IMG/VR virus record: IMGVR_UViG_3300034198_023063
Location: 1-64,000 of that record
Source: a virus
DNA length: 64,000 nt
Direction: 5' to 3' (one strand)
The first letter of the stretch is position 1. Every line of letters starts with the position of its first letter. A model generated the notes under the pieces. That model was not told the origin of the DNA, ran no database searches, and was given only the letters and a program-made list of their open reading frames with translations. Both the position numbers and the translations under genes were made by a program. This document shows positions 1-64,000 of the stretch, piece by piece.

Positions 1-1
1 A

Positions 2-3000
2 AATACTAGATATCAACCACTAGCTTCTTTCTTGCCATTTGGAATGAGATTCGAAGAGGGGGATGAAATTTCTAAAATGATTGGTTTAGCCAAAGGTTAT
101 GTCCCTAATTTTGCAAGAGAAAAAATAATCGCTGCCGCATTTAAAACCAAAAAAGGTAATATTTTTACTGGCTCATATCATGGCGCAGCATATGAAAAAA
201 TTCCAGAAGGAGAAAATATTGATCTTATAGATGGATTTGTCACTAATTCTGGAAAATTTGTAGACAGAAAAGAAGCTGGTTTAATAGCTCAATCCGCTCA
301 TCAATTATATAATAATGGAAACAATAGGAAAGCATTTGCATCGAATAACTATAAATTAGACACAGCGTTTTTGCCTCTTCCTCAAGAAAAATATCGTAGC
401 CGTGGATATATTCCTAATTTCTCTGGGCTATCTCAATCTATATCTAGAGAAAAACAAATGACAGGCTTGCCAGTCTCTCAGATAATGGCTCATTTTGATG
501 GCAAAGGAAATCCAATTGCTGTAACAAATAAAAGAGATGAGCCAAATGGCCTAAAAGATGTGCCGAATTTTGCCCCGCCAAGAGGAGGAGGTAGAGGTGG
601 AGCTAGAGGTGGTAAGGGGTCATCATTAACTCCTGAAAGGGCTATTATTTTAACTCAGGTATTAAATGTAATAGCTGGAGCGGTAGAAGCTGGAGTTAAT
701 GTAGCTGCTCAAAATGAATCTATTTCCCCCGAAACAGCAAGAACTGTTAGTTTCGCTGTGGCTGGTATTAATGCTTTGATTGGGATATCTGCTGGCCTTA
801 AGTCTGTCGGAGGATTTAAAAAAGCTACTGGTCTTCAACGAACTGCTGCCATAGGTTTGCCATTAGTAGCGGCGGCGGCAACTGCTGGAGTTGGGTATCT
901 TGGGTCTGAATCTTTAAAGAAAAACATTTCTCAACAAAAAATCCAAAGAGAATCCGAAAGGGTAGCTCAACAATTTTCGGATCTAACAAATAGTACTCAA
1001 GAACTTAGTGACACTTTGTCTAAATTGGATGCTGCTTATAAAGATGTGTCCACAAATCCAGACGAGTTGCTTAAATTAACAAAAAAATCTACAGAACTTA
1101 CAACTAAGATTTCTAAAACAAACCCTCAGTTGTCAGCTAAATTAGCTGCTGAACCAAATCTTGGTCGTCGCATAGACTTAATACAAGAAAGTAATAAAGA
1201 AGCGACAAGCCAACAAACAGTAGACCAAGAAATCTTAAAACTCAGAAGCCAAGGAAAAGTTTCTAATAAAGAATTAGAATCTTCTTTTAATCGTTTGATA
1301 GGTGGAGTTGGAGAAGATATTTTTAAAACTAAAGAAGGGTCTGTCACAGAAGCTAATTTGCCAGAATTTTTAAAAAAGAATAAATTAGAAAATTTATCTA
1401 AGTTTTTTGACGAGCAAGATAAAGAAGTACAATCCAAATTAAGACCAGCTTTTACTAAAGCTCTTAACAGCCAATTAAAATTAAATAACGAAGCTGAAAA
1501 ATATAATAAAGAAGTAATTAGAATTCAAGGAGACCTATTTAAATCTAGAAAAAAGGTCCAAACAGAAAAAGAGCTTAGAGATATAAATTTAGCAGGAAAA
1601 ATTTCTAACATAGAATCGTTACAAGATTTTGCTCAAAATTTTGGATCGAGGGCTGCTATTTCAGCTAAGGTTGACGCATATAAAACTATTGAAGGATTGA
1701 AGCCGACTAATCAATTTAAACAGGCTATAAATACACAACTCAGAAATGGAAATTTTTCACCTGAAATAACTAGAAAATTATCTTCTATAGAAGGCCCCGG
1801 AGATGTAGCAAAAAAACAATTAGAAGAGATAGCTGCTACTAAAAATTTAACCGAAGAACAAAAAGAGGGTATTAAAAAATTAATAACTCAAAATCAAACT
1901 TCTACTGATGAATTAAAAAAGATCTCTGATATTTCAGAAATAAATAAAAATAATCAATTAAGATTATTAACGATTCAAGAAAAATTGGGTTTTGGTGGAG
2001 GAATTAAAACATCTATAGACGCCAAATCAAGAGTAGAATCTATCAATGCGCCACTCAGAGGAGCTTTAGAATATCAAATTGGAGCGCAATTAGGTTCTCC
2101 AAGATCAATGATAGCTGGCCAAACAAATTTCTTAAAATCTATCCAAGGGCTATATCCCGGCTTAATAGATAAAACTGGAGGGTTAGCTATGGCTTCTCAA
2201 CGTTTATCTGCTTTGAGAATGGGTGACCTTCAGCTTGATTTGATGAAAAATGCTGCCACTGCCGGAAGAATGGGAATGCCTGATGTAGCTGCCGAGTTAA
2301 TGAAGAAGGCTTTCGATCCAAAAGCTTTGGCGGAAATAGCAAAAACTCAAACTGAAACTGAACTTCAAACTGGAAAAACGCCAACTGAAATTTCTAATGA
2401 ATTAAAATCTGCATTTGATTATTTTTCACAATCATTAAATGAAACATTCAAAGGAGAGGCAGAAATAAGACAAAAAGAGAAAGACGTAGCTCAACCTTTA
2501 GAAACAGTCACTAAAACATTTGAAAATTTTCAAAGTGATTTAACTAAGAAAATAGAAGCAGCATTTCAAGAAGCATTTGGAAAAAATGGGGTAGAATTTA
2601 AAAACTCTACAATTGAAGCCCCAAATGCTACGGTTAATGTTTCATCTGCGGCTCCAGCACAATCAGCGTCGAGTGGCGCACAACAGGCGGAAGCTAATAA
2701 AGCGAGCATGGGTGGTTTTAGTAAAGGATTTATTCCTAGTTTTTATAACCCCCTAAGGGAGGCAATACAACGAGAAAATAAATACGTTCCATTTAATTCT
2801 ATAAGAGTAAATAAGAGTGATAAATTAATAAATCCAAACAATCCTTTTGGATTAGCAGTTACAAATACTTTTGATGAACCTAACGGTTTAGCTAGTATAG
2901 GTTTAGCTTCTGGAGGTTTTGTTCCAAATTTCGCAGCATTTGGTTCTAGGGCCGCCTCTGAAGCGAGAAACAACGCTAGGCTTGGAAAACTATATGTTTG

Positions 3001-6000
3001 GGATAATATAGACAATGGCTTTAGAAAAGTTAATCCAAGCGGAACAGTTGACGCTAATTTAATAGATCCAAAAGATTTACCAAAAGGAGCCAGAACAATA
3101 TCAACTGAGCTTTCTCAAGGAGGAGGAAAAAAATCAATAATTCCATTAAAAGATCCAAAAGTTACTAAGCTTGATGAATTAAGTCTTCCGGGCATAGCAA
3201 GATCTCAACCTATAGATAAAATTCTTTCTAGATTAGACAGGCAGGGAAGATTAACCCCTAAGAATTTATTAACAGAAATTAATAAAGTTTCTGGAGGAAA
3301 AGATGTTGTTGTTAAAACAGGTTTCGGAGAGTCTAATGTTCAAAGTAAAGGTGTTTATGGATTAGGCGGAAAATTATCTACCGCTGATGCAAGATCTATT
3401 ATCGGGAAATACACTAGAGGAACTGGCAGTGGCTTTTTTACTCAAGAAAAAGTTCCAACATATTACAATGAATTAAGAGTCCATGTCGCAGTAGACGACA
3501 AAGGAAATATAAAAATAATAAAAGGAGGAACAATTTTAAAGGCAACAGGATTTGATCCCTCTGCTGGTCCTTCTGTAAAAGCTTATACAGACGCAGGTCT
3601 TTCTAAGAATGAAGCTATTAAAATGTCTAAATCTTTTAGAAGATCTGCTGAAGCTTCAGCTTTTGACGCTATAAGAACTTTAGTAAAAACTAAAGGAGTA
3701 AAAAATGCATTCTTTGGAGTAGACGTAGGTGGAACCACTTTGCAATCAGCTTTAGATGCTGGTGTTAAAACTAGAGAATTTTATTCTGGGGGAAGAGGCA
3801 GAGTCGGCACTATTGTATTTGAAGTAAATCCTAGCGATAAAACTGGATCTACCGGATTTATGGGCAGAGGTTTATCTGAAAAATTAGTAAAAAATATTTT
3901 TGGTCAAAAACCTGCTCCTTCAGGATTAACAACAGGTTCACCTGCGATAGGAATTAATCCGACAGGAAATCCAACGTATCCTCCGATAATAAGACCATCG
4001 CTATCTCCTTCTGGGGCTCCATTAGCTTCAGGTCTTCCCGCTGGATTTAGCGCTAAACCAAGTTTAGCCTCTTCTATTATAAATACTGTTAAAAATCAAG
4101 CTACGTTAACAAAAAATTCATTAGTAGCGGGATTCCAAAATATGGCTGGTAAAGCTGGTACTTTTGCAACTAATTTACCAAATATAGGTAGTGGATTAGG
4201 CTCTAAATTTTCAGGATTGGTTAGTGGAGCGAAAGGTTTAGCTGGAAGCGCAGGTTCTAATTTAATGTCGTTTGGAAGAAATGCCTTAGGAAAAGCTGGC
4301 ACTGGCCTTACAATAGCTGGTTCTTTAGGTTTAGGCGAAGAAGCTTATGAGGCTTTAAAGCGCGGAGAGTTTGGAAATGCCGCTGTTTATGGTGGAGCTT
4401 CTGTAGGTTTAGGTATTGGAGCGTTAAATAATATTTTTGGAAAGCAACCTATTTTTAATTCTAGAGCTGGTAGATATGTAGATCCTACAACTGGTAGATT
4501 TACGAGCGCTCCAAAAACTGGTTTATTTGGAAAATTTGCTGGAGGAGCATCTGGAATAGCATCAGCATTACTAAGTGGCGCTCAAACGGTTGAAGAAATA
4601 AAAAATAAAAAATATGGTAATGCGGCTGTTTCTGGCGCTCAGACAGCTCTTTATATCGCTTCTGCTTTATCCAAAAAAGCTACTGGAGCTTTTGGTATAG
4701 CTTCTGGTTTAGGTTTAGCTAAAGACATAGCGAACGCAAAAAATTTCGAGTTAGCTTCTGATTGGTCAGATGTTTTATTTGGCAAAGCAGAGCAAGGCGG
4801 AGGAATTGCTGATTTGGTTGGTACTGCTTTAACCGCTGCTTCTGGTCCAATTGGCGCTGGTGTCGCTACAGCTAAAATTGGATATAGAATTGGTAATGTA
4901 ATAGAAAATAAGCTGGGTTTAGGAGACAAACTTGGAAATGTTATGGCTGGCAGCGAAGCTGCCACAAGAGCCGAATTCGCTTCTCTTGGCATGGCCAAAT
5001 CCATCGCTAAGAAAGACGTTATAGAAGGAAAACAATCTGCATCTAAATATATAGAATCAAAGAGAAGAGATTTAGAAGAGTTAAGCAAAACTGGAGCTTT
5101 TAAAGGAGATGTTATTGACACCTTAAATAAAGATTTAGATCAAATAGCCAGTAAAAGAAAAGAAAGAGAAAAAGCCATCGAAGAGAAATCTAGAACTGAC
5201 GCTATAATCGCTAAAAGAGCTGAAGAAACTAAAGCGAGAGAAGCTGGCTTCAAAGCTGAAGATGAAAAACGAAAAGAAGATCAAAATAAATTTGACGCTT
5301 CTTTAAGGGGAAAAATAGTAGATGGCGTAATTAGAAACGAAGAGCTTTCTGGATTACAAACATCTAGGGATAAAGCTTTATACATAATTGAGCAAGAAAA
5401 GAGATTTGGTAAATTTTCTGAAGCTGATTTTGGTGAAAATAAAGGTTTGTACGATTCTTACAAAAACTACTCCAAAGAGTCGCAAAACATTAAAAAGAAA
5501 GAAGATAAATTCAATGCCGAACTAATGAATCCAGAAGCTGCTGGAGGAGTGGCTTATAGAACACAACCTTTTAGAGAAGAGCAGCAAAGAAAAGTCGAAG
5601 AGCTGGCTTCTTTTCCAAAAGATGCTTTTGAAGAAGCAGCAAGAAGAAGAATGACTGTTGAAGACGTAATGGAAGAAAGGAAGAAGGGCGCGACAAAGAA
5701 TAAATTCAACGGATTCATTCCAAACTTCGCTTATCGCAGAGAGAGGTCTAGTGTATTAACAAGCCCAGATTATGTTGGGTATAGAAATGCTATTCCAGAA
5801 CCTTCTAAATACTATAAAAATGTAGTTAAGAATACCGCTGAAATAGAAGTGCCTGCTGTTGAGGTTTACAATAGAATGGGTCTTTTTGGAGCACAACCTA
5901 AGAATGCTTCTGAAAAATATGCTATTTTGAATCCAGCGCAACAAGCCCAATTAGGTTATGCTGCTAATGGATTTATTCCAAACTTTGCGCCAGAACAATT

Positions 6001-6208
6001 TGCTGGAGCAATAAGCGAGGCTTTGCAACAAGCCTTATCTCCAATGTTTGAGAAAATGGGGTCTTCAGTATCTAATTCTAACGTTATCAATGTTCATGAC
6101 CAAAGATCTTTTGATGTGACATCGGATAAAGTAAATGGAGTAATGGAATTCTTACAAAAACAATTCCCGACACAATTTGCAAGACAAATGGGTCCAAATA
6201 AAGTATAA
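2..6208 (+). CDS. Tape-measure-like polyprotein, 5'-truncated (>2060 aa), with repeated GFxPNFA motifs and embedded cargo domains
   Basis: The frame is open from base 2 (NTRYQPLASFLPFGM...), so the TTG at 32 is probably not the true start. Long coiled-coil (Q/E/K-rich) tracts, Gly/Ala-rich hydrophobic segments and a TMP-like C-terminus (SNSNVINVHDQRSFDV). Lies directly upstream of hub/baseplate-like genes. Confidence 0.75.
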   Translation, partial: NTRYQPLASFLPFGMRFEEGDEISKMIGLAKGYVPNFAREKIIAAAFKTKKGNIFTGSYHGAAYEKIPEGENIDLIDGFVTNSGKFVDRKEAGLIAQSAHQLYNNGNNRKAFASNNYKLDTAFLPLPQEKYRSRGYIPNFSGLSQSISREKQMTGLPVSQIMAHFDGKGNPIAVTNKRDEPNGLKDVPNFAPPRGGGRGGARGGKGSSLTPERAIILTQVLNVIAGAVEAGVNVAAQNESISPETARTVSFAVAGINALIGISAGLKSVGGFKKATGLQRTAAIGLPLVAAAATAGVGYLGSESLKKNISQQKIQRESERVAQQFSDLTNSTQELSDTLSKLDAAYKDVSTNPDELLKLTKKSTELTTKISKTNPQLSAKLAAEPNLGRRIDLIQESNKEATSQQTVDQEILKLRSQGKVSNKELESSFNRLIGGVGEDIFKTKEGSVTEANLPEFLKKNKLENLSKFFDEQDKEVQSKLRPAFTKALNSQLKLNNEAEKYNKEVIRIQGDLFKSRKKVQTEKELRDINLAGKISNIESLQDFAQNFGSRAAISAKVDAYKTIEGLKPTNQFKQAINTQLRNGNFSPEITRKLSSIEGPGDVAKKQLEEIAATKNLTEEQKEGIKKLITQNQTSTDELKKISDISEINKNNQLRLLTIQEKLGFGGGIKTSIDAKSRVESINAPLRGALEYQIGAQLGSPRSMIAGQTNFLKSIQGLYPGLIDKTGGLAMASQRLSALRMGDLQLDLMKNAATAGRMGMPDVAAELMKKAFDPKALAEIAKTQTETELQTGKTPTEISNELKSAFDYFSQSLNETFKGEAEIRQKEKDVAQPLETVTKTFENFQSDLTKKIEAAFQEAFGKNGVEFKNSTIEAPNATVNVSSAAPAQSASSGAQQAEANKASMGGFSKGFIPSFYNPLREAIQRENKYVPFNSIRVNKSDKLINPNNPFGLAVTNTFDEPNGLASIGLASGGFVPNFAAFGSRAASEARNNARLGKLYVWDNIDNGFRKVNPSGTVDANLIDPKDLPKGARTISTELSQGGGKKSIIPLKDPKVTKLDELSLPGIARSQPIDKILSRLDRQGRLTPKNLLTEINKVSGGKDVVVKTGFGESNVQSKGVYGLGGKLSTADARSIIGKYTRGTGSGFFTQEKVPTYYNELRVHVAVDDKGNIKIIKGGTILKATGFDPSAGPSVKAYTDAGLSKNEAIKMSKSFRRSAEASAFDAIRTLVKTKGVKNAFFGVDVGGTTLQSALDAGVKTREFYSGGRGRVGTIVFEVNPSDKTGSTGFMGRGLSEKLVKNIFGQKPAPSGLTTGSPAIGINPTGNPTYPPIIRPSLSPSGAPLASGLPAGFSAKPSLASSIINTVKNQATLTKNSLVAGFQNMAGKAGTFATNLPNIGSGLGSKFSGLVSGAKGLAGSAGSNLMSFGRNALGKAGTGLTIAGSLGLGEEAYEALKRGEFGNAAVYGGASVGLGIGALNNIFGKQPIFNSRAGRYVDPTTGRFTSAPKTGLFGKFAGGASGIASALLSGAQTVEEIKNKKYGNAAVSGAQTALYIASALSKKATGAFGIASGLGLAKDIANAKNFELASDWSDVLFGKAEQGGGIADLVGTALTAASGPIGAGVATAKIGYRIGNVIENKLGLGDKLGNVMAGSEAATRAEFASLGMAKSIAKKDVIEGKQSASKYIESKRRDLEELSKTGAFKGDVIDTLNKDLDQIASKRKEREKAIEEKSRTDAIIAKRAEETKAREAGFKAEDEKRKEDQNKFDASLRGKIVDGVIRNEELSGLQTSRDKALYIIEQEKRFGKFSEADFGENKGLYDSYKNYSKESQNIKKKEDKFNAELMNPEAAGGVAYRTQPFREEQQRKVEELASFPKDAFEEAARRRMTVEDVMEERKKGATKNKFNGFIPNFAYRRERSSVLTSPDYVGYRNAIPEPSKYYKNVVKNTAEIEVPAVEVYNRMGLFGAQPKNASEKYAILNPAQQAQLGYAANGFIPNFAPEQFAGAISEALQQALSPMFEKMGSSVSNSNVINVHDQRSFDVTSDKVNGVMEFLQKQFPTQFARQMGPNKV
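95..5989 (+). repeat. Seven dispersed peptide motifs G(F/Y)(I/V)P(N/S)F(A/S/Y) in the tape measure protein
   Basis: GYVPNFA 95-115, GYIPNFS 404-424, DVPNFA 557-574, GFIPSFY 2726-2746, GFVPNFA 2915-2935, GFIPNFA 5711-5731, GFIPNFA 5969-5989. Synonymous codons differ, so conservation is at the protein level. Confidence 0.9.
3150..3870 (+). other. ATP-grasp (RimK-like) ligase domain embedded in the tape measure protein
   Basis: ATP-grasp motifs in the correct order: VVVKTGFGES..SKGV (~3305), FFTQEKV (~3434), ELRVHV (~3470), FFGVDV (~3710), IVFEVNPS (~3812). Confidence 0.7.
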
Positions 6209-6213
6209 TAAAT

Positions 6214-8076
6214 ATGGCTTTTACATCTGAAACAATCCTCAAGTTTGGATCAACGACAATTAATTTTGCTGTTGTAACTTTATTGGATTATAATTTAGAA
6301 GCTCAGAAAGCTGGCGCATTTTCTTACAGAAGAAAAGAGAATTTTTCTGTTCAAGGTTATTTTTCTAATAGAGAGTCTAACGTTCCAATATCTGAACATT
6401 TTAGGCAAGTAAAAGCTTTATTGGAAAATTCAACAGACTTTGTTGATCTTCAGCTAAATGATAAATCTTATGGAAAAGTTAGGTTTACTGGTTTTTCTTT
6501 TCCAACTTCGGTTGCTTTTGATGAAAACGCGGTAAGATTTAGTAAATTTACCATAAGCATGGAGGTCTTTAAGGACGACTCTACGGGATCTTATGCTTTA
6601 GCTAATTTACCAACCGCAATAGGGTCATTAACTACAAATTGGTATAAACTTAAAGATTTTTCAGAAACATTATCTTTCACTTTATCTGAGGAAGGCAATT
6701 TTGACGTGTCTCACTCGCTGTCTTTTGGCGTAGATAATATCGACAAACAAACAGACTCACAAGTAGTAGCTCTAGCTAATACAATAGCGAATACTTTTTT
6801 TGCTCAAGGTTTAGATTCTTTATCGTCAATAAGATCTTTGTATAGTTCTACTAGCTTTCAAGTATCCAATTCAGATTATGGGTCTTCAATCGTAGATCAA
6901 AGCGTAGATTTAATTAATTATAACTTTTCTTATTCTAAAAATTATACTGTTTTTTCTGACAATGCATCGACAACTTCAGAAACTATAGTAACAGATATAT
7001 CTATAAACAACGACGGAATAATAGAAGTTTATGAAAAAGGAAGAATAAAAGGTAAGGGTATAACTTTAGAAGCGGCAAGAACTAATGCTCTAGCTAAATT
7101 AGATGCGAACTTAAGTTCGGCGTACACTAGATGTAATAATTATTTTCAGTCTTATTTTTCTACTTATTATAATAGTTTTGCAAGAGCAATCCCTAAAATA
7201 AGTTCAAGCGAAACATTAAAATCTAACGCAATATCTATAACAAAAGATTTAACGGGGATAGAAACTGAAGTTGGTTATGAAATTAGATTTTCAACAAGTT
7301 CGGCTTATTCAAGTTCTAGCAGAATCCATACTTATACAATAAATTTGATAAAAAATGAAACAGGAATTGTAGAGGCAACCATTCAAGGTTCTGTAAAATA
7401 CTATACTAATAAAAATTCCAACTTTAATAAAATATCTGATTTTAAAACAAATATAATAGACTCTCCAAGCCCTACCGATATAAACGCTATAACTCCATAT
7501 TATCAAAAAATGACTGGTTCCGTTGCAAATTATGGAGGTAAAAAGACGGCTTCTCAAATAAGCTATACTAAGTTTGGTGTGGAAATTCAATATTCAAAAT
7601 CGTTTTCCGATTCAGCGACCATATTATCTTCTGGTCTTGTTTCTCAATGCTCTATATCAGACACAACCAATTTGCCATCAAGCAGATATTCAACGGTAAA
7701 TGTTCCAAATTTTAAAGAAATTATTTATCAAACTAGGCAATTATCTGAAGGTTCAAAAAGCATATCTATACAAATTAAGATAAATAGAAACTCTTTATAT
7801 TCAACAGCAGCTTCGAATTTGGATAGTTCAATTGTTTTTTCTAAAATAAAAACATTGTTGACTACTAATATGCTTCATAAAACAAGTGGATATCTTTTCG
7901 GCACTGGTCCAGTTGGTGTGATATCTTTTTTAAAAATATTTAATCAAGGGCTATCATTTAAAATAGGAGAATTAACATATTTTTTAGAATCCGTAAAGCT
8001 TTCTTTAGATAGTTCTTATAATTTAAGGGCAGATTTGGTTTATAAGTTTTTGGCCTTGAAGGAGAAATTAAAATAA
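6214..8076 (+). CDS. Virion structural protein, probable tail hub/distal-tail-like, with internal beta-rich repeats (620 aa)
   Basis: Immediately follows the TMP. S/T/Y-rich beta-strand pattern; recurring motifs such as DGIIEVYEKGRIKG and TGIVEATIQGSVKY. Confidence 0.55.
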   Translation: MAFTSETILKFGSTTINFAVVTLLDYNLEAQKAGAFSYRRKENFSVQGYFSNRESNVPISEHFRQVKALLENSTDFVDLQLNDKSYGKVRFTGFSFPTSVAFDENAVRFSKFTISMEVFKDDSTGSYALANLPTAIGSLTTNWYKLKDFSETLSFTLSEEGNFDVSHSLSFGVDNIDKQTDSQVVALANTIANTFFAQGLDSLSSIRSLYSSTSFQVSNSDYGSSIVDQSVDLINYNFSYSKNYTVFSDNASTTSETIVTDISINNDGIIEVYEKGRIKGKGITLEAARTNALAKLDANLSSAYTRCNNYFQSYFSTYYNSFARAIPKISSSETLKSNAISITKDLTGIETEVGYEIRFSTSSAYSSSSRIHTYTINLIKNETGIVEATIQGSVKYYTNKNSNFNKISDFKTNIIDSPSPTDINAITPYYQKMTGSVANYGGKKTASQISYTKFGVEIQYSKSFSDSATILSSGLVSQCSISDTTNLPSSRYSTVNVPNFKEIIYQTRQLSEGSKSISIQIKINRNSLYSTAASNLDSSIVFSKIKTLLTTNMLHKTSGYLFGTGPVGVISFLKIFNQGLSFKIGELTYFLESVKLSLDSSYNLRADLVYKFLALKEKLK

Positions 8077-8077
8077 T

Positions 8078-9913
8078 ATGTCAGACGCTTTAGTAAAATA
8101 TAATGACAAAATAGTTCCAGTATCTGGAACTGGGCCAACGCCTTTTGTATCCCAGAGTTATGAAGTATTAATTTATGGCAACAGATGGGGGACTGCTGAT
8201 AAAATAGTTTTAAATGGACAAATTACTGGCGCAGATTATAGTGCTTTATATACGGCTCAGACTGGTTTAGTGGATATCTTTTCTAATCAATTTAAGAATT
8301 TAGATATTTATGAAAGCGCAGATGATGCGAATAGTTATTCTAAAGTTTATTCATTTTCTGGTTGTTATTTGCAAAATTTATCTTTTGGTAACGCTGGTTA
8401 TAATAAAGTTGTAGATTATTCTATTGAATTATTATCTTATCCATCTGGATTAACTGGATATTTTTCTGGCACTTATGGGATAATAGATCCAAAAGATGAA
8501 ATGAAAATTTCAGAAGGAGAAGATGGCTTCGCTACTCTTACGAGAAATATTTCGGCTAAGGCTTTCGTAACTACAACTATTGATGACGCGATAAATAATG
8601 CGAAAACTTTCGTTTCAGCAAGAACTGGAATATCAAATGTTATAACTACTCCTCAAATCTCTGGATTTCAAAATTCTGCGAACTTCACTCCAGTTCTTAC
8701 TAGAATGTCGGAAAATCTAGATAGACTTTCCTTAACATATTCAGTAGATCAGACCTATAGATTTCATATGCTCACAGGAGACGCTGTGGCAAACAATAAT
8801 TACTCTTTTAATAATTATTATTTAACTTCTTATTCTACAAATTTAACATCTGGAGCGGGGGAAGATTTTGTTGCAGCAAGTATCCAAGGAGAGATAAAAG
8901 CAGGAATAACTGGAGTTACTGGAGACGCTTTGATATCTGGGTTGTTGAATCAACTTTCTGGTTTAAATCCGTACGCTGTAATTTCTAATAAATATGGAGC
9001 GCCAAATAATTTATCTTTTTGCCAAGATCCTATAGATTTTAAGGTAACTCAAGATTTAAAAGCTAGAAAAATAAACTTTTCAGCATCTTATGATAATTTA
9101 GATTTTTATGGACTATCTAATAACAAGTATGTCTATTCTGGATGCTTTCTTGATTCTGTCATAACTCACTCTATAGACGAGTTGACCCAAACAGCTACAA
9201 TCTCTATAAGAGGAGATATAAAATGCAGAGGATCTGCGTCAAATAGACTATCTAATGCTTCTGTTTATCTTGGAAAAATAATGACTGATGGCTCAAGCGC
9301 AACAGAGCCAAGGCTTTACGATTTTGTTAATGATTATTATACTGGATATCTAGCTACAGCTTCTCCAGTTTTAGCTCTTGGAACAAAACCAATAAATGTA
9401 AAAGTCGATACAAATACAACTCTTGGAACAATATCTATAGAAGCTGAATTTGATAATAAAGACAAATTTTCTTCTTTAAATTATTCAGAGTATACGGTAG
9501 ACTATACTCCATATAATACAATTTTCGCTTACGCTTCATCTTGTAATGATGCCGTTAAGCATATAGCTGTAGATATAAATGTCAAAAAGAGAGAAAAAGT
9601 TGATATTAATTTAGTTTTAGGGGCTTCTGGGAAATCAGAGCTAGAATTAATATCTGTGGCAAGAACTTTGTTAGAGCCAGACACAGCAAATAGTTTTTAT
9701 AATTTATTTCCTCTAAGTCTATCTGAAACAAACTCTATTCAAGAAGATTCTTCGGTGTTATCAACGCAAAATTCTTCAGCAGGTAATGCTTTAACATCTA
9801 ATAAATATGGATCTTCAATTTCTATGTCTAAGAGCTACTCTTATGAATTAAAAGACTCTGAGGCTGGAACTAGAAGAATAATCAAATCGGCAAGTAATAT
9901 AGGAACTGTATGA
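8078..9913 (+). CDS. Virion structural protein, probable paralog of 6214..8076 (611 aa)
   Basis: Similar length and recurring motifs (EDFVAASIQGEIKAG, TQTATISIRGDIKCRG). 1-nt gap from the upstream gene. Confidence 0.55.
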   Translation: MSDALVKYNDKIVPVSGTGPTPFVSQSYEVLIYGNRWGTADKIVLNGQITGADYSALYTAQTGLVDIFSNQFKNLDIYESADDANSYSKVYSFSGCYLQNLSFGNAGYNKVVDYSIELLSYPSGLTGYFSGTYGIIDPKDEMKISEGEDGFATLTRNISAKAFVTTTIDDAINNAKTFVSARTGISNVITTPQISGFQNSANFTPVLTRMSENLDRLSLTYSVDQTYRFHMLTGDAVANNNYSFNNYYLTSYSTNLTSGAGEDFVAASIQGEIKAGITGVTGDALISGLLNQLSGLNPYAVISNKYGAPNNLSFCQDPIDFKVTQDLKARKINFSASYDNLDFYGLSNNKYVYSGCFLDSVITHSIDELTQTATISIRGDIKCRGSASNRLSNASVYLGKIMTDGSSATEPRLYDFVNDYYTGYLATASPVLALGTKPINVKVDTNTTLGTISIEAEFDNKDKFSSLNYSEYTVDYTPYNTIFAYASSCNDAVKHIAVDINVKKREKVDINLVLGASGKSELELISVARTLLEPDTANSFYNLFPLSLSETNSIQEDSSVLSTQNSSAGNALTSNKYGSSISMSKSYSYELKDSEAGTRRIIKSASNIGTV

Positions 9914-11709
9914 ATTCATATGTAAAATCAGGTTTTTTAAATAAAATATTTCTTCCTTCTGGAAATTTATTGATTGATTATGATTTTAGAAGCCCATCTT
10001 ATCAATCAATATCTGTAGCTAATGTTGATGGTTTGGGTACAACTGGGACTACATATTTATTTTTCAACGCTCAAGTAGATTCCGGTTTGCAATATAGCGG
10101 TTCTAAAATATACAATTCTGGAAAACCTGCTCTTTCTTATGGTGACGCTTCTTTTCTTCCGTCTAAACAGATAATTAGCGGAAGATTTGATGGTAAATCT
10201 AAATATAGAATATTAGGAAATGCAACGGGAGAAGATTGGACTTTTTATATAGCGTTTAAACCATTAGACACAGGAACATCGAATATAGGGCAAGTTTTAT
10301 TATCGAATAAAGTTTCTGACTCTTCTCTTTCTGGATTTGCTTTTGGAATTAATGGGTGCAACAGATTGTTTTATGAGTTTAATGTTTCGGCAAACGAAAG
10401 AAGAATTTTTACATTAGATCAAGAAATAGATAATAAAAATTTAGTTTCTATTTCTAAAGTAGATCAAGATTTGGCAATTTCAATTCACCAATTTGAGGAT
10501 TTGAATTCTTTTTCATCAGAAAGCCACTTTCCTTTGTCTGGATATAATAAATCAAACTCTTTCTTTTTGGGAGGGATGGGTGTTTCAGGAATAAGATACA
10601 AGAATTTTAGCGGATATGTAGATCAATTTATGTATATGGATAAAGGATTAGCTTTTCCGGAAAGAAATGCTTTTTCTGAGGCTTTTTTTTGCTCTGGTTA
10701 TGATACTGGAGTTTATGAAACGTATACAGAAACTTATCCGATTGTGACCGGGGCAGAATATCAAAATGTTTTAATTGGCACAGGGGTTACTGGATATGTC
10801 GAAGTTATTGTAGGAACAGAAACTGTAGGAAACAGGCAGGTAGATATATATGGATATTCTGGGGTAACTGGATTTATATATGAAGAGGTTTTGGTTGAAT
10901 TAACTGGGTATGAGATTGGTTCAACTTTTGTTACTAGATATAGAGAGCCTAGCGGTTTAATAGATTATAATTATTTATTATCTTTTTCTAATTCTAGGAT
11001 TTTGTCTTTTAATAATTTTGATGACTCATATAAAGAAGTTTATAGTTTTTCTGGTAAAAATTCTGAAGACATTAATTTGATAGCAAATTTTTTACCTGAT
11101 ACAAATAAATTTTCAATTATGTCCACAGGAAGTGGAGAGGCTGTAAACTTCTATGTTAATGGATTGGCTGCTCCTTATGTAACGTCTTTTTCAACATCTT
11201 ACACTGGAGATTTTACTGTTTCTGGGGTTTATGTGGATTCAGAAGGTTTTTACGACGCGAATGATATAGCTATTTACGATTTAATTGCTGGCTCTGGATC
11301 AATTACTGGTCTTACTACTGCGGAAGTTACTGCCGGTACAAAACTTTTACCTTCTTCATTTGTAAATAATAGAGATATATATTTAAATGGTGATAAATTA
11401 ATTTCTGGGATTAATTATTCTGGCGTAGGAGCTAATATTTCAATAAAAACATCAGATTTGATCGATGGTGATATTATGCTTTTACCAAAACATGGGATGA
11501 ATTTAATTATATATACAGGATATAACGACAATAATTTTAATACTAATTTAAGTTTATTTGAAGAGCAAGTTTGGATAAATGGCTTAAGACAAGTAAAATA
11601 CATAGACTATGAAAAAGTGCCTGATTTTAGTCTTAAATATACGTCATTTTCATTAGATCCATTTACAGACATAGTTTATAATAATGACACGGGATTTTTT
11701 AACGTGTAA
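9910..11709 (+). CDS. Virion protein with N-terminal LamG/concanavalin-A-like domain and C-terminal xYxNG...DY repeats (599 aa)
   Basis: LamG-like pattern DWTFYIAFK...QVLLSNK...GFAFGIN...FFLGG...FSGYVDQFMYMDKGL. Repeats VNFYVNG, RDIYLNGDKLISGINY and EQVWINGLRQVKYIDY are typical of phage baseplate/fibre proteins. Confidence 0.65.
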   Translation: MNSYVKSGFLNKIFLPSGNLLIDYDFRSPSYQSISVANVDGLGTTGTTYLFFNAQVDSGLQYSGSKIYNSGKPALSYGDASFLPSKQIISGRFDGKSKYRILGNATGEDWTFYIAFKPLDTGTSNIGQVLLSNKVSDSSLSGFAFGINGCNRLFYEFNVSANERRIFTLDQEIDNKNLVSISKVDQDLAISIHQFEDLNSFSSESHFPLSGYNKSNSFFLGGMGVSGIRYKNFSGYVDQFMYMDKGLAFPERNAFSEAFFCSGYDTGVYETYTETYPIVTGAEYQNVLIGTGVTGYVEVIVGTETVGNRQVDIYGYSGVTGFIYEEVLVELTGYEIGSTFVTRYREPSGLIDYNYLLSFSNSRILSFNNFDDSYKEVYSFSGKNSEDINLIANFLPDTNKFSIMSTGSGEAVNFYVNGLAAPYVTSFSTSYTGDFTVSGVYVDSEGFYDANDIAIYDLIAGSGSITGLTTAEVTAGTKLLPSSFVNNRDIYLNGDKLISGINYSGVGANISIKTSDLIDGDIMLLPKHGMNLIIYTGYNDNNFNTNLSLFEEQVWINGLRQVKYIDYEKVPDFSLKYTSFSLDPFTDIVYNNDTGFFNV

Positions 11710-11724
11710 TTAGAGATAAGGATT

Positions 11725-14700
11725 ATGGCTGCGGTAAATAAAAATAGTATAATAAATATAACCAGAAGAATAGGGACAACGGTTGAAAATTTATACAACA
11801 AACTATTCAACGGTTATATATATAACATGTCACTAGACGTAGGCTACGATGGGCAGCCTACAGTTCTAACTTTAAACTTGGCTCTTAATAGAACAATAGA
11901 TCAAGTTAAAGTAAATTCTGATGTTATAAAAGATAGAAAAAAAGATATCACTTATTTCAAAAATTTAATAGCAGCACAAAAGTCTGTCCCACAAAATTCT
12001 GTTGGTAATTTAGGAAGTGTACCAGCAGGAAGCCAAATTGGACCAAAAGACAACATTTCTCAAATCTCAGATAAAGATTTCAATATAGATCAAAATTATA
12101 TAGGAGTTACATGTTCTTATGATATTGGAATTTATGATGGGCTTGGCAATCCAACTTATTCGTTTAAATCTTTTAAAATAGTAAGTTTTTCAATAAGTAA
12201 GAAAAACGATCAAAAAATATTAACTTTAGTTCTGAAGGATAATTCTTTCGTATTAGATAAAGTTTATGTCGGTTTATTGGGAAATCAAGTCGCCATAGAT
12301 GGCAGATCGGAATCTTTAGCTTATGTAAGTGGAATTAAAATTTCTTGCCCTCCAGTCGGCAGTAATTGCCCAGCGGGATTGGTCACTTTAAATAATCAAC
12401 CACAATACCTGCATTTTTCAAATAGTAAGTTTAAAAATAGTTATCAATCTCATTTAGGTACTATAGATTTAAATGCAAACGCTGGGAATGTCGGGTCAGA
12501 CAGAAGAGTTTCTTTAATTAATTTCCAAGTTGGAGACGATTCCTCTCAAAACAAAAAGCATAATTTTGTAACAATATCTTCTATAGATCCAAATAAAAGT
12601 ATATTTAAAGGATATGGCGCTGCGATTATTTTAGGGGAAGAGGAGTTCAAAGATTCGCCATGCGGATCTGCTGAAGTTTATTACTCATTTGAAACCTTAA
12701 TCGCAGCAATGAAAAAATTGGGAATAGTTATTGCTGAAAATAATAGACCTGCTAATTTAACAAATACATCTGCAAATTATGATTCTCTCCAAGATAAATC
12801 TAGGGGAAAAATAAAGAAAAATTATCAAGGAACTTTAAGGCAAGTTTTGAATCAGTGGTGCGATGACTATGGTTATTCGTATTGCGTTGATTACACAAAA
12901 ACATCTGATACGTCTTTTGTCTTAAAAGGAATAGATAAAACCTCTGGTTTTTCAAAAGAATTAATTCTTCAAACAAAATTAACAATGGAAGATTTGGAGT
13001 CTTCTACTAGTAATTCTGATTTTGTTATTAGAAGTGAAGATTTTTCTTATGATTTATCTCAGCAACAGTTAAAACTTTTTTCGTCTTACTACTCTAAAGA
13101 TGCTAAAGATAAAACTTTAAATTATAAAACATTGTTTGGTAATGAAGCGTTTAATAATATTAGATTAGATGAGTTATATCCTGATATTTTTGGAAATAGA
13201 ACAGATAAAAAAGACTTTTCTGGCTCCTATAGAACTTACGAGGATGTTGTTATTTCTGCTATTTTAGGTAAATATTCTTCAAGACTTAGGGAGATATATA
13301 ATTATAGCATTGGAGCTTATGGTGCTTTAGGATTTATTCCATTTAATGGGATTCCGAATTCTTCACAAATACCATTGTTAGCTGCTGACGCTTCTTTTTC
13401 ATTTATAGAATCTATATCTAGCGTTTTAGATTATCAAAGTGAAAACTTTTTTGCTTCAGACGGAACTCCATTATACGATTTAACCCTTGGATTTTATAAT
13501 GAAGAATTAGCTCAAAATGTTTTAGCTATGGAATCATTTATAGCTGATTTTTTAGGCAGATATTATTGGACGCCTGAATTAGAAATGTTAGACGGGGAGT
13601 CTGGAAATACTGATTTTTATGCAAAATATGAAGTTGGCTCTAGTGTTCCAGTACAAAAAATAATGGCGGGACAATTATATCAACTTGACGTATTTAAAAA
13701 AGCTAGATATTTGTTAAATAGTATTGCTAGCGTGTTTAGTGGTAATAATGATAATTATTTTAAGGCGTATTATCAGTTGGCTGACTTAGCTGCAAACGCT
13801 CAATCAATATGCTCTCAGGTGGGACAAGACTTTATAAATTTACAAGGCTCTCAGGCGAAACTTAAGAAATTTAGATTTTTTTACGAAAGAAGTGGTGCTA
13901 CATATGGGGTAATCCAAGATTTCTTAGAAGATGTACTAAAATTAAAATATACAATAGCTGGATCAACTACAGCATCAGCACAAGAAATAGATGTAGCTAC
14001 AATTTTTGCCCCAGTTTTTAAAGAACTATCTCCAGTTTCTTTAGGTCTTTTGCAGGCGGCTATGCCAATTAATATATCTAATGTTGCTATAGGATCTTTT
14101 AAGTTTGGTGTTTTGTTAGGTTTAAAACCAGCTTATCAAGTTTATAATATTTCATCTCAAAATGCTAGGAATATTTTAGAAATACAAAATAGTATTTATA
14201 ATAGATGCTCAGAAATATTAAAAATAAATACTACTGGAGTAAAAGATAAATTAATAAGAAATAAGAGAAGTTGCAGTAAAACTTTATTATACGAAGTATG
14301 CGTTAGAAGTTGCGAAGATTCTGGCAGAAAATCATCTAACGATAACGCTGTAAGTTTTGCGTCTGGACCAAATCCATACTTTTGCTTTGCGGTAAAAATA
14401 ACTAGGGATCTCAGAAGCCCTGCGGTAGATAGTATGGTTTTGCAGAATGTTTATAAAACAGTTATTTCTTCTAATACCCCATTAAGTTTAGACGGATTTA
14501 CAGATAAGCCAAGCCAAATATTAGTGACAAGCCTTAGGCTTAAAGCTGAGAAAGGATTGACGAATATATCCTATGATATTTTTTCTAAAACTGCATCTTA
14601 TCAACCTCAATGGGAATTGATAGTAGCTCCTTCTCAAGAAAATTATTCAATTCCATTATATACAGAAACAACAACAGAAACATTTTTGCCAGCTAGAAAT

Positions 14701-15231
14701 TACGTTTTAGGTGGACTGGAAAGTCTTAATGATGTTATTAAAATAATAGAAAATCCTAATTTTTCAGTAGACGTAACTACAAGCAATCTAACGCCAAATG
14801 TAAGAGAGCTTTATGGGGATGAAACAACGCCGCAATATGTTTCTGCGCCAGTTTCAGTGGGAAATCCAAGCAGTTATCCTGTATTTATTGAGTATCAAGG
14901 CTACGAAGGAACAAATCCAAAATATCAATTTAGAACTTTAAGTGAATTTCATAATAGTCTGAAAGCTTATTATGATTCAAAAAATATATCTTTATCACAG
15001 CCAAATATAAAATTTTCTGCTGATATTTTTTGCAGTAGCATTCCTTCTCAATTAAAAGATCTACTAACGGTGCAGAATGGATTGACGAAATTAAATATAA
15101 ATTTAGCCGAGAATGGGCTTTCTATAAATTGTTCTTTTGAGAGTTCTCCAACTTTAGCTTTGAGCCAAGAATCTTTAATATTAAAAAATAGACCAAATAT
15201 TAAATTAGTAAATCCAAATTTCTTCAAATAA
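11725..15231 (+). CDS. Probable baseplate hub / Tal-like central tail protein (1168 aa)
   Basis: Hub-like N-terminus (LFNGYIYNMSLDVGYDGQPTVLTLNL; LTLVLKDNSFVLD; GTLRQVLNQWCDDYGYSYCVD) and C-terminal strand pair (GLTKLNINLAENGLSINCSFES). Located in the tail module. Confidence 0.55.
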   Translation: MAAVNKNSIINITRRIGTTVENLYNKLFNGYIYNMSLDVGYDGQPTVLTLNLALNRTIDQVKVNSDVIKDRKKDITYFKNLIAAQKSVPQNSVGNLGSVPAGSQIGPKDNISQISDKDFNIDQNYIGVTCSYDIGIYDGLGNPTYSFKSFKIVSFSISKKNDQKILTLVLKDNSFVLDKVYVGLLGNQVAIDGRSESLAYVSGIKISCPPVGSNCPAGLVTLNNQPQYLHFSNSKFKNSYQSHLGTIDLNANAGNVGSDRRVSLINFQVGDDSSQNKKHNFVTISSIDPNKSIFKGYGAAIILGEEEFKDSPCGSAEVYYSFETLIAAMKKLGIVIAENNRPANLTNTSANYDSLQDKSRGKIKKNYQGTLRQVLNQWCDDYGYSYCVDYTKTSDTSFVLKGIDKTSGFSKELILQTKLTMEDLESSTSNSDFVIRSEDFSYDLSQQQLKLFSSYYSKDAKDKTLNYKTLFGNEAFNNIRLDELYPDIFGNRTDKKDFSGSYRTYEDVVISAILGKYSSRLREIYNYSIGAYGALGFIPFNGIPNSSQIPLLAADASFSFIESISSVLDYQSENFFASDGTPLYDLTLGFYNEELAQNVLAMESFIADFLGRYYWTPELEMLDGESGNTDFYAKYEVGSSVPVQKIMAGQLYQLDVFKKARYLLNSIASVFSGNNDNYFKAYYQLADLAANAQSICSQVGQDFINLQGSQAKLKKFRFFYERSGATYGVIQDFLEDVLKLKYTIAGSTTASAQEIDVATIFAPVFKELSPVSLGLLQAAMPINISNVAIGSFKFGVLLGLKPAYQVYNISSQNARNILEIQNSIYNRCSEILKINTTGVKDKLIRNKRSCSKTLLYEVCVRSCEDSGRKSSNDNAVSFASGPNPYFCFAVKITRDLRSPAVDSMVLQNVYKTVISSNTPLSLDGFTDKPSQILVTSLRLKAEKGLTNISYDIFSKTASYQPQWELIVAPSQENYSIPLYTETTTETFLPARNYVLGGLESLNDVIKIIENPNFSVDVTTSNLTPNVRELYGDETTPQYVSAPVSVGNPSSYPVFIEYQGYEGTNPKYQFRTLSEFHNSLKAYYDSKNISLSQPNIKFSADIFCSSIPSQLKDLLTVQNGLTKLNINLAENGLSINCSFESSPTLALSQESLILKNRPNIKLVNPNFFK

Positions 15232-16898
15232 TGACTATTACTGGAAACATTTTTAGAAGCTTAGTGAAAAATAATGCTTTTTCAGCTTTATTTGATTTAT
15301 CGTTTTCTAATGTTACGGGCGTTGCTGAAATTGGATTTAGTGGGCAAAATAAAAAATATAATTTTTCATTCATTAGCGGAAAAATTTTTGATAATGAAAA
15401 TAGATATTTTTCTTCTTACAGTCCATTATCTCAAGTTTTATTATCTACAAATTTTTCAGGAAAGTCTTACGATTATGCTATCAATTCAAATATAGTAACA
15501 TACTCTGGAAGCAAGCAAGATTTTTATGCAGAAAATTTTTATGCTAATACAACTGGAGTGGATGTGGGCGCTTCTATAATTATCAGAGCTAAAAAGCCAA
15601 CATTGACGCTATCGCTGCCATCTTCTTTTATTACAGGCCAAACTATAACTGGATATTTGCAAACTAATTCTGCTAGCGGTATAAAAGTGTTTACTGGAGA
15701 TTTTGGTGAGTTGTCGTCTTTTTCATTTTTGAGTTTTCCTGCTGGAGATATAACGTCTGTTGCGAGCGGACAAGTTTTAATATCTCAAAAAAATATTGAA
15801 ATAGGAAATTTTACAACAGATATTAATTTGGAGACAAATGCTGGGAATTATTCCCAAAACGTTTCGATATCGTCTGTAGAAAAGCCTTTTCTTGATTATG
15901 TTTTAACTTCAAATATTGATGAAAATTCTTTTGCTTATTTAGCTCAAAATGGCGAAACAACTGGTGTGGCTAAAGAAAATATAGCTACAGTAAATTATAA
16001 TTATTATACTAACTACCCAAATTTAGAGCAGTCTAGTTTACCACTATCTATTTCTTTATCTTATGTTTCTGGGATAACGGGTTATTATGGATTGGTAGCA
16101 GATGTGACGCTTTCAAGCGGCGGCAATGGTTACTTAGCTGCTCCGACAGTAATATTTAGCGGTGGATTAACGGGGCAATTAGCGCAAGGCGAGTTGCTAT
16201 CTGTTGTAGGGGATTATTTTATAAAATCTTCTTTTACAAGATTTGAATTTCCATCTGGCGAACCAATCAGATTTTGGAAAAAGGGATCTAATATTTTGCC
16301 TTCCCCGTTGCAAGAAAACTTTACATATTATGTAACAAGCGTATTCTCTGGGGGATTTGGTCAACCACAAGGAGGATTTCAAATTTCTACTACTTTAGGT
16401 GGGTCAGCTTTAGATGTTACTTCGACTGGAAGCGGAAATTTTTATTATTATAGTTTGAATCAATTACCTTCGGCTCAGGCGGTATTAGGTCAAACAAGAT
16501 CTCTTTATGATCAGGTTGTTGATGTAAATATATTAAATTATGGATCTGGATACACATCTTCTCCAACTGTAATTTTTTCTGGAGGAACTGGAATAATTAA
16601 TAATGCTACGCCAACAATAGCTTCTGGATCTGCTGCAATGGTGTATTATACTAAATCTTTTACTGGATGTTTTAATTTATATACTGGATTAGCTGGAAAT
16701 TATATTAATTATAAAGCTAATAATTATATCTTAAATAATAATTATTCTGGATCAGCATCTTATACTCAATACAATAATCCTATAAATATAAAAGTATCTT
16801 ATACGCCATTTTTAGACTCTAACCAATTGGTAGCAAAGCTTTTAATAAGCGGAGCTAATAACTTAAAAATTGAACAATACATAACAGGAGTAAAATAA
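15231..16898 (+). CDS. Virion/baseplate protein with two GxGY...PTVIFSGG repeats (555 aa)
   Basis: VADVTLSSGGNGYLAAPTVIFSGG and VVDVNILNYGSGYTSSPTVIFSGG flank an inserted PSPLQENFTYYV...FQISTTLGGSALDVTSTGSG module. Both motifs are common in myovirus structural proteins. Confidence 0.65.
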   Translation: MTITGNIFRSLVKNNAFSALFDLSFSNVTGVAEIGFSGQNKKYNFSFISGKIFDNENRYFSSYSPLSQVLLSTNFSGKSYDYAINSNIVTYSGSKQDFYAENFYANTTGVDVGASIIIRAKKPTLTLSLPSSFITGQTITGYLQTNSASGIKVFTGDFGELSSFSFLSFPAGDITSVASGQVLISQKNIEIGNFTTDINLETNAGNYSQNVSISSVEKPFLDYVLTSNIDENSFAYLAQNGETTGVAKENIATVNYNYYTNYPNLEQSSLPLSISLSYVSGITGYYGLVADVTLSSGGNGYLAAPTVIFSGGLTGQLAQGELLSVVGDYFIKSSFTRFEFPSGEPIRFWKKGSNILPSPLQENFTYYVTSVFSGGFGQPQGGFQISTTLGGSALDVTSTGSGNFYYYSLNQLPSAQAVLGQTRSLYDQVVDVNILNYGSGYTSSPTVIFSGGTGIINNATPTIASGSAAMVYYTKSFTGCFNLYTGLAGNYINYKANNYILNNNYSGSASYTQYNNPINIKVSYTPFLDSNQLVAKLLISGANNLKIEQYITGVK

Positions 16899-17416
16899 TG
16901 CCAGAACAACTAAGACATTCGCCTTTAAGAAATAGTGTTGTCGACTTATATGTTGCTAATTTTAATGGAGCAACGCAAAATACATCTTTTGGATTTAGCC
17001 AAGTTCCATCTGTTGATTACCAGTATTTAATAAATAAAGCTAAAATTCAAATAAATAAAATTATACAAGATGGTTATTCTAAATTTTTAAACGATTTTAT
17101 AAATTATCAAGATGGTCTTATTTTATGTGTTAATACTACTAATTTATTAAGCAAAAGCGAATATAAAACAAGCAATGCCTTTTCTGATTCTTTAAGATTT
17201 ACAGTAGTAAAAATGCCCGGAGAATTTGTTAATGTAAATAAATCTAAATTATCATCTCCATATCAATATGGAGAAAGATTAAGAGTTTCCGCGTCATTTG
17301 AAAAAAAATCGGACACAAGACAAAAAGATTTAATTTATCGAGATACAAATATAAAAGGAAGAAGCAAAACTGGATCAGATTCAACAGGGGGAGTCGGAGT
17401 AGGAGTATGGAGTTGA
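16898..17416 (+). CDS. Hypothetical protein, probably virion-associated (172 aa)
   Basis: Clean ORF with a 1-nt stop/start overlap inside the structural operon. Confidence 0.6.
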   Translation: MPEQLRHSPLRNSVVDLYVANFNGATQNTSFGFSQVPSVDYQYLINKAKIQINKIIQDGYSKFLNDFINYQDGLILCVNTTNLLSKSEYKTSNAFSDSLRFTVVKMPGEFVNVNKSKLSSPYQYGERLRVSASFEKKSDTRQKDLIYRDTNIKGRSKTGSDSTGGVGVGVWS

Positions 17417-17419
17417 AAA

Positions 17420-20400
17420 ATGATAAGAATAACAAATGCTCAAAAAGTAGCACCTAAACAGCCAACAACGCACACTCAGCATAATTCTTTAGCTGAAGCG
17501 TTTAATACTAGAATATTGTCTGGATTGGGGGACTGCGCTTGGAGAATTTTTTATTATGCTTATTCTACATTTAGAGGATTAAGAAATCCAGATGGAGACT
17601 CTTATCCAGCTCAAGATGAGTGGTTTAAATTTTACGCACACATAGAACCTAAGATAATGTGGGGAAAATTTGGATGGCCAGAAGTTCCCGCTGGAGAAGC
17701 TCAAGGACCAAACGTCGCTAACCCATTCATGGCTTGGATATTTGGAAATAACTCTAGAACAAAAAAGGCTAATGGAGAAAGCGATGATACTAAAGATAGA
17801 ATTCATGGGTACTGGTCTGAACCAATAAGGTTAAGCGGTTTGGAGGCTCAATTGCCGATGCAAATGCCAACTAAAACTAGTGGTGATCCAAATTTACATA
17901 GAGTCTGGAGCGATTCAGAAATACAAAGAGGATGTTGCGCTTTTTATCCGAATTATTTATATTTACCAAGAAATGCTTTACAGCCATCAACAAAGGAGCT
18001 GCAATTAGTATCTTTAGGTATATGCTCCGCAGCTAGAAGACATTTGCGATATGTGATGGAAACAGTGTCAATGGGAAGATATGCCTCAAGTTATGTTCCA
18101 GATACAGATGGAAAAGGGGGAATATTTAGAAAAAAGAATGCTGTTAAAGACCAAATCGAGCAGGCAATGTTTTATTATTTATCTTTTTTTAGAGGGACCG
18201 AGGATCAGAGGTCAAAGCATGACAAAGTAAGAAAAAATGTAAGAACAGAAGGATTTAATTTTGAATCTTTTTTTGCTAGACAATTTTTATTAGCTCCGAA
18301 TTATTCTAGACCAAAATATGAATTAGATCAATCAGGAAAAGTAAAAAAGGATACATTAGGAAATAATTTAATAAAATATGATAGCATAGGCTATCCTGAG
18401 CTTTTTCCTGAAAATAAAAGTTTTATTTGGAGCGTCCCTTTGAGTACAACAGCGTCTTCAAATGTAATACCTATTTCGACAGATTACTATAATAAAGCAA
18501 TAGATGAAAAATCAATTAACGATGGCTATTTTTTTAAAGATATAAATAATTCGATTACTTTTGATACTGACCCTCAAGATCCGGGATTTAGTAACGAAAG
18601 GACAGGAAGAAATAGATTTTGTTTATCGGCGATATTTATACAAACATCTGATATAGCATCAAGCACAGTAAATGAAGCTGGTCAGTTATTAAACGGATTA
18701 TGCATAGACGTATATTTATATGGAAAATTATACGACACAATTCCTCTCAACAATAATGAAGATAAGTATATTGTGTCAAGGAGGACCGGAGCAGTTAATA
18801 ATTCAATAACAGAGCAACAAAATAAATATCAAATTTATCAATTTAATAGAATTCATTATTTTCAATATCCCGTCAAAGGTTTAGTTTCTTTTAGAGTAAG
18901 AAGCTCTAATGGTTCAATAAATTTTGGCAAAAAAATAGATGATAAAGATAGTTCAAATAATGTTTATTCTTTAAATAATTTTAGTATATTTATAAATACA
19001 GCTCACGTTTTCGATATGAAGCCTACAGTGGCTGATGCTTATGTAATGATGCGGGTGGCTACTACAGAAGGCGCGGGAACAGACGCTGGACAAATGGATC
19101 CAGTTGGGCATTTCAATGGAGAAACTTGCAAAAGCGTTTTTCAAAATTATATAAAATATGGAGTAGCTTATACTTTAAATAAAGGTAAAACTTTATATCA
19201 AAATGATTCTTATGTAAGCGCAAATCCAGTTTATGAATCTGCTAGAAAATTTATAACTAGCAATATTAGAATGGCTGATAGAATTTCTTTAGTAGACTAC
19301 GAGGTGGATTCGCAAGGTAGATCTGTTTTATATTTTAGTCGTTATGCTTATGGAATGAAAAATAGCGGAGTAGATATTTTTAGAGGAATAGCGCCATCAA
19401 TAACTCCAGTTGGAAATAGAACAATTTTAGGTTCTAATACTGAAACATTTATTCCAATTGTCAAGGGAAAAGAATATATTGTATTGGATTTATCAGAGGC
19501 AAAAGATGGTTATATATATTATAGAAATAATGACTCTAGCGTTTCAAAATTAACTCACGGTAAAAAATTTAAAGGTGGAGACTATTATTTTGCTTCGGGT
19601 TTTTCAAATACTACTATAGGTATTTACGAATTAGATGGAATAGTAGCATCAACTTTAATAAATGAATCCCCCAAAGCAAGTATAAAAATCAAAGTTGGAT
19701 CAGAAGATTTTAATCAAATATCAAATGGTAATATTTCAAATGAGTGGTGCATGTTTATGTCTTATAATTTGTACCATTGGTCTAATAGTTCGGCTTGGAA
19801 ACCAGAAATATATGGCGATATCATGGGGGCTTTTAATGGCAGGTGCTTAACTTCAAGCGTTTCTTTGGAATATTATAGAACAACTTCTAAAAATGTAAAA
19901 AAACATTTGGCAAATGTAACTTGGAGGCCGTACGACATTCCTTTGGTTGTAGAGTCTCCGTCTGGATATAATTATATAGAAAGCGCAAATACAGATTTAT
20001 CTAAAACTGGTGGAGCAGATTATTTTTATGCTCAAAAATTCGCAAAAAGTTGTCAAATATATGTTCCACCTTATCAAATTCAATCGACTTCTAGAATAAA
20101 TCCTTATGACCCAAGATGCGATATAATAAAAGTAGTTTTAAATACTAGACTTTCAGCAAGTAGCATTAATGGCTCAACAGCAGCGATAAAAGGAAAAGTA
20201 AGCGAAAACTTAGATTATTTTACATATAAAGCTAACGCTTTTGAGTTTAGATCAGATGAATCTGCTGCCATAGATTATGTTTTGCATTATTTGACGGGTA
20301 GATCTTGCCCAAGGTCAGTGATTGGAGATGTATCATTAGATAATAACTTTTTTTGGTCAAAGCAGAGACCGTTTGGGTGCTGTTATCCAAGATTTTATTT

Positions 20401-20692
20401 TGTAAAATTAATTCCAAAAGTATCTGCTGGAACAGTAATGTATTCAGATCATTATACGCAAATGGAATATTATCTAAGAGCTATGTGTAATGGTTTTATA
20501 AATAGAGATACTGAAATGGCCCCAAATGAAATACAAAAAATAATATCAGAAAGAAATACAGGAATTGATGTCGTGGGAGGGTATGATTCTGCTGTTGGAG
20601 ATTATTTATTTGAAGACTTAATGCGAAAATCTTATGATATTTCGACGAATAATTATGCACCAATGCCTACAAACATGACCAGCACAGCATAA
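17420..20692 (+). CDS. Large virion structural protein (1090 aa)
   Basis: Long ORF in the structural operon. N-terminal HNSLAEAFNTRI anchor-like helix; shares an IxxGxEYxV...GxxFxG module with the 3265-aa protein. Confidence 0.6.
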   Translation: MIRITNAQKVAPKQPTTHTQHNSLAEAFNTRILSGLGDCAWRIFYYAYSTFRGLRNPDGDSYPAQDEWFKFYAHIEPKIMWGKFGWPEVPAGEAQGPNVANPFMAWIFGNNSRTKKANGESDDTKDRIHGYWSEPIRLSGLEAQLPMQMPTKTSGDPNLHRVWSDSEIQRGCCAFYPNYLYLPRNALQPSTKELQLVSLGICSAARRHLRYVMETVSMGRYASSYVPDTDGKGGIFRKKNAVKDQIEQAMFYYLSFFRGTEDQRSKHDKVRKNVRTEGFNFESFFARQFLLAPNYSRPKYELDQSGKVKKDTLGNNLIKYDSIGYPELFPENKSFIWSVPLSTTASSNVIPISTDYYNKAIDEKSINDGYFFKDINNSITFDTDPQDPGFSNERTGRNRFCLSAIFIQTSDIASSTVNEAGQLLNGLCIDVYLYGKLYDTIPLNNNEDKYIVSRRTGAVNNSITEQQNKYQIYQFNRIHYFQYPVKGLVSFRVRSSNGSINFGKKIDDKDSSNNVYSLNNFSIFINTAHVFDMKPTVADAYVMMRVATTEGAGTDAGQMDPVGHFNGETCKSVFQNYIKYGVAYTLNKGKTLYQNDSYVSANPVYESARKFITSNIRMADRISLVDYEVDSQGRSVLYFSRYAYGMKNSGVDIFRGIAPSITPVGNRTILGSNTETFIPIVKGKEYIVLDLSEAKDGYIYYRNNDSSVSKLTHGKKFKGGDYYFASGFSNTTIGIYELDGIVASTLINESPKASIKIKVGSEDFNQISNGNISNEWCMFMSYNLYHWSNSSAWKPEIYGDIMGAFNGRCLTSSVSLEYYRTTSKNVKKHLANVTWRPYDIPLVVESPSGYNYIESANTDLSKTGGADYFYAQKFAKSCQIYVPPYQIQSTSRINPYDPRCDIIKVVLNTRLSASSINGSTAAIKGKVSENLDYFTYKANAFEFRSDESAAIDYVLHYLTGRSCPRSVIGDVSLDNNFFWSKQRPFGCCYPRFYFVKLIPKVSAGTVMYSDHYTQMEYYLRAMCNGFINRDTEMAPNEIQKIISERNTGIDVVGGYDSAVGDYLFEDLMRKSYDISTNNYAPMPTNMTSTA

Positions 20693-20704
20693 CCATAATA
20701 ATAT

Positions 20705-23700
20705 ATGAGCGCATTAAATGATAATAAGGCTTTTTTAAGTGGGGTATTAACTGGAGAATCATTAAATTTTGATACTTCAGTTTTTGGTCTTTGGGTTTCT
20801 ATATTTCAAAATGTTAATTATAGTGAAAATGGTTACTCTTACTTTCAGCCGTTAGCGACAGACATTACCGCTATAGATTTTCCTATTACTGGTAAAAGAT
20901 TTTCTTTATTTAATTTTGATGGAAAGTATTCTGATGCAAGATTTATAATATCCTCAGGTAAAAAGGGAGATGCTGAATATGATACTACTGTTCCTATAGC
21001 GGATATTTCAAATTCTTTTGTATCAGGTTTTAAGCCATTAATTATAATGCCAAATGTTGATTTCACGGGCAGCATTTATAGAAGAACTGAAATCACTGGA
21101 TATAGAAATTCTGTAATTGGAAATTATCAAACCCTTGGTCTTTCTGGGGAAGATTGGCAAAAAACATCTATACCAGTAAATGTTAGCGATGACGTTAAAG
21201 AATACGCTTATTTTGATACTGGATACTCTGGTTACTCAAACGAAGTCGCTACAAGATATAAATTTTTATATGATGATCCGTCACACTCGCAAAGACAAAA
21301 CGTATCGATATTTGAAATACCAATTCAATATGAAGCTGGATCAAATTTTAAATATAAAATATCTAGAAAAAGCGATCCATTTGGAGAATTTTATACCCCA
21401 GAAATAACTACTGATGGCAAAATAATTATTGATTACTCTCAATATAAAGATGAAGTAAATAAGCCAGTGGAAGCTGGATTAAATTATAAATTTACTACAG
21501 TTTCTAAATTTTCTTTCCCACAAGGCGTTTTTGAAGATTTAGACGATAATCAAGTTGTCACTAGGCCGATTAATGATTCTTCTATAACTGGACTGAAATT
21601 AACCAGAAGAAAGGAAGGGGATGATACTTATTATGATTTTTATTTGTCATCAACTGGCGTTAATAATACTGGAGCTACTTATGATGGTATTTATAGAATA
21701 ACATTTAATGTAGATAGATATAACACAACAAATAAAACAGGAATAGTTGGTTATGTGATGACCGGCATCAAAACTGGAGACGTATCAACAAATGTTTTAG
21801 TTAATTTAGGAATAAATTCTGGAGTCTACCCTAGGGTCATAGATACTCAAAGATATCAAACTTCAGACATATTAAATTTAGCAAATTTAGAAGAGCTTAT
21901 TGTTAATGAGGAGTCGGCGCAGGCTTTAGCTTCTGATACTGATTTTGAAAACGAAACTAATTTAGCAAAAAATTTACAAGATAATATAAAGAAAAATGTA
22001 GATTTTTTAAACGAATTGCTAAAAGATGAGCCACAAAACCCAACGCAAAATACAACATCAGATCAAGTTTTAAGAGGCCAAATTGATTCTCTTGAAAATT
22101 CTAATTTAGATTCTGCAAATCAAAATCAAATTATAGAAAAAATTGCTCTTCCAAAATTTACGTTACCAAAACAAAATGTAGATAAAAATTATTATAATAA
22201 TTATATAAATTCTGGAGAAGAGTATGTCGCGGTTCCTTTGGCTAATTACACTCTTCAGCCAAGTTATGTTTTTTATGGAGATCAATATGGACAACTAGGA
22301 TACTATATAGAAGAAACTGAATATTCAACATATAGAATAGTTGTTAATTCCACCAGCAATGGAGTTTACGTTTCAAATACTTCGGTTTGCAAAGGAGACA
22401 CTGCTATATATGCAAATATGCCATACTCAGAAGATGTATATTTTGAAAATGGTATTTGCACAAGAATTCCAGAAGATGGAATAATAGATAAAAATAATTA
22501 CGCAACACAAGATAGCTGGAAGAATGCTGTTAATTATTTTTACACAAAAAATTATTTATCTTCAGTAGATGTTTTTCCTACTAGTTCAGATCAAGATGCA
22601 AATTTATCTATATCAAACGCAATATCTAAAGCTTTGCAGCAAATAGGTTCTTGCACGGGAGATTTTCTAACAGAAAACTCAAATGCAAAACCAATATTAT
22701 ATTTGGAAAGAGAAGTTTACGTTGAGCCATACGATAAAGATCAAATAACTCTGCTAAACAATACTTTAAATTCGGGGTCTTTCGTATCTCCAAGTGGAGA
22801 ATTAGTGAGGCAACAAGAAGAAAAGCTTTATTGCGTACAAATTTTTGATACGTCATTTGCTAAAGATAATAGTTCATTTTTCAAGGCAGCTAATGATTAT
22901 GAAGAAAGTTTAACTTTTAAATCCTTTGCTCCTTATAAAGATTCTGCTGGAAAAGATATCGTGAGTTATGGTGTCGGAGAAAATTTTGGTACAGTATATT
23001 ATAATGATCAAAATAAAGATGAGCAAGATATTTATAGATTAGAGTATGTAACTGGACAAGCCTTCTCTTATAATAAAACTTCTAATTTTAGAGCTTGGAA
23101 TGGATTAGGAAGTCAAACAATATCAATATCAAATCAAAACGATAAGAATTATGGCTACCACTTGTATGGATATGAAAACGCAGATGATGTTTTAACTTTT
23201 GTAAAATCTAACATTTTAAATGGGGTAGATGTTTCACCAACATCTTTTACAAACTATGTTGTATTAAAATTTAATAAACAAGGATTTACCGATAGCAGTT
23301 ATATTTTTAATGACTCTAATGGAACTAATTATACAGCAATAAATACTTCAGTGGTTGATTCTTCTGGAGCTTTGTTATCATCAAGTTATGTGTTTTTTAA
23401 TATACAAAAATATTCATACTTGGCAAGAGCGGTAACAGAAAATAATGTTTGGTATACCAACAAGTTGATTCCAATAAATGATGATTCATATGGCGCTGAA
23501 GATCAGTTTGGATTATTTGCTCCTAGATTTTTTGAAGACGCAACACAGGAAGCAAAGTCTGCGGCAGAACAACTTTTTGTGTTTCCAAATGGGCCTTCGA
23601 CTTCCAAAAATTACGAAGGATCTCCGTTAGTTTACGATCATCTTCCTAGCATACCTCAAGGAGTATTAAATAATAAATTAGTCATAACAGAAGAAAGAAA

Positions 23701-26700
23701 AAATTATAATATAATAAATAATGATTTCATATTAAATTTTGTTTTGGAGGGAAGGCTTACAAAAGAACTGGGCCTTAATAATGTTAAAAATTATAAAGAT
23801 TCTAGAAGACTTAAAATAACAAGAGTAAGATACAATGTATATTCTAAAAATTTATTGATTGTTGGTGACGCTGGTTTTCCATATGCATTAGCATTAAATA
23901 CAGGTTGGGAATACAAACTTCAATACAGGAAAAAAGGAGTAGGTTCAGCTTGGAAAGAGATGGATTCTACCTCATCTTTTACAAATAGTAAAATTGCAAA
24001 TGTAAGTTCATTTCTGAATCCATATTTTTATAAATTTGAAGATTTGATAACGCCGAACTATCTTCCAACTGTTGGGTTTTTGACTAATTTACCAAATTTC
24101 TTAGATGATAGCCAATATCAATTTAGAATTTTTAAATACGAAAAATTTGATTCTGGTTCAGATTCGGTTGATATAATAAGAAAAACAAACTTTTTGCCAA
24201 TACAAGTAAATTGGGCGAATGATAACAAATCTTCTTATTTTAATATTTACCAATTAGATAGCGGCAATAATTTAAAACTAATAAAAACAGAAAACCAAAA
24301 AAGTTCTTCTACGTTTGCTATTCCAAGCGTTAAACAGCAATATTTTGATTTGGGATTGGCTAATTTTTCCAAAAATGGATCAGGATATTATGATATAATA
24401 GTTTCTGGCGCTTTGCCATCTACTCAAGTTAATACTGGATTAGCGGGTTCTGTATTTATAGGAAATCCAACTATAGGAAATTCCACCGCAGATCCAAGTG
24501 ATCAAAATGATCCATCTGGACCAATAATAATAGATGTAATTAATCAAACATCTAATACAAGCGGTTATAATTCAATAACTGGAGTGACATATGCTCCTCT
24601 TATAAATTTTAATAATCCAGAATCTAAAAATGCAGATTTTAGTATTAACGCAAATTATAGTGGTTATTATTTTATATCCGATGGTAAAAATGCTACCTTA
24701 GATAACTCTTTAGTTAATGGTTTTGAGTGCTATGTTGCAAATACTGGATCATCAACCAATATTTATTCTAATGGCTCAGCTTATTCTTTAAATAATAATA
24801 AGGTAGCAAAAGTGATTTTGCCTTCAGTAACAACTACGGACTCAATCCGAGCTTTACCATCAGCGCAAGTAAGCGTTGATTATACTAATAATTATGTTTA
24901 TATAAAAGAAAATTTTAATTATAACACAGGAGATTTTGAAGCTAGCGCTGGGACAAAAAGTTCAATTTCTACAATTATAAATGGATCAAGTTCTTCTGTC
25001 ACATTAACTTATGGGACTGGAACGATATCAATTCCAGCTAATACGAGTTATAAACTGCAATTCGATAATGGTTGGGATGGGTCTGCATTCGCCTCTCAGA
25101 TTCTTCAATTAAATTCTTATAAAAATGTAGATACTCAAGCTTCTTATATAAATTCTTCTGGTGGTTTAGTTAATTTAAATTATGATTCTTTAATATTAAA
25201 TACCCAAGACTATATTGATTTACCAATTTATAATTTTGCAAAAAATAAACTATCTGTAAATGGATTAATAAATTTAAATGCAGATTCATTTTATCTTTTG
25301 AGTGGAAATCCGGCTGGAACAATAACGGCGACTGAAAAAGATTATTTTGATTCTATAAAAATATACTTAGATGGAAGCGAGGGGGAAAATAATATTTTTG
25401 TATTAAAAGATGATACTGATATAGATGTGTCTTATTTCCAGTTTGGCAATCGAAAAGAGTATTATTTTATAAAAGACAACAATATACAAAGATCTTTAAA
25501 TATAAAAATCAAAAATGGAACCTCGGAGAAATTAATTCCAAAAGGATCACCAGATTTTAAATTAACTGTTAAAAAAGATACGTTTTCTAATATAACTTAT
25601 GAGATTTTATTTCCATCTTCAGATTTTACTACATTAATCGGAGACGAACTTGAGCAATTAATAGTAATAAAATCTCAAAATAGTCATATTATTGATTTGG
25701 GATATATAGAGGGCTCGCTAAAATCTAATGCTTTTGTTTATTTTGTTAACTCTTCAAATACAAACGTAGATTTTCAAAGAGATTTCAAGAGCGTCATGAC
25801 TTTATCAAATGGCGAAATCGCTAAAGTAACTCTAGAAAAATACAATCTAACAGCAAGAATTACAAAAATAAATGAAGCAAGAAATCATTTTGAATTTAAA
25901 ATAGATCCGCAAATTCATTTAACAGAACCTTCTGGGGTCAATATTTTGAATTTAAATTTTTGTGGCGCTGATGTTGTTCTGCCGCCTCCTTCTGATTTTT
26001 CAGCTAAAGAAACTTTTATAATTTCTAAAAATAGATTAGCAGCAAATAAAATAGATTACAAAAAAATAGAAAACACTCCCAGCACAGCCATATCTTCTGA
26101 AGGAAAATTCTCACAAAATAGCATTGTATGTAAAATTTATAAAAATTCATCTTCTAGTACATACCCTGCCGTAGATCAGTCAGAAATATCTGCTGGCTAT
26201 TATTCCCCTTTCAGAGAAAGAAATACTCCAAAAGATGATGTTTATGAAGTTTTCTATATTAAAGATGCTGATTTAAAGTCTTTTTCTATAAAAGATTATT
26301 TCGAAAGATCAGCATATTATTATGGGAAAGTTTTGTTGGAGTCTGAAAAGGAGTTTTCTATTTATTCTTATGATGAAAATAATAGCAATACACAAAATGT
26401 AGAAAAAAAGGGGGTTAGTTTTGATTTTGATTTCGATTTGGGTGAAGTCATAGATGGCGCACTAACTACAAAGCTGGTTGAAAACGATTACCAAATAATT
26501 AATTCTAATAGCGAAGACGACGGTGTTCAGACTTTAGATAATTTTTCAGTTGGTCAATATTGCATAAATTTCGCTTATGATAGCGTAGCTCTTACTGGTC
26601 AGAGCGTATCTTTGATTAAAAATAGAGGAGCTTTTATAAACGAAAATCAAGGGTTGAGGGTTTTCCCAATTTATAATGAAGATGAGTTTTTTATTGCAGA

Positions 26701-29700
26701 AAATATAAATCAAGAACTTAGATCTTCTTACACAAATTATAGAAAAGAAGATGGCGTTAAGTTGTATACTTCATTTTTTTATCAACTTAATAATTCCACG
26801 GATATTGAATCAGTATTTCTTCCGTATTCTACTGATAAAAAATATATTATAGAAAATTTATCTTCTAGGGCTTTTGATATAAAAACTCTGGATTCAAATT
26901 CTTTGGTCACAACAATAAAACCAAACGAAAAAAAGACATTCTCTTACTCGTCTACATCTTGGATTAGTTCAAACTACATTGATAGCGTAGATGGATATTT
27001 GCCCACTGATAGTAGTCCTTCTGTAATTAAATCTGAAAATCAAAATAATGAAAAAGATTCTGCGCACCCATTTATTAGTTTATTTGGAACAGCTAATAGT
27101 TTAGATGGTATAAAAGGTAATATTTTTGAGTCATTTTGTTATGATGAGGCTGGTACTTTAAAGTCATCGATAAGTTTACCAAATGGAGAGCAATCTTTAA
27201 CATACAATTTAATAGACTGCGATGAGGCCAAAAATAATACCACAACTAGCGATGGGTCTTCACAGTATATGTTTTGCTATGGAAGAGGAGGAGCAAAAAC
27301 TATATCTGATACAGATTTTGTTTTAAATGATTTTTATCTTTTTATTAAATATGGAACTAGCTACATTAAAAATAAACAAGTAGGCGGAAAGTTTTTAAGT
27401 AGAATTAGTAGCGAGGGTATTGATAATCCAATTTTAACTATAATAAAAAGAAATCATTTTGATTTGTTGAGTTTATTTATTTCTGAAAATGGATATGCCA
27501 CATCATTACCGAGAAATTTAAGGTCTGCTACGCCAATTCCGTTTTATAATGAGTTGCAGACTTATTACTTGCCAAATTTAAATATTACGATACAAAAAAC
27601 AGAAGAAGAAGTAGAAAATCCTTCCCTTGGCTCTTTATGGCTGGGCAAAAAATTTGTTTTTATTAATTTAGTAAAAGTAAACTCTCAAGCCCCAAACAAG
27701 ATATATAATTATACAGATGAAACTTATACTGACTTGATAAATACAAGTGGAGAAAATTCTGTTGCTGTTTTTGAGGTGGTATATGATGGGACAAATTATT
27801 TATGGAAAAAACAAACTTTAAATGTTCCTAAAATTCAAAATGTATACGTTTCTTTAAAAAATGTAAAAGGCCTCGATTCAACTTCTTCTTCCAATGTTAC
27901 AGATGGTAGAGAGATGGTTTATTTGAGTAATTTTAGAACTTTTAATGTTTCAATAGATAGTTTTGCTGATTATAAATTTAACAATTTTTATTTATATAAT
28001 TCCTGCAACTATCCTTTAGAGATTTTGTTTAATGGCTCTAGAAGTAGTTTAGACGCCAACTCTCCATTCGTGAAAGTTAGTTATGATGGATCTTTTATAC
28101 CAAAAGAGATATCATATAATCATACGACTAATTTTGTAGAGACTGAATCTATAGATATAAGAATTACTTCAAATACAGATACCGATACGACCTTAATAGA
28201 GCGAATTGCTTATATTTATCCATCCCCAGTAATAGGGGCTTATGCAAAATTAAATTATAGAACATACTCTACAAGTGCGGGGATAACTACTTATTCTGAT
28301 TTATCATCCGCATTATTCGTATCGTCAAGTAATGGTTGGTCTAAAATAAATTTATCAGATTATTTAAGCGATAATTATTGCGATCTAAATGTTAGTAATT
28401 TAGAAAAATATAGCCCTGATTCAAGATTATTTATTTACGGATCTTCTGTTAGGAATCAGTACTCTCAAAGCTTTGACACATACACTCTTAGAGTGGTCGC
28501 GCCAGAATCAAGATCGACATCGTTTTTTATTTTTAATAATACGGTTAATGATTTAAAAATAAAATTTGTAACATCTAATTTTACTGACTTCGGCGGAATT
28601 GGGCGGTTAACAATTAATTTAGCTAAAAACAGAATCTCTAAAGTTTATAAAAACTCAAATGGCAAACTATCTTTTGAAGTACTAGAAATCCACCAACGGG
28701 GCAGATACTATCTATCTAATAAAAATAAAAACATTAACTATATAAACGGCTCAGAAATAGAACTTTTTATTGATGCTTGTGTGCCTTCCGATTTAGACTC
28801 TCAACCTTTTGAAATATCAAATGATAATATAAATTGTTTTCTTACATTGTTACCAACAAGTTCTGAGTATACTAGGATTTTTTATAATCTTTATCAAGGC
28901 GCAAATGGTAATTTAGTTAAAAATAGAGACACAAAAGGCGATTCGGTCAATAATTTTTCCGTAGTCCCTTTTGATACGTCGCAAAGTCTGGGATGGCTAT
29001 CTTTAAATAATTCACAAGATTACCAAAAAGATTTAATTACTCCATTTTTGGATATATCAGTAGCAGGGCATTATATTTTAACAAACTATAATTATTCTGT
29101 AAAAATAACTCCTAGTGCTTCAGATATCTTTTTAGTAAATAATACATCAAAAAATATTAAAGTTCAGCAGGGAGATTCTGATTATCAATTATATAGAAAT
29201 ACTGTTTTAATTGTAAATTCTACATCAAAAAGATATTTAAAAAAGGGAAAAAGAAAAGACGCCTTTTATTCTGTATTTAATCCTAAGACTTTAGTGAATA
29301 CTCAAAGAGAGATCAGTTTAGTATTGGGAATAGAAAGGCATCAAGAAATTTTGCCGATTTATGACATAGATTTTGTAGATGTCCCATCTTATCTAAAGTT
29401 ATATTCAAGATATGGGCAAACTCAATCTGTTTACTTGAATTTTCAAGATTATTATTTAGGCAAAGATATTCCATCAGATTGCCCAGAAAATATGCTTGCT
29501 TACGAGGTGGGAACTGGGCATGAAACCATATATAAGTTTTTATTCTTTGATCCTTCTACTAATTATTATACTTTACCGGGCATAACAGAAGGTGAAGAGT
29601 ATTTAGTGGATTTTAATGAGGGTTTATTCTTCAATTTATTATTGGGGCAAGGTGGCGACAAGTTTGGTTCAGTTATGTATATGGGTAAAAAATACTATAA

Positions 29701-30502
29701 TGGCCAAACATTTATTGGCGGAGCATCATCTTGGTATGAAGTAGATTGTCCAGATTACATAAAAGTACAAAAAATAACTAGAGAAATTCCATTAGGGTTT
29801 GAGGATTTTTACGAACCAGAAAAAGACTCTGATATAACAGATTCAACTGCAATAGTAGATTTAGATCAAAATATTCAATTACCAGATGACCCTCTTGCGC
29901 TGCTAAAATCTAATATTTTTAATTTTATTGGGCAAACTTTAGCTTCTTTTCCAGCAACTCAATCTTCTTTATGCTGGATTCCAGAAAATCAAAATGCTTT
30001 TTGGTTAGACTCTAATTTTATCAAAGATATATGGGAAGTAGAAGAAATAATCCCATCAGATACTAAGAAAATTACTTCAGGCACTCAAGAAGTTTCATTT
30101 GTTAAGTGCAAAATGAAGAAAATTGGCTCTAGATTTTTAATAAATAGCTTTTTCTTTAACTTTTATTCCGCGCTACAGAATAAGTTAAAAATGAGTGATG
30201 ATGGGCAAATAAGCATGGGATTTGACTATAATTTAAAGCCTAGTCAAAGAAAAAGATTAAATGATATAGGTAAATATGTTTACGAGCAGAATGATTATAT
30301 TTTCTCAAATAAAGAATTTTTATTAACTCCGATTTTAAAGGAATACTTGGTTCCAATAGATTCTAATTCTGCTAGTGTAATTAAAGATGCTGAAACCGAA
30401 GTGATAATAACAATAGAAAAATTAAAGAGTATGCCTGAATTAAGGATAGAAGATTATTCTTTTGATCCTACGGTAACTCTTTTGAATAGTAACAAGGCAT
30501 AA
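20705..30502 (+). CDS. Giant virion/tail-fibre-like protein with tandem degenerate beta-sandwich modules (3265 aa)
   Basis: Uninterrupted 9.8-kb ORF, N/S/Y/F-rich. About ten recurrences of (Y/F)(I/F/L)xNxS/T...L/IxxN modules between ~24700 and ~29230. Confidence 0.65.
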   Translation: MSALNDNKAFLSGVLTGESLNFDTSVFGLWVSIFQNVNYSENGYSYFQPLATDITAIDFPITGKRFSLFNFDGKYSDARFIISSGKKGDAEYDTTVPIADISNSFVSGFKPLIIMPNVDFTGSIYRRTEITGYRNSVIGNYQTLGLSGEDWQKTSIPVNVSDDVKEYAYFDTGYSGYSNEVATRYKFLYDDPSHSQRQNVSIFEIPIQYEAGSNFKYKISRKSDPFGEFYTPEITTDGKIIIDYSQYKDEVNKPVEAGLNYKFTTVSKFSFPQGVFEDLDDNQVVTRPINDSSITGLKLTRRKEGDDTYYDFYLSSTGVNNTGATYDGIYRITFNVDRYNTTNKTGIVGYVMTGIKTGDVSTNVLVNLGINSGVYPRVIDTQRYQTSDILNLANLEELIVNEESAQALASDTDFENETNLAKNLQDNIKKNVDFLNELLKDEPQNPTQNTTSDQVLRGQIDSLENSNLDSANQNQIIEKIALPKFTLPKQNVDKNYYNNYINSGEEYVAVPLANYTLQPSYVFYGDQYGQLGYYIEETEYSTYRIVVNSTSNGVYVSNTSVCKGDTAIYANMPYSEDVYFENGICTRIPEDGIIDKNNYATQDSWKNAVNYFYTKNYLSSVDVFPTSSDQDANLSISNAISKALQQIGSCTGDFLTENSNAKPILYLEREVYVEPYDKDQITLLNNTLNSGSFVSPSGELVRQQEEKLYCVQIFDTSFAKDNSSFFKAANDYEESLTFKSFAPYKDSAGKDIVSYGVGENFGTVYYNDQNKDEQDIYRLEYVTGQAFSYNKTSNFRAWNGLGSQTISISNQNDKNYGYHLYGYENADDVLTFVKSNILNGVDVSPTSFTNYVVLKFNKQGFTDSSYIFNDSNGTNYTAINTSVVDSSGALLSSSYVFFNIQKYSYLARAVTENNVWYTNKLIPINDDSYGAEDQFGLFAPRFFEDATQEAKSAAEQLFVFPNGPSTSKNYEGSPLVYDHLPSIPQGVLNNKLVITEERKNYNIINNDFILNFVLEGRLTKELGLNNVKNYKDSRRLKITRVRYNVYSKNLLIVGDAGFPYALALNTGWEYKLQYRKKGVGSAWKEMDSTSSFTNSKIANVSSFLNPYFYKFEDLITPNYLPTVGFLTNLPNFLDDSQYQFRIFKYEKFDSGSDSVDIIRKTNFLPIQVNWANDNKSSYFNIYQLDSGNNLKLIKTENQKSSSTFAIPSVKQQYFDLGLANFSKNGSGYYDIIVSGALPSTQVNTGLAGSVFIGNPTIGNSTADPSDQNDPSGPIIIDVINQTSNTSGYNSITGVTYAPLINFNNPESKNADFSINANYSGYYFISDGKNATLDNSLVNGFECYVANTGSSTNIYSNGSAYSLNNNKVAKVILPSVTTTDSIRALPSAQVSVDYTNNYVYIKENFNYNTGDFEASAGTKSSISTIINGSSSSVTLTYGTGTISIPANTSYKLQFDNGWDGSAFASQILQLNSYKNVDTQASYINSSGGLVNLNYDSLILNTQDYIDLPIYNFAKNKLSVNGLINLNADSFYLLSGNPAGTITATEKDYFDSIKIYLDGSEGENNIFVLKDDTDIDVSYFQFGNRKEYYFIKDNNIQRSLNIKIKNGTSEKLIPKGSPDFKLTVKKDTFSNITYEILFPSSDFTTLIGDELEQLIVIKSQNSHIIDLGYIEGSLKSNAFVYFVNSSNTNVDFQRDFKSVMTLSNGEIAKVTLEKYNLTARITKINEARNHFEFKIDPQIHLTEPSGVNILNLNFCGADVVLPPPSDFSAKETFIISKNRLAANKIDYKKIENTPSTAISSEGKFSQNSIVCKIYKNSSSSTYPAVDQSEISAGYYSPFRERNTPKDDVYEVFYIKDADLKSFSIKDYFERSAYYYGKVLLESEKEFSIYSYDENNSNTQNVEKKGVSFDFDFDLGEVIDGALTTKLVENDYQIINSNSEDDGVQTLDNFSVGQYCINFAYDSVALTGQSVSLIKNRGAFINENQGLRVFPIYNEDEFFIAENINQELRSSYTNYRKEDGVKLYTSFFYQLNNSTDIESVFLPYSTDKKYIIENLSSRAFDIKTLDSNSLVTTIKPNEKKTFSYSSTSWISSNYIDSVDGYLPTDSSPSVIKSENQNNEKDSAHPFISLFGTANSLDGIKGNIFESFCYDEAGTLKSSISLPNGEQSLTYNLIDCDEAKNNTTTSDGSSQYMFCYGRGGAKTISDTDFVLNDFYLFIKYGTSYIKNKQVGGKFLSRISSEGIDNPILTIIKRNHFDLLSLFISENGYATSLPRNLRSATPIPFYNELQTYYLPNLNITIQKTEEEVENPSLGSLWLGKKFVFINLVKVNSQAPNKIYNYTDETYTDLINTSGENSVAVFEVVYDGTNYLWKKQTLNVPKIQNVYVSLKNVKGLDSTSSSNVTDGREMVYLSNFRTFNVSIDSFADYKFNNFYLYNSCNYPLEILFNGSRSSLDANSPFVKVSYDGSFIPKEISYNHTTNFVETESIDIRITSNTDTDTTLIERIAYIYPSPVIGAYAKLNYRTYSTSAGITTYSDLSSALFVSSSNGWSKINLSDYLSDNYCDLNVSNLEKYSPDSRLFIYGSSVRNQYSQSFDTYTLRVVAPESRSTSFFIFNNTVNDLKIKFVTSNFTDFGGIGRLTINLAKNRISKVYKNSNGKLSFEVLEIHQRGRYYLSNKNKNINYINGSEIELFIDACVPSDLDSQPFEISNDNINCFLTLLPTSSEYTRIFYNLYQGANGNLVKNRDTKGDSVNNFSVVPFDTSQSLGWLSLNNSQDYQKDLITPFLDISVAGHYILTNYNYSVKITPSASDIFLVNNTSKNIKVQQGDSDYQLYRNTVLIVNSTSKRYLKKGKRKDAFYSVFNPKTLVNTQREISLVLGIERHQEILPIYDIDFVDVPSYLKLYSRYGQTQSVYLNFQDYYLGKDIPSDCPENMLAYEVGTGHETIYKFLFFDPSTNYYTLPGITEGEEYLVDFNEGLFFNLLLGQGGDKFGSVMYMGKKYYNGQTFIGGASSWYEVDCPDYIKVQKITREIPLGFEDFYEPEKDSDITDSTAIVDLDQNIQLPDDPLALLKSNIFNFIGQTLASFPATQSSLCWIPENQNAFWLDSNFIKDIWEVEEIIPSDTKKITSGTQEVSFVKCKMKKIGSRFLINSFFFNFYSALQNKLKMSDDGQISMGFDYNLKPSQRKRLNDIGKYVYEQNDYIFSNKEFLLTPILKEYLVPIDSNSASVIKDAETEVIITIEKLKSMPELRIEDYSFDPTVTLLNSNKA

Positions 30503-30503
30503 A

Positions 30504-33500
30504 ATGGCAAGTATTTCGCTGACGCCAACAAGAACGCCAACTAGGACAAGAACTCCTAGTATTACGCCTAGCGTAACACCGACTACTAGCGCAACGCCAA
30601 CGACTAGCGTTACTCCTAGCGTTACTCCAACAAACAGCGTAACGCCGACTACTAGCGTAACACCGACTACTAGCGTAACGCCAACGACTAGCGTTACTCC
30701 TAGCGTTACTCCAACCAACAGCGTAACGCCGACTACTAGCGTAACACCGACTACTAGCGTAACGCCAACGACTAGCGTAACGCCGACGGCTAGCGTTACT
30801 ATAACACCAAGCGCTACTCCTAGTACGACTCCAATACCAAGCATAACTCCATCAATTTCAGTTTCTGGAGCAAAACCAAATGATGATAAAATATTTTTAG
30901 TTAATATTTTTAATATTATTGGAGCATTAACAAGAAAGCCGATTGCAGATCAATTAATAAATATAGATACCTCTATAAAAACAGCTTACTCGAAAGACAT
31001 TGAAAATTTTGAGCAGTACGCTTCAATAAGTTTATTTAATAACAAAACAATAACTGATTTTTATAATAATGTAATAGTTAAGTCTTCATCAATCTTAGAT
31101 CCAAATGCTAAAAATGCTGTATTAGATAAGGACATTAAAGAAATAAGATCGGATTTAATAAATATTTATCTTTTCTCGACTTATAGAAATGTTAGTCAAA
31201 AAGACTGCATCTCTTTAAATGCTGATGGCACTATAAATTTCGAAGATTTAACTGTTCTATCAAAGATTTATAATATAAATTCTACATCTGTTGATGTATT
31301 GCAACTTGGAGATCCAAATTTATCTAGTTATACAAATCAACAAGAATCAGCAAAACCATATGCAGAAGTTAGAGAATGCGATGGAATTTTAGTTTCAAAA
31401 TCTTATGTAAATGTTGATGGTCTAATAAAACAGATTTATCCTTGGGACTATAGCAGCTCTAAATATTCCAGCGCAACAGATAAAATAGTAACTTCATTTT
31501 ATAAATGTAAGATTTATTTATTTGTAGTTAAGAATTACGAGCCGCAAAGCGCGACTTTCTCATACACAACATATCCTTTAGTGTTTAAATACTCTTCAAT
31601 AGAGTACGAATACGCACAAGATTTTGATGATGTAACAGAAATTCAAACTGCCCAAAATATACAAGTAAATAAAATCTTCTATCCTTATTCTTTATTAATA
31701 AATAATAATATGGTGAAAAAAGGAAGCTTGATGGGCGCGGCTTTGCCAAAATCTTTCTTAAACTTCCCTAAGATTTGCATAAATGATGACGGATACTTCA
31801 ATGGGGATATGTCCGCTTTATCTTTGCCGCAAAATACAATGGCTTGTGATTTAGGCGGAAATTTAATGCTGCAATATAATAGTGGGCAAGTGTTAAAATT
31901 AGCAGATGCTCAATTATGTGGCGACCAAACAAGAAACGCATTTATTAAGGTTAATAACGTTCTTTCTCAGTCTTCTCCCATTTACAAAAATCTTCCAGTT
32001 GTATCTGGGGCGATAGATATATATGCTGACAATTTTTCATATTTATATTATATTAAAAAGGACTCTTCTTTAGAACTAATCACTGGAGATGCATCTATAA
32101 AAAATCAAACCCAGTTATATTCTGGGCTGCCTTTAAATACAGACAATTATTTTGCTTATTCTTATAATGAAAAATACAAAGATTCAGCTTTTATATTTTC
32201 GTACGCTTTTAGAGCAGTGAGCGGAACTAGTTCTACTGATTTCTATTTAGATGTGAAGCCAGAGGTAAAGAGGCCAAGATTAAGATTGCAAAATATAAAT
32301 TCACTTAATAAAGTCGCTGTTATTTCAGATTTTGCTACTGGACTAATATATTCATTTAATGACGAAGCTGCAATCTCAACAGGAATTGTTGATTCTGGTA
32401 ATGGAATAAATCAAATATCTTTTATTCCAACATCTGGAAAATATGGAACACTACACATAGAAGCTAGAAATTATTTTTATGACTTTGATGACGGAAGCAG
32501 AAGTTTGTACTCTACGTCAGATTCGATTCAAGTAGGTAATTCTCCTGTGATATCTGATTTTAGATTAGAGTTGCTAAGAAATGGAACGCTTACAAATTTT
32601 TATGATTCTAATCAAAATTCTATACCTGCAATATCTGGAGCAGTATTTGACCAACAAACTTTTGATAACTATAGATATTATAATCCATACACTAATAACA
32701 ATCCTATACAATTTAAGTTATCTTACAATTATAATTACCAGATCGGTTTAAGAGTTGGAAACTCGGATATAAGAATGATCCCAAGCGGATCAAGCGCTAC
32801 GTTCAGTAAACAGGACTTCTTCTCTTTATTGTCTAATGATGGATCTATTAATATAACTTCAATATTACAAGATGGGACAGAATTTGTAGCTCCATTTATT
32901 TTTAAAGATAGCTACAATATGAATCCAGCTTTATCTAATCTTACAATAAATAAAGTTACAATGTATAACGCCGAAGAAACAGATTTGACTTTTAGCTTCG
33001 ACTATCAATATACAGAAATGATTAGATATGAAATATTAAATCAAGATGGCGTTGTAATTTATTCTGCGCCGTTCAAGACGAAATTCTCTTCTAGCGTAAT
33101 TTCATATTCCATAAAAACTGACATCATTCCAATAGAAAATGTAGATAGTTTAACCGTAAGAGTTACGCTAAAAAATACAACTGACTCATCTGGAAATGAA
33201 TTATATAATACAGCGATTTCAAGTTCTAGTTCTTATATCTTGCCATTAAGGTTGCCAAGATTAAATGCTTCTTCGATAAGGTTCTTTTCCGACGCAGCCT
33301 TATCGAATGAAATATCCACAATGAGAAAAAATCAAACTATTTATGTTAAATTACAATTATTTGATAAAAATGGTATAGAAATAAATGAAAACGATTACTA
33401 TAAATATATAAATACAGATCCTAATTCTTTGCAATTCATATTCTCAAATCCAGAGAATTTAAATGACTATCAGAGAGGTGTAATTTTTAATAAGATATCT

Positions 33501-33602
33501 AATTATGTTTATTCATTATTTATTTCCCCAGACACAAGTTTTGCAAAAAATACATCTTTAGTAAGCGTAAAATACACACCAATATACGAATATAAAAATT
33601 AA
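30504..33602 (+). CDS. Virion protein with N-terminal mucin-like Thr/Ser/Pro repeat (1032 aa)
   Basis: The first ~120 aa are (S)VTPTT repeats, followed by a beta-rich globular region. Confidence 0.7.
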   Translation: MASISLTPTRTPTRTRTPSITPSVTPTTSATPTTSVTPSVTPTNSVTPTTSVTPTTSVTPTTSVTPSVTPTNSVTPTTSVTPTTSVTPTTSVTPTASVTITPSATPSTTPIPSITPSISVSGAKPNDDKIFLVNIFNIIGALTRKPIADQLINIDTSIKTAYSKDIENFEQYASISLFNNKTITDFYNNVIVKSSSILDPNAKNAVLDKDIKEIRSDLINIYLFSTYRNVSQKDCISLNADGTINFEDLTVLSKIYNINSTSVDVLQLGDPNLSSYTNQQESAKPYAEVRECDGILVSKSYVNVDGLIKQIYPWDYSSSKYSSATDKIVTSFYKCKIYLFVVKNYEPQSATFSYTTYPLVFKYSSIEYEYAQDFDDVTEIQTAQNIQVNKIFYPYSLLINNNMVKKGSLMGAALPKSFLNFPKICINDDGYFNGDMSALSLPQNTMACDLGGNLMLQYNSGQVLKLADAQLCGDQTRNAFIKVNNVLSQSSPIYKNLPVVSGAIDIYADNFSYLYYIKKDSSLELITGDASIKNQTQLYSGLPLNTDNYFAYSYNEKYKDSAFIFSYAFRAVSGTSSTDFYLDVKPEVKRPRLRLQNINSLNKVAVISDFATGLIYSFNDEAAISTGIVDSGNGINQISFIPTSGKYGTLHIEARNYFYDFDDGSRSLYSTSDSIQVGNSPVISDFRLELLRNGTLTNFYDSNQNSIPAISGAVFDQQTFDNYRYYNPYTNNNPIQFKLSYNYNYQIGLRVGNSDIRMIPSGSSATFSKQDFFSLLSNDGSINITSILQDGTEFVAPFIFKDSYNMNPALSNLTINKVTMYNAEETDLTFSFDYQYTEMIRYEILNQDGVVIYSAPFKTKFSSSVISYSIKTDIIPIENVDSLTVRVTLKNTTDSSGNELYNTAISSSSSYILPLRLPRLNASSIRFFSDAALSNEISTMRKNQTIYVKLQLFDKNGIEINENDYYKYINTDPNSLQFIFSNPENLNDYQRGVIFNKISNYVYSLFISPDTSFAKNTSLVSVKYTPIYEYKN
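30519..30860 (+). repeat. Coding tandem repeat: 18-bp SVTPTT units organised into an 84-bp (28-aa) higher-order unit, ~2.5 copies
   Basis: 84-bp units start at 30570, 30654 and 30738. Copies 1 and 2 differ at two positions (gca/gta, aca/acc). Confidence 0.9.
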
Positions 33603-33607
33603 ATCAT

Positions 33608-36600
33608 ATGCCAATACAAGAAGATGGAATCATTGAAATATCGGATGGCGTAGATCAAGACCCCTTAAGCCCTCCAACAGTAAAAGATCTTTTCATTAAG
33701 ATTGAAGATACTAGAGTTATAAATAATCTTAACAATATAATTGTTGATTCTGTTTATGTTAATTGGAGTGTGGAAAACGCGTCTTCAATAGAATTAAAAA
33801 TTCAAAAAGTAAATAGTTCGATGGTTGTTTTTGGCGATGAGGAAGTTATAGATGTATCTTTTTTTAATCAAAGAGATGGATATTTATTAGTTTTAGATAA
33901 AGATTTTGGATTAAAAATTACTATTGCTGCAAAAAATCCAAATACTGAGCCAAGTCAAGATTCAAGATCTATAATAATAAAAAAAGCCTCTTCTAATTCT
34001 ATCCCATCGGATTCTATAGTTAATCAAGAAAATGGTTTTTTTATAGAAAAAGCTGGAAGCGATTATGATTTTAATGCTGTAAAACTTACTTTGCTTTTAG
34101 ATAAAAAAGGAGGAGTATTTAGTTTTCCGGAAGATGGAGCTTCTTTAGATATATTTTTAAACTATACTTCTAATAGAAATAGATCTTGGACACCGATTGC
34201 TTTGAGTGGTGGATCTACAAAGGAGATAAAAGACGCTGGCGATAATATAATAAATTATAAATTTATATTTGGATCTAATGGTTCAATAAAAATAAATCCG
34301 CCTCAGAATGGGGGTACTATATTCTTTTATTGTAGGTTAGTTACAAAAAGTGCAGATGGGCAGGCAAATGAGTATAGAACAAAAGAAGAATTTTTGTTTT
34401 TTGACACAGTTGAGTTACAAACAAATCAAGCGAATGTAGTTTTAGATTCATCTTCATCAAAACCCGCAAAATTAAAATATGAAATCAAAACAACGATTTC
34501 AGAAATGTATGCGTTAGCAGAAAATATAGTAGGAAAAAATGGAGAAAAAATAAAAAATAATTTTATTCATTATTTTTTAGATTCTAAAAAATTTAAAGGA
34601 AAAAACTATTCAGATTCGTCTTTTGTTTATTATGTGGACGGTTCTTTAAGGTCTAGTTTTATATATGAAGCTTCTCCTAAAAATGGAACGAATACTCAAG
34701 GATATTTTTATCCAGCTTGTGTGTCTGAAATTTTACCATGTATAAATATTGTTTTAGATGCAAATGGAAAAAATAATTGCGTTACTTTATTTTGGAAAAT
34801 AATTGATGATTTTTATGATTATACTTTTTTCAATGGAAACATAAATATAAAAACAAATGAGTTAAAAATCTCAGTTGAATATTTAGATGCTGGAGTTTAT
34901 AAAGAGATTTTATCTGACGTATTATTAAGTTATGGAGCAGATAAAAATTATGATCCTGTAGAAAATAAATTTTTTATTAAAATCAGCAAAGACAATAGAG
35001 AATTAAAGAATGCGTCTTTATTTTTTAATATTTCAGAATTGGATAACCAAAATAAAAATTTAAGAATCGTTGTAAAATCACATAAGGTTACAGTGTCTAC
35101 TCCATTTTTAGGTACTTTTGATTATTCTTATAATAAGTTATTAATAACTCCAGAATGGACTCATCTTTTATATGATCAATTTATACCAAGTTCCAGCAGG
35201 GATTCTTTGGATAAAAAGTTTAGTATTAATTTAGATAGTCCTATTTTAAGAGGAATAGTATTACCAGATAAAGCATTCAAAATTTTTGATATTTTAAAAG
35301 GAATTAGTTATGGCAGTGGAATATCAGGAGATCCATTTGTAATTAAACAAGATTACAAAATACTATATAAATTATTTACGGAAGTAAATGCTTTCTACTT
35401 AGATCCGATTAGAGAGGGAACAATAACTTATATAGATTTACCAAATAAATCTGATTCTGTATTTTTAATACCGCCATCATTAACTATTCCACCACCAAAT
35501 CTAGATCAAATAAATGGAATACAGGCTAAAGCAGAAGTTGTATTAAATGAATATGGAAAAATAGGAGGAATAAAAATAATAGATCCGGGGAGTGGGTATT
35601 CATTTTTTAAAGATTCTCAAGCTAAAAGAGAGCAAACTTTCATAGATTTAATTCCAGTAATAAAATCAACATATCAAATAGTATCTTCTAATTTAAATGT
35701 TAACAAGCAAACTTTAACTCTTGTAAATAATTCATTTTCTAGATTAAAAGCTAGTATTGATGGTGGGACTCTCTTGTCTCAAGCAGCTACTTCTTCGAGA
35801 GTACTGGATTCCGAACAGCAAGCAATATTAGAAGACTATAAGCAAAGAAATAATTTTAAAGATGATTCTAATATAGAGGAAAGTCGAGATTCTATTGGAT
35901 ACAACAACACAAGGACGGTAATAAAAAATAATGTCTCGATACAAATTCTTGATCCTGAGTGGTACGCAATATCATCATTATATGGAGAAAAATATAATAA
36001 TCCATTAGAAAATTTATCTATTTATAATCAAGATACAGATCCAGCCGCAGAGTCAATAGATCCTTCTAGTTTGTCTCCAAATGTACAAAACGCTTCCGTC
36101 GCAATAGAAAATCCAGAAGGTCAGACCGTTGTGCAAAATAATACACAAATACCGGGAACATCAACAACTTCGGAAACTTTTGCTTTAAATTATTTAACTA
36201 TTTATACAGATTCTAGCCCCTCGATTTCTTTAATAAATAACGATAGCGCTCCTCCTTGGCTTACGCTCTTACCGAAAGAATATAGAAGCGATGGTTCACC
36301 TGCTTATGGAACTTTAGCGAATATGTTGCCAAGAGCTTATAATTTATACAATAGATTATCAGTGGGAATTAATAATCTAAATGAAGTGAGAGTTATGATT
36401 CCGATGATTTGGGCTGTTGATTTTACTACCTCTTCAAAAGATTATTATTTACCAATAGATCAAACGGAAGATGAGAATAAGATAATAGAATGGAGTCAAG
36501 ATGGGACGAGAAAAACCTTTCAACAAACTTATAGCTATTATCAACCAATAAACTCTTCAATAGGAGTTTCAGCGTCAAGAAGTGTTGGTAAAGTTTGGTA

Positions 36601-37108
36601 TACAAATCTGGATAGGATAGATAGAGGTTTGGAAAACTCTAGTGCTAGCGAATTTAAAATCTCTTCAGAATATGGAAGTTCAGCGTCTTTTGCTCCATTT
36701 GTGCATCCTTGGATGGAAAAAGCATTTCCAGAATTTTATTTAAGATCTTATAAGAGAAAGTTTTTAGGAATAGTGACTGAGCAGTCTTATTCGTGTTCGA
36801 GCTACACTCCTTATCAAGAAAATGGCATTTCTTATATATCTTGCGCTGGTGTATGGGGAGATCCATACGCAAAGGCAACGTCAGCTTCAAGTATCCCAGT
36901 TGATATTGGAACCACAAATACTCGTTTTGAGTTTTTTGGAAATGGAACAATATCAGCGTCACCAGATGGAACAGCCAGAGCTTTATCGGTACACAACGGA
37001 GCAAAAAATGGAAGAAGAATATTTTGCTCGGAAAGTTGTGGGACACAACACTATAAAACAATAGATTTTAAATATACAAATATGTATCCGGGAACAGTAA
37101 GAATATGA
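33608..37108 (+). CDS. Large virion structural protein (1166 aa)
   Basis: Contains the AKAEVVLNEYGKIGGIKIIDPGSGYS motif shared with phage baseplate proteins. Located in the structural operon. Confidence 0.6.
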   Translation: MPIQEDGIIEISDGVDQDPLSPPTVKDLFIKIEDTRVINNLNNIIVDSVYVNWSVENASSIELKIQKVNSSMVVFGDEEVIDVSFFNQRDGYLLVLDKDFGLKITIAAKNPNTEPSQDSRSIIIKKASSNSIPSDSIVNQENGFFIEKAGSDYDFNAVKLTLLLDKKGGVFSFPEDGASLDIFLNYTSNRNRSWTPIALSGGSTKEIKDAGDNIINYKFIFGSNGSIKINPPQNGGTIFFYCRLVTKSADGQANEYRTKEEFLFFDTVELQTNQANVVLDSSSSKPAKLKYEIKTTISEMYALAENIVGKNGEKIKNNFIHYFLDSKKFKGKNYSDSSFVYYVDGSLRSSFIYEASPKNGTNTQGYFYPACVSEILPCINIVLDANGKNNCVTLFWKIIDDFYDYTFFNGNINIKTNELKISVEYLDAGVYKEILSDVLLSYGADKNYDPVENKFFIKISKDNRELKNASLFFNISELDNQNKNLRIVVKSHKVTVSTPFLGTFDYSYNKLLITPEWTHLLYDQFIPSSSRDSLDKKFSINLDSPILRGIVLPDKAFKIFDILKGISYGSGISGDPFVIKQDYKILYKLFTEVNAFYLDPIREGTITYIDLPNKSDSVFLIPPSLTIPPPNLDQINGIQAKAEVVLNEYGKIGGIKIIDPGSGYSFFKDSQAKREQTFIDLIPVIKSTYQIVSSNLNVNKQTLTLVNNSFSRLKASIDGGTLLSQAATSSRVLDSEQQAILEDYKQRNNFKDDSNIEESRDSIGYNNTRTVIKNNVSIQILDPEWYAISSLYGEKYNNPLENLSIYNQDTDPAAESIDPSSLSPNVQNASVAIENPEGQTVVQNNTQIPGTSTTSETFALNYLTIYTDSSPSISLINNDSAPPWLTLLPKEYRSDGSPAYGTLANMLPRAYNLYNRLSVGINNLNEVRVMIPMIWAVDFTTSSKDYYLPIDQTEDENKIIEWSQDGTRKTFQQTYSYYQPINSSIGVSASRSVGKVWYTNLDRIDRGLENSSASEFKISSEYGSSASFAPFVHPWMEKAFPEFYLRSYKRKFLGIVTEQSYSCSSYTPYQENGISYISCAGVWGDPYAKATSASSIPVDIGTTNTRFEFFGNGTISASPDGTARALSVHNGAKNGRRIFCSESCGTQHYKTIDFKYTNMYPGTVRI

Positions 37109-37368
37109 TATCTGAATCTTTTAAAAATTTACTAAAAGAAGGGCTAAAAATTCAAAACGGAATGATAAAAACAACGCAAAGAGCTTCTTCAGCAATAATA
37201 AATAATGGAAAGCTTGTCTCTACAAAAGATGAAGCTAAAGCTAGGCTTGATATATGCAATAAATGCCCCAACCTTTCGAAAAAGGGGGGCAGATGCGAAC
37301 TTTGTGGATGTTTCGTGGTAGCTAAAGTAAAGCTTGACTTTGAAACTTGCCCAGCCGGTAAATGGTAA
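37105..37368 (+). CDS. Small Cys-rich metal-binding protein (DUF6171-like, 87 aa)
   Basis: RLDICNKC...RCELCGCFVVAK...CPAGKW pattern; ATGA overlap with the upstream gene. Confidence 0.65.
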   Translation: MISESFKNLLKEGLKIQNGMIKTTQRASSAIINNGKLVSTKDEAKARLDICNKCPNLSKKGGRCELCGCFVVAKVKLDFETCPAGKW

Positions 37369-38076
37369 TTACTTACTGGAAGACTTCTTTATACGATCTA
37401 TAAGCTCGAAGATCTTTGGCTTTGGAATATCTGAAAGAGCAGTTATTTCTTCAGCTTTTTCATATTTCTCTTTAGATAATTTCTTTTTTAAGTCATCTAG
37501 AGAAATATTTTTTTCTTTCATTAGGTTAGAAAGAACTGCTGTTGGTGAAAGAGGGTTTTCTGGAGTAAGTTCTTCAAAATTAACTTTAGCTCCAATTTCA
37601 TCTTGGCCAACGATATTAATCTTAAGGAAATTGCGGACGCATCGTACAAAGGCTCTATTTTCAGCTATTGCTGCTAAATAATTTCTAGCAAAGCTCTGTG
37701 TATTATCTGGAGAAGCGTCAGCGAGTGCTTCGAAGATGATTTCCTTCCCATTAGTTTCATAGTTACTGCTCCAACAAATTGTACAACCAGCTATAACATA
37801 TGACGGACTTGCTGATGGAATAGAGTACCCAACAGAGGTGAAACCTCTAATCTGGGCTAGCTCTTTGATGCCGCCTAGAAGGATAAGAAGATCCTTGTCC
37901 TCAAGCTTTGATATGTCAGTCTCTTGGGTTCTTTGCTTATTAGGAACAAGAAATTCTGGGCGAATCATTTTGCGCCAGTTTACAGATCCATCTTCATTGT
38001 AGACGTATGGAATTGGCGGATTCTCAAGAAGTCCATACTCATTTCTTGAAAATATTTTTGGAGGAATAGAACTCAT
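37369..38076 (-). CDS. Putative single-strand annealing protein (Rad52/Red-beta-like annealase)
   Basis: LLGGIKELAQIRG and AIAENRAFVRCVRNFLKI motifs resemble the annealase core; replication context. Start re-assigned to the ATG at 38076 (MSSIPP) based on the upstream promoter. Confidence 0.5.
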   Translation of the reverse strand: MSSIPPKIFSRNEYGLLENPPIPYVYNEDGSVNWRKMIRPEFLVPNKQRTQETDISKLEDKDLLILLGGIKELAQIRGFTSVGYSIPSASPSYVIAGCTICWSSNYETNGKEIIFEALADASPDNTQSFARNYLAAIAENRAFVRCVRNFLKINIVGQDEIGAKVNFEELTPENPLSPTAVLSNLMKEKNISLDDLKKKLSKEKYEKAEEITALSDIPKPKIFELIDRIKKSSSK

Positions 38077-38082
38077 CTTTGT

Positions 38083-38111
38083 AGTATGGATCAAATTTTT
38101 TCGTTAGTCAA
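38083..38111 (-). promoter_or_regulatory. Sigma70-type promoter TTGACT-N17-CATACT, 6 nt before the ATG (leaderless)
   Basis: -35 at 38111-38106, -10 at 38088-38083, ATG at 38076. Same geometry at three other loci. Confidence 0.7.
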
Positions 38112-39248
38112 GAAGTAAAAGCTGTCAGCCTCTTCTTTGAAAGAGTCGTCTAAGATTTGAGGCAAAGGGAAAGAGCCATTTCTAACATCTGGGTGATTAA
38201 TTCCAGCCCGACAATGCCATTTGCTAGCGAACGTTTTCCCGCTTTTAATTATTATTTTATTTGTTTTGAAGAAAACTTTTGATTTATCAAGCCCATCTAA
38301 AAATGATAAATCCATTTTATTTAGCTTGTTAATTATTTTATAATTTAAATATTTTAGTTTTTCAGGCTCTAGGTCTTTATCGTTAAGGGATGTTATAATG
38401 TCATAATTAAATTTAAAAGACTCCAGTAAGTCTATAAAAGATGGATCTGAACCTTTTTGAACTTTAAAATATATTTTTTTAATTGAATTTTTATAAGTTA
38501 GTAAAATATTTTTAGAAATATCTCTATTTGTTACTATGGAAGCGGGACCATTTTTTAATTGATCAGCAAGGTTTGCTTCTGAAAAAAATTCATCCATTCT
38601 AACTAATATTTCATTTTTTGAATCATTAGTTATTTTAAAACTGCAATCTGGAATTAAATCCATAGTTGGAAATGAATAAACTTTCCCAATCGAAAGGGTT
38701 CTATCAAAATCATAATTTTCTTCAGGCGATAGTTTTGAAAGTATCTTTACTGCGATTTCTTCTGGTCTAATATTATTTATGAAATTACCAATAGGATTAA
38801 AAAAGTTTTTTGATGCTTTATTCGTATTGATGATTTCATTTTCGCCAAGCAGCAAATTGTCAACAAGATAATCTGTTTTTAAAAATATTTGCGGAATTCC
38901 TTTTTCAGAACAGATGAGAGAATAAAATTTTGAAGAACCACAATAAAGCATTGAGTGGTTTAGCATATAGGCTTTTTCAGACAAACTGGTTTCTTTGTCT
39001 ATGCAAGTGCGGCTGAATGGTTGTTTTTTGTCGTCTACAAAATTAACTATCTCTATACTATTTTTAGATAAGAAAGGCTCAATTAATTGAACGACCCTAC
39101 TCCAGAATACATAATTTAAATTTTGATCATCGTTTTGAGTTTCCAGCACTATGTATTTAGTGAATGGTAGTGGGAAAAACTTCTGATAAATAAAACTATC
39201 ATTAGGCTCGATGCCTGTAGTAGAAGAAAAAGATTTAAGTAAATTCAT
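38091..39248 (-). CDS. Degenerate GT9 (heptosyltransferase-like) C-terminal-lobe protein (385 aa)
   Basis: YIVLETQ...NYVFWSRVVQLI...TSLSEKAYMLNHSMLYCGSSKFYSLICSEKGIPQIFL follows the GT9 C-lobe pattern, but the GxDSxxxH motif is altered. Confidence 0.5.
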   Translation of the reverse strand: MNLLKSFSSTTGIEPNDSFIYQKFFPLPFTKYIVLETQNDDQNLNYVFWSRVVQLIEPFLSKNSIEIVNFVDDKKQPFSRTCIDKETSLSEKAYMLNHSMLYCGSSKFYSLICSEKGIPQIFLKTDYLVDNLLLGENEIINTNKASKNFFNPIGNFINNIRPEEIAVKILSKLSPEENYDFDRTLSIGKVYSFPTMDLIPDCSFKITNDSKNEILVRMDEFFSEANLADQLKNGPASIVTNRDISKNILLTYKNSIKKIYFKVQKGSDPSFIDLLESFKFNYDIITSLNDKDLEPEKLKYLNYKIINKLNKMDLSFLDGLDKSKVFFKTNKIIIKSGKTFASKWHCRAGINHPDVRNGSFPLPQILDDSFKEEADSFYFLTNEKI

Positions 39249-41110
39249 GGAACTAAAACAGAATGAAAATTATTAATAGAAAAATTATCAAGGCAATAAA
39301 TCGACTCAAAGTTATTTCTAAGAAATTCTAAATTGCTTAAATCTTTGCCTTGAACGAGAACTTCATGGACGTCAGTATTACCAAAGAATATTTCAGCAGA
39401 ATCTTTATTTGTATGAACAAATATTTTTTTATTTGGTTGTTTTTTCTTTATAGAAGAAATGATTTTAGTTGATAAAAAAACATTCTCCTTGGAAGAATTT
39501 ATACTAACAAAAATTCTGTCTTTCTTTTCGCTGTCTATGAATAAATTATCTACAGTAGTATTTTTAAATTTTGCTACTTCTTGCCTAGCAACATCTCTAA
39601 AAAATCCAACAATAGCATCTCTGGGAACGCCAGAATTTATTTTTTCAATCCAGTGCGTTAGACCTTCGTCGTTATCTTTGACTATTCTGCCTAGAATTTT
39701 AAAATATAAAGTTTTAAGCCATAAAATATTATCTTCTATGTTATCTATATTTGCTTCTGGGTTAGCTTTTGAATTTTTACTGTCTTCTGGACAATATTCT
39801 GAAAAGGGTTGCGAATCTAAAAATTTTTCTATTTTTCCACCAATAAAAGAGGCGGAAAAATTTTCAATTACCCATTTCCTAGCGGTTCTTCCCATTTTTT
39901 GTTTTTGAGACGAATCCATTTTGAAAACAGTTTCTAGATTTTTAGCAATTGATTTGGGGCAAGTTGAAGCTTTAATAAACTCCGTCCCGAATTCTCTATA
40001 TTCACTCCAGTCTAGAGGAATTGATGCGGCTTCTGGACAGCACATTTCTTCTCCGCAGCTATAGTTTGTAACTAAAGTAATTAAGCCAGTAAGCTTCGCT
40101 TCTTGTATGGGTATTTCCTGACCGCCGCTAGTAAAGGGATGACAATAAACATCCATGCAATTGTATATTTCATTTAATTGCTTTTCATTAACGCCGCAAG
40201 CAACACCAGTGGTTATTTGAGAATTATTAGTCCTGCAAAATTTACAACTGACTTCAGGGCCAGAGAAATTTTTAATTTCATACGCTTTGCAATTTCTACA
40301 AACGTATGTAGTCAAAACATCCGACTCTGCAACTCCAGTTTCTTTGCATAGTTTATGAATATTCCAACCTTCTTGCCAATGAGTGTGTAGAAGTAATTTT
40401 GCTGAAATCTGAGGATTGACGTCTTTGAAAATTTTAAAACCCTGTAGCAGATTAGGAACGGATTTTCTTAATTGATTTCTAAAAACAAATCCTATAATAA
40501 AATCTTTTTTTGGTATGTTGTTATTTTTTCTAATTTCATCCTTTTCTTCTTGAGGCAGCGGTTTGAAGTCGGAAATATAAATAGCTCCATGAAGGGTTTT
40601 AACGTGAGATAAACCGATCCTGTGCATTTCTTTCTCAGCAAAACTAGACCATACCCAATAGTTTTTAATTTTAGGAGCTTGAGATATGGCGGATGGAAGA
40701 AGCGGCAATGAATCTAAAGTGGTCCATATTACAGAATTAATTTTATTAAACCAAGGCTTATCAATGCAATAATCTACACCCCAAAAATCTTGAACTCCTA
40801 TATAGAAATCTGGTTTTTCATTTTCTATTATTTTATCTATTTCAAATGCTCCATATGAATATAGTCTAGTTTTATCTGGAGAACTATTAAAATCTTGAAG
40901 TTCTGGGCCTTGGCTTGGTACTACGCCAACGCTTCTCCAAGGGGTTCTTTCTAGCTCTGGATGATTTTTTGTTACTCCTCCAGCCAAGCTAATTATATCA
41001 TACTTTCCAGTATTATATAAATAAGAAAGAATGGCCTTGGCATTTCTGCCAAAGCCAGTCTTACTAAGAGCAAAATCGCTATGAAAAACTATTTTCTTCT
41101 TTTTTACCAT
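39245..41110 (-). CDS. GT-B (GT4-like) glycosyltransferase with zinc-ribbon insert, DUF4214-like helical domain and GT9-N-like tail (621 aa)
   Basis: TGFGR, FRNQLRK, DVYCHPFTSGGQEIPIQEAKLTG motifs; CRNC...CKFC insert; LYFKILGR..DNDEGLTHW helical domain. Confidence 0.8.
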   Translation of the reverse strand: MVKKKKIVFHSDFALSKTGFGRNAKAILSYLYNTGKYDIISLAGGVTKNHPELERTPWRSVGVVPSQGPELQDFNSSPDKTRLYSYGAFEIDKIIENEKPDFYIGVQDFWGVDYCIDKPWFNKINSVIWTTLDSLPLLPSAISQAPKIKNYWVWSSFAEKEMHRIGLSHVKTLHGAIYISDFKPLPQEEKDEIRKNNNIPKKDFIIGFVFRNQLRKSVPNLLQGFKIFKDVNPQISAKLLLHTHWQEGWNIHKLCKETGVAESDVLTTYVCRNCKAYEIKNFSGPEVSCKFCRTNNSQITTGVACGVNEKQLNEIYNCMDVYCHPFTSGGQEIPIQEAKLTGLITLVTNYSCGEEMCCPEAASIPLDWSEYREFGTEFIKASTCPKSIAKNLETVFKMDSSQKQKMGRTARKWVIENFSASFIGGKIEKFLDSQPFSEYCPEDSKNSKANPEANIDNIEDNILWLKTLYFKILGRIVKDNDEGLTHWIEKINSGVPRDAIVGFFRDVARQEVAKFKNTTVDNLFIDSEKKDRIFVSINSSKENVFLSTKIISSIKKKQPNKKIFVHTNKDSAEIFFGNTDVHEVLVQGKDLSNLEFLRNNFESIYCLDNFSINNFHSVLVP

Positions 41111-41679
41111 AGATCATCGTCCGAAGACTCCTGCTTGGGTGCCTCTTCCTTTTTTGGAGCGGCCTGAGCGGGAGCAGCGGTCGATTTATTATCTTGTTCC
41201 TTCATTGCCTTTTCAAAGATTTTTGCCAAAGACAACATAAAATAAGATTCAAGCTTGATAGCTTCGCCAAAAGTAAAACCGATTAGGAATGAAGTTTTAT
41301 CTTGAGCATTTTCTCGGCTTTCCTTAGATACAGAAAGTGAGTAGCCAACTTGAGAAATCTGATTTGGATTATCCTTGCTGGCGCGATTGTATGGAGAAAA
41401 CTTAATTCGAGTTACTTGTTTAGGAGAATCGTGAAAGCCGTTGAATTCAGCATTTCTACGCATGGCTGAAATAATGTCTCCAATCTCAGTAGAACTGATT
41501 TTGACAGAGGCAGACATTTTTGGATTTTGAGCGTTTCCAGCGAAAGAGCCACGCTTCTTGGCTTCATCCCAACTAGATTGCTTGATTAGGTTAATATAGA
41601 CGCAGTCGTCCTTGGCTGAAAAGTTGAACGAACATCCAGTCCCAGTGTTTTTTGGATTCGGTTTATAAAATTGAATCAT
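41104..41679 (-). CDS. Putative single-stranded DNA-binding protein, Whirly/PC4-like fold, acidic C-terminal tail (191 aa)
   Basis: Two beta4-alpha repeats (KISSTEIGDII; GFTFGEAIKL) and an FHDS motif. Flexible A/P/K/E linker ends in DDDLW. Directly downstream of dnaE. Confidence 0.65.
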   Translation of the reverse strand: MIQFYKPNPKNTGTGCSFNFSAKDDCVYINLIKQSSWDEAKKRGSFAGNAQNPKMSASVKISSTEIGDIISAMRRNAEFNGFHDSPKQVTRIKFSPYNRASKDNPNQISQVGYSLSVSKESRENAQDKTSFLIGFTFGEAIKLESYFMLSLAKIFEKAMKEQDNKSTAAPAQAAPKKEEAPKQESSDDDLW

Positions 41680-41686
41680 ACGATAT

Positions 41687-41715
41687 ATGATGCTCTTTTT
41701 ACTCTAGATTGTCAA
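41687..41715 (-). promoter_or_regulatory. Sigma70-type promoter TTGACA-N17-CATCAT, 7 nt before the ATG (leaderless)
   Basis: -35 at 41715-41710, -10 at 41692-41687, ATG at 41679. Confidence 0.75.
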
Positions 41716-44266
41716 GATTTTTTTCTTTAAGCTCAGACAATTTTGTATATATTTTTAGTGTTTGAACGCCGAAAGTTTCTGCGAAAACACAGTCTTGCTT
41801 TTTGGTTCCTTTAACGATAACTATGTCTTCAGTTTCGGGCAGATAATCGTTATTTGCCGACTTGTTAAAGTCGATTTTATCATTAAAGGTAAGGATGGGA
41901 ATTGATCCATACTCGTCAGACACAATCATCTTAAATGTTCTGGTTTTCTTTTCGTTTTTGGATACCCATTGGGAACTTTCTTCAACTTTGCCAACTATAA
42001 ATACAGTAGAGTTATCTTGTTTATTTGGTAAGTCTTTCAATGTGACTAGATTAGGCATCTTCTGAGAGAATATCTCAAATAAAGATTTGTCGTAGCTGTA
42101 TCCAAGAAGTTTAGTTTCATAAAACCAATTAGCAAAGCTTTCTGATTTATTATTTTGCTGGTAGATCTTTAAATAAGGATCATATTTCTTTTTGATTGTC
42201 TGAAATCTAGATTCTTTAATTAAAAGCTTGCCATTTTCATTCTTTGTCTCTGATAGCTTTTTAAGAACTTTAATTAAATCAAACTCAAATTCTGAACCAA
42301 ATTGAATGGCTAACACTTTTTCCTTATCAGTAAGAATATTCCATAATTGAGCCTCTAGCACAACTCTGCTTCTTGAAGATGAGAATCCATCTAACGCACC
42401 GGCTTGAATTAAAGCTGAAACAACTCCAATAGATAGCCCGACTTCTTTTGCTGCCTCAAAAACTTCGAACTTGTTTGAATGATCTGATTTAAAGTTTTTA
42501 AGCTTTTCCATCGTTTTTTCAGAAATACCCTTGATCGAAGACAATCCGAATCTAATGTCTTCTCCTTGAATTGAAAAATCTGTTTCTGATTTTAAGATAT
42601 GCGGGCCAAGAAGCTTTATGCCGAAATGCCTAAGTTCTTTCTGTATTTTTGAAATTTCTTCTAGAGGAGCAGGTTCATGCTTAGTCATCTCAAGCAGAGC
42701 GAGGAAAAAATGTTTTGGATACTTGAATTTTAAGTAAATAGTGCAAGCAGCCAATGCGGCATAACTCATTGAATGAGATTTATTGAAAGAGTAGTTTGCG
42801 GAGTTTTCTAAAATTCTCCACAGAATATCTCCAATCTCGGGAGCTAATTTATTTTCCTTAATTTTTTCAGAAATCTTTTCTTGCCACTTCTTTACTTCTT
42901 CTACCTTCTTTTTGCCAACAATTCGACGCAAAACTTCAGCTTCATCAAGAGTGAAGCCAATCTTGTTGGACATTTTCATTAACTGCTCTTGGTAAAGAGC
43001 TACGCCGCCACTTGAGCTAAGAACAGAATCAAAGAAAGGATGAATTGGTTCGTAAACATTGTTGTTAGTAAAATTAGCGTATTGATCTACGAACTCCAAG
43101 GCTCCGGGGCGAGCCAATGCAAGTACACCACTTAATTCTTCTAGATTTTTCGGTTTAACTTTTTTACAAACCTTGAAATTTGTATCAGCTTCAATTTGAA
43201 AAATTCCATGAGGAGTTTTTAAATCGGCTAGTTGTTGATAAATGAACGGATCGTTAAAATCTATATCGTTAACGTTTATTCCAACTAACTTGCAGACTCT
43301 ATCGACTATTGAAACGCTTCGCAAACCTAACAAGTCAAGTTTAACATTGAACGTGGATGCCCAGTTCATGTCATAGCTAGAGACCTGTTCCTTGTCGCTA
43401 GTAAGTTCAGTAGGGCAGCTTTTATCCATCGGGTAGTACGAAAGCATCATGCCAGATGCATGAACGCTTTTATTTTTGATTAAACTTCTTAATTTAAGAG
43501 CGGTATTGTAAACCCTTGGATTTTCATTACACCATTTCTTGAACTCTTCCACTTCGTCATAAGCGTCTTTCAGATCCATGACTTGGCCGAAAGTCTTCGG
43601 AATTAAAGAGCTTACGTCATTCATTTCTGTTTCTGTCTTTTCTTCTATTATTTTACCACATTCTTTGATTAGTAGTTTGCCACTCAAAGTGGTTAATGTT
43701 AAAATTTTAGAAGTCCTTCCAGAGAATAACTGCTCTAGGAATTTAATTACTTTATAGCGATTATAGTAGCAAATATCAATGTCAACATCGCACATTAAAG
43801 ATCCATCAAGATAAGTAATGCCATCGACTACTTGCTTCTTGGCTCGAATCTTAGAGATGAAACGCTCAAAGAATAGTTCGTATTTGATTGGATCTACCTT
43901 GGTAACCCCCAACAAATAAAGAATAAGGCTGCCAGCAGCAGAGCCGCGTCCAAGACCAACAGGAATGGAGTTTTCGTTGCAATAATTAACAACAGTCCAT
44001 ACTAATAGAACATAATCTAGAAATCCAAGCTCTTTAATGGTTTCCAGTTCATACTTTACTCTTTCTGAATATTTAGAGTATTCTTCTTTCGGAATTTTTA
44101 ATTTCTTAAAATTGCTTCTGCAAACTTGAATCAAAAAGTCATAGTTAGAAGACTCTTCTTTTAGGCCGTATTGAGTCTTGAGCCGGTTCTCTATATTAAA
44201 TTCTGGCAAACGAACGCCATACAATGGAAGCTTTATATTGTCAAACGCAGATTCAAATTTATTCAT
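41699..44266 (-). CDS. dnaE: DNA polymerase III alpha catalytic core lacking the PHP domain (855 aa)
   Basis: GRGSAAGSL, FERFIS, catalytic DVDID, KLDLLGL, YQEQLM, YSFNKSH, IRFGLSSIKG, and a C-terminal OB fold. Confidence 0.95.
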   Translation of the reverse strand: MNKFESAFDNIKLPLYGVRLPEFNIENRLKTQYGLKEESSNYDFLIQVCRSNFKKLKIPKEEYSKYSERVKYELETIKELGFLDYVLLVWTVVNYCNENSIPVGLGRGSAAGSLILYLLGVTKVDPIKYELFFERFISKIRAKKQVVDGITYLDGSLMCDVDIDICYYNRYKVIKFLEQLFSGRTSKILTLTTLSGKLLIKECGKIIEEKTETEMNDVSSLIPKTFGQVMDLKDAYDEVEEFKKWCNENPRVYNTALKLRSLIKNKSVHASGMMLSYYPMDKSCPTELTSDKEQVSSYDMNWASTFNVKLDLLGLRSVSIVDRVCKLVGINVNDIDFNDPFIYQQLADLKTPHGIFQIEADTNFKVCKKVKPKNLEELSGVLALARPGALEFVDQYANFTNNNVYEPIHPFFDSVLSSSGGVALYQEQLMKMSNKIGFTLDEAEVLRRIVGKKKVEEVKKWQEKISEKIKENKLAPEIGDILWRILENSANYSFNKSHSMSYAALAACTIYLKFKYPKHFFLALLEMTKHEPAPLEEISKIQKELRHFGIKLLGPHILKSETDFSIQGEDIRFGLSSIKGISEKTMEKLKNFKSDHSNKFEVFEAAKEVGLSIGVVSALIQAGALDGFSSSRSRVVLEAQLWNILTDKEKVLAIQFGSEFEFDLIKVLKKLSETKNENGKLLIKESRFQTIKKKYDPYLKIYQQNNKSESFANWFYETKLLGYSYDKSLFEIFSQKMPNLVTLKDLPNKQDNSTVFIVGKVEESSQWVSKNEKKTRTFKMIVSDEYGSIPILTFNDKIDFNKSANNDYLPETEDIVIVKGTKKQDCVFAETFGVQTLKIYTKLSELKEKNLDNLE

Positions 44267-44901
44267 ATCTCGACTTGAAATTTAATTTTATTCCACACTT
44301 TTAGATTTAACTCCAAATCTACAATAGCATTGTGGAGATTTTCGTAATCATGCTCTATGTTATAATCTTTTCCGAGAGAAGTTAAATTAGTTTTAATGCC
44401 TTTTCTATAAGTATGAAGCAACTTGTATTGATATTCTACAAGGGACTCTTTTGGCATTTTAGGAATTCCATATTTGATTCCTTTAGCCAAGCAATTAGTA
44501 TCAAGGATTTTATTAACTAGATGGCTAGCTCGCATTCCTTTGAGTAAATACATCTCTTTTATTAAATACAAGTCGAAGCCAAGAATATTATGACCAACAA
44601 TATAGTCAGAACACTCAAGCCAATCCCTAACAGTACTAAACACATCATCAAATTTCTTGCCAGTTGTTCTAATAAGTTCTTCTGGATATCTTGTGATTCT
44701 TCTCGCATCTTCAGATATTTTAAGGTTTGTGTCCCATTTAACAAGAAAATCTCGCTCGTCGACTTTTTTTCCGCCAACAGTGCTTAGCATCGCTATTTGC
44801 CAAGGTAGATTTTGACAGAAATTAAGGCAAAGATTAAGTGTTTCGCAGTCGATAAAAACAAGTTTTTTAGACTTGTCAAATCTTAATAGTTCATTTTCCA
44901 T
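44263..44901 (-). CDS. DEDDh 3'-5' exonuclease (Pol III epsilon/PolC exonuclease-like; 212 aa)
   Basis: FIDCET, GHNILGFDL, ILDT and LHNAIVDL motifs; lies between the PHP and polymerase genes. Confidence 0.9.
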   Translation of the reverse strand: MENELLRFDKSKKLVFIDCETLNLCLNFCQNLPWQIAMLSTVGGKKVDERDFLVKWDTNLKISEDARRITRYPEELIRTTGKKFDDVFSTVRDWLECSDYIVGHNILGFDLYLIKEMYLLKGMRASHLVNKILDTNCLAKGIKYGIPKMPKESLVEYQYKLLHTYRKGIKTNLTSLGKDYNIEHDYENLHNAIVDLELNLKVWNKIKFQVEI

Positions 44902-45658
44902 ATTTTTCCTTGAATGATTCTGCGCAAAATTCGTTAGACGAAAAGTGGTCTAAGTTTGGTTTATTTAAAGTAGTTCTATTAGAAATACATCTGAAAGTTA
45001 AATACGTTAGAAAGTCTTCTTTGTTTTCGTAATACACAGATTGACTTTGCACTATAGAAGACTTGTCGAGAATTGTATCGTTAACCTTACGACTCAAAAT
45101 ACCATCGAAAGGCAAATTATTATCTTCAACAAAATAAATCAAATCGCAAAAACTAAAATCAGGAACGCAAATGCTATAAGTTAAGTTATTCTTAAAAATA
45201 TAGGAGTCGTAAAATGGTATTGCCATTAGAAGATTATCTTTATTCCATAGCTCTTTTAGAACTTTACAATCTATTCTTGGGTAATAATAAAATCCAGTAG
45301 TGCTGGCTGTTGTGGATATTTTAATTAGATCCTTATACCCTTCAGCATTTTTGATAAAGATTATTACTTTGTGCTCTTTATCTTTTGACTCAGTGGTCTT
45401 ATTATTTATATCATCACATATCGTGAGCCTAAGCCCAAACCTTAAATCAATCTTCGATTCTTCGCAAGACTTGTACGCCTCTAGAAAACCAGAAATAGAA
45501 TCTTCAACCAAATATAGTTTGTTTAATTTAAGTTTTAAAGCAATATCTATTATTGAGCTTGGTTCATGCTCTGAGCTAGACCCAGCCTTAGAAAGCGTCA
45601 AAATAGATTTCCCAAGACTATAATGGGATTTGAAAAGAGGAATGGCTGAGTAGTCCAT
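44891..45658 (-). CDS. Stand-alone PHP domain of Pol III alpha, probably catalytically degenerate (255 aa)
   Basis: LFKSHYSLGKSIL, LYLVEDSISGF, FGLRL, KNAEGYKDLIKIST and FYYYPRID match the DnaE N-terminal PHP pattern. Confidence 0.85.
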   Translation of the reverse strand: MDYSAIPLFKSHYSLGKSILTLSKAGSSSEHEPSSIIDIALKLKLNKLYLVEDSISGFLEAYKSCEESKIDLRFGLRLTICDDINNKTTESKDKEHKVIIFIKNAEGYKDLIKISTTASTTGFYYYPRIDCKVLKELWNKDNLLMAIPFYDSYIFKNNLTYSICVPDFSFCDLIYFVEDNNLPFDGILSRKVNDTILDKSSIVQSQSVYYENKEDFLTYLTFRCISNRTTLNKPNLDHFSSNEFCAESFKEKYGK

Positions 45659-45663
45659 GGGAT

Positions 45664-45691
45664 ATGGTGGGCGATAGGTTCAATAAGTCAA
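45664..45691 (-). promoter_or_regulatory. Sigma70-type promoter TTGACT-N16-CACCAT, 5 nt before the ATG (leaderless)
   Basis: -35 at 45691-45686, -10 at 45669-45664, ATG at 45658. It fills almost the entire 33-nt intergenic gap. Confidence 0.6.
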
Positions 45692-46654
45692 TCAAAAAGT
45701 TGGATCATCTTTGCGCCAAAATGGGCAACCTTTATAAGATGTTTTATTTATCAAAACAATATTCGAATCATTAAAAAGATCGTCTCTGTTAAAAGATGAT
45801 TTAATAAATTTATCATTCTTATCGTAACCCATATAATAAGTAGCTGGAAGTCTGGATGGACAAATCCATTTTCCCTCTACGTCACTTCCACACATCCATT
45901 TCTTTTTTGGAGTACTCGCAGCTAAATTTTGAACAGCTCTTTTTTCATCAAAAGATGATATGTATCCAGCGACGTAACTAAGATAAGCCTTGAAACCCTC
46001 TAATTGCTCTACGGTTGGTTTTGGGGCTTCTTGAATTGGCTGTTTTTTAAATTTAAGAAAAATAAATGAGACATCTGGAATATGGCCTTTAGTTTTAAAT
46101 ACAGCTAAAGAATACATCAAGTTTTGTAGGTTAAAGTCAATCTCTTCTTTAGAAAACTTACCTTTGCTTGATTTGTAGTCGTAAATTTTATAGTTTGTAT
46201 CGCTAAATTTTGCAAGCTTGTCAATAAATCCATTGATAATATAATCTTCCTCTTCAAGTTTAAACTCTGATTCAGCTTCAACAAGCAAAGCTCCACTACA
46301 GAAAAAGTCGCTTTGAAGACCTGTTTGGATCATATTATAAATAAGATCTAAATTTTCTTCGTCATTTACTTTGAGCTTTTTAGCGTGTTTTAGAATAAGT
46401 CTATGGATAGATGGATTTTTTATAACTCCAGCTTTGCCAGAGCATAGATCTTCAAAATATTTTTTATGCCTATCAGTAAGGAGTAGCTCAAATATTAAAT
46501 GGCAAATTGTCCCCCTTGAAGCTCCAGCGTTAGAAATATCTGGAAGTTTAAGAATATATTTAGTATAGTAAAGCCAGCTACACCCTTCGGCGGTTTTTAT
46601 TTTACTAGCGCTTAGTTTTACTTTTTCTTTATTAATTAAAGTGTCTTGTGCCAT
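45692..46654 (-). CDS. PD-(D/E)XK exonuclease, Cas4/RecB/AddB-like, with four Cys (320 aa)
   Basis: LSASKI..C, GTICH, E, GFIDKL, IYDYKSSK and QNLMY motifs; additional Cys in WMC, WICP and GCP. Confidence 0.85.
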   Translation of the reverse strand: MAQDTLINKEKVKLSASKIKTAEGCSWLYYTKYILKLPDISNAGASRGTICHLIFELLLTDRHKKYFEDLCSGKAGVIKNPSIHRLILKHAKKLKVNDEENLDLIYNMIQTGLQSDFFCSGALLVEAESEFKLEEEDYIINGFIDKLAKFSDTNYKIYDYKSSKGKFSKEEIDFNLQNLMYSLAVFKTKGHIPDVSFIFLKFKKQPIQEAPKPTVEQLEGFKAYLSYVAGYISSFDEKRAVQNLAASTPKKKWMCGSDVEGKWICPSRLPATYYMGYDKNDKFIKSSFNRDDLFNDSNIVLINKTSYKGCPFWRKDDPTF

Positions 46655-47568
46655 TGTAATATCTTTGCTTTGTCTAGCAGGTTTAAGTCTCCAAAGTCTT
46701 TCCCGCCAACAGGAAGATTGATTGAAATTTGATTTGTGTCAAAATAATTCAGTAATTTATTTTTTACAGCTTCCGCTGCTTCATTGCCAGCGTTGTTTGC
46801 TTGAGAGTCGTTATTAAAAGCTACAATTATTCTTTTAGGATTGATGGCGATTAAACTATAAATTATTTTAACAGAAAGATTGAGACCAAATGTAACTATG
46901 CAATTTTTGATTCCATTTTCTCTCAAAGCGAGCATGTCGCCAATGCTTTCCACAAGAATTACGGATTTGCTTTCTTTGATATCTTCTAAATTTACCTTTA
47001 AAGGGTAAACCCATTCTTTTTTATCTCCTATGTGTTTCCATTTTGGCCTTCCGTCTAAAGACAAAGGACCTACGTCTCTACCTGAAAAACCGATAATATT
47101 ATCTTTGTTATCAAATACTGGGAAGGTGTATCTATTATACATTTTACCAGTAGTAGCAAGGCCGCATTGAAATGGAAGTAAAGTAGACGCAGAAATGCCT
47201 CTATTTAACCAGTAAGAATCGTCTTTGGCCAATTTTAATAATAAAGATTTATCAAAATATTGGATTTGAGAAGTTGTTATCTTGGGTTTTTCTATCTCTT
47301 TAGTATCATAATTAACTCCTTTGGAAGAGATCCAGCTTTTAGCTTCGGTTATGTTTTTAAGCTTTAAAGTTATTTTAACTAGCTCCTCCAAGGACCCGCT
47401 TTTGCTTTCCTTGAAATCAACCCATTGACCAGAGTTTTTCCAGATGCGAAGTACGTTATCGTTATCTGAGTCTCTATACAATGGCTTTGCTCTATATTCT
47501 CTTCCGTTATCGTTAAGAACATAGCCTAAATCCTGTAGGATTTGCCTAACAGACTCGCAGTCGTTCAT
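46636..47568 (-). CDS. dnaG: DnaG-like TOPRIM primase (310 aa)
   Basis: YWLNRGI, RYTFPVFD..GFSGR, PKW, VILVESIGDMLAL, AFNND..AG, KDFGDL. Adjacent to dnaB. Confidence 0.85.
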   Translation of the reverse strand: MNDCESVRQILQDLGYVLNDNGREYRAKPLYRDSDNDNVLRIWKNSGQWVDFKESKSGSLEELVKITLKLKNITEAKSWISSKGVNYDTKEIEKPKITTSQIQYFDKSLLLKLAKDDSYWLNRGISASTLLPFQCGLATTGKMYNRYTFPVFDNKDNIIGFSGRDVGPLSLDGRPKWKHIGDKKEWVYPLKVNLEDIKESKSVILVESIGDMLALRENGIKNCIVTFGLNLSVKIIYSLIAINPKRIIVAFNNDSQANNAGNEAAEAVKNKLLNYFDTNQISINLPVGGKDFGDLNLLDKAKILQWHKTL

Positions 47569-49028
47569 AGAAGTTCGCCATCTCCAGAATCGTCTAATTC
47601 GGGTCTTAAAGATCTAGCTTCAACAATATCTTCAAGAGTTCCCTTTTCTTCAACATTAAAATTTGATATATTAAAGCTGATATAGTTAGGAATATACTTA
47701 GTTCTTTTGCCTTCTTTAATTCTAACTAAATCATGGTGACCGGCAGAATCTTTGCCTTGAAAGCGTGTAGCTAAAGGAATTAATTTGTGAGATCCAAATT
47801 CTTCTCCATCGTCAGCGATTTCTTCTACGGTTTTTCTTCTAAAAATACCTACGAACGAAGCAAACCACTGTAAACGATCTGATTGAGAAATTGCACTACT
47901 ATCATCAACGCCATTTTCTGCGCTTCTATTTAATTGGCAAGCTGTAAGAATTGGAATATTTAATTCAGAAGCAAGTTCTTTCAAAGCGTTCACCTTATCG
48001 CCAATCAACTGATACTCTTGTTTGTTTTTATCCATTTCTCCAGTCAGTTTTATATAGTCATAAACGATAACGCATGGATTTCCTCTGCCAACTTTCGCAA
48101 AGTACCATCGGCGAATAATTGAAATAACCTCTTCAATTGGTTTGCCAGAGACCTGAACGTGATCTACTTGATTCTGTATTTTAATTATATCAGATTTCTT
48201 TTCTTGAAAAAGATTGTATAGATTTGTGTTTTTCTTCCAATTTCCAGTTTCTAGATACCAAACAGGAATCTGCGTGATTGAGGAGGCTATTCTGAACTTC
48301 ATATCTAGAGTAGACATTTCAGTATCAAGAACTAAGGCTCTGCAACCTTTATTAATTGTTGTGGTTTTTATTGCTAGATCATTTAAGATAGTTGATTTGC
48401 CATGCTTTGGGCGACTAACCCAAGCGTATAAGTTTCCGGGCCTTACGCCACCATAAAGGCGATTAAAGTTTTGATATGGAGTCTCTAGTCCATTTTCTTT
48501 GATTGGATTATTGCCTCTTTCCTCAATGATCTCTATAACATTAGAAGTTATATCTTCTGGCTTATCATTTTCGTTAGCATAAAGAGATATTTTTTTATTA
48601 TAGATCTGGTCTGATTCGGTGATAATTGACTCAAGATCTTTTTCCGCACAACTATGCGCGAATTTCTTGATGTTTTCGCCGGTCTCTTCCAGCTCTCTTC
48701 TTACTCTAAATTTAACTAATTCTTTTGCAGCTTCAATCAATCCATTCTTTGTTGTCGGGATTAAGCATATGCTGTTGACATAATCAAAAACATTGATGCT
48801 TTGATCTTTAAATGTAATGCCTAGGTTTTGCGCTTTTTGAGCTACAAGAACTTTATCTACAGTTGAGCCATTTTCAAAGCAGTCTTTGAAGACACAAAAA
48901 ATAGTATAATGAACGTCATTGACAAAATCATTTTCATTAATAAAAGAACGAACATCGCCAAATGAATCGTGATGCCTAATTAAGCCTGAAAGAATGTATT
49001 TTTCTAACTGCAAAGAATAAATTGCCAT
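47565..49028 (-). CDS. dnaB: DnaB-like replicative helicase (487 aa)
   Basis: Walker A SRPKHGKS, LDTEMS, YDYIKL, CQLNR, and an N-terminal DnaB helical domain. Confidence 0.93.
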   Translation of the reverse strand: MAIYSLQLEKYILSGLIRHHDSFGDVRSFINENDFVNDVHYTIFCVFKDCFENGSTVDKVLVAQKAQNLGITFKDQSINVFDYVNSICLIPTTKNGLIEAAKELVKFRVRRELEETGENIKKFAHSCAEKDLESIITESDQIYNKKISLYANENDKPEDITSNVIEIIEERGNNPIKENGLETPYQNFNRLYGGVRPGNLYAWVSRPKHGKSTILNDLAIKTTTINKGCRALVLDTEMSTLDMKFRIASSITQIPVWYLETGNWKKNTNLYNLFQEKKSDIIKIQNQVDHVQVSGKPIEEVISIIRRWYFAKVGRGNPCVIVYDYIKLTGEMDKNKQEYQLIGDKVNALKELASELNIPILTACQLNRSAENGVDDSSAISQSDRLQWFASFVGIFRRKTVEEIADDGEEFGSHKLIPLATRFQGKDSAGHHDLVRIKEGKRTKYIPNYISFNISNFNVEEKGTLEDIVEARSLRPELDDSGDGELL

Positions 49029-49029
49029 A

Positions 49030-49446
49030 TTATAATATTATATTAAATTTCTCAAGGAAAAACTTTTCATTTAAAGAATCAACTTCATTGTCGTAGATCT
49101 CAACAAGAATAAATTTATTCAATGTGAGCCAGTTTTCCTTGGCGACATCTCGCTTAATTGATTTTAAATAATTTAAACGAGAATCGTTATGAAAAAACTT
49201 ATTGTAAGCAGAGTGCTGTGGGCCGTGGACCTCAACAGCAATCTTGCGAGTTGCGTTCAAAATGTCAACTTTTAATCGACTTCCAAACACAGGAAACTCC
49301 TCGTAGACAATATGGTTTTGCCAATATTTTCTAAGGAACTGCTTGGTTTTAAATTGTATTTTAGATCTGGAGGCGGCGTCCCAGTCTATAGTATATTGAG
49401 ATACATTTTTGCTTACAACCTTGCCAAAAGCATTATAGAGCTTCAT
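49030..49446 (-). CDS. Vsr/DUF559-like endonuclease (138 aa)
   Basis: EEFPV...LKVDI...IAVEVHGPQH...RDVAKENW...LVEI pattern. Confidence 0.7.
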   Translation of the reverse strand: MKLYNAFGKVVSKNVSQYTIDWDAASRSKIQFKTKQFLRKYWQNHIVYEEFPVFGSRLKVDILNATRKIAVEVHGPQHSAYNKFFHNDSRLNYLKSIKRDVAKENWLTLNKFILVEIYDNEVDSLNEKFFLEKFNIIL

Positions 49447-50555
49447 TTCTTTAGGACGCTAATAAATTTATCAAACAAATATTTAGTGATGTTTGGGTTT
49501 TCCTCAAGGAAATTTTTGAGATTGGCTTCTCCTTGATGTTGTTTTGGAAACTCTAAATTATTATCAGCAAGCTCTTTGACAAGCTCGTCAGTTATAGTTA
49601 TCCAAGCTCCTTTTGCATGAGCGAACTCCCAAGCAAGCAATTGGTCCACAATCTCATATTCAATCCAAACGCTAGAGCCGTTTTTGCGCCCATATTTAAT
49701 TGGATACCGAACTTCTCTGCCAGATTTCTCATTTGGAGTTTTTTTGAAAACTATTTTGCACCAATGCCCGACAGGATTACCATCTTGTTTGGCGTTTGCA
49801 TAAATAAAGTCTTTGTTCCAACGCTGCTGGAATTCTAGGATCCAGTCAGAATAATGAAGGGCTGCGTTTCCGCCGCTGGCATTAGTAACTTTTGGATCAC
49901 CCTTCTCGTAAGGATTAATCTTAATTGAAGATCTGACTTGAGAAATTATGAAACAAATGTGACCTCTGGAAGAAAAAGCGGCGGCCATCTTACGAAGTAG
50001 GTCCGCAGTTAGGAGCGCGGCTCCAGCAGTCTTGTTAGCTTCAGTGGATGACTTTGCTAAATCGTTTCTTGGTACTAAAGCGTCAAGGCTATCAAGAATG
50101 AAGAAATATAAATTATTGTCATCGTTATCTTTGATTAGCCTTCGCATCATGTCGATGACAAATTCATAATCATTAGTTGGAATTACTTTCCAACGGTCTG
50201 GATCTGTGCTTACTCCAGATCTTTCAATGATTGCTTCACTAAGTCTGCCTTCAGATTTTATATAAATAATACATCCTTTTTCTGGATGAAGATCTTGAAA
50301 GCTTTTAGCGAAAGCCAGAGCGTTGCTTGTTTTGCCGCCTTCTGTGACACCGGAAGATCTTACGATACCGGGATGGATTCCTCCGCCCATTTCAATATCT
50401 AAAGTTAAACTGCCGCTGCTAACTACATAATCAATATTATTATCAAAAGCATAATGATGTTCTTTATTATCTTTTAAGATAGAATCTAAAACACGAAGTT
50501 TGTTAGATGATGATTCTTCTTGTATTTCGGAGGTTTCTTTTTTGGGTCGTGCCAT
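49443..50555 (-). CDS. recA: RecA/UvsX-like recombinase (370 aa)
   Basis: SSGSLTLDIEMGGG, Walker A GVTEGGKTS, ILDSLDALVP, ISQVR, SGGNAALHYS. Confidence 0.9.
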   Translation of the reverse strand: MARPKKETSEIQEESSSNKLRVLDSILKDNKEHHYAFDNNIDYVVSSGSLTLDIEMGGGIHPGIVRSSGVTEGGKTSNALAFAKSFQDLHPEKGCIIYIKSEGRLSEAIIERSGVSTDPDRWKVIPTNDYEFVIDMMRRLIKDNDDNNLYFFILDSLDALVPRNDLAKSSTEANKTAGAALLTADLLRKMAAAFSSRGHICFIISQVRSSIKINPYEKGDPKVTNASGGNAALHYSDWILEFQQRWNKDFIYANAKQDGNPVGHWCKIVFKKTPNEKSGREVRYPIKYGRKNGSSVWIEYEIVDQLLAWEFAHAKGAWITITDELVKELADNNLEFPKQHQGEANLKNFLEENPNITKYLFDKFISVLKK

Positions 50556-50556
50556 A

Positions 50557-50913
50557 TTATTTATTGAATAAATTTAAAAACTGTTTAAGTGATGTGGGCT
50601 TTTTTACAACTTCTGTAAGCGGAGCTACAGTTTCATTTTCTAATGTGATTTTAGGCTTTTCAAAAGACAAGGACTCGTATTTTTTAATGGCTTCCAAAAA
50701 TTTTTTACCGTTTTCTCCTAAAAACCACGTCAAAGAAATCAACTTTGTTCTTCCTTTGAGGCCAATTAAAAAATCAAATCCGTATTTTTTAATTAATTGA
50801 CCAGCCACGCGCATTTCGTTAGGCCAGTTGCAATTCTTGGTGTCTACAAGAAAAGCAGAAATAAGCAATTGATGGTTGCTAAGTTTTCTGGGTTTTTTGA
50901 TCTTGTCCACCAC
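50557..50913 (-). CDS. Hypothetical protein (118 aa)
   Basis: ORF with GTG start, 1-nt gap to recA, preceded by a canonical promoter. Confidence 0.7.
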   Translation of the reverse strand: MVDKIKKPRKLSNHQLLISAFLVDTKNCNWPNEMRVAGQLIKKYGFDFLIGLKGRTKLISLTWFLGENGKKFLEAIKKYESLSFEKPKITLENETVAPLTEVVKKPTSLKQFLNLFNK

Positions 50914-50920
50914 AGAATGG

Positions 50921-50949
50921 AGTGTGGCTTGAAATCAGAGATTAGTCAA
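50921..50949 (-). promoter_or_regulatory. Sigma70-type promoter TTGACT-N17-CACACT, 7 nt before the GTG (leaderless)
   Basis: -35 at 50949-50944, -10 at 50926-50921, GTG at 50913. Confidence 0.7.
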
Positions 50950-51993
50950 GAGGGAAATATCGTGCAAGACCATTTTGCTGACAAGGTCTTTAAATGAAGA
51001 CTTTGGACTCCATCCAAGCTCTTCTATGGCTGGATTTGAATTGCCGAGAAGTAGATCGACCTCTGCTGGTCGATAAAATTTAGGATTTATTTTAACTAAA
51101 ATAGATGAAGATGGATCATTTTTAATGGCGTATTCGGTGGTGACGCTGTACTCCTCGCTCGTTCCTTGACCATGCCAAGCCCCTTGAATGCCTGCTGTTG
51201 AAAATGCAAGCTCAACAAATTCTCTAATTGAATGAGTTTCATTTGAAGAAAGGACATAATCTTTAGGAGAGTCTCTGTTTAACATTTTCCATACCCCATC
51301 AACAAAGTCTTCGCTGTCTGACCAGTCTCTTTTAGAGTCTAGATTTCCAAGTTCAATAGCCTCAAATACTTCTCCTTTATTAATAGCATTTATTATTCTA
51401 GCTACTCCTTTAGTTATTTTTCTTGTAACAAACTCTTCTCCTCTTTTTGTCCCTTCATGATTAAATAAAATGCCATGAACGGCGTAAAGGTTGTAAGACT
51501 CTCTGTAGACCTTGACAATATGCCTAGCGGCAGCTTTAGAGGCTCCATATGGGCTTCTTGGGCGAATAGGATGGGCGATATCTTGAGGGGCGTAGGCTAC
51601 GTCTCCGAACTCTTCACTTGACCCAGCAGAATAAAACCTGCAAGCTGGTCGATGTTTTCTTATAGCTTCAAGGCATCTTGCGACTCCAGTGGCATTTGTA
51701 TCAAATGTTTGCAATGGTATTTCCCAACTGCAACCAACAAAGCTTTGCGCACCAAAATTAATAAAGTAATCTGGTTGTATTTCTTTAACTAGAGAATCTA
51801 TTGAAACACTATCGCAAAGATCGGCATAAACAAACTTAAATCTACTATTTTTAATAAACGACTGACAGTTTACAAAATTTGGATTAGAACTTCTTCTTAT
51901 TGTTCCAAATATTTCATGGTTAGTATTTTTTAATAAATACTCGACCATGTTTGCCCCGTCTTGCCCTAAAACGCCGGTTATTAAAACTCTCAT
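50935..51993 (-). CDS. gmd: GDP-mannose 4,6-dehydratase (352 aa)
   Basis: ITGVLGQDG, AQSFV, PRSPYGASK, LFNHE..RGEEFVTRKIT, LGNLDSKRDW, YRPAEVDLLLG. Confidence 0.93.
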   Translation of the reverse strand: MRVLITGVLGQDGANMVEYLLKNTNHEIFGTIRRSSNPNFVNCQSFIKNSRFKFVYADLCDSVSIDSLVKEIQPDYFINFGAQSFVGCSWEIPLQTFDTNATGVARCLEAIRKHRPACRFYSAGSSEEFGDVAYAPQDIAHPIRPRSPYGASKAAARHIVKVYRESYNLYAVHGILFNHEGTKRGEEFVTRKITKGVARIINAINKGEVFEAIELGNLDSKRDWSDSEDFVDGVWKMLNRDSPKDYVLSSNETHSIREFVELAFSTAGIQGAWHGQGTSEEYSVTTEYAIKNDPSSSILVKINPKFYRPAEVDLLLGNSNPAIEELGWSPKSSFKDLVSKMVLHDISLLTNL

Positions 51994-51994
51994 A

Positions 51995-52309
51995 TCAAAA
52001 CTTTACTCTTCCAATAATTATATCTTTAAGCATTACCCAGTCCGCTGCCTTAGCCCAGATTGGATTTTTAAATGCGGCTGGTTTATTTTTCTCTATGAAA
52101 AAATGACCGCTCCAAGCAAATGGATAAACAATAAATGGAAGCGCTATAAACATGGGAAGAAAAAACAAAGACTTCCAAAAAACGAGTCTGATACAAAGAA
52201 TAAAATAACCAATTGTAAACAACTGACCCAGAACATGAAGTCTTCTGTTCCACTTATTTTGATGGAGTGTTAGATACATTTCGTAATATTCTTTAAATGT
52301 CATATTCAT
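51995..52309 (-). CDS. DUF962/Mpo1-like small membrane protein (104 aa)
   Basis: YLTLHQNKWNRRLHVLG, two hydrophobic helices, YPFAWSGHFFIEKNKPAAF. Confidence 0.8.
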   Translation of the reverse strand: MNMTFKEYYEMYLTLHQNKWNRRLHVLGQLFTIGYFILCIRLVFWKSLFFLPMFIALPFIVYPFAWSGHFFIEKNKPAAFKNPIWAKAADWVMLKDIIIGRVKF

Positions 52310-53034
52310 GATTTTAATAATTCGCTAGATGAATATATTTTAGGAAGATCAAGAACTATTTCTAAAATATTATTTTCTTTGCAAGTTACGGACTCGGCGG
52401 AGTCTAGGTTTCCGTGTTTTCTGTCTCCACTGTTAAAAAACATGATTTTACAATCTTGATACTTACTTTTAATTAATTTTAGAGTTCGGCATTGAGTTTT
52501 ATCTTGATCTATAGAAACTATAGCTTCGTCTACACTTTTAAGATTTTTTAATATATCTTGCCTATGCGACTCTGACATAAACGATTTGCTACCTTTTAGT
52601 AAAACTTGATGATCATTATTTATAATAGCTATTAAATAAGAGCAGTTCTTTTTTGCTTCATTTATGTATTCTAGATGCCCGGAGTGGATGGGGTTGAAGT
52701 ATCCAGATACAACGCCTATAGTTTTATTTTTTATTGATTTTCTCCAATCAACAGCATTTAGGCCCTTATCGTCAATAAAAATATCGCCGTTTGGTTTACC
52801 TTTATCTATAAGTTCGTGGTATTTAACGCCCCAATGGTTTAGTTGTTTTACTGTTAGTTCATGCCAGTTTAATCCTGATGAAGCCCCTCTGGCGGTAAAT
52901 AAGATTATTATATTTCCATTTTCATAGAGATAATTTATTTCTTTTACAGCTTCTGGAAATGGCTCAGCTTTTTCGTACTCTCTTTTTTCATTTGTGGAAC
53001 ATATAGTTCCATCTATGTCAATAACATATCTCAT
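52306..53034 (-). CDS. Fusion of a HAD phosphatase and an HxGH-type sugar-phosphate nucleotidyltransferase
   Basis: N-terminal DIDGT, TARG, GKP..D..IDDK; C-terminal SGYFNPIHSGH, NND, R..IL..LKSVD, SGDR, SSS. Start moved to the ATG at 53034 (MRYVIDIDG). Confidence 0.85.
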   Translation of the reverse strand: MRYVIDIDGTICSTNEKREYEKAEPFPEAVKEINYLYENGNIIILFTARGASSGLNWHELTVKQLNHWGVKYHELIDKGKPNGDIFIDDKGLNAVDWRKSIKNKTIGVVSGYFNPIHSGHLEYINEAKKNCSYLIAIINNDHQVLLKGSKSFMSESHRQDILKNLKSVDEAIVSIDQDKTQCRTLKLIKSKYQDCKIMFFNSGDRKHGNLDSAESVTCKENNILEIVLDLPKIYSSSELLKS

Positions 53035-53992
53035 TTGTATTATCAAATATAGTAGAAGCTCCGGAATCGTCGAAGTCAAAATCTAAAACGCTGTTTCCAA
53101 ATGTTTCTTTAATTCTTTTCTTTACATTGGGATTGCAAATAACTAACACAAAACCGCATCCACCAGCGCCAAGGAGTTTGGCCCCATAAGCTCCGAGGCC
53201 AATGCATGTAGTAATAATGTTGTTTACAGAGCTGGTGGCTATTTGGTTTGATATCTTACGTTTCTCCATCCAAGATTGATATAGCAGGTTTCCTATTTCA
53301 CGAATATTTTCATTTATGAAAGAGCTATAAGCAGCTTTTGCTAATTGGAGTATTTCTAGTTTGTTTTGATTTTCGTGAGACTTGGCGACGTCGCTAGACT
53401 GTCTTTGCTCATTAGAGTAAATTAAAACCATTGATCTTTGAAGCTCTCGTTTGAACTCCTCTGTAACTGGCAGGGGCTTAACAAGAAAGTCGCCATTGGT
53501 TTTAATATTTATTGTATTAAGTCCTCCATAAGCGGACCATATTTGATCTTGAATACCGCCACTTTCGTTGAGGGTTGTTCTTTCTATTTCTATAGCGTCT
53601 TTTGCTAGCGTTTTTTTAGAAGTTTCTAGTTTAAGAAATTTTCTAATTAAATAACTCATTCCGACGCAATAAGAGGATGACCCTCCTAGGCCTGTTCTAG
53701 AAGGTATATCGGAAAAAGAAATAAATTCTATAGGAGATTTAATTTTAAAATATTTTAACGTTTCTCTTATAAGTGGATTTTCTATTTCTTCTAATGTTTT
53801 AACTCTTTCAAACTTTGAATAACTTATTGTCGTTTCTTCGGATAAAATTTTTGGTTTTTCTCTTATAGAAAGATATGCATATTTATTTATAGCGCAGCCA
53901 ATTATAAAAGATTCATGCTTCTCGTAAAAATCTTTATAATCAGTCGAGCCACCAAAAAATGAAACTCTAAATGGAGATTTCGCTAAAATCAT
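53018..53992 (-). CDS. GHMP-family sugar kinase, HddA-like (heptose 7-phosphate kinase family; 324 aa)
   Basis: SPFRVSFFGGSTD, SDIPSRTGLGGSSS, GGIQDQ, GAKLLGAGGCGF. Confidence 0.88.
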   Translation of the reverse strand: MILAKSPFRVSFFGGSTDYKDFYEKHESFIIGCAINKYAYLSIREKPKILSEETTISYSKFERVKTLEEIENPLIRETLKYFKIKSPIEFISFSDIPSRTGLGGSSSYCVGMSYLIRKFLKLETSKKTLAKDAIEIERTTLNESGGIQDQIWSAYGGLNTINIKTNGDFLVKPLPVTEEFKRELQRSMVLIYSNEQRQSSDVAKSHENQNKLEILQLAKAAYSSFINENIREIGNLLYQSWMEKRKISNQIATSSVNNIITTCIGLGAYGAKLLGAGGCGFVLVICNPNVKKRIKETFGNSVLDFDFDDSGASTIFDNTNEICY

Positions 53993-55164
53993 GACGGCAA
54001 GCTATTTACAAGAGAAGTGAGTTGTAAGATATGTTCTTTGGGAAGCTCTGGATAATTTCCTATATACCATCCGAAACTATGGCAATGATCTGTAATAGGA
54101 AAATTAAGATAATAATTATCGAAGAGCTTTTTTAGATACGGCTGACGCAATTGATTGCCGCCTCCAGATAAACCTCTTCTAAATTCTATCCCTGCATTTT
54201 TTAAAGCTATTTCAACATTTAATGCTAGCGTTGGGCTTGGCTGTCTTAAAATAAGGGTAAATGCATAATTAGAATTTCCTTCTCTATCAAATCCTGTAAA
54301 AAATTTGGTGGGATCTAAATTATCTAAGAACAGATTTAAGTTTTCTGCTCTAATTTTATTATTTTTATCTAAATTAGGTAGCTGGTTCAAAGCTAATACG
54401 GCGTTGATTTCTGTAGACCTAAAATTATGAGCGGCCTCTAGGAATACAAAGTCTTTATTTAAATCTGGGTGTTGATTTAAAATTTTACTCTTTAGATTTT
54501 CATCAGTTGTTTCTCTTAACATTCCGTGAGAGCGGAAAGCTCTGATAAGTTGATATATATCATGATTGTTGGTGCTAATCATGCCGCCCTCAATAGAAGT
54601 CATGTGATGGGCGTAATAAAAAGAAAAATTAGAAATATCTCCAAAGGTTCCTACTTTTTGACCTTTAAATGTGGCTCCATGAGATTCGCAAACATCTTCA
54701 ATCAATAGAATATTCTTTTCCTTACATAACTTAAGAAGCTCGTCACTTAGGCCATTATATCCTAAAATGTGTATTAGCAAAATAGCTTTAGTTTTTGGAG
54801 TGATTTTAGCTTTTATTTGCTCAATATCTAAGGCTAGATTGTTAAGTGTGATGTCGCAAAATACTGGAGTGAAATCATTCTGTAAAATTGCAGCAACATC
54901 TGAAACCCAAGCCATGGGGGGTACAATAACTTCCCCGCCTTCAGGGAACATATACTTAAGATAAAGCAGGGACAACTCGTTAGCGGCGCTGCCTGAGTTT
55001 ACCATTATATTATATTTAGTCCCAAGCCATTCTCCCCACTTAGTTTCGAACTCTCTTACTTTAGAAGAGTTGGTGAGAATAGGGAGTGGATCTTGAGATA
55101 GGAAATCAATAATTGAATTCGCGTCTGATCGCGAAATATTGTTATGCATTAATGGCCATTTCAT
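53989..55164 (-). CDS. PLP-dependent NDP-4-keto-6-deoxysugar 3-dehydratase, ColD-like (DegT/DnrJ fold; 391 aa)
   Basis: VNSGSAAN, IEDVCESHGA and SFYYAHHMTSIEGG, with His at the Schiff-base Lys position. No RfbH-type Fe-S Cys cluster. Confidence 0.8.
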   Translation of the reverse strand: MKWPLMHNNISRSDANSIIDFLSQDPLPILTNSSKVREFETKWGEWLGTKYNIMVNSGSAANELSLLYLKYMFPEGGEVIVPPMAWVSDVAAILQNDFTPVFCDITLNNLALDIEQIKAKITPKTKAILLIHILGYNGLSDELLKLCKEKNILLIEDVCESHGATFKGQKVGTFGDISNFSFYYAHHMTSIEGGMISTNNHDIYQLIRAFRSHGMLRETTDENLKSKILNQHPDLNKDFVFLEAAHNFRSTEINAVLALNQLPNLDKNNKIRAENLNLFLDNLDPTKFFTGFDREGNSNYAFTLILRQPSPTLALNVEIALKNAGIEFRRGLSGGGNQLRQPYLKKLFDNYYLNFPITDHCHSFGWYIGNYPELPKEHILQLTSLVNSLPS

Positions 55165-55179
55165 ACAGTATTAGTTTTA

Positions 55180-55974
55180 TTAAGTTAAAGAATTAGATAT
55201 TTCTAAAAACTTTGTTCTTTTTTCTATTATCTCTTTTAGAAGAGAGCTAACGCCATCGGGCGGACAATATCTTCTGTGCAACGCGTTACGATTAGAAGCC
55301 ATTCTTTTGGTTCCTGAATCTGATTCCATAGTTTTATTATGAATGGATTTATGTAAAATATTAATTTTTTCTCTATAATTTAAAATAGTAAATTTATTAG
55401 ATTCTTTTGCAAGTTTATATAATTTTACATCACCTTCCCACGTTGGATATTCTCTAGGGTAAAATTCTCCCAAATCAAAGCAGTAATTAGAAGAAAGAAT
55501 AGGAAAACAACAGCATTCAAATATTTCTTCTTCGTGTATTCGTTTGTTTTGTTTCCAGTGGGTGTCGTCAGATATAGAAATATAATAATATTTATTAGAT
55601 AAAAAATCAGACTGAAATTTTTGAGAATAAATTATTTTTTCAAGTTCTAAATCCCAATTTTTAGTATCGATAGAGCAATCATTTCCTAAAATCCATTTAA
55701 AATAAGATTGCTCGCTAAGATCTAACCCGAGGCTGTAATAGTGGTTAGGAAGGTCTAATGATTTTTCCTGTTTTCTAGATATAAATTTAAATTCATAAGA
55801 AAGTTTTAGAGCTGTTTTTTGAAAAAGGTTTATTGTTTCTATATCGTCATGATCGCAAACTCCAACAACATCTATTTTTTCTTTGTTTTTTGTAAATTTT
55901 TCTATAGACAAGAGTAATTGCTCAGTGGAATCTAATCTAGATCTGGCAGGAAAAATAATTGATACGGTATTCAT
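55180..55974 (-). CDS. GT-A (GT2-like) glycosyltransferase (264 aa)
   Basis: VSIIFPARSR...CDHDD, WILGND, CFPILS, WEGD. Confidence 0.65.
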   Translation of the reverse strand: MNTVSIIFPARSRLDSTEQLLLSIEKFTKNKEKIDVVGVCDHDDIETINLFQKTALKLSYEFKFISRKQEKSLDLPNHYYSLGLDLSEQSYFKWILGNDCSIDTKNWDLELEKIIYSQKFQSDFLSNKYYYISISDDTHWKQNKRIHEEEIFECCCFPILSSNYCFDLGEFYPREYPTWEGDVKLYKLAKESNKFTILNYREKINILHKSIHNKTMESDSGTKRMASNRNALHRRYCPPDGVSSLLKEIIEKRTKFLEISNSLT

Positions 55975-55980
55975 AATATA

Positions 55981-56952
55981 TTAAAAAAAACTACATTTTA
56001 TAGTTTCGTAATCTAGCTGTTCTTTTGTTAAATAAAGATTATTTTTTAAGAACTGCTTTAATCTTTCTGGATCTTTAGATTTACCGTCTGGATGATAGCA
56101 TTCAGGACGATGAGGAAGAATTCTATTGCATTCTTCATACCCAAAACCGCATTCAACAGCTTCTGGATCTTGTACGATTTTAAAAATTGTTTCAGGAGCG
56201 GGAGCAATAAAAGTATGGCACCAAGCTGGAAATTGCACTAATTCTGGCCTAAATCCAGAACTTGCGCCATCCATGCTTGTTTGATGGTGCGCAATGACAT
56301 CTTTATGAGCAATAAATTTCTTATTAACACTAGCACATAAATAAGAAAAAACAGATTCCGTACAGCAAGAAGCGAAAATATCGGGTATTAATTTTTGATT
56401 AAAATTTTCGTATAAAGAATGATCAAATATTTGACAATGCAAATTTAAAGTTTTGCCTATTGGAATAATTAAATGATCGTTTTTGAAAAGAGAACCTTGA
56501 ATAGATTCGTCATTAGAAAATTGACTTTCATTAAACCATACGAATGCCCCGCTGTCAGAATCTGTCCTTGAGCAAGTCATTGCATATTCTTTAGAACAAT
56601 GCAAACTATAAAGCTTTTCTATAGCGTTTAAATCATGCTCAAGGCTTATTCCTGAATCGATATATAAATATCCACTAAATGGCCCAAATCTTTTAACGCA
56701 TTCTTGGGCTGTTTTATTAAATGTTACGTTTACTGGAAGCTTTTCATCTATAAAACAATAATTTATTAAATCACCAAAAGAATCTCTTAAGTAGTTTTTA
56801 GTGTTTTCGCTATTAAGGCACGAAGACACTACTATTTTTATATTTTTTTTAGTTTGATTTAAAAAACTAGTTATTGAATTTTTATAATAGAAAATATTTT
56901 CTCTTCCAGAAATGCCGCATGTATTATATACTAGTAAAAGATCGTTATTCAT
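55981..56952 (-). CDS. Putative GT-A glycosyltransferase (323 aa)
   Basis: SITSFLNQT, IVVSSC, NVTFN, YLYIDSG; located in the GT cluster. Confidence 0.6.
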   Translation of the reverse strand: MNNDLLLVYNTCGISGRENIFYYKNSITSFLNQTKKNIKIVVSSCLNSENTKNYLRDSFGDLINYCFIDEKLPVNVTFNKTAQECVKRFGPFSGYLYIDSGISLEHDLNAIEKLYSLHCSKEYAMTCSRTDSDSGAFVWFNESQFSNDESIQGSLFKNDHLIIPIGKTLNLHCQIFDHSLYENFNQKLIPDIFASCCTESVFSYLCASVNKKFIAHKDVIAHHQTSMDGASSGFRPELVQFPAWCHTFIAPAPETIFKIVQDPEAVECGFGYEECNRILPHRPECYHPDGKSKDPERLKQFLKNNLYLTKEQLDYETIKCSFF

Positions 56953-57692
56953 AGTTGAAAATTATATGTTGTATTTGGTAAATGGGAAATAGAAACTAAA
57001 GATTTAAAAATTGACTCATCGTAATTATCAAAACTTAAATTGCTTTTTTCTGAATTAAATTTTTGATTGCATTCCATATAAATATCTGGGCCTAATTTTT
57101 CCGTTGGTCTTTCGCCGTTTATCATCTCTTCGTAGAATCCGAGCCAATGATCAACCCAATGATGAATGAAACATGTATTAAATATTACATTTTCCATGTG
57201 TTTTTCTATAGATAGTCTTTCTATAGCAAAAAAATGCCATACATTATAGGGTCTTCCATTTTTAATTGAGCAAAGCGGATTGTCTGGCCATATATTTCCA
57301 GTATGGCGCTTTATCCTTTTATCGTAATAATTTTTTTCTGGACCACCTAGATGATGTGTTAAATTGCATATTCTAAAATCTAAACTTTGAAAATCATCAT
57401 TAGAAAAATAGTCTTTTATTTTTAGAAAATCTTGCTTTACGCAATGGTCATCTGGTAAAATTATAACGTAATCGTTTTGAGATTCTTTGTACGCTTTATT
57501 AAAACCATAAACAGATCCATTATTTTTGTCGTCTTCAACCCATTTTATATTTGAGCTTTCTTTTATTTTATTTTTGGAACAGACAATTATTTCATAATTA
57601 GAATCATCCAAATCTGTTATTGATTTAATAGTATTTTCTAAAGCAAAATTCGATTTGTTGCTGGCTATAATATAAGATAGTTTGTTTTTCAT
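56949..57692 (-). CDS. GT-A (GT2-like) glycosyltransferase (247 aa)
   Basis: LSYIIAS, YEIIVCS, GSVYGFNKAY, VIILPDDH, IFNTCFIHHWVDHWL. Confidence 0.75.
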   Translation of the reverse strand: MKNKLSYIIASNKSNFALENTIKSITDLDDSNYEIIVCSKNKIKESSNIKWVEDDKNNGSVYGFNKAYKESQNDYVIILPDDHCVKQDFLKIKDYFSNDDFQSLDFRICNLTHHLGGPEKNYYDKRIKRHTGNIWPDNPLCSIKNGRPYNVWHFFAIERLSIEKHMENVIFNTCFIHHWVDHWLGFYEEMINGERPTEKLGPDIYMECNQKFNSEKSNLSFDNYDESIFKSLVSISHLPNTTYNFQL

Positions 57693-58406
57693 TCAATCCT
57701 CTCTTTCATTATAGCAAAGAGTGTTATTTTTAAAAAATTTCTTTACGAGTTTTTCGTAAGTTTCGAAATCTTTCGAATCATTAACTGTATAAGACGTTGG
57801 TTTTTCAGAAATTCTATTTAAAGAAGATCCAAGACAAAAAATTGGCTCGCCATCTATTTTAGATATAAAAAAAGGCAAAAAGTTATCAGCGTAATGATGC
57901 AAGAAAGATTGATTAAAAATCACTCCTTGGAGATAATTTTCAACTGTTTCTCTATCAAATACTGGATATCCCATGATCATTTCGGTCGGCTCGTTATATA
58001 TATTTTCAATGGGTGGTATTCTTGTGGCTGTTAATTTATTTAAATTTAAAGGGGCTCCTATAGCTGTTATTTTTAATTTTCTATTGTTAAAAATGTTAGA
58101 TTTTAATAATTCTATGGCGTCTAAACAACCATCTGAAAGTTTATGATCGTCATTTAAAATAAAAATATATTTGCCTTTAGACGCTTTGTACATTTCATTA
58201 TAGCACTTAACAGTATTCCCATATTTTTTATTAGTATCTATTATATTAATTATTCTATCGTCTTTTATTTGTTCGAATGAAGATATAATTATTTCAAAAG
58301 AATATTTTTTATAATGATTGGTGGTAGTGTCGATAATATTATCTACTACTTTTTTACATAAAACATCATAATTTTCGCCATTTACTATAAGAAAAGAAAT
58401 ATCCAT
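57693..58406 (-). CDS. GT-A (GT2-like) glycosyltransferase, paralog of 56949..57692 (237 aa)
   Basis: ISFLIV, FEIIISS, CYNEMYKASKG, FILNDDH, IFNQSFLHHYADNFL. Confidence 0.75.
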   Translation of the reverse strand: MDISFLIVNGENYDVLCKKVVDNIIDTTTNHYKKYSFEIIISSFEQIKDDRIINIIDTNKKYGNTVKCYNEMYKASKGKYIFILNDDHKLSDGCLDAIELLKSNIFNNRKLKITAIGAPLNLNKLTATRIPPIENIYNEPTEMIMGYPVFDRETVENYLQGVIFNQSFLHHYADNFLPFFISKIDGEPIFCLGSSLNRISEKPTSYTVNDSKDFETYEKLVKKFFKNNTLCYNERED

Positions 58407-58407
58407 A

Positions 58408-59304
58408 TTATTTTGCGGTTATAATTTCAATAAGATTTTTAGCTTTTTCTTTATGTATGTTGCTGGAATGTTTTAATTTATAATTCCTGAGAGAATTGAG
58501 TCTTTTCTGTATTAATTTTTCTCTATTGGAGCAAATATCAGTTATTTGATTTATTTCATTATAATTTATAGAATTTAATTTATTACAATATTCATCCATT
58601 CCCCATCCGTCCGAAACAATCAGGCAAAGACCAAAAGACATAGCGTTAGTTAAAGAGCAGGAGTGGACTTGTCTTGATGGAAGTAAGAAAATATCTGATT
58701 TATAGTATAGTTCTTGAAGTTCATTTTCTGAAATATATTCTTTGATTATATTTACTTTATCTGGGAATAGATTTTTGCATTTTAGATTTTTATTAGTTCT
58801 AAAAGTCAAATTAATATTAATATTATTTTGAAGAAGATAACATGCTATGTCATCCACTTTATCTCCGCCTCTTTCGAAAAAATTATTATCGTTTATGTCT
58901 ATCCAGCTACCCCAAGCTATAAGATTAATAGGCCTATCAGATTTTAAAGATTCTATATTTTGTAAAATAATAGAATAGTTTTTATCTGGAGAAGATAAGT
59001 CTAGATGATATGTATTGCAATTATATTTTTCAAATACTTGCTCGCATGTGTTTTTTATATGACTAATAAAACCGAGAAAATTTTTATTGTTTATGATTTC
59101 TTCTCTTCGAAAAGTTTTGAATTCTTCTAAATATAGAAAAAATGGTTTTTTATAAAACTCTTCGTTTGAATAAAATGGCAAATTCATGCCAGAATGAGGG
59201 TCGTCAAGTCCTATAATATTGCAATCAAAGTCTATACTTTTAAAAGTATTTCTTAATACATTATATAAAGTATGATCGTTTTTAATTGCGAAAATGTTTA
59301 TCAT
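58408..59304 (-). CDS. GT-B (GT4-like) glycosyltransferase, atypical
   Basis: RGG, ISENELQELYYKSDIFLLPS...AMSFGLCLIVSD. Start moved to the ATG at 59304, 1 nt after the upstream stop. Confidence 0.65.
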   Translation of the reverse strand: MINIFAIKNDHTLYNVLRNTFKSIDFDCNIIGLDDPHSGMNLPFYSNEEFYKKPFFLYLEEFKTFRREEIINNKNFLGFISHIKNTCEQVFEKYNCNTYHLDLSSPDKNYSIILQNIESLKSDRPINLIAWGSWIDINDNNFFERGGDKVDDIACYLLQNNININLTFRTNKNLKCKNLFPDKVNIIKEYISENELQELYYKSDIFLLPSRQVHSCSLTNAMSFGLCLIVSDGWGMDEYCNKLNSINYNEINQITDICSNREKLIQKRLNSLRNYKLKHSSNIHKEKAKNLIEIITAK

Positions 59305-59305
59305 A

Positions 59306-59836
59306 TTATTTTTCGTTGTAAAAATCTCCCCATTCAACTAAAATTGTAGATTTGCCATCTGTTCTATTCAAGGCTTTCTCATAAGCAGGAAATATGTCTT
59401 CAGGCTCATCTAGCCTAATAACGTCAATATTAGACAGCATCAATTTAAAAGCCTCTGTAAAATCTCCAACATGTTGATGCTGGGGGTGCATTGGGCGGAT
59501 AGATCCAATTCCTGTTCTAATTATAGCTTTTGTTTTATAATCAGAAATCATTTGGATCTTGTCAAGATGACTAACTACTTGGTTGGTCGCCAATAAAAAG
59601 AAATTCCATCTTGGATAAATGCTGATTGGTATTTTTCCAGATAAAGCAAGCCCATTTGTGATTCCAGCTTGTAAGTCTTCGCAAACTGGAAGCTCTAGTT
59701 TCTTAGAATCTGGAACATCTTTCAGGGTATTAGTCATTGCAGTCCCAGCGTATTCAACGGCCTGACCAATAAAAATAGTGTCTGGATGAGAAGCCAGAAA
59801 ATTCATTGATCTTTTTAATTCGTCAAAATATTTCAT
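59306..59836 (-). CDS. Truncated TPP-dependent E1-beta/transketolase pyrimidine-binding subunit (176 aa)
   Basis: IFIGQAV, ELPVCEDLQAGITNGLAL, QVVSHLDK, HPQHQH. The C-terminal domain of canonical E1-beta is absent. Confidence 0.85.
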   Translation of the reverse strand: MKYFDELKRSMNFLASHPDTIFIGQAVEYAGTAMTNTLKDVPDSKKLELPVCEDLQAGITNGLALSGKIPISIYPRWNFFLLATNQVVSHLDKIQMISDYKTKAIIRTGIGSIRPMHPQHQHVGDFTEAFKLMLSNIDVIRLDEPEDIFPAYEKALNRTDGKSTILVEWGDFYNEK

Positions 59837-59837
59837 A

Positions 59838-60446
59838 TTAAAATTGAACTCTTTGCCCAGCGCCAGCGTGGGGCCATTTAGTTTCGTACTTATAGTAGTG
59901 AATGTATTTGTTATAAACTCCTTCGTAAGTTAATCTAATTGAATTCCATGTTTTTTTAGTATCTGTGCATACGGATTTTCCATTGTCCTCAATAATGAAT
60001 CTTACTGGAAGATCGTGATTTTTAACATATTTATAGCATTCTTCAAAAGATCCAGTTTCAGATGTCATGTCTCCTACGAAACAATGTATTTTTTCTGAAG
60101 ATCCATTTCTTTTAGAAGCTATTCCAAGGCCGACTGCTATAGGTAATATTCCAGTCACAATAGCGGAAGAAAACACTTTATATTCAGGAAAGCAAAGAGA
60201 AATAGATTTGCCATCCATAATACTTTGTTTGACTTGATCTTGAGGGACTCCCTTTAGAAGGCATTGATAATGACTTCTCCAAGTACAAAGAACCCAATCT
60301 TCATCTTTTATATCTTGAAAAACATTTATAATGCTATCTTCGTTTCCATTATATAGATGAACTGGAGATTTTATTTTGCCAGAATTAAATTCTTTGGCAA
60401 TATCTTCTTCAAATTCAATCAATTCTTCTTTTGAATATTTTTTCAT
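59838..60446 (-). CDS. Short TPP-dependent E1-alpha-like subunit (202 aa)
   Basis: PVHLYNGNE, TWRSHYQCL, SAIVTG, variant TPP motif GDMTSETG...IIEDN, C-terminal HAG. Confidence 0.85.
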   Translation of the reverse strand: MKKYSKEELIEFEEDIAKEFNSGKIKSPVHLYNGNEDSIINVFQDIKDEDWVLCTWRSHYQCLLKGVPQDQVKQSIMDGKSISLCFPEYKVFSSAIVTGILPIAVGLGIASKRNGSSEKIHCFVGDMTSETGSFEECYKYVKNHDLPVRFIIEDNGKSVCTDTKKTWNSIRLTYEGVYNKYIHYYKYETKWPHAGAGQRVQF

Positions 60447-61967
60447 TTAATTGTAAATTTTACGTTTGAGTTTTACTTGTAACATATTTTTGATATTTTC
60501 ACAAGCCCTTATTCCAAATTTATTTTTTATCTTTTCTAAAAATTTTGAATCGTTATGATATTCTTCGAAAGCTAAATCTCTAAATTTTAAAATTTCAGCA
60601 GCGCTCAAAGTTTCTGTAGGAAGAGGCATAGTGTCGTATCCATGAAAAGAAAACGCTTCATACTTATCTGGAACTTGTATGTTTTTAGATATAGCGTCTT
60701 TGTAAAGTTGGCTGCCGGGAAGAGCCATTGCTGCGTAGGCATTCCAACCTGCTGTGCAAAGTTCTTTTGAGAACTCTAAAGTCTTTCTCATACTTTCTAA
60801 AGTATCTCCGGGAAGTCCAAAAATATAATTAGCCATTACTTCTATTCCAGAATCGTGGACTTGAGATATTACTTTTCTTATGTCAACTTCTTCGAATTTT
60901 CCTTTAGATACTTCTAGTCTTACTGATTTTTCTGCGCTTTCTATGCCAAGAGCAAGCCATCTGATTCCAGCAGATCTAACTAGCTTTAAAAGCTCTGGAT
61001 TGCGTACAGTATCTATTCTTGAATAAGCCCACATCATTAAATCTTTACCGTATCCACGATCTCTAAGCATTTCACATAAAGGGGCATAAAATTTTTTATT
61101 GAGTAAGAACATTTCGTCAGTTATTTTTATTGTTCTAACTCCCATGGAATATAGTTTGTCAAACTCTTTAATTATAAATTCAGGAGTCCAATACCTCATT
61201 CCACTATATTTACCAGCAACGCCTACTTCTTCATTATCATTTCTATTGATAATATTTATCATGCAGAAATTACATGCGAATTGGCATCCTAGAGAAGTTT
61301 GAATTGCTGCGTAAGGAGTCCTTTTCGATTCGTCATATTCAGAATGCCATAGCGGAGATCTATACAAGTCGAGAGGAGATTTATCAAATGGCAAGAGATC
61401 CCAAGCGTATCCCGGTAAATCTATATCCATTCTGTCGTTTGGAACAACTTTTTCTGGAGGATTTATTGTTACTACTCCATTTTTTCTCCAAACTATGCCT
61501 TTAATTTCTTCTAAGTTAGAAAAATCATTTAAAGCAGCAAGATTTCTTATGGCATAAACACCTTCATTTGTGCAAGCGAAATCTATAGACTCTTCTTCTT
61601 TTAAGCATTTAATAGGAAGAGCTTGGACATAAGAGCCGATATAGCAAATTGGAATTTTTACATTTTTTGATTTTAAAAATTTAGAAACAAAAACAGCTCC
61701 AGACATATTTACTGTCCCAGCATTTACATTTTGCCCGTATACGACAAAACATAAAAGCTTGGGTTTCAGTTCATTTATTCTGTCTAGAATAGACTCGTTG
61801 CTAAGTCTTTCGGCGTTGATATCTAATATTCCGACTTTAAATCCGATTGACCTACAAGATTCAGCCAATAATAATGCCCAAGTAGGAGGTTCTATTGCAG
61901 AATAAGATTCAGAAAGACTTTGATAAATTCCAGAAGAGTTGCCGGGAGATATGAATAGTATGTCCAT
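60447..61967 (-). CDS. Cobalamin-binding radical SAM enzyme (class B methyltransferase-like)
   Basis: N-terminal B12-binding domain (EPPTW, LDINAE, EGV), CQFACNFC, GIES, YIFGLPGDT, ALPGSQLY. Start likely the ATG at 61967. Confidence 0.9.
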   Translation of the reverse strand: MDILFISPGNSSGIYQSLSESYSAIEPPTWALLLAESCRSIGFKVGILDINAERLSNESILDRINELKPKLLCFVVYGQNVNAGTVNMSGAVFVSKFLKSKNVKIPICYIGSYVQALPIKCLKEEESIDFACTNEGVYAIRNLAALNDFSNLEEIKGIVWRKNGVVTINPPEKVVPNDRMDIDLPGYAWDLLPFDKSPLDLYRSPLWHSEYDESKRTPYAAIQTSLGCQFACNFCMINIINRNDNEEVGVAGKYSGMRYWTPEFIIKEFDKLYSMGVRTIKITDEMFLLNKKFYAPLCEMLRDRGYGKDLMMWAYSRIDTVRNPELLKLVRSAGIRWLALGIESAEKSVRLEVSKGKFEEVDIRKVISQVHDSGIEVMANYIFGLPGDTLESMRKTLEFSKELCTAGWNAYAAMALPGSQLYKDAISKNIQVPDKYEAFSFHGYDTMPLPTETLSAAEILKFRDLAFEEYHNDSKFLEKIKNKFGIRACENIKNMLQVKLKRKIYN

Positions 61968-61969
61968 AA

Positions 61970-62575
61970 TTATAATTGTTTTATCCAAGTATTAAATCCA
62001 ATAAGCTCAATATCATATCCAAAATGATCAAAAGTAGCTTGAATAACCCCTTGATGTCTTGGCGGGTTTCCAGTGCAATCTTTATTTAAAATATTAGGAT
62101 CTTTTGTTTCGTTAACAAATTCAAATCCTTCAAAATCATGACCGCATAAAAAACCTCCTTTTTTAACTTTTGGAATACATAACTTAATATCAGAATATAC
62201 GCTATCATATGCGTGGTCGGCGTCTATAAAGCAAATATCTAAAGAGTTATCTGGTATTAAAGGAATCATGTCTTGACTTTTGCCATCTTTTATTTCAATT
62301 ATATCAAGATATTCAGAAAGATTGGTTTTGAATTGTTTCAAAATTAATTCATGATTATCTTCATTATACCCATGCGGTCCTACTACGTTAAGATTTCCTT
62401 TAAACCAGTCTACTATATATATTTTTCCTTTATTTTTTTTTATTGTTTTTACATAGCCAATCGTTGTAGAGCCATCGAAAGAACCAATTTCAGCAACTGT
62501 GATTCCGTTTTTTGCATTTTTATGTATTAAATTAGTAAAAGCAAAATTTTGCTCTGTTATAAAATTTTTTATCAT
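61970..62575 (-). CDS. Class I SAM-dependent methyltransferase (Methyltransf_24-like; 201 aa)
   Basis: AEIGSFDGSTT, VDWF, FIDADHAYDSV..D, GGFLCGHDF. Confidence 0.85.
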   Translation of the reverse strand: MIKNFITEQNFAFTNLIHKNAKNGITVAEIGSFDGSTTIGYVKTIKKNKGKIYIVDWFKGNLNVVGPHGYNEDNHELILKQFKTNLSEYLDIIEIKDGKSQDMIPLIPDNSLDICFIDADHAYDSVYSDIKLCIPKVKKGGFLCGHDFEGFEFVNETKDPNILNKDCTGNPPRHQGVIQATFDHFGYDIELIGFNTWIKQL

Positions 62576-63507
62576 AGATTTGTGAAATCTTTATTTTTAT
62601 ATTTTATTATTTGTTGATATCCACAAATCAACTCACTGATTCCAGCCTCTAAAGAAAAATTTGGGCTCCATCCGTAAGACTCTATCTTTTCGTTTGATAC
62701 CCTATAATTCCTTTGATCGAAATCTTTTTTAAATTCATTTTGAACAATAACTAGTTCAGGAACAAATTTTTTGATCGTTTCAACGAGTTGTAGTTTATTA
62801 AGATTAGCGTCAGAAAGACCAACATTAAAAGCGTTGTTGTTGCAATTCAGATAGCGATTAACCATGAAAGAAAATGCTTTGGCTACGTCTCTGACATGAA
62901 TATAGTTTCTTATAAAATGAGATTCAAAAAGAACCAAATAACCATCAGTTAATGATTTATATACCAAATCGTTAACAAGAAGATCCATTCTCATTCTGTA
63001 AGACATTCCAAAAACTGTGGCAAGCCTTAGCGCTATTCCATTTCCAGAGTCTAATAGAGCTTTTTCTGCATCACATTTAGTTTCAGCGTAAAGAGAAAGA
63101 GGTTTAAATGGACTACTTTCAGTAATAATTTCAGTAGAAGACCCATACTGGCTATTAGTATTCGGCAATATGATTCTGTGTCTAGGGCTAGAGAATTTAA
63201 TTACATTTTTTATTTGATTAAGATTAATGTCTATAGCTGCTTGAGGATTAACTTTGCAAGCTGGCATCCCAACTATTGCAGCTAGTGGAATAACAACTTC
63301 GTTCTCTTTTACAAACTTTTCCAAAAGCGCGGAATTTCTTACGTCGCCAAGAATAAACTTAAAAGATTTGTTGTGAAAAAATCCACTCAGAGAAAGTTGG
63401 TTGTAACATAAATTATCCAAAACTGTTACCTCATGCCCTTCTTTGAGTAAGGTTTCAGTAAGCACTGATCCTAAATAGCCAGCTCCTCCTGTAATTAAAA
63501 TTTTCAT
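62572..63507 (-). CDS. NAD(P)-dependent nucleotide-sugar epimerase/reductase (extended SDR; 311 aa)
   Basis: ITGGAGYLGS, LAAIVG, YAETK, LRLATVFG, RNYIHVRD. Confidence 0.9.
   Translation of the reverse strand: MKILITGGAGYLGSVLTETLLKEGHEVTVLDNLCYNQLSLSGFFHNKSFKFILGDVRNSALLEKFVKENEVVIPLAAIVGMPACKVNPQAAIDINLNQIKNVIKFSSPRHRIILPNTNSQYGSSTEIITESSPFKPLSLYAETKCDAEKALLDSGNGIALRLATVFGMSYRMRMDLLVNDLVYKSLTDGYLVLFESHFIRNYIHVRDVAKAFSFMVNRYLNCNNNAFNVGLSDANLNKLQLVETIKKFVPELVIVQNEFKKDFDQRNYRVSNEKIESYGWSPNFSLEAGISELICGYQQIIKYKNKDFTNL

Positions 63508-64000: not shown

Follow-up and report, generated by a model that had tools for sequence, protein, structure and literature searches.

Gene content of the cluster

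The window, the whole 64,000-nucleotide stretch of viral DNA analysed here, ends in a cluster of sugar genes on the minus strand. Their carrier is a large uncultured phage, and the sugar gene set is common to hundreds of bacteria. A sequence-only reading had named a Gmd, a PLP enzyme with His for the catalytic Lys, a TPP enzyme pair, an SDR, a B12 radical SAM enzyme and a methyltransferase, all of which are present as intact minus-strand ORFs at the coordinates given below. It had overlooked an HddA-like GHMP kinase, a HAD-nucleotidyltransferase fusion, an Mpo1/DUF962-like gene and, separating the PLP enzyme from the TPP pair, five glycosyltransferase-like ORFs. Past the window end, the cluster continues with the remainder of a nucleosidase gene, an RmlC-like epimerase and three more glycosyltransferase-like genes. 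The overlooked kinase and fusion, together with the epimerase of the heptose 3,5-type, change the reading of the cluster. A literature search found no paper on this cassette and no biochemistry for any of its members.

The first of the five glycosyltransferase-like genes (55180..55974, 264 aa; phrog_14945, E 3e-6) lies within the variable part of the cluster. The second (55981..56952, 323 aa) matched no Pfam family, and its AlphaFold model (pTM 0.82) has a GT-A fold with TarP, TarS and SpsA as best Foldseek matches (E 1.6e-9). It is found in all viral relatives, directly follows ColD in contigs L014 and L015, and is conserved with the sugar core. A GT2-family enzyme (56949..57692, 247 aa; PF00535, E 4e-6) is followed by a probable GT-A-like protein (57693..58406, 237 aa), a weak assignment that matched no Pfam or PHROG family and rests on 36% identity to a 273-aa ORF of contig L009, which also matches the adjoining GT2. 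The last is a GT1-family (GT-B) enzyme (58408..59337, 309 aa; PF00534, E 6e-7; phrog_2170).

The B12-binding-domain radical SAM enzyme (60447..61988, 513 aa; PF04055, E 6e-18) carries its CxxxCxxC motif at residue 235 (CQFACNFC). The score of its B12 domain is borderline (PF02310, 31.8 bits against a cut-off of 32.1), and the best NCBIfam match, HpnJ, reaches 128 bits against a cut-off of 577. The closest solved relative is AprD4 (6fd2, E 3e-12), a diol dehydratase and not a methylase, which counts against the methylation step proposed below. The class I SAM methyltransferase (61970..62575, 201 aa) belongs to Methyltransf_24 (PF13578, E 2e-17) and is weakly TylF-like. None of 12 related viral loci has a homologue of it; they bear a Methyltransf_23/11 gene elsewhere. 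The MTA/SAH (5'-deoxyadenosine) nucleosidase-like gene (63504..64000, the ORF reaching genome position 64013; PF01048, E 3e-12; NCBIfam PRK05634, E 4e-17) plausibly clears the SAM by-products of these two enzymes.

A ColD-like dehydratase and a minimal split ThDP enzyme

The PLP enzyme (53989..55164) is a ColD-like PMP/PLP-dependent NDP-4-keto-sugar 3-dehydratase of the DegT family, closer to ColD (2gms, E 1e-53) than to E1/RfbH (3bcx, 2.5e-37) among solved relatives. Its 'AHH' aligns with the 'SHH' of ColD, the first His being the residue altered in the mutant entry 3b8x. His186 replaces the Schiff-base Lys, and the His-His pair is invariant in 85 of 85 cassette homologues. As Cys occurs only at positions 103, 147, 159 and 361, there is no E1/RfbH-type cluster, in line with the sequence-only reading. 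Sequence comparison confirms the predicted identity as a His-type ColD-like 3-dehydratase. ColD itself, the GDP-4-keto-6-deoxy-D-mannose 3-dehydratase of the colitose pathway (2gms, 3gr9), likewise has His for the catalytic Lys and no Fe-S motif. Unlike that pathway, the phage has no ColC-type GDP-colitose synthase, and the gene context predicts a heptose substrate, as for the C3-dehydratase of Campylobacter jejuni HS:5.

The two TPP subunits make up a minimal split enzyme. The E1alpha-like subunit (59838..60446, 202 aa; PF00676, E 7e-14; TIGR03182, 83 bits) consists of the PP domain only and the E1beta-like subunit (59306..59836, 176 aa; PF02779, E 2e-7) of the Pyr domain only; they match the first (E 2e-43) and second halves of phrog_34187, respectively. 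The alpha subunit has a GDM...EDN cofactor motif, with G(D/E)M and EDN invariant among the cassette homologues. A search of 1.8 billion representatives gave 115 clusters matching this subunit at E<1e-30. The beta subunit has a median length of 178 aa across 79 bacterial loci, and all 87 of the homologues compared keep its cofactor-activating Glu53. The pair lacks the E2-docking C-terminal domain, and the earlier remark that no E2 accompanies it holds for the 80.7-kb contig as well as for a complete 174.5-kb relative.

E1-type pairs are known as sugar branchers (PMC4425429, PMC12247030): AviB1/B2, Pau11/12 and KbDH set acetyl branches on keto-sugars (PMC4425429, PMC4753412, PMC12247030), and the pathways to yersiniose, erwiniose and caryophyllose use 3-deoxy-4-keto NDP-sugars as acceptors (PMC9306805). 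These precedents, the linkage of the TPP pair to the ColD-like gene, the invariant cofactor motifs and catalytic Glu, the missing E2 and E2-docking domain, and the lack of a C4-reductase candidate on the contig, where only two SDR genes occur, all support C-branching of a 3-deoxy-4-keto sugar. The order already proposed, 4-keto formation followed by ColD-type C3 deoxygenation and TPP-dependent C-C bond formation, is supported as the best reading.

Probable supply of an activated heptose

The four best solved relatives of the HddA-like GHMP kinase (53018..53992) are all heptose-7-phosphate kinases (4n3o, E 4e-32; 3k85, 4usk, 4usm), followed in the PDB search by mevalonate kinases at E 6e-9; the NCBIfam HddA score, 135 bits, falls below the cut-off of 600. 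The neighbouring fusion (52306..53034, likely start ATG at 53034) joins a HAD phosphatase domain of about 100 aa with a DIDGT motif to a HIGH-motif sugar-phosphate nucleotidyltransferase (PF01467; TIGR00125/RfaE domain II-like). Both parts also occur alone, the HAD as 102-112-aa homologues in P-TIM68, S-SM2, L014 and L015 whose DxD, TAR, K and DD motifs are invariant, and the nucleotidyltransferase as a 154-163-aa protein in close viral relatives. A set of kinase, HAD and nucleotidyltransferase is not specific for heptose, since other phages use one to produce UDP-arabinose (PMC13326640).

Since the nucleotidyltransferase belongs to the HIGH-motif, cytidylyltransferase-like (ADP/CDP-type) family and not to the HddC family, the nucleotide carrier is uncertain. 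The GDP carrier proposed earlier nevertheless stays plausible: the modifying enzymes are all nearest to GDP-sugar enzymes, and bacterial cassettes carry an HddC/ManC-like guanylyltransferase.

The Gmd-like NDP-sugar 4,6-dehydratase (50935..51993, 352 aa; PF16363, E 5e-106) has the Ser/Glu ('SSEE') and Y149xxxK153 signatures and scores 334 bits with TIGR01472, below the cut-off of 415. Its gene is grouped with the kinase and nucleotidyltransferase genes, an arrangement kept in close viral relatives. Within this block lies a small Mpo1/DUF962-like membrane protein (51995..52309, 104 aa; PF06127, E 2e-26), alone in the cluster in having TM-like segments and 85-88% identical in viral relatives. 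Neither gene was found in the bacterial cassettes (80 sampled loci).

The SDR (62572..63507) has the Y140xxxK144 signature and matches 6vo6/6vo8 over residues 2-300 (E 4e-94, 318 bits), the next SDR in the PDB search reaching only 4e-21. We take 6vo6, from the depositor's molecule name, to be the Campylobacter GDP-heptose C4-dehydrogenase Cj1427. The enzyme is a C4-dehydrogenase homologue, probably an alpha-ketoglutarate-recycled NDP-heptose C4-dehydrogenase, rather than a generic reductase, and is not evidently the branch reductase for which it had been taken. Just beyond the window end, the RmlC-like epimerase best matches GDP-4-keto-heptose 3- and 3,5-epimerases.

The HddA-like kinase, HAD phosphatase, Cj1427-like dehydrogenase and heptose-type epimerase, together with GmhA and L-2-hydroxyglutarate oxidase in bacterial versions of the cassette, argue that the backbone is probably a heptose and not the mannose assumed before. 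Counting against the heptose scheme, neither the kinase nor the Gmd-like enzyme reaches its NCBIfam equivalog cut-off, and GmhA is not encoded by the phage or even by a complete relative.

Distribution in bacteria and viruses

In 261 bacterial genomes there are homologues of the E1alpha-like subunit with 58-67% identity, cultured carriers including Herbaspirillum, Massilia and Piscinibacter strains, and 80 of the loci were sampled for linkage. ColD-like (76/80), HddA-like (71/80), HddC-like NTP-transferase (68/80), Cj1427-like (66/80) and B12-radical-SAM genes (59/80) recur in them, GmhA being rarer (16/80). In 65 of 75 loci the ColD gene comes immediately after E1beta, and the E1alpha-E1beta-ColD triad is kept across bacterial phyla. 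L-2-hydroxyglutarate oxidase is present in 19 of the 80 loci, all 19 among the 66 with a Cj1427-like SDR, which fits the cycle of Cj1427 from alpha-ketoglutarate to L-2-hydroxyglutarate (PMC10680097).

The sequence-only reading knew of no such combination in a virus, but it is not unique: the cluster recurs in the same gene order in at least 12 viral contigs, and cyanophages have the TPP enzyme in fused form. The viral E1alpha, E1beta and ColD sequences form a single clade (support 1.0), from which we regard the cluster as a unit.

Proposed pathway and alternatives

With a probability of about one half, the cluster would be the phage-borne version of a surface-glycan cassette that is conserved in bacteria and takes an activated heptose as its starting point. 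The sequence-only reading is partly supported, its pathway logic holding but its backbone sugar being probably wrong; we infer the individual steps from homology and gene linkage. The HddA-like kinase would form a 1,7-bisphosphate, the HAD domain would take off the 7-phosphate, and the fused nucleotidyltransferase would yield an NDP-heptose, probably GDP-heptose. The Cj1427-like dehydrogenase (6-hydroxy route), the Gmd-like 4,6-dehydratase (6-deoxy route) or both would introduce the 4-keto group, the ColD-like enzyme would remove the 3-hydroxyl, and the RmlC-like epimerase could invert C5 (or C3/C5). The split ThDP enzyme would then decarboxylate a 2-oxo acid, for which precedent suggests pyruvate, and join the resulting acyl anion to the ketone at C4, giving a tertiary-alcohol, C-branched 3-deoxy or 3,6-dideoxy heptose. 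The B12-radical SAM enzyme and the methyltransferase may add methyl groups, the nucleosidase acting on their by-products, and about eight soluble glycosyltransferases would assemble the glycan on a cytoplasmic acceptor. The product is most likely a previously undescribed deoxygenated, carbon-branched, methylated sugar derived from an activated seven-carbon sugar; it would be a branched nonose-type sugar instead of a yersiniose-like octose.

It seems unlikely that, within a heptose pathway, the radical SAM and ThDP enzymes act at the exocyclic side chain (C6-C7) or elsewhere and not on the C4 ketone. An AprD4-like diol dehydration, for example, would create a new carbonyl for extension by the ThDP enzyme, leading to a chain-extended or rearranged higher sugar with C4 reduced by a GDP-fucose-synthase-like SDR where present. 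The AprD4 relationship and borderline B12 domain are consistent with this, as are the vicinal C6/C7 diol expected of D-glycero-heptose and the occurrence of such an SDR in close viral relatives and 44 of 80 bacterial loci. However, this reductase is absent from the phage under study, L014 and L015, the TPP pair is linked most tightly to ColD while the radical SAM gene takes variable positions, and all precedents of ThDP sugar chemistry use ring ketones. The same SDR of the viral relatives and bacterial loci could simply reduce C4, which counts against the pathway proposed above.

A route from host GDP-mannose through the Gmd-like and ColD-like enzymes to a C4 branch set by the TPP pair, hence a GDP-linked yersiniose-like octose with the kinase, HAD and nucleotidyltransferase serving another sugar, is improbable. 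GDP-mannose is common in hosts, the best PDB matches of the Gmd-like enzyme are all GDP-mannose 4,6-dehydratases, the best relative of the PLP enzyme is ColD of Escherichia coli, and mannose- and heptose-acting Gmd-type enzymes are indistinguishable from sequence alone. Against this, bacterial cassettes combine the TPP pair and ColD-like enzyme with Cj1427-like, HddA-like, HddC-like and sometimes GmhA proteins in place of a Gmd-like one, the phage Gmd-like gene shares a block with the HddA-like and nucleotidyltransferase genes, and the SDR and epimerase best match heptose-specific enzymes.

That the cluster encodes an ordinary Campylobacter-like route to a 3,6-dideoxy- or 3-deoxy-heptose, in which no C-C bond is formed and the TPP pair and radical SAM enzyme serve an unrelated non-sugar substituent or other function, is very improbable: minus those genes the enzyme set equals the HS:5 pathway save for the missing reductase, but the conserved triad, the lack of a C4-reductase candidate and the presence of the TPP enzyme in cyanophage sugar clusters speak against it.

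Relation to known systems

The capsular GDP-heptose pathways of C. jejuni comprise GmhA, HddA, GmhB, HddC, Cj1427, a 4,6-dehydratase, the HS:5 C3-dehydratase, C3/C5-epimerases and C4-reductases (PMC10680097). The phage shares the HddA-type kinase, Cj1427-type SDR, Gmd-type dehydratase, His-type PLP 3-dehydratase and RmlC-type epimerase, and has dehydrogenase and dehydratase side by side, as do HS:3, HS:4 and HS:23/36. In vitro, Cj1427 and the HS:5 3-dehydratase yield GDP-3-deoxy-4-keto-heptose. Unlike C. jejuni, the phage lacks GmhA and a C4-reductase, and the HIGH-family nucleotidyltransferase fused to a mini-HAD replaces HddC and GmhB. It adds the ThDP pair, B12-radical SAM enzyme, methyltransferase and nucleosidase, reported in no C. 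jejuni cluster, and its phage-borne locus has soluble glycosyltransferases and no export genes.

The actinomycete antibiotic alphaKADH2 enzymes AviB1/AviB2, Pau11/Pau12 and KbDH-alpha/beta are likewise two-subunit and E1-like, without E2/E3, and their genes lie among those for deoxysugars, beside the gene for the maker of a keto-deoxysugar (PMC4425429, PMC4753412, PMC12247030). The expected chemistry, transfer of a 2-oxo acid acyl anion to a sugar ketone, is the same. Compared by description, the phage pair lacks the C-terminal E1alpha part and the E1beta transketolase_C domain; with 202 + 176 aa its subunits are far smaller than those of Pau11/12 (325 + 345 aa), and its type has GDM/GEM where the antibiotic enzymes have GDG. 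The phage type belongs to Gram-negative-type surface-glycan loci and phages and would act on a heptose, the antibiotic type on a dTDP-hexose.

YerE/YerF (yersiniose), ErwE and MMAR_2332 (erwiniose, caryophyllose) follow the same logic, a His-type PLP/PMP dehydratase supplying a 3-deoxy-4-keto NDP-sugar to a ThDP carboligase, and end in a 4-C-branched LPS sugar (PMC9306805). YerE-type enzymes are, however, single-chain flavoenzymes of the decarboxylase superfamily, whereas the phage enzyme is E1-like and split; their pathways use a CDP carrier and a hexose, the phage backbone being probably heptose, and achieve 3-deoxygenation by E1/E3 with an Fe-S cluster, which the ColD-like phage dehydratase lacks (PMC9306805).

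In the T4-like cyanophages P-TIM68 and S-SM2 (KM359505, GU071095), the same ThDP enzyme exists as one fused chain of 402 aa (37-38% identity, phrog_34187). These phages differ in having a Zn-alcohol dehydrogenase and a kinase of the pfkB type, and no ColD-like or B12-radical SAM homologue was found in the 18.5 kb examined from each. They share the mini-HAD (46-53% identity by alignment), and the neighbours of the ThDP gene are again a kinase, a nucleotidyltransferase, epimerases and glycosyltransferases.

A sugar gene array shared with other viruses

The window is the initial 64 kb of an IMG/VR contig that is 80,757 bp long and, according to CheckV, ~53% complete. From ~50.9 kb it carries an uninterrupted array of minus-strand genes, which continues past the window end to ~69.6 kb. 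All the genes named by the sequence-only reading were recovered intact within this array: a Gmd-like SDR (50935-51993), a DegT-family, ColD-like PLP enzyme (53989-55164), the E1beta-like and E1alpha-like subunits of a ThDP enzyme (59306-59836 and 59838-60446), a radical SAM enzyme with a B12-binding domain (60447-61988), a Methyltransf_24 protein (61970-62575) and a second SDR, of the Cj1427 kind (62572-63507).

Megablast found no match to the cluster in 50,697 phage records. The sequence-only reading knew of no virus with this combination of genes, but it is not unique among viruses: twelve IMG/VR contigs contain the same array. Its shared genes begin with an epimerase, the Cj1427-like SDR, the radical SAM enzyme, E1alpha and E1beta, and continue after a variable block of transferases with the ColD-like enzyme, an HddA-like kinase, a nucleotidyltransferase (NTase), an Mpo1-like protein and the Gmd-like SDR. 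When compared with these twelve contigs, the methyltransferase at 61970-62575 is found in this phage only. Two more distant viral contigs, L014 and L015, retain a core made of the epimerase, the Cj1427-like SDR, the radical SAM enzyme, both E1 subunits, the ColD-like enzyme and a GT-A glycosyltransferase, and L014 encodes a pfkB kinase, a separate NTase and a mini-HAD. Beside the sugar core of the latter (L014:9313-10536, 11097-11976 and 12718-13299) lie genes for a SPASM radical SAM protein, a phosphoribosyltransferase, a small cupin and a DUF366 protein. In cyanophages P-TIM68 and S-SM2, the ThDP enzyme is a single fused protein of 402 aa (phrog_34187), encoded within clusters bearing heptose-type annotations.

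A minimal ThDP enzyme and a ColD-like dehydratase

The two ThDP subunits match PF00676 (PP domain) and PF02779 (Pyr domain) separately. Both the G(D/E)M...EDN cofactor motif and the activating Glu53 are invariant in 87 homologues, and the pair lacks the portions of E1 that dock on E2. In line with the absence of E2 noticed at first, no E2 core (2-oxoacid_dh domain) was detected in the contig or in a complete viral relative of 174.5 kb. With split PP and Pyr subunits, a ThDP motif, an activating Glu and neither E2 nor E3, the pair has the domain composition of the alphaKADH2 (E1alpha/beta-type) ThDP enzymes that branch sugars. The subunits measure 202 and 176 aa here, and the medians over 80 bacterial loci are similarly short (209 and 178 aa), which indicates that the short form is the native one. 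The pair differs from Pau11/Pau12, where a full E1 architecture of ~325 + 345 aa is present. It also differs from the YerE type, single-chain flavoenzymes of the decarboxylase superfamily characterized by TPP_enzyme_N/M/C domains, since E1_dh, PDH E1alpha and Transket_pyr are all that Pfam and NCBIfam return for it.

E1-type pairs, namely AviB1/B2, Pau11/12 and KbDH, are known to put acetyl branches on keto-sugars (PMC4425429, PMC4753412, PMC12247030), and it is a 3-deoxy-4-keto NDP-sugar that serves as acceptor when yersiniose, erwiniose and caryophyllose are made (PMC9306805). By analogy, both precedents support an acyl addition at C4 of the phage sugar. The linkage of the pair to the ColD-like gene makes it a putative transferase of acetyl groups from pyruvate to a sugar ketone. 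The cluster members among the E1alpha homologues bear no useful names. Homologues of the short E1alpha protein with extra segments include the metagenomic P0067 and P0049: some are interrupted by inteins (Intein_splicing/HINT) or contain a LAGLIDADG domain, and others have an APH-like kinase or a GlnE-like nucleotidyltransferase domain attached. These fused or longer forms were considered as a clue to the chemistry and set aside, inteins and APH-like or GlnE-like domains being uninformative in this respect.

The nearest solved relative of the PLP enzyme is ColD (E 1e-53), ahead of the Fe-S enzyme E1/RfbH (2.5e-37). Alignment to 2gms and 3b8x places its His186 opposite the ColD residue that is altered in the mutant entry 3b8x, and His-His is invariant in 85 of 85 ColD-like homologues. 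Cysteines occur at positions 103, 147, 159 and 361 only, which makes the [2Fe-2S] cluster motif of E1 impossible. The 2gms alignment and the cysteine positions thus bear out a PLP enzyme in which His replaces the catalytic Lys and the Fe-S cluster is missing. Since His replaces the Lys of the internal aldimine and a [2Fe-2S] Cys motif is lacking, the protein is a predicted PMP-dependent 3-dehydratase of the ColD type. Gene context suggests that its substrate is a GDP-4-keto-heptose, in place of GDP-4-keto-6-deoxy-D-mannose. Such chemistry has a precedent in vitro, where Cj1427 and the HS:5 C3-dehydratase together form GDP-3-deoxy-4-keto-heptose (PMC10680097).

A probable heptose-type front end

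Between the genes of the Gmd-like SDR and of the PLP enzyme sits a GHMP kinase which the sequence-only reading had overlooked. Its four best PDB matches are all heptose-7-phosphate kinases (E 4e-32 to 2e-21), and it scores 135 bits against the NCBIfam HddA equivalog, for a cut-off of 600. The kinase is, as judged by homology, a distant member of the HddA (GHMP) heptose-7-phosphate 1-kinase type.

The kinase gene adjoins one for a HAD phosphatase of ~100 aa fused to a HIGH-motif nucleotidyltransferase, probably starting at the ATG at 53034. Compared with a GmhB-type 7-phosphatase, the HAD domain has intact DxD/T/K/DD motifs and a sole, weak Pfam match, to HAD_PNKP. Stand-alone mini-HAD homologues, in which all four HAD motifs are invariant, were found in P-TIM68, S-SM2 and two viral contigs and support the HAD part as genuine. 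The two cyanophage proteins, AIR93532.1 of P-TIM68 (L002:12483-12821) and SSM2_207 of S-SM2 (L003:16983-17294), are 103-112 aa long and align to the mini-HAD of the window at 46-53% identity, with invariant DxD, TAR, K and DD motifs. On this alignment, their annotation as "phosphoheptose isomerase" looks wrong.

Neither the 80.7-kb contig nor the complete relative of 174.5 kb has a SIS_2 match that could stand for GmhA, the sedoheptulose-7-phosphate isomerase, whose activity presumably comes from the host. A search for an HddC (GlmU-fold) guanylyltransferase yielded no NTP_transferase gene above the cut-off; a HIGH-motif cytidylyltransferase-like domain stands in its place, and the phage NTase is of a different family from HddC. 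In other phages, a set of kinase, HAD and NTase makes UDP-arabinose (PMC13326640), so that such a set is not peculiar to heptose.

Predicted formation and fate of a 4-ketone

The SDR at 62572-63507 matches PDB 6vo6/6vo8 over its full length with an E value of 4e-94, all other SDR structures scoring 4e-21 or worse. We take 6vo6 to be Cj1427, which fits the depositor's name for the molecule. The protein is thus assigned by homology to the Cj1427-type C4-dehydrogenases, and the role first attributed to it, a reduction following the acetylation, finds no support. Cj1427 holds a tightly bound NADH that is re-oxidised by alpha-ketoglutarate, yielding L-2-hydroxyglutarate (PMC10680097), which makes the presence of an L-2-hydroxyglutarate oxidase near 19 of 80 bacterial cassettes telling.

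The Gmd-like enzyme scores under its NCBIfam equivalog cut-off. Its close homologues are either unnamed or called "GDPmannose 4,6-dehydratase" (JGI), and these names do not settle its substrate. The C. jejuni serotypes HS:3, HS:4 and HS:23/36 likewise possess both a C4-dehydrogenase and a 4,6-dehydratase (PMC10680097). Just past the window end, an RmlC-like epimerase has its best matches among GDP-4-keto-heptose 3- and 3,5-epimerases.

These two are the only SDR genes of the contig, and neither resembles the GDP-fucose synthases, as would be expected of the C4-reductase that closes each heptose route. An ending of C4 as a tertiary alcohol would fit this absence. In close viral relatives, a GDP-fucose-synthase-like SDR immediately upstream of the ColD-like gene could be a C4 reductase.

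The radical SAM enzyme (60447-61988) carries the CxxxCxxC motif CQFACNFC, and its B12-binding domain scores 31.8 bits, just below the cut-off of 32.1. Its best named relatives, HpnJ and AprD4 (E 3e-12), are not simple methylases. The enzyme could be a C-methylase, as other class B enzymes are, or a dehydratase, the latter option being raised by AprD4 as the nearest structure.

Bacterial cassettes and the viral clade

In a set of 1.8 billion representatives, 115 clusters match the short E1alpha-like protein at E < 1e-30. When each prokaryotic species was represented by one genome and scanned with a query built from a 6-sequence alignment, E1alpha homologues of 58-67% identity turned up in 261 genomes. 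The carriers include Verrucomicrobiota, Nitrospira, Planctomycetota and Burkholderiales, as well as cultured strains of Massilia, Piscinibacter and Herbaspirillum. In the 80 bacterial loci that we fetched, the genes beside E1alpha encode an E1beta-like subunit (79/80), a ColD-like enzyme (76/80), an HddA-like kinase (71/80), an HddC/ManC-like NTP-transferase (68/80), a Cj1427-like SDR (66/80) and a B12-radical SAM enzyme (59/80), followed by a GDP-fucose-synthase-like SDR (44/80) and a GmhA-like isomerase (16/80). In 65 of 75 bacterial loci, the next gene after E1beta, in the same orientation, is the ColD-like one. Neighbouring glycosyltransferases, ABC-2 transporter and RmlD identify these as surface-polysaccharide loci. 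The cassette is bacterial.

In a tree of concatenated E1alpha, E1beta and ColD sequences, the viral ones form one clade with a support of 1.0, whose sister is L045, a contig binned as Candidatus Saccharibacteria. L045 carries a phage-type HIGH-family NTase (67% identity) along with the closest non-viral HddA-like, ColD-like and E1 genes. A recent transfer may account for this, or the mis-binning of a fragment that comes from a phage or prophage.

Predicted pathway, product and significance

The route that we infer, in all of its steps, would start with host GmhA providing heptose-7-phosphate, which the kinase, the HAD domain and the NTase would convert into an NDP-heptose. GDP is the likely carrier, given that all downstream enzymes have their nearest relatives among GDP-sugar enzymes and that an HddC-like enzyme is part of the bacterial cassettes. 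One or both of two enzymes would generate the 4-ketone, the Cj1427-like one by a 6-hydroxy route and the Gmd-like one by a 6-deoxy route. The ColD-like enzyme would then remove the 3-hydroxyl, and the minimal ThDP enzyme would probably add an acyl anion at C4. From the sequence-only reading, the logic of deoxygenation followed by branching and the GDP carrier remain reasonable, and its mannose backbone and yersiniose-like octose are not supported.

Eight glycosyltransferase-like ORFs lie in the array. One without a Pfam match has a TarP/TarS-like GT-A fold, and another has a fold resembling GT9 (heptosyltransferase), which is to be taken as a lead only. The array transferases have no membrane segment, and no flippase, polymerase or ABC transporter accompanies them; such soluble enzymes point to a cytoplasmic glycan target. 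A route for DNA hypermodification was also sought, and the contig contains no thymidylate-synthase-like hydroxymethylase, which is weak evidence as it represents about half a genome.

In the boldest reading, to which we give a probability of roughly one in three, the cassette would make a GDP-linked 3-deoxy or 3,6-dideoxy heptose of at least 10 carbons, with a ThDP-derived branch at C4 and a C-methyl group from the radical SAM enzyme, and would have been captured by a family of large aquatic phages, whose soluble glycosyltransferases decorate a cytoplasmic target such as virion proteins. The idea that a 6-deoxyheptose methylated at C7 and branched at C4 could be erwiniose was considered and rejected on account of a different route: YerE-like enzymes make erwiniose and caryophyllose, using CDP-3,6-dideoxy-4-keto-glucose together with longer 2-oxo acids (PMC9306805).

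If the branched heptose reading is right, this class of sugars would be undescribed in any organism, and the literature searched contained no paper on a cassette combining heptose, ThDP and radical SAM enzymes. It would add a new branch to the heptose chemistry of bacteria and phages, spread over at least 261 genomes of several phyla and many aquatic phages, and would provide the example of a phage that carries the whole route leading from a sugar phosphate to a glycan. Among two-subunit ThDP carboligases, the 202 + 176-aa pair would in that case be the smallest known, minimal, readily expressed and of use in biocatalysis for the making of tertiary alcohols. A 2025 review of ThDP carboligases calls viruses unexplored ground (PMC12247030). 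The cultured carriers Herbaspirillum, Massilia and Piscinibacter make the prediction directly testable.

Other features of the phage genome

The Mpo1/DUF962-like protein of the array (51995-52309) has two TM-like segments. No other small gene in the viral cluster is as well conserved as its gene (85-88% identity), which is missing from 80 of 80 bacterial cassette loci. Apart from the sugar cluster, a 621-aa glycosyltransferase (39245-41110; phrog_2170, E 5e-13) lies within the replication module. Across 6214-17416 and 38091-39248, all six large ORFs tested (five plus-strand ones of 172-620 aa and a minus-strand one of 385 aa) are without a PHROG family at E 1e-5, so that this region of the phage is sparsely covered among described phages. 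Within the glycan array, past the window end, a class II (B12-dependent) ribonucleotide reductase is encoded at L001:4125-6095 (genome 66125-68095); this reductase and the radical SAM enzyme with its B12 domain suggest that the phage relies on host cobalamin.
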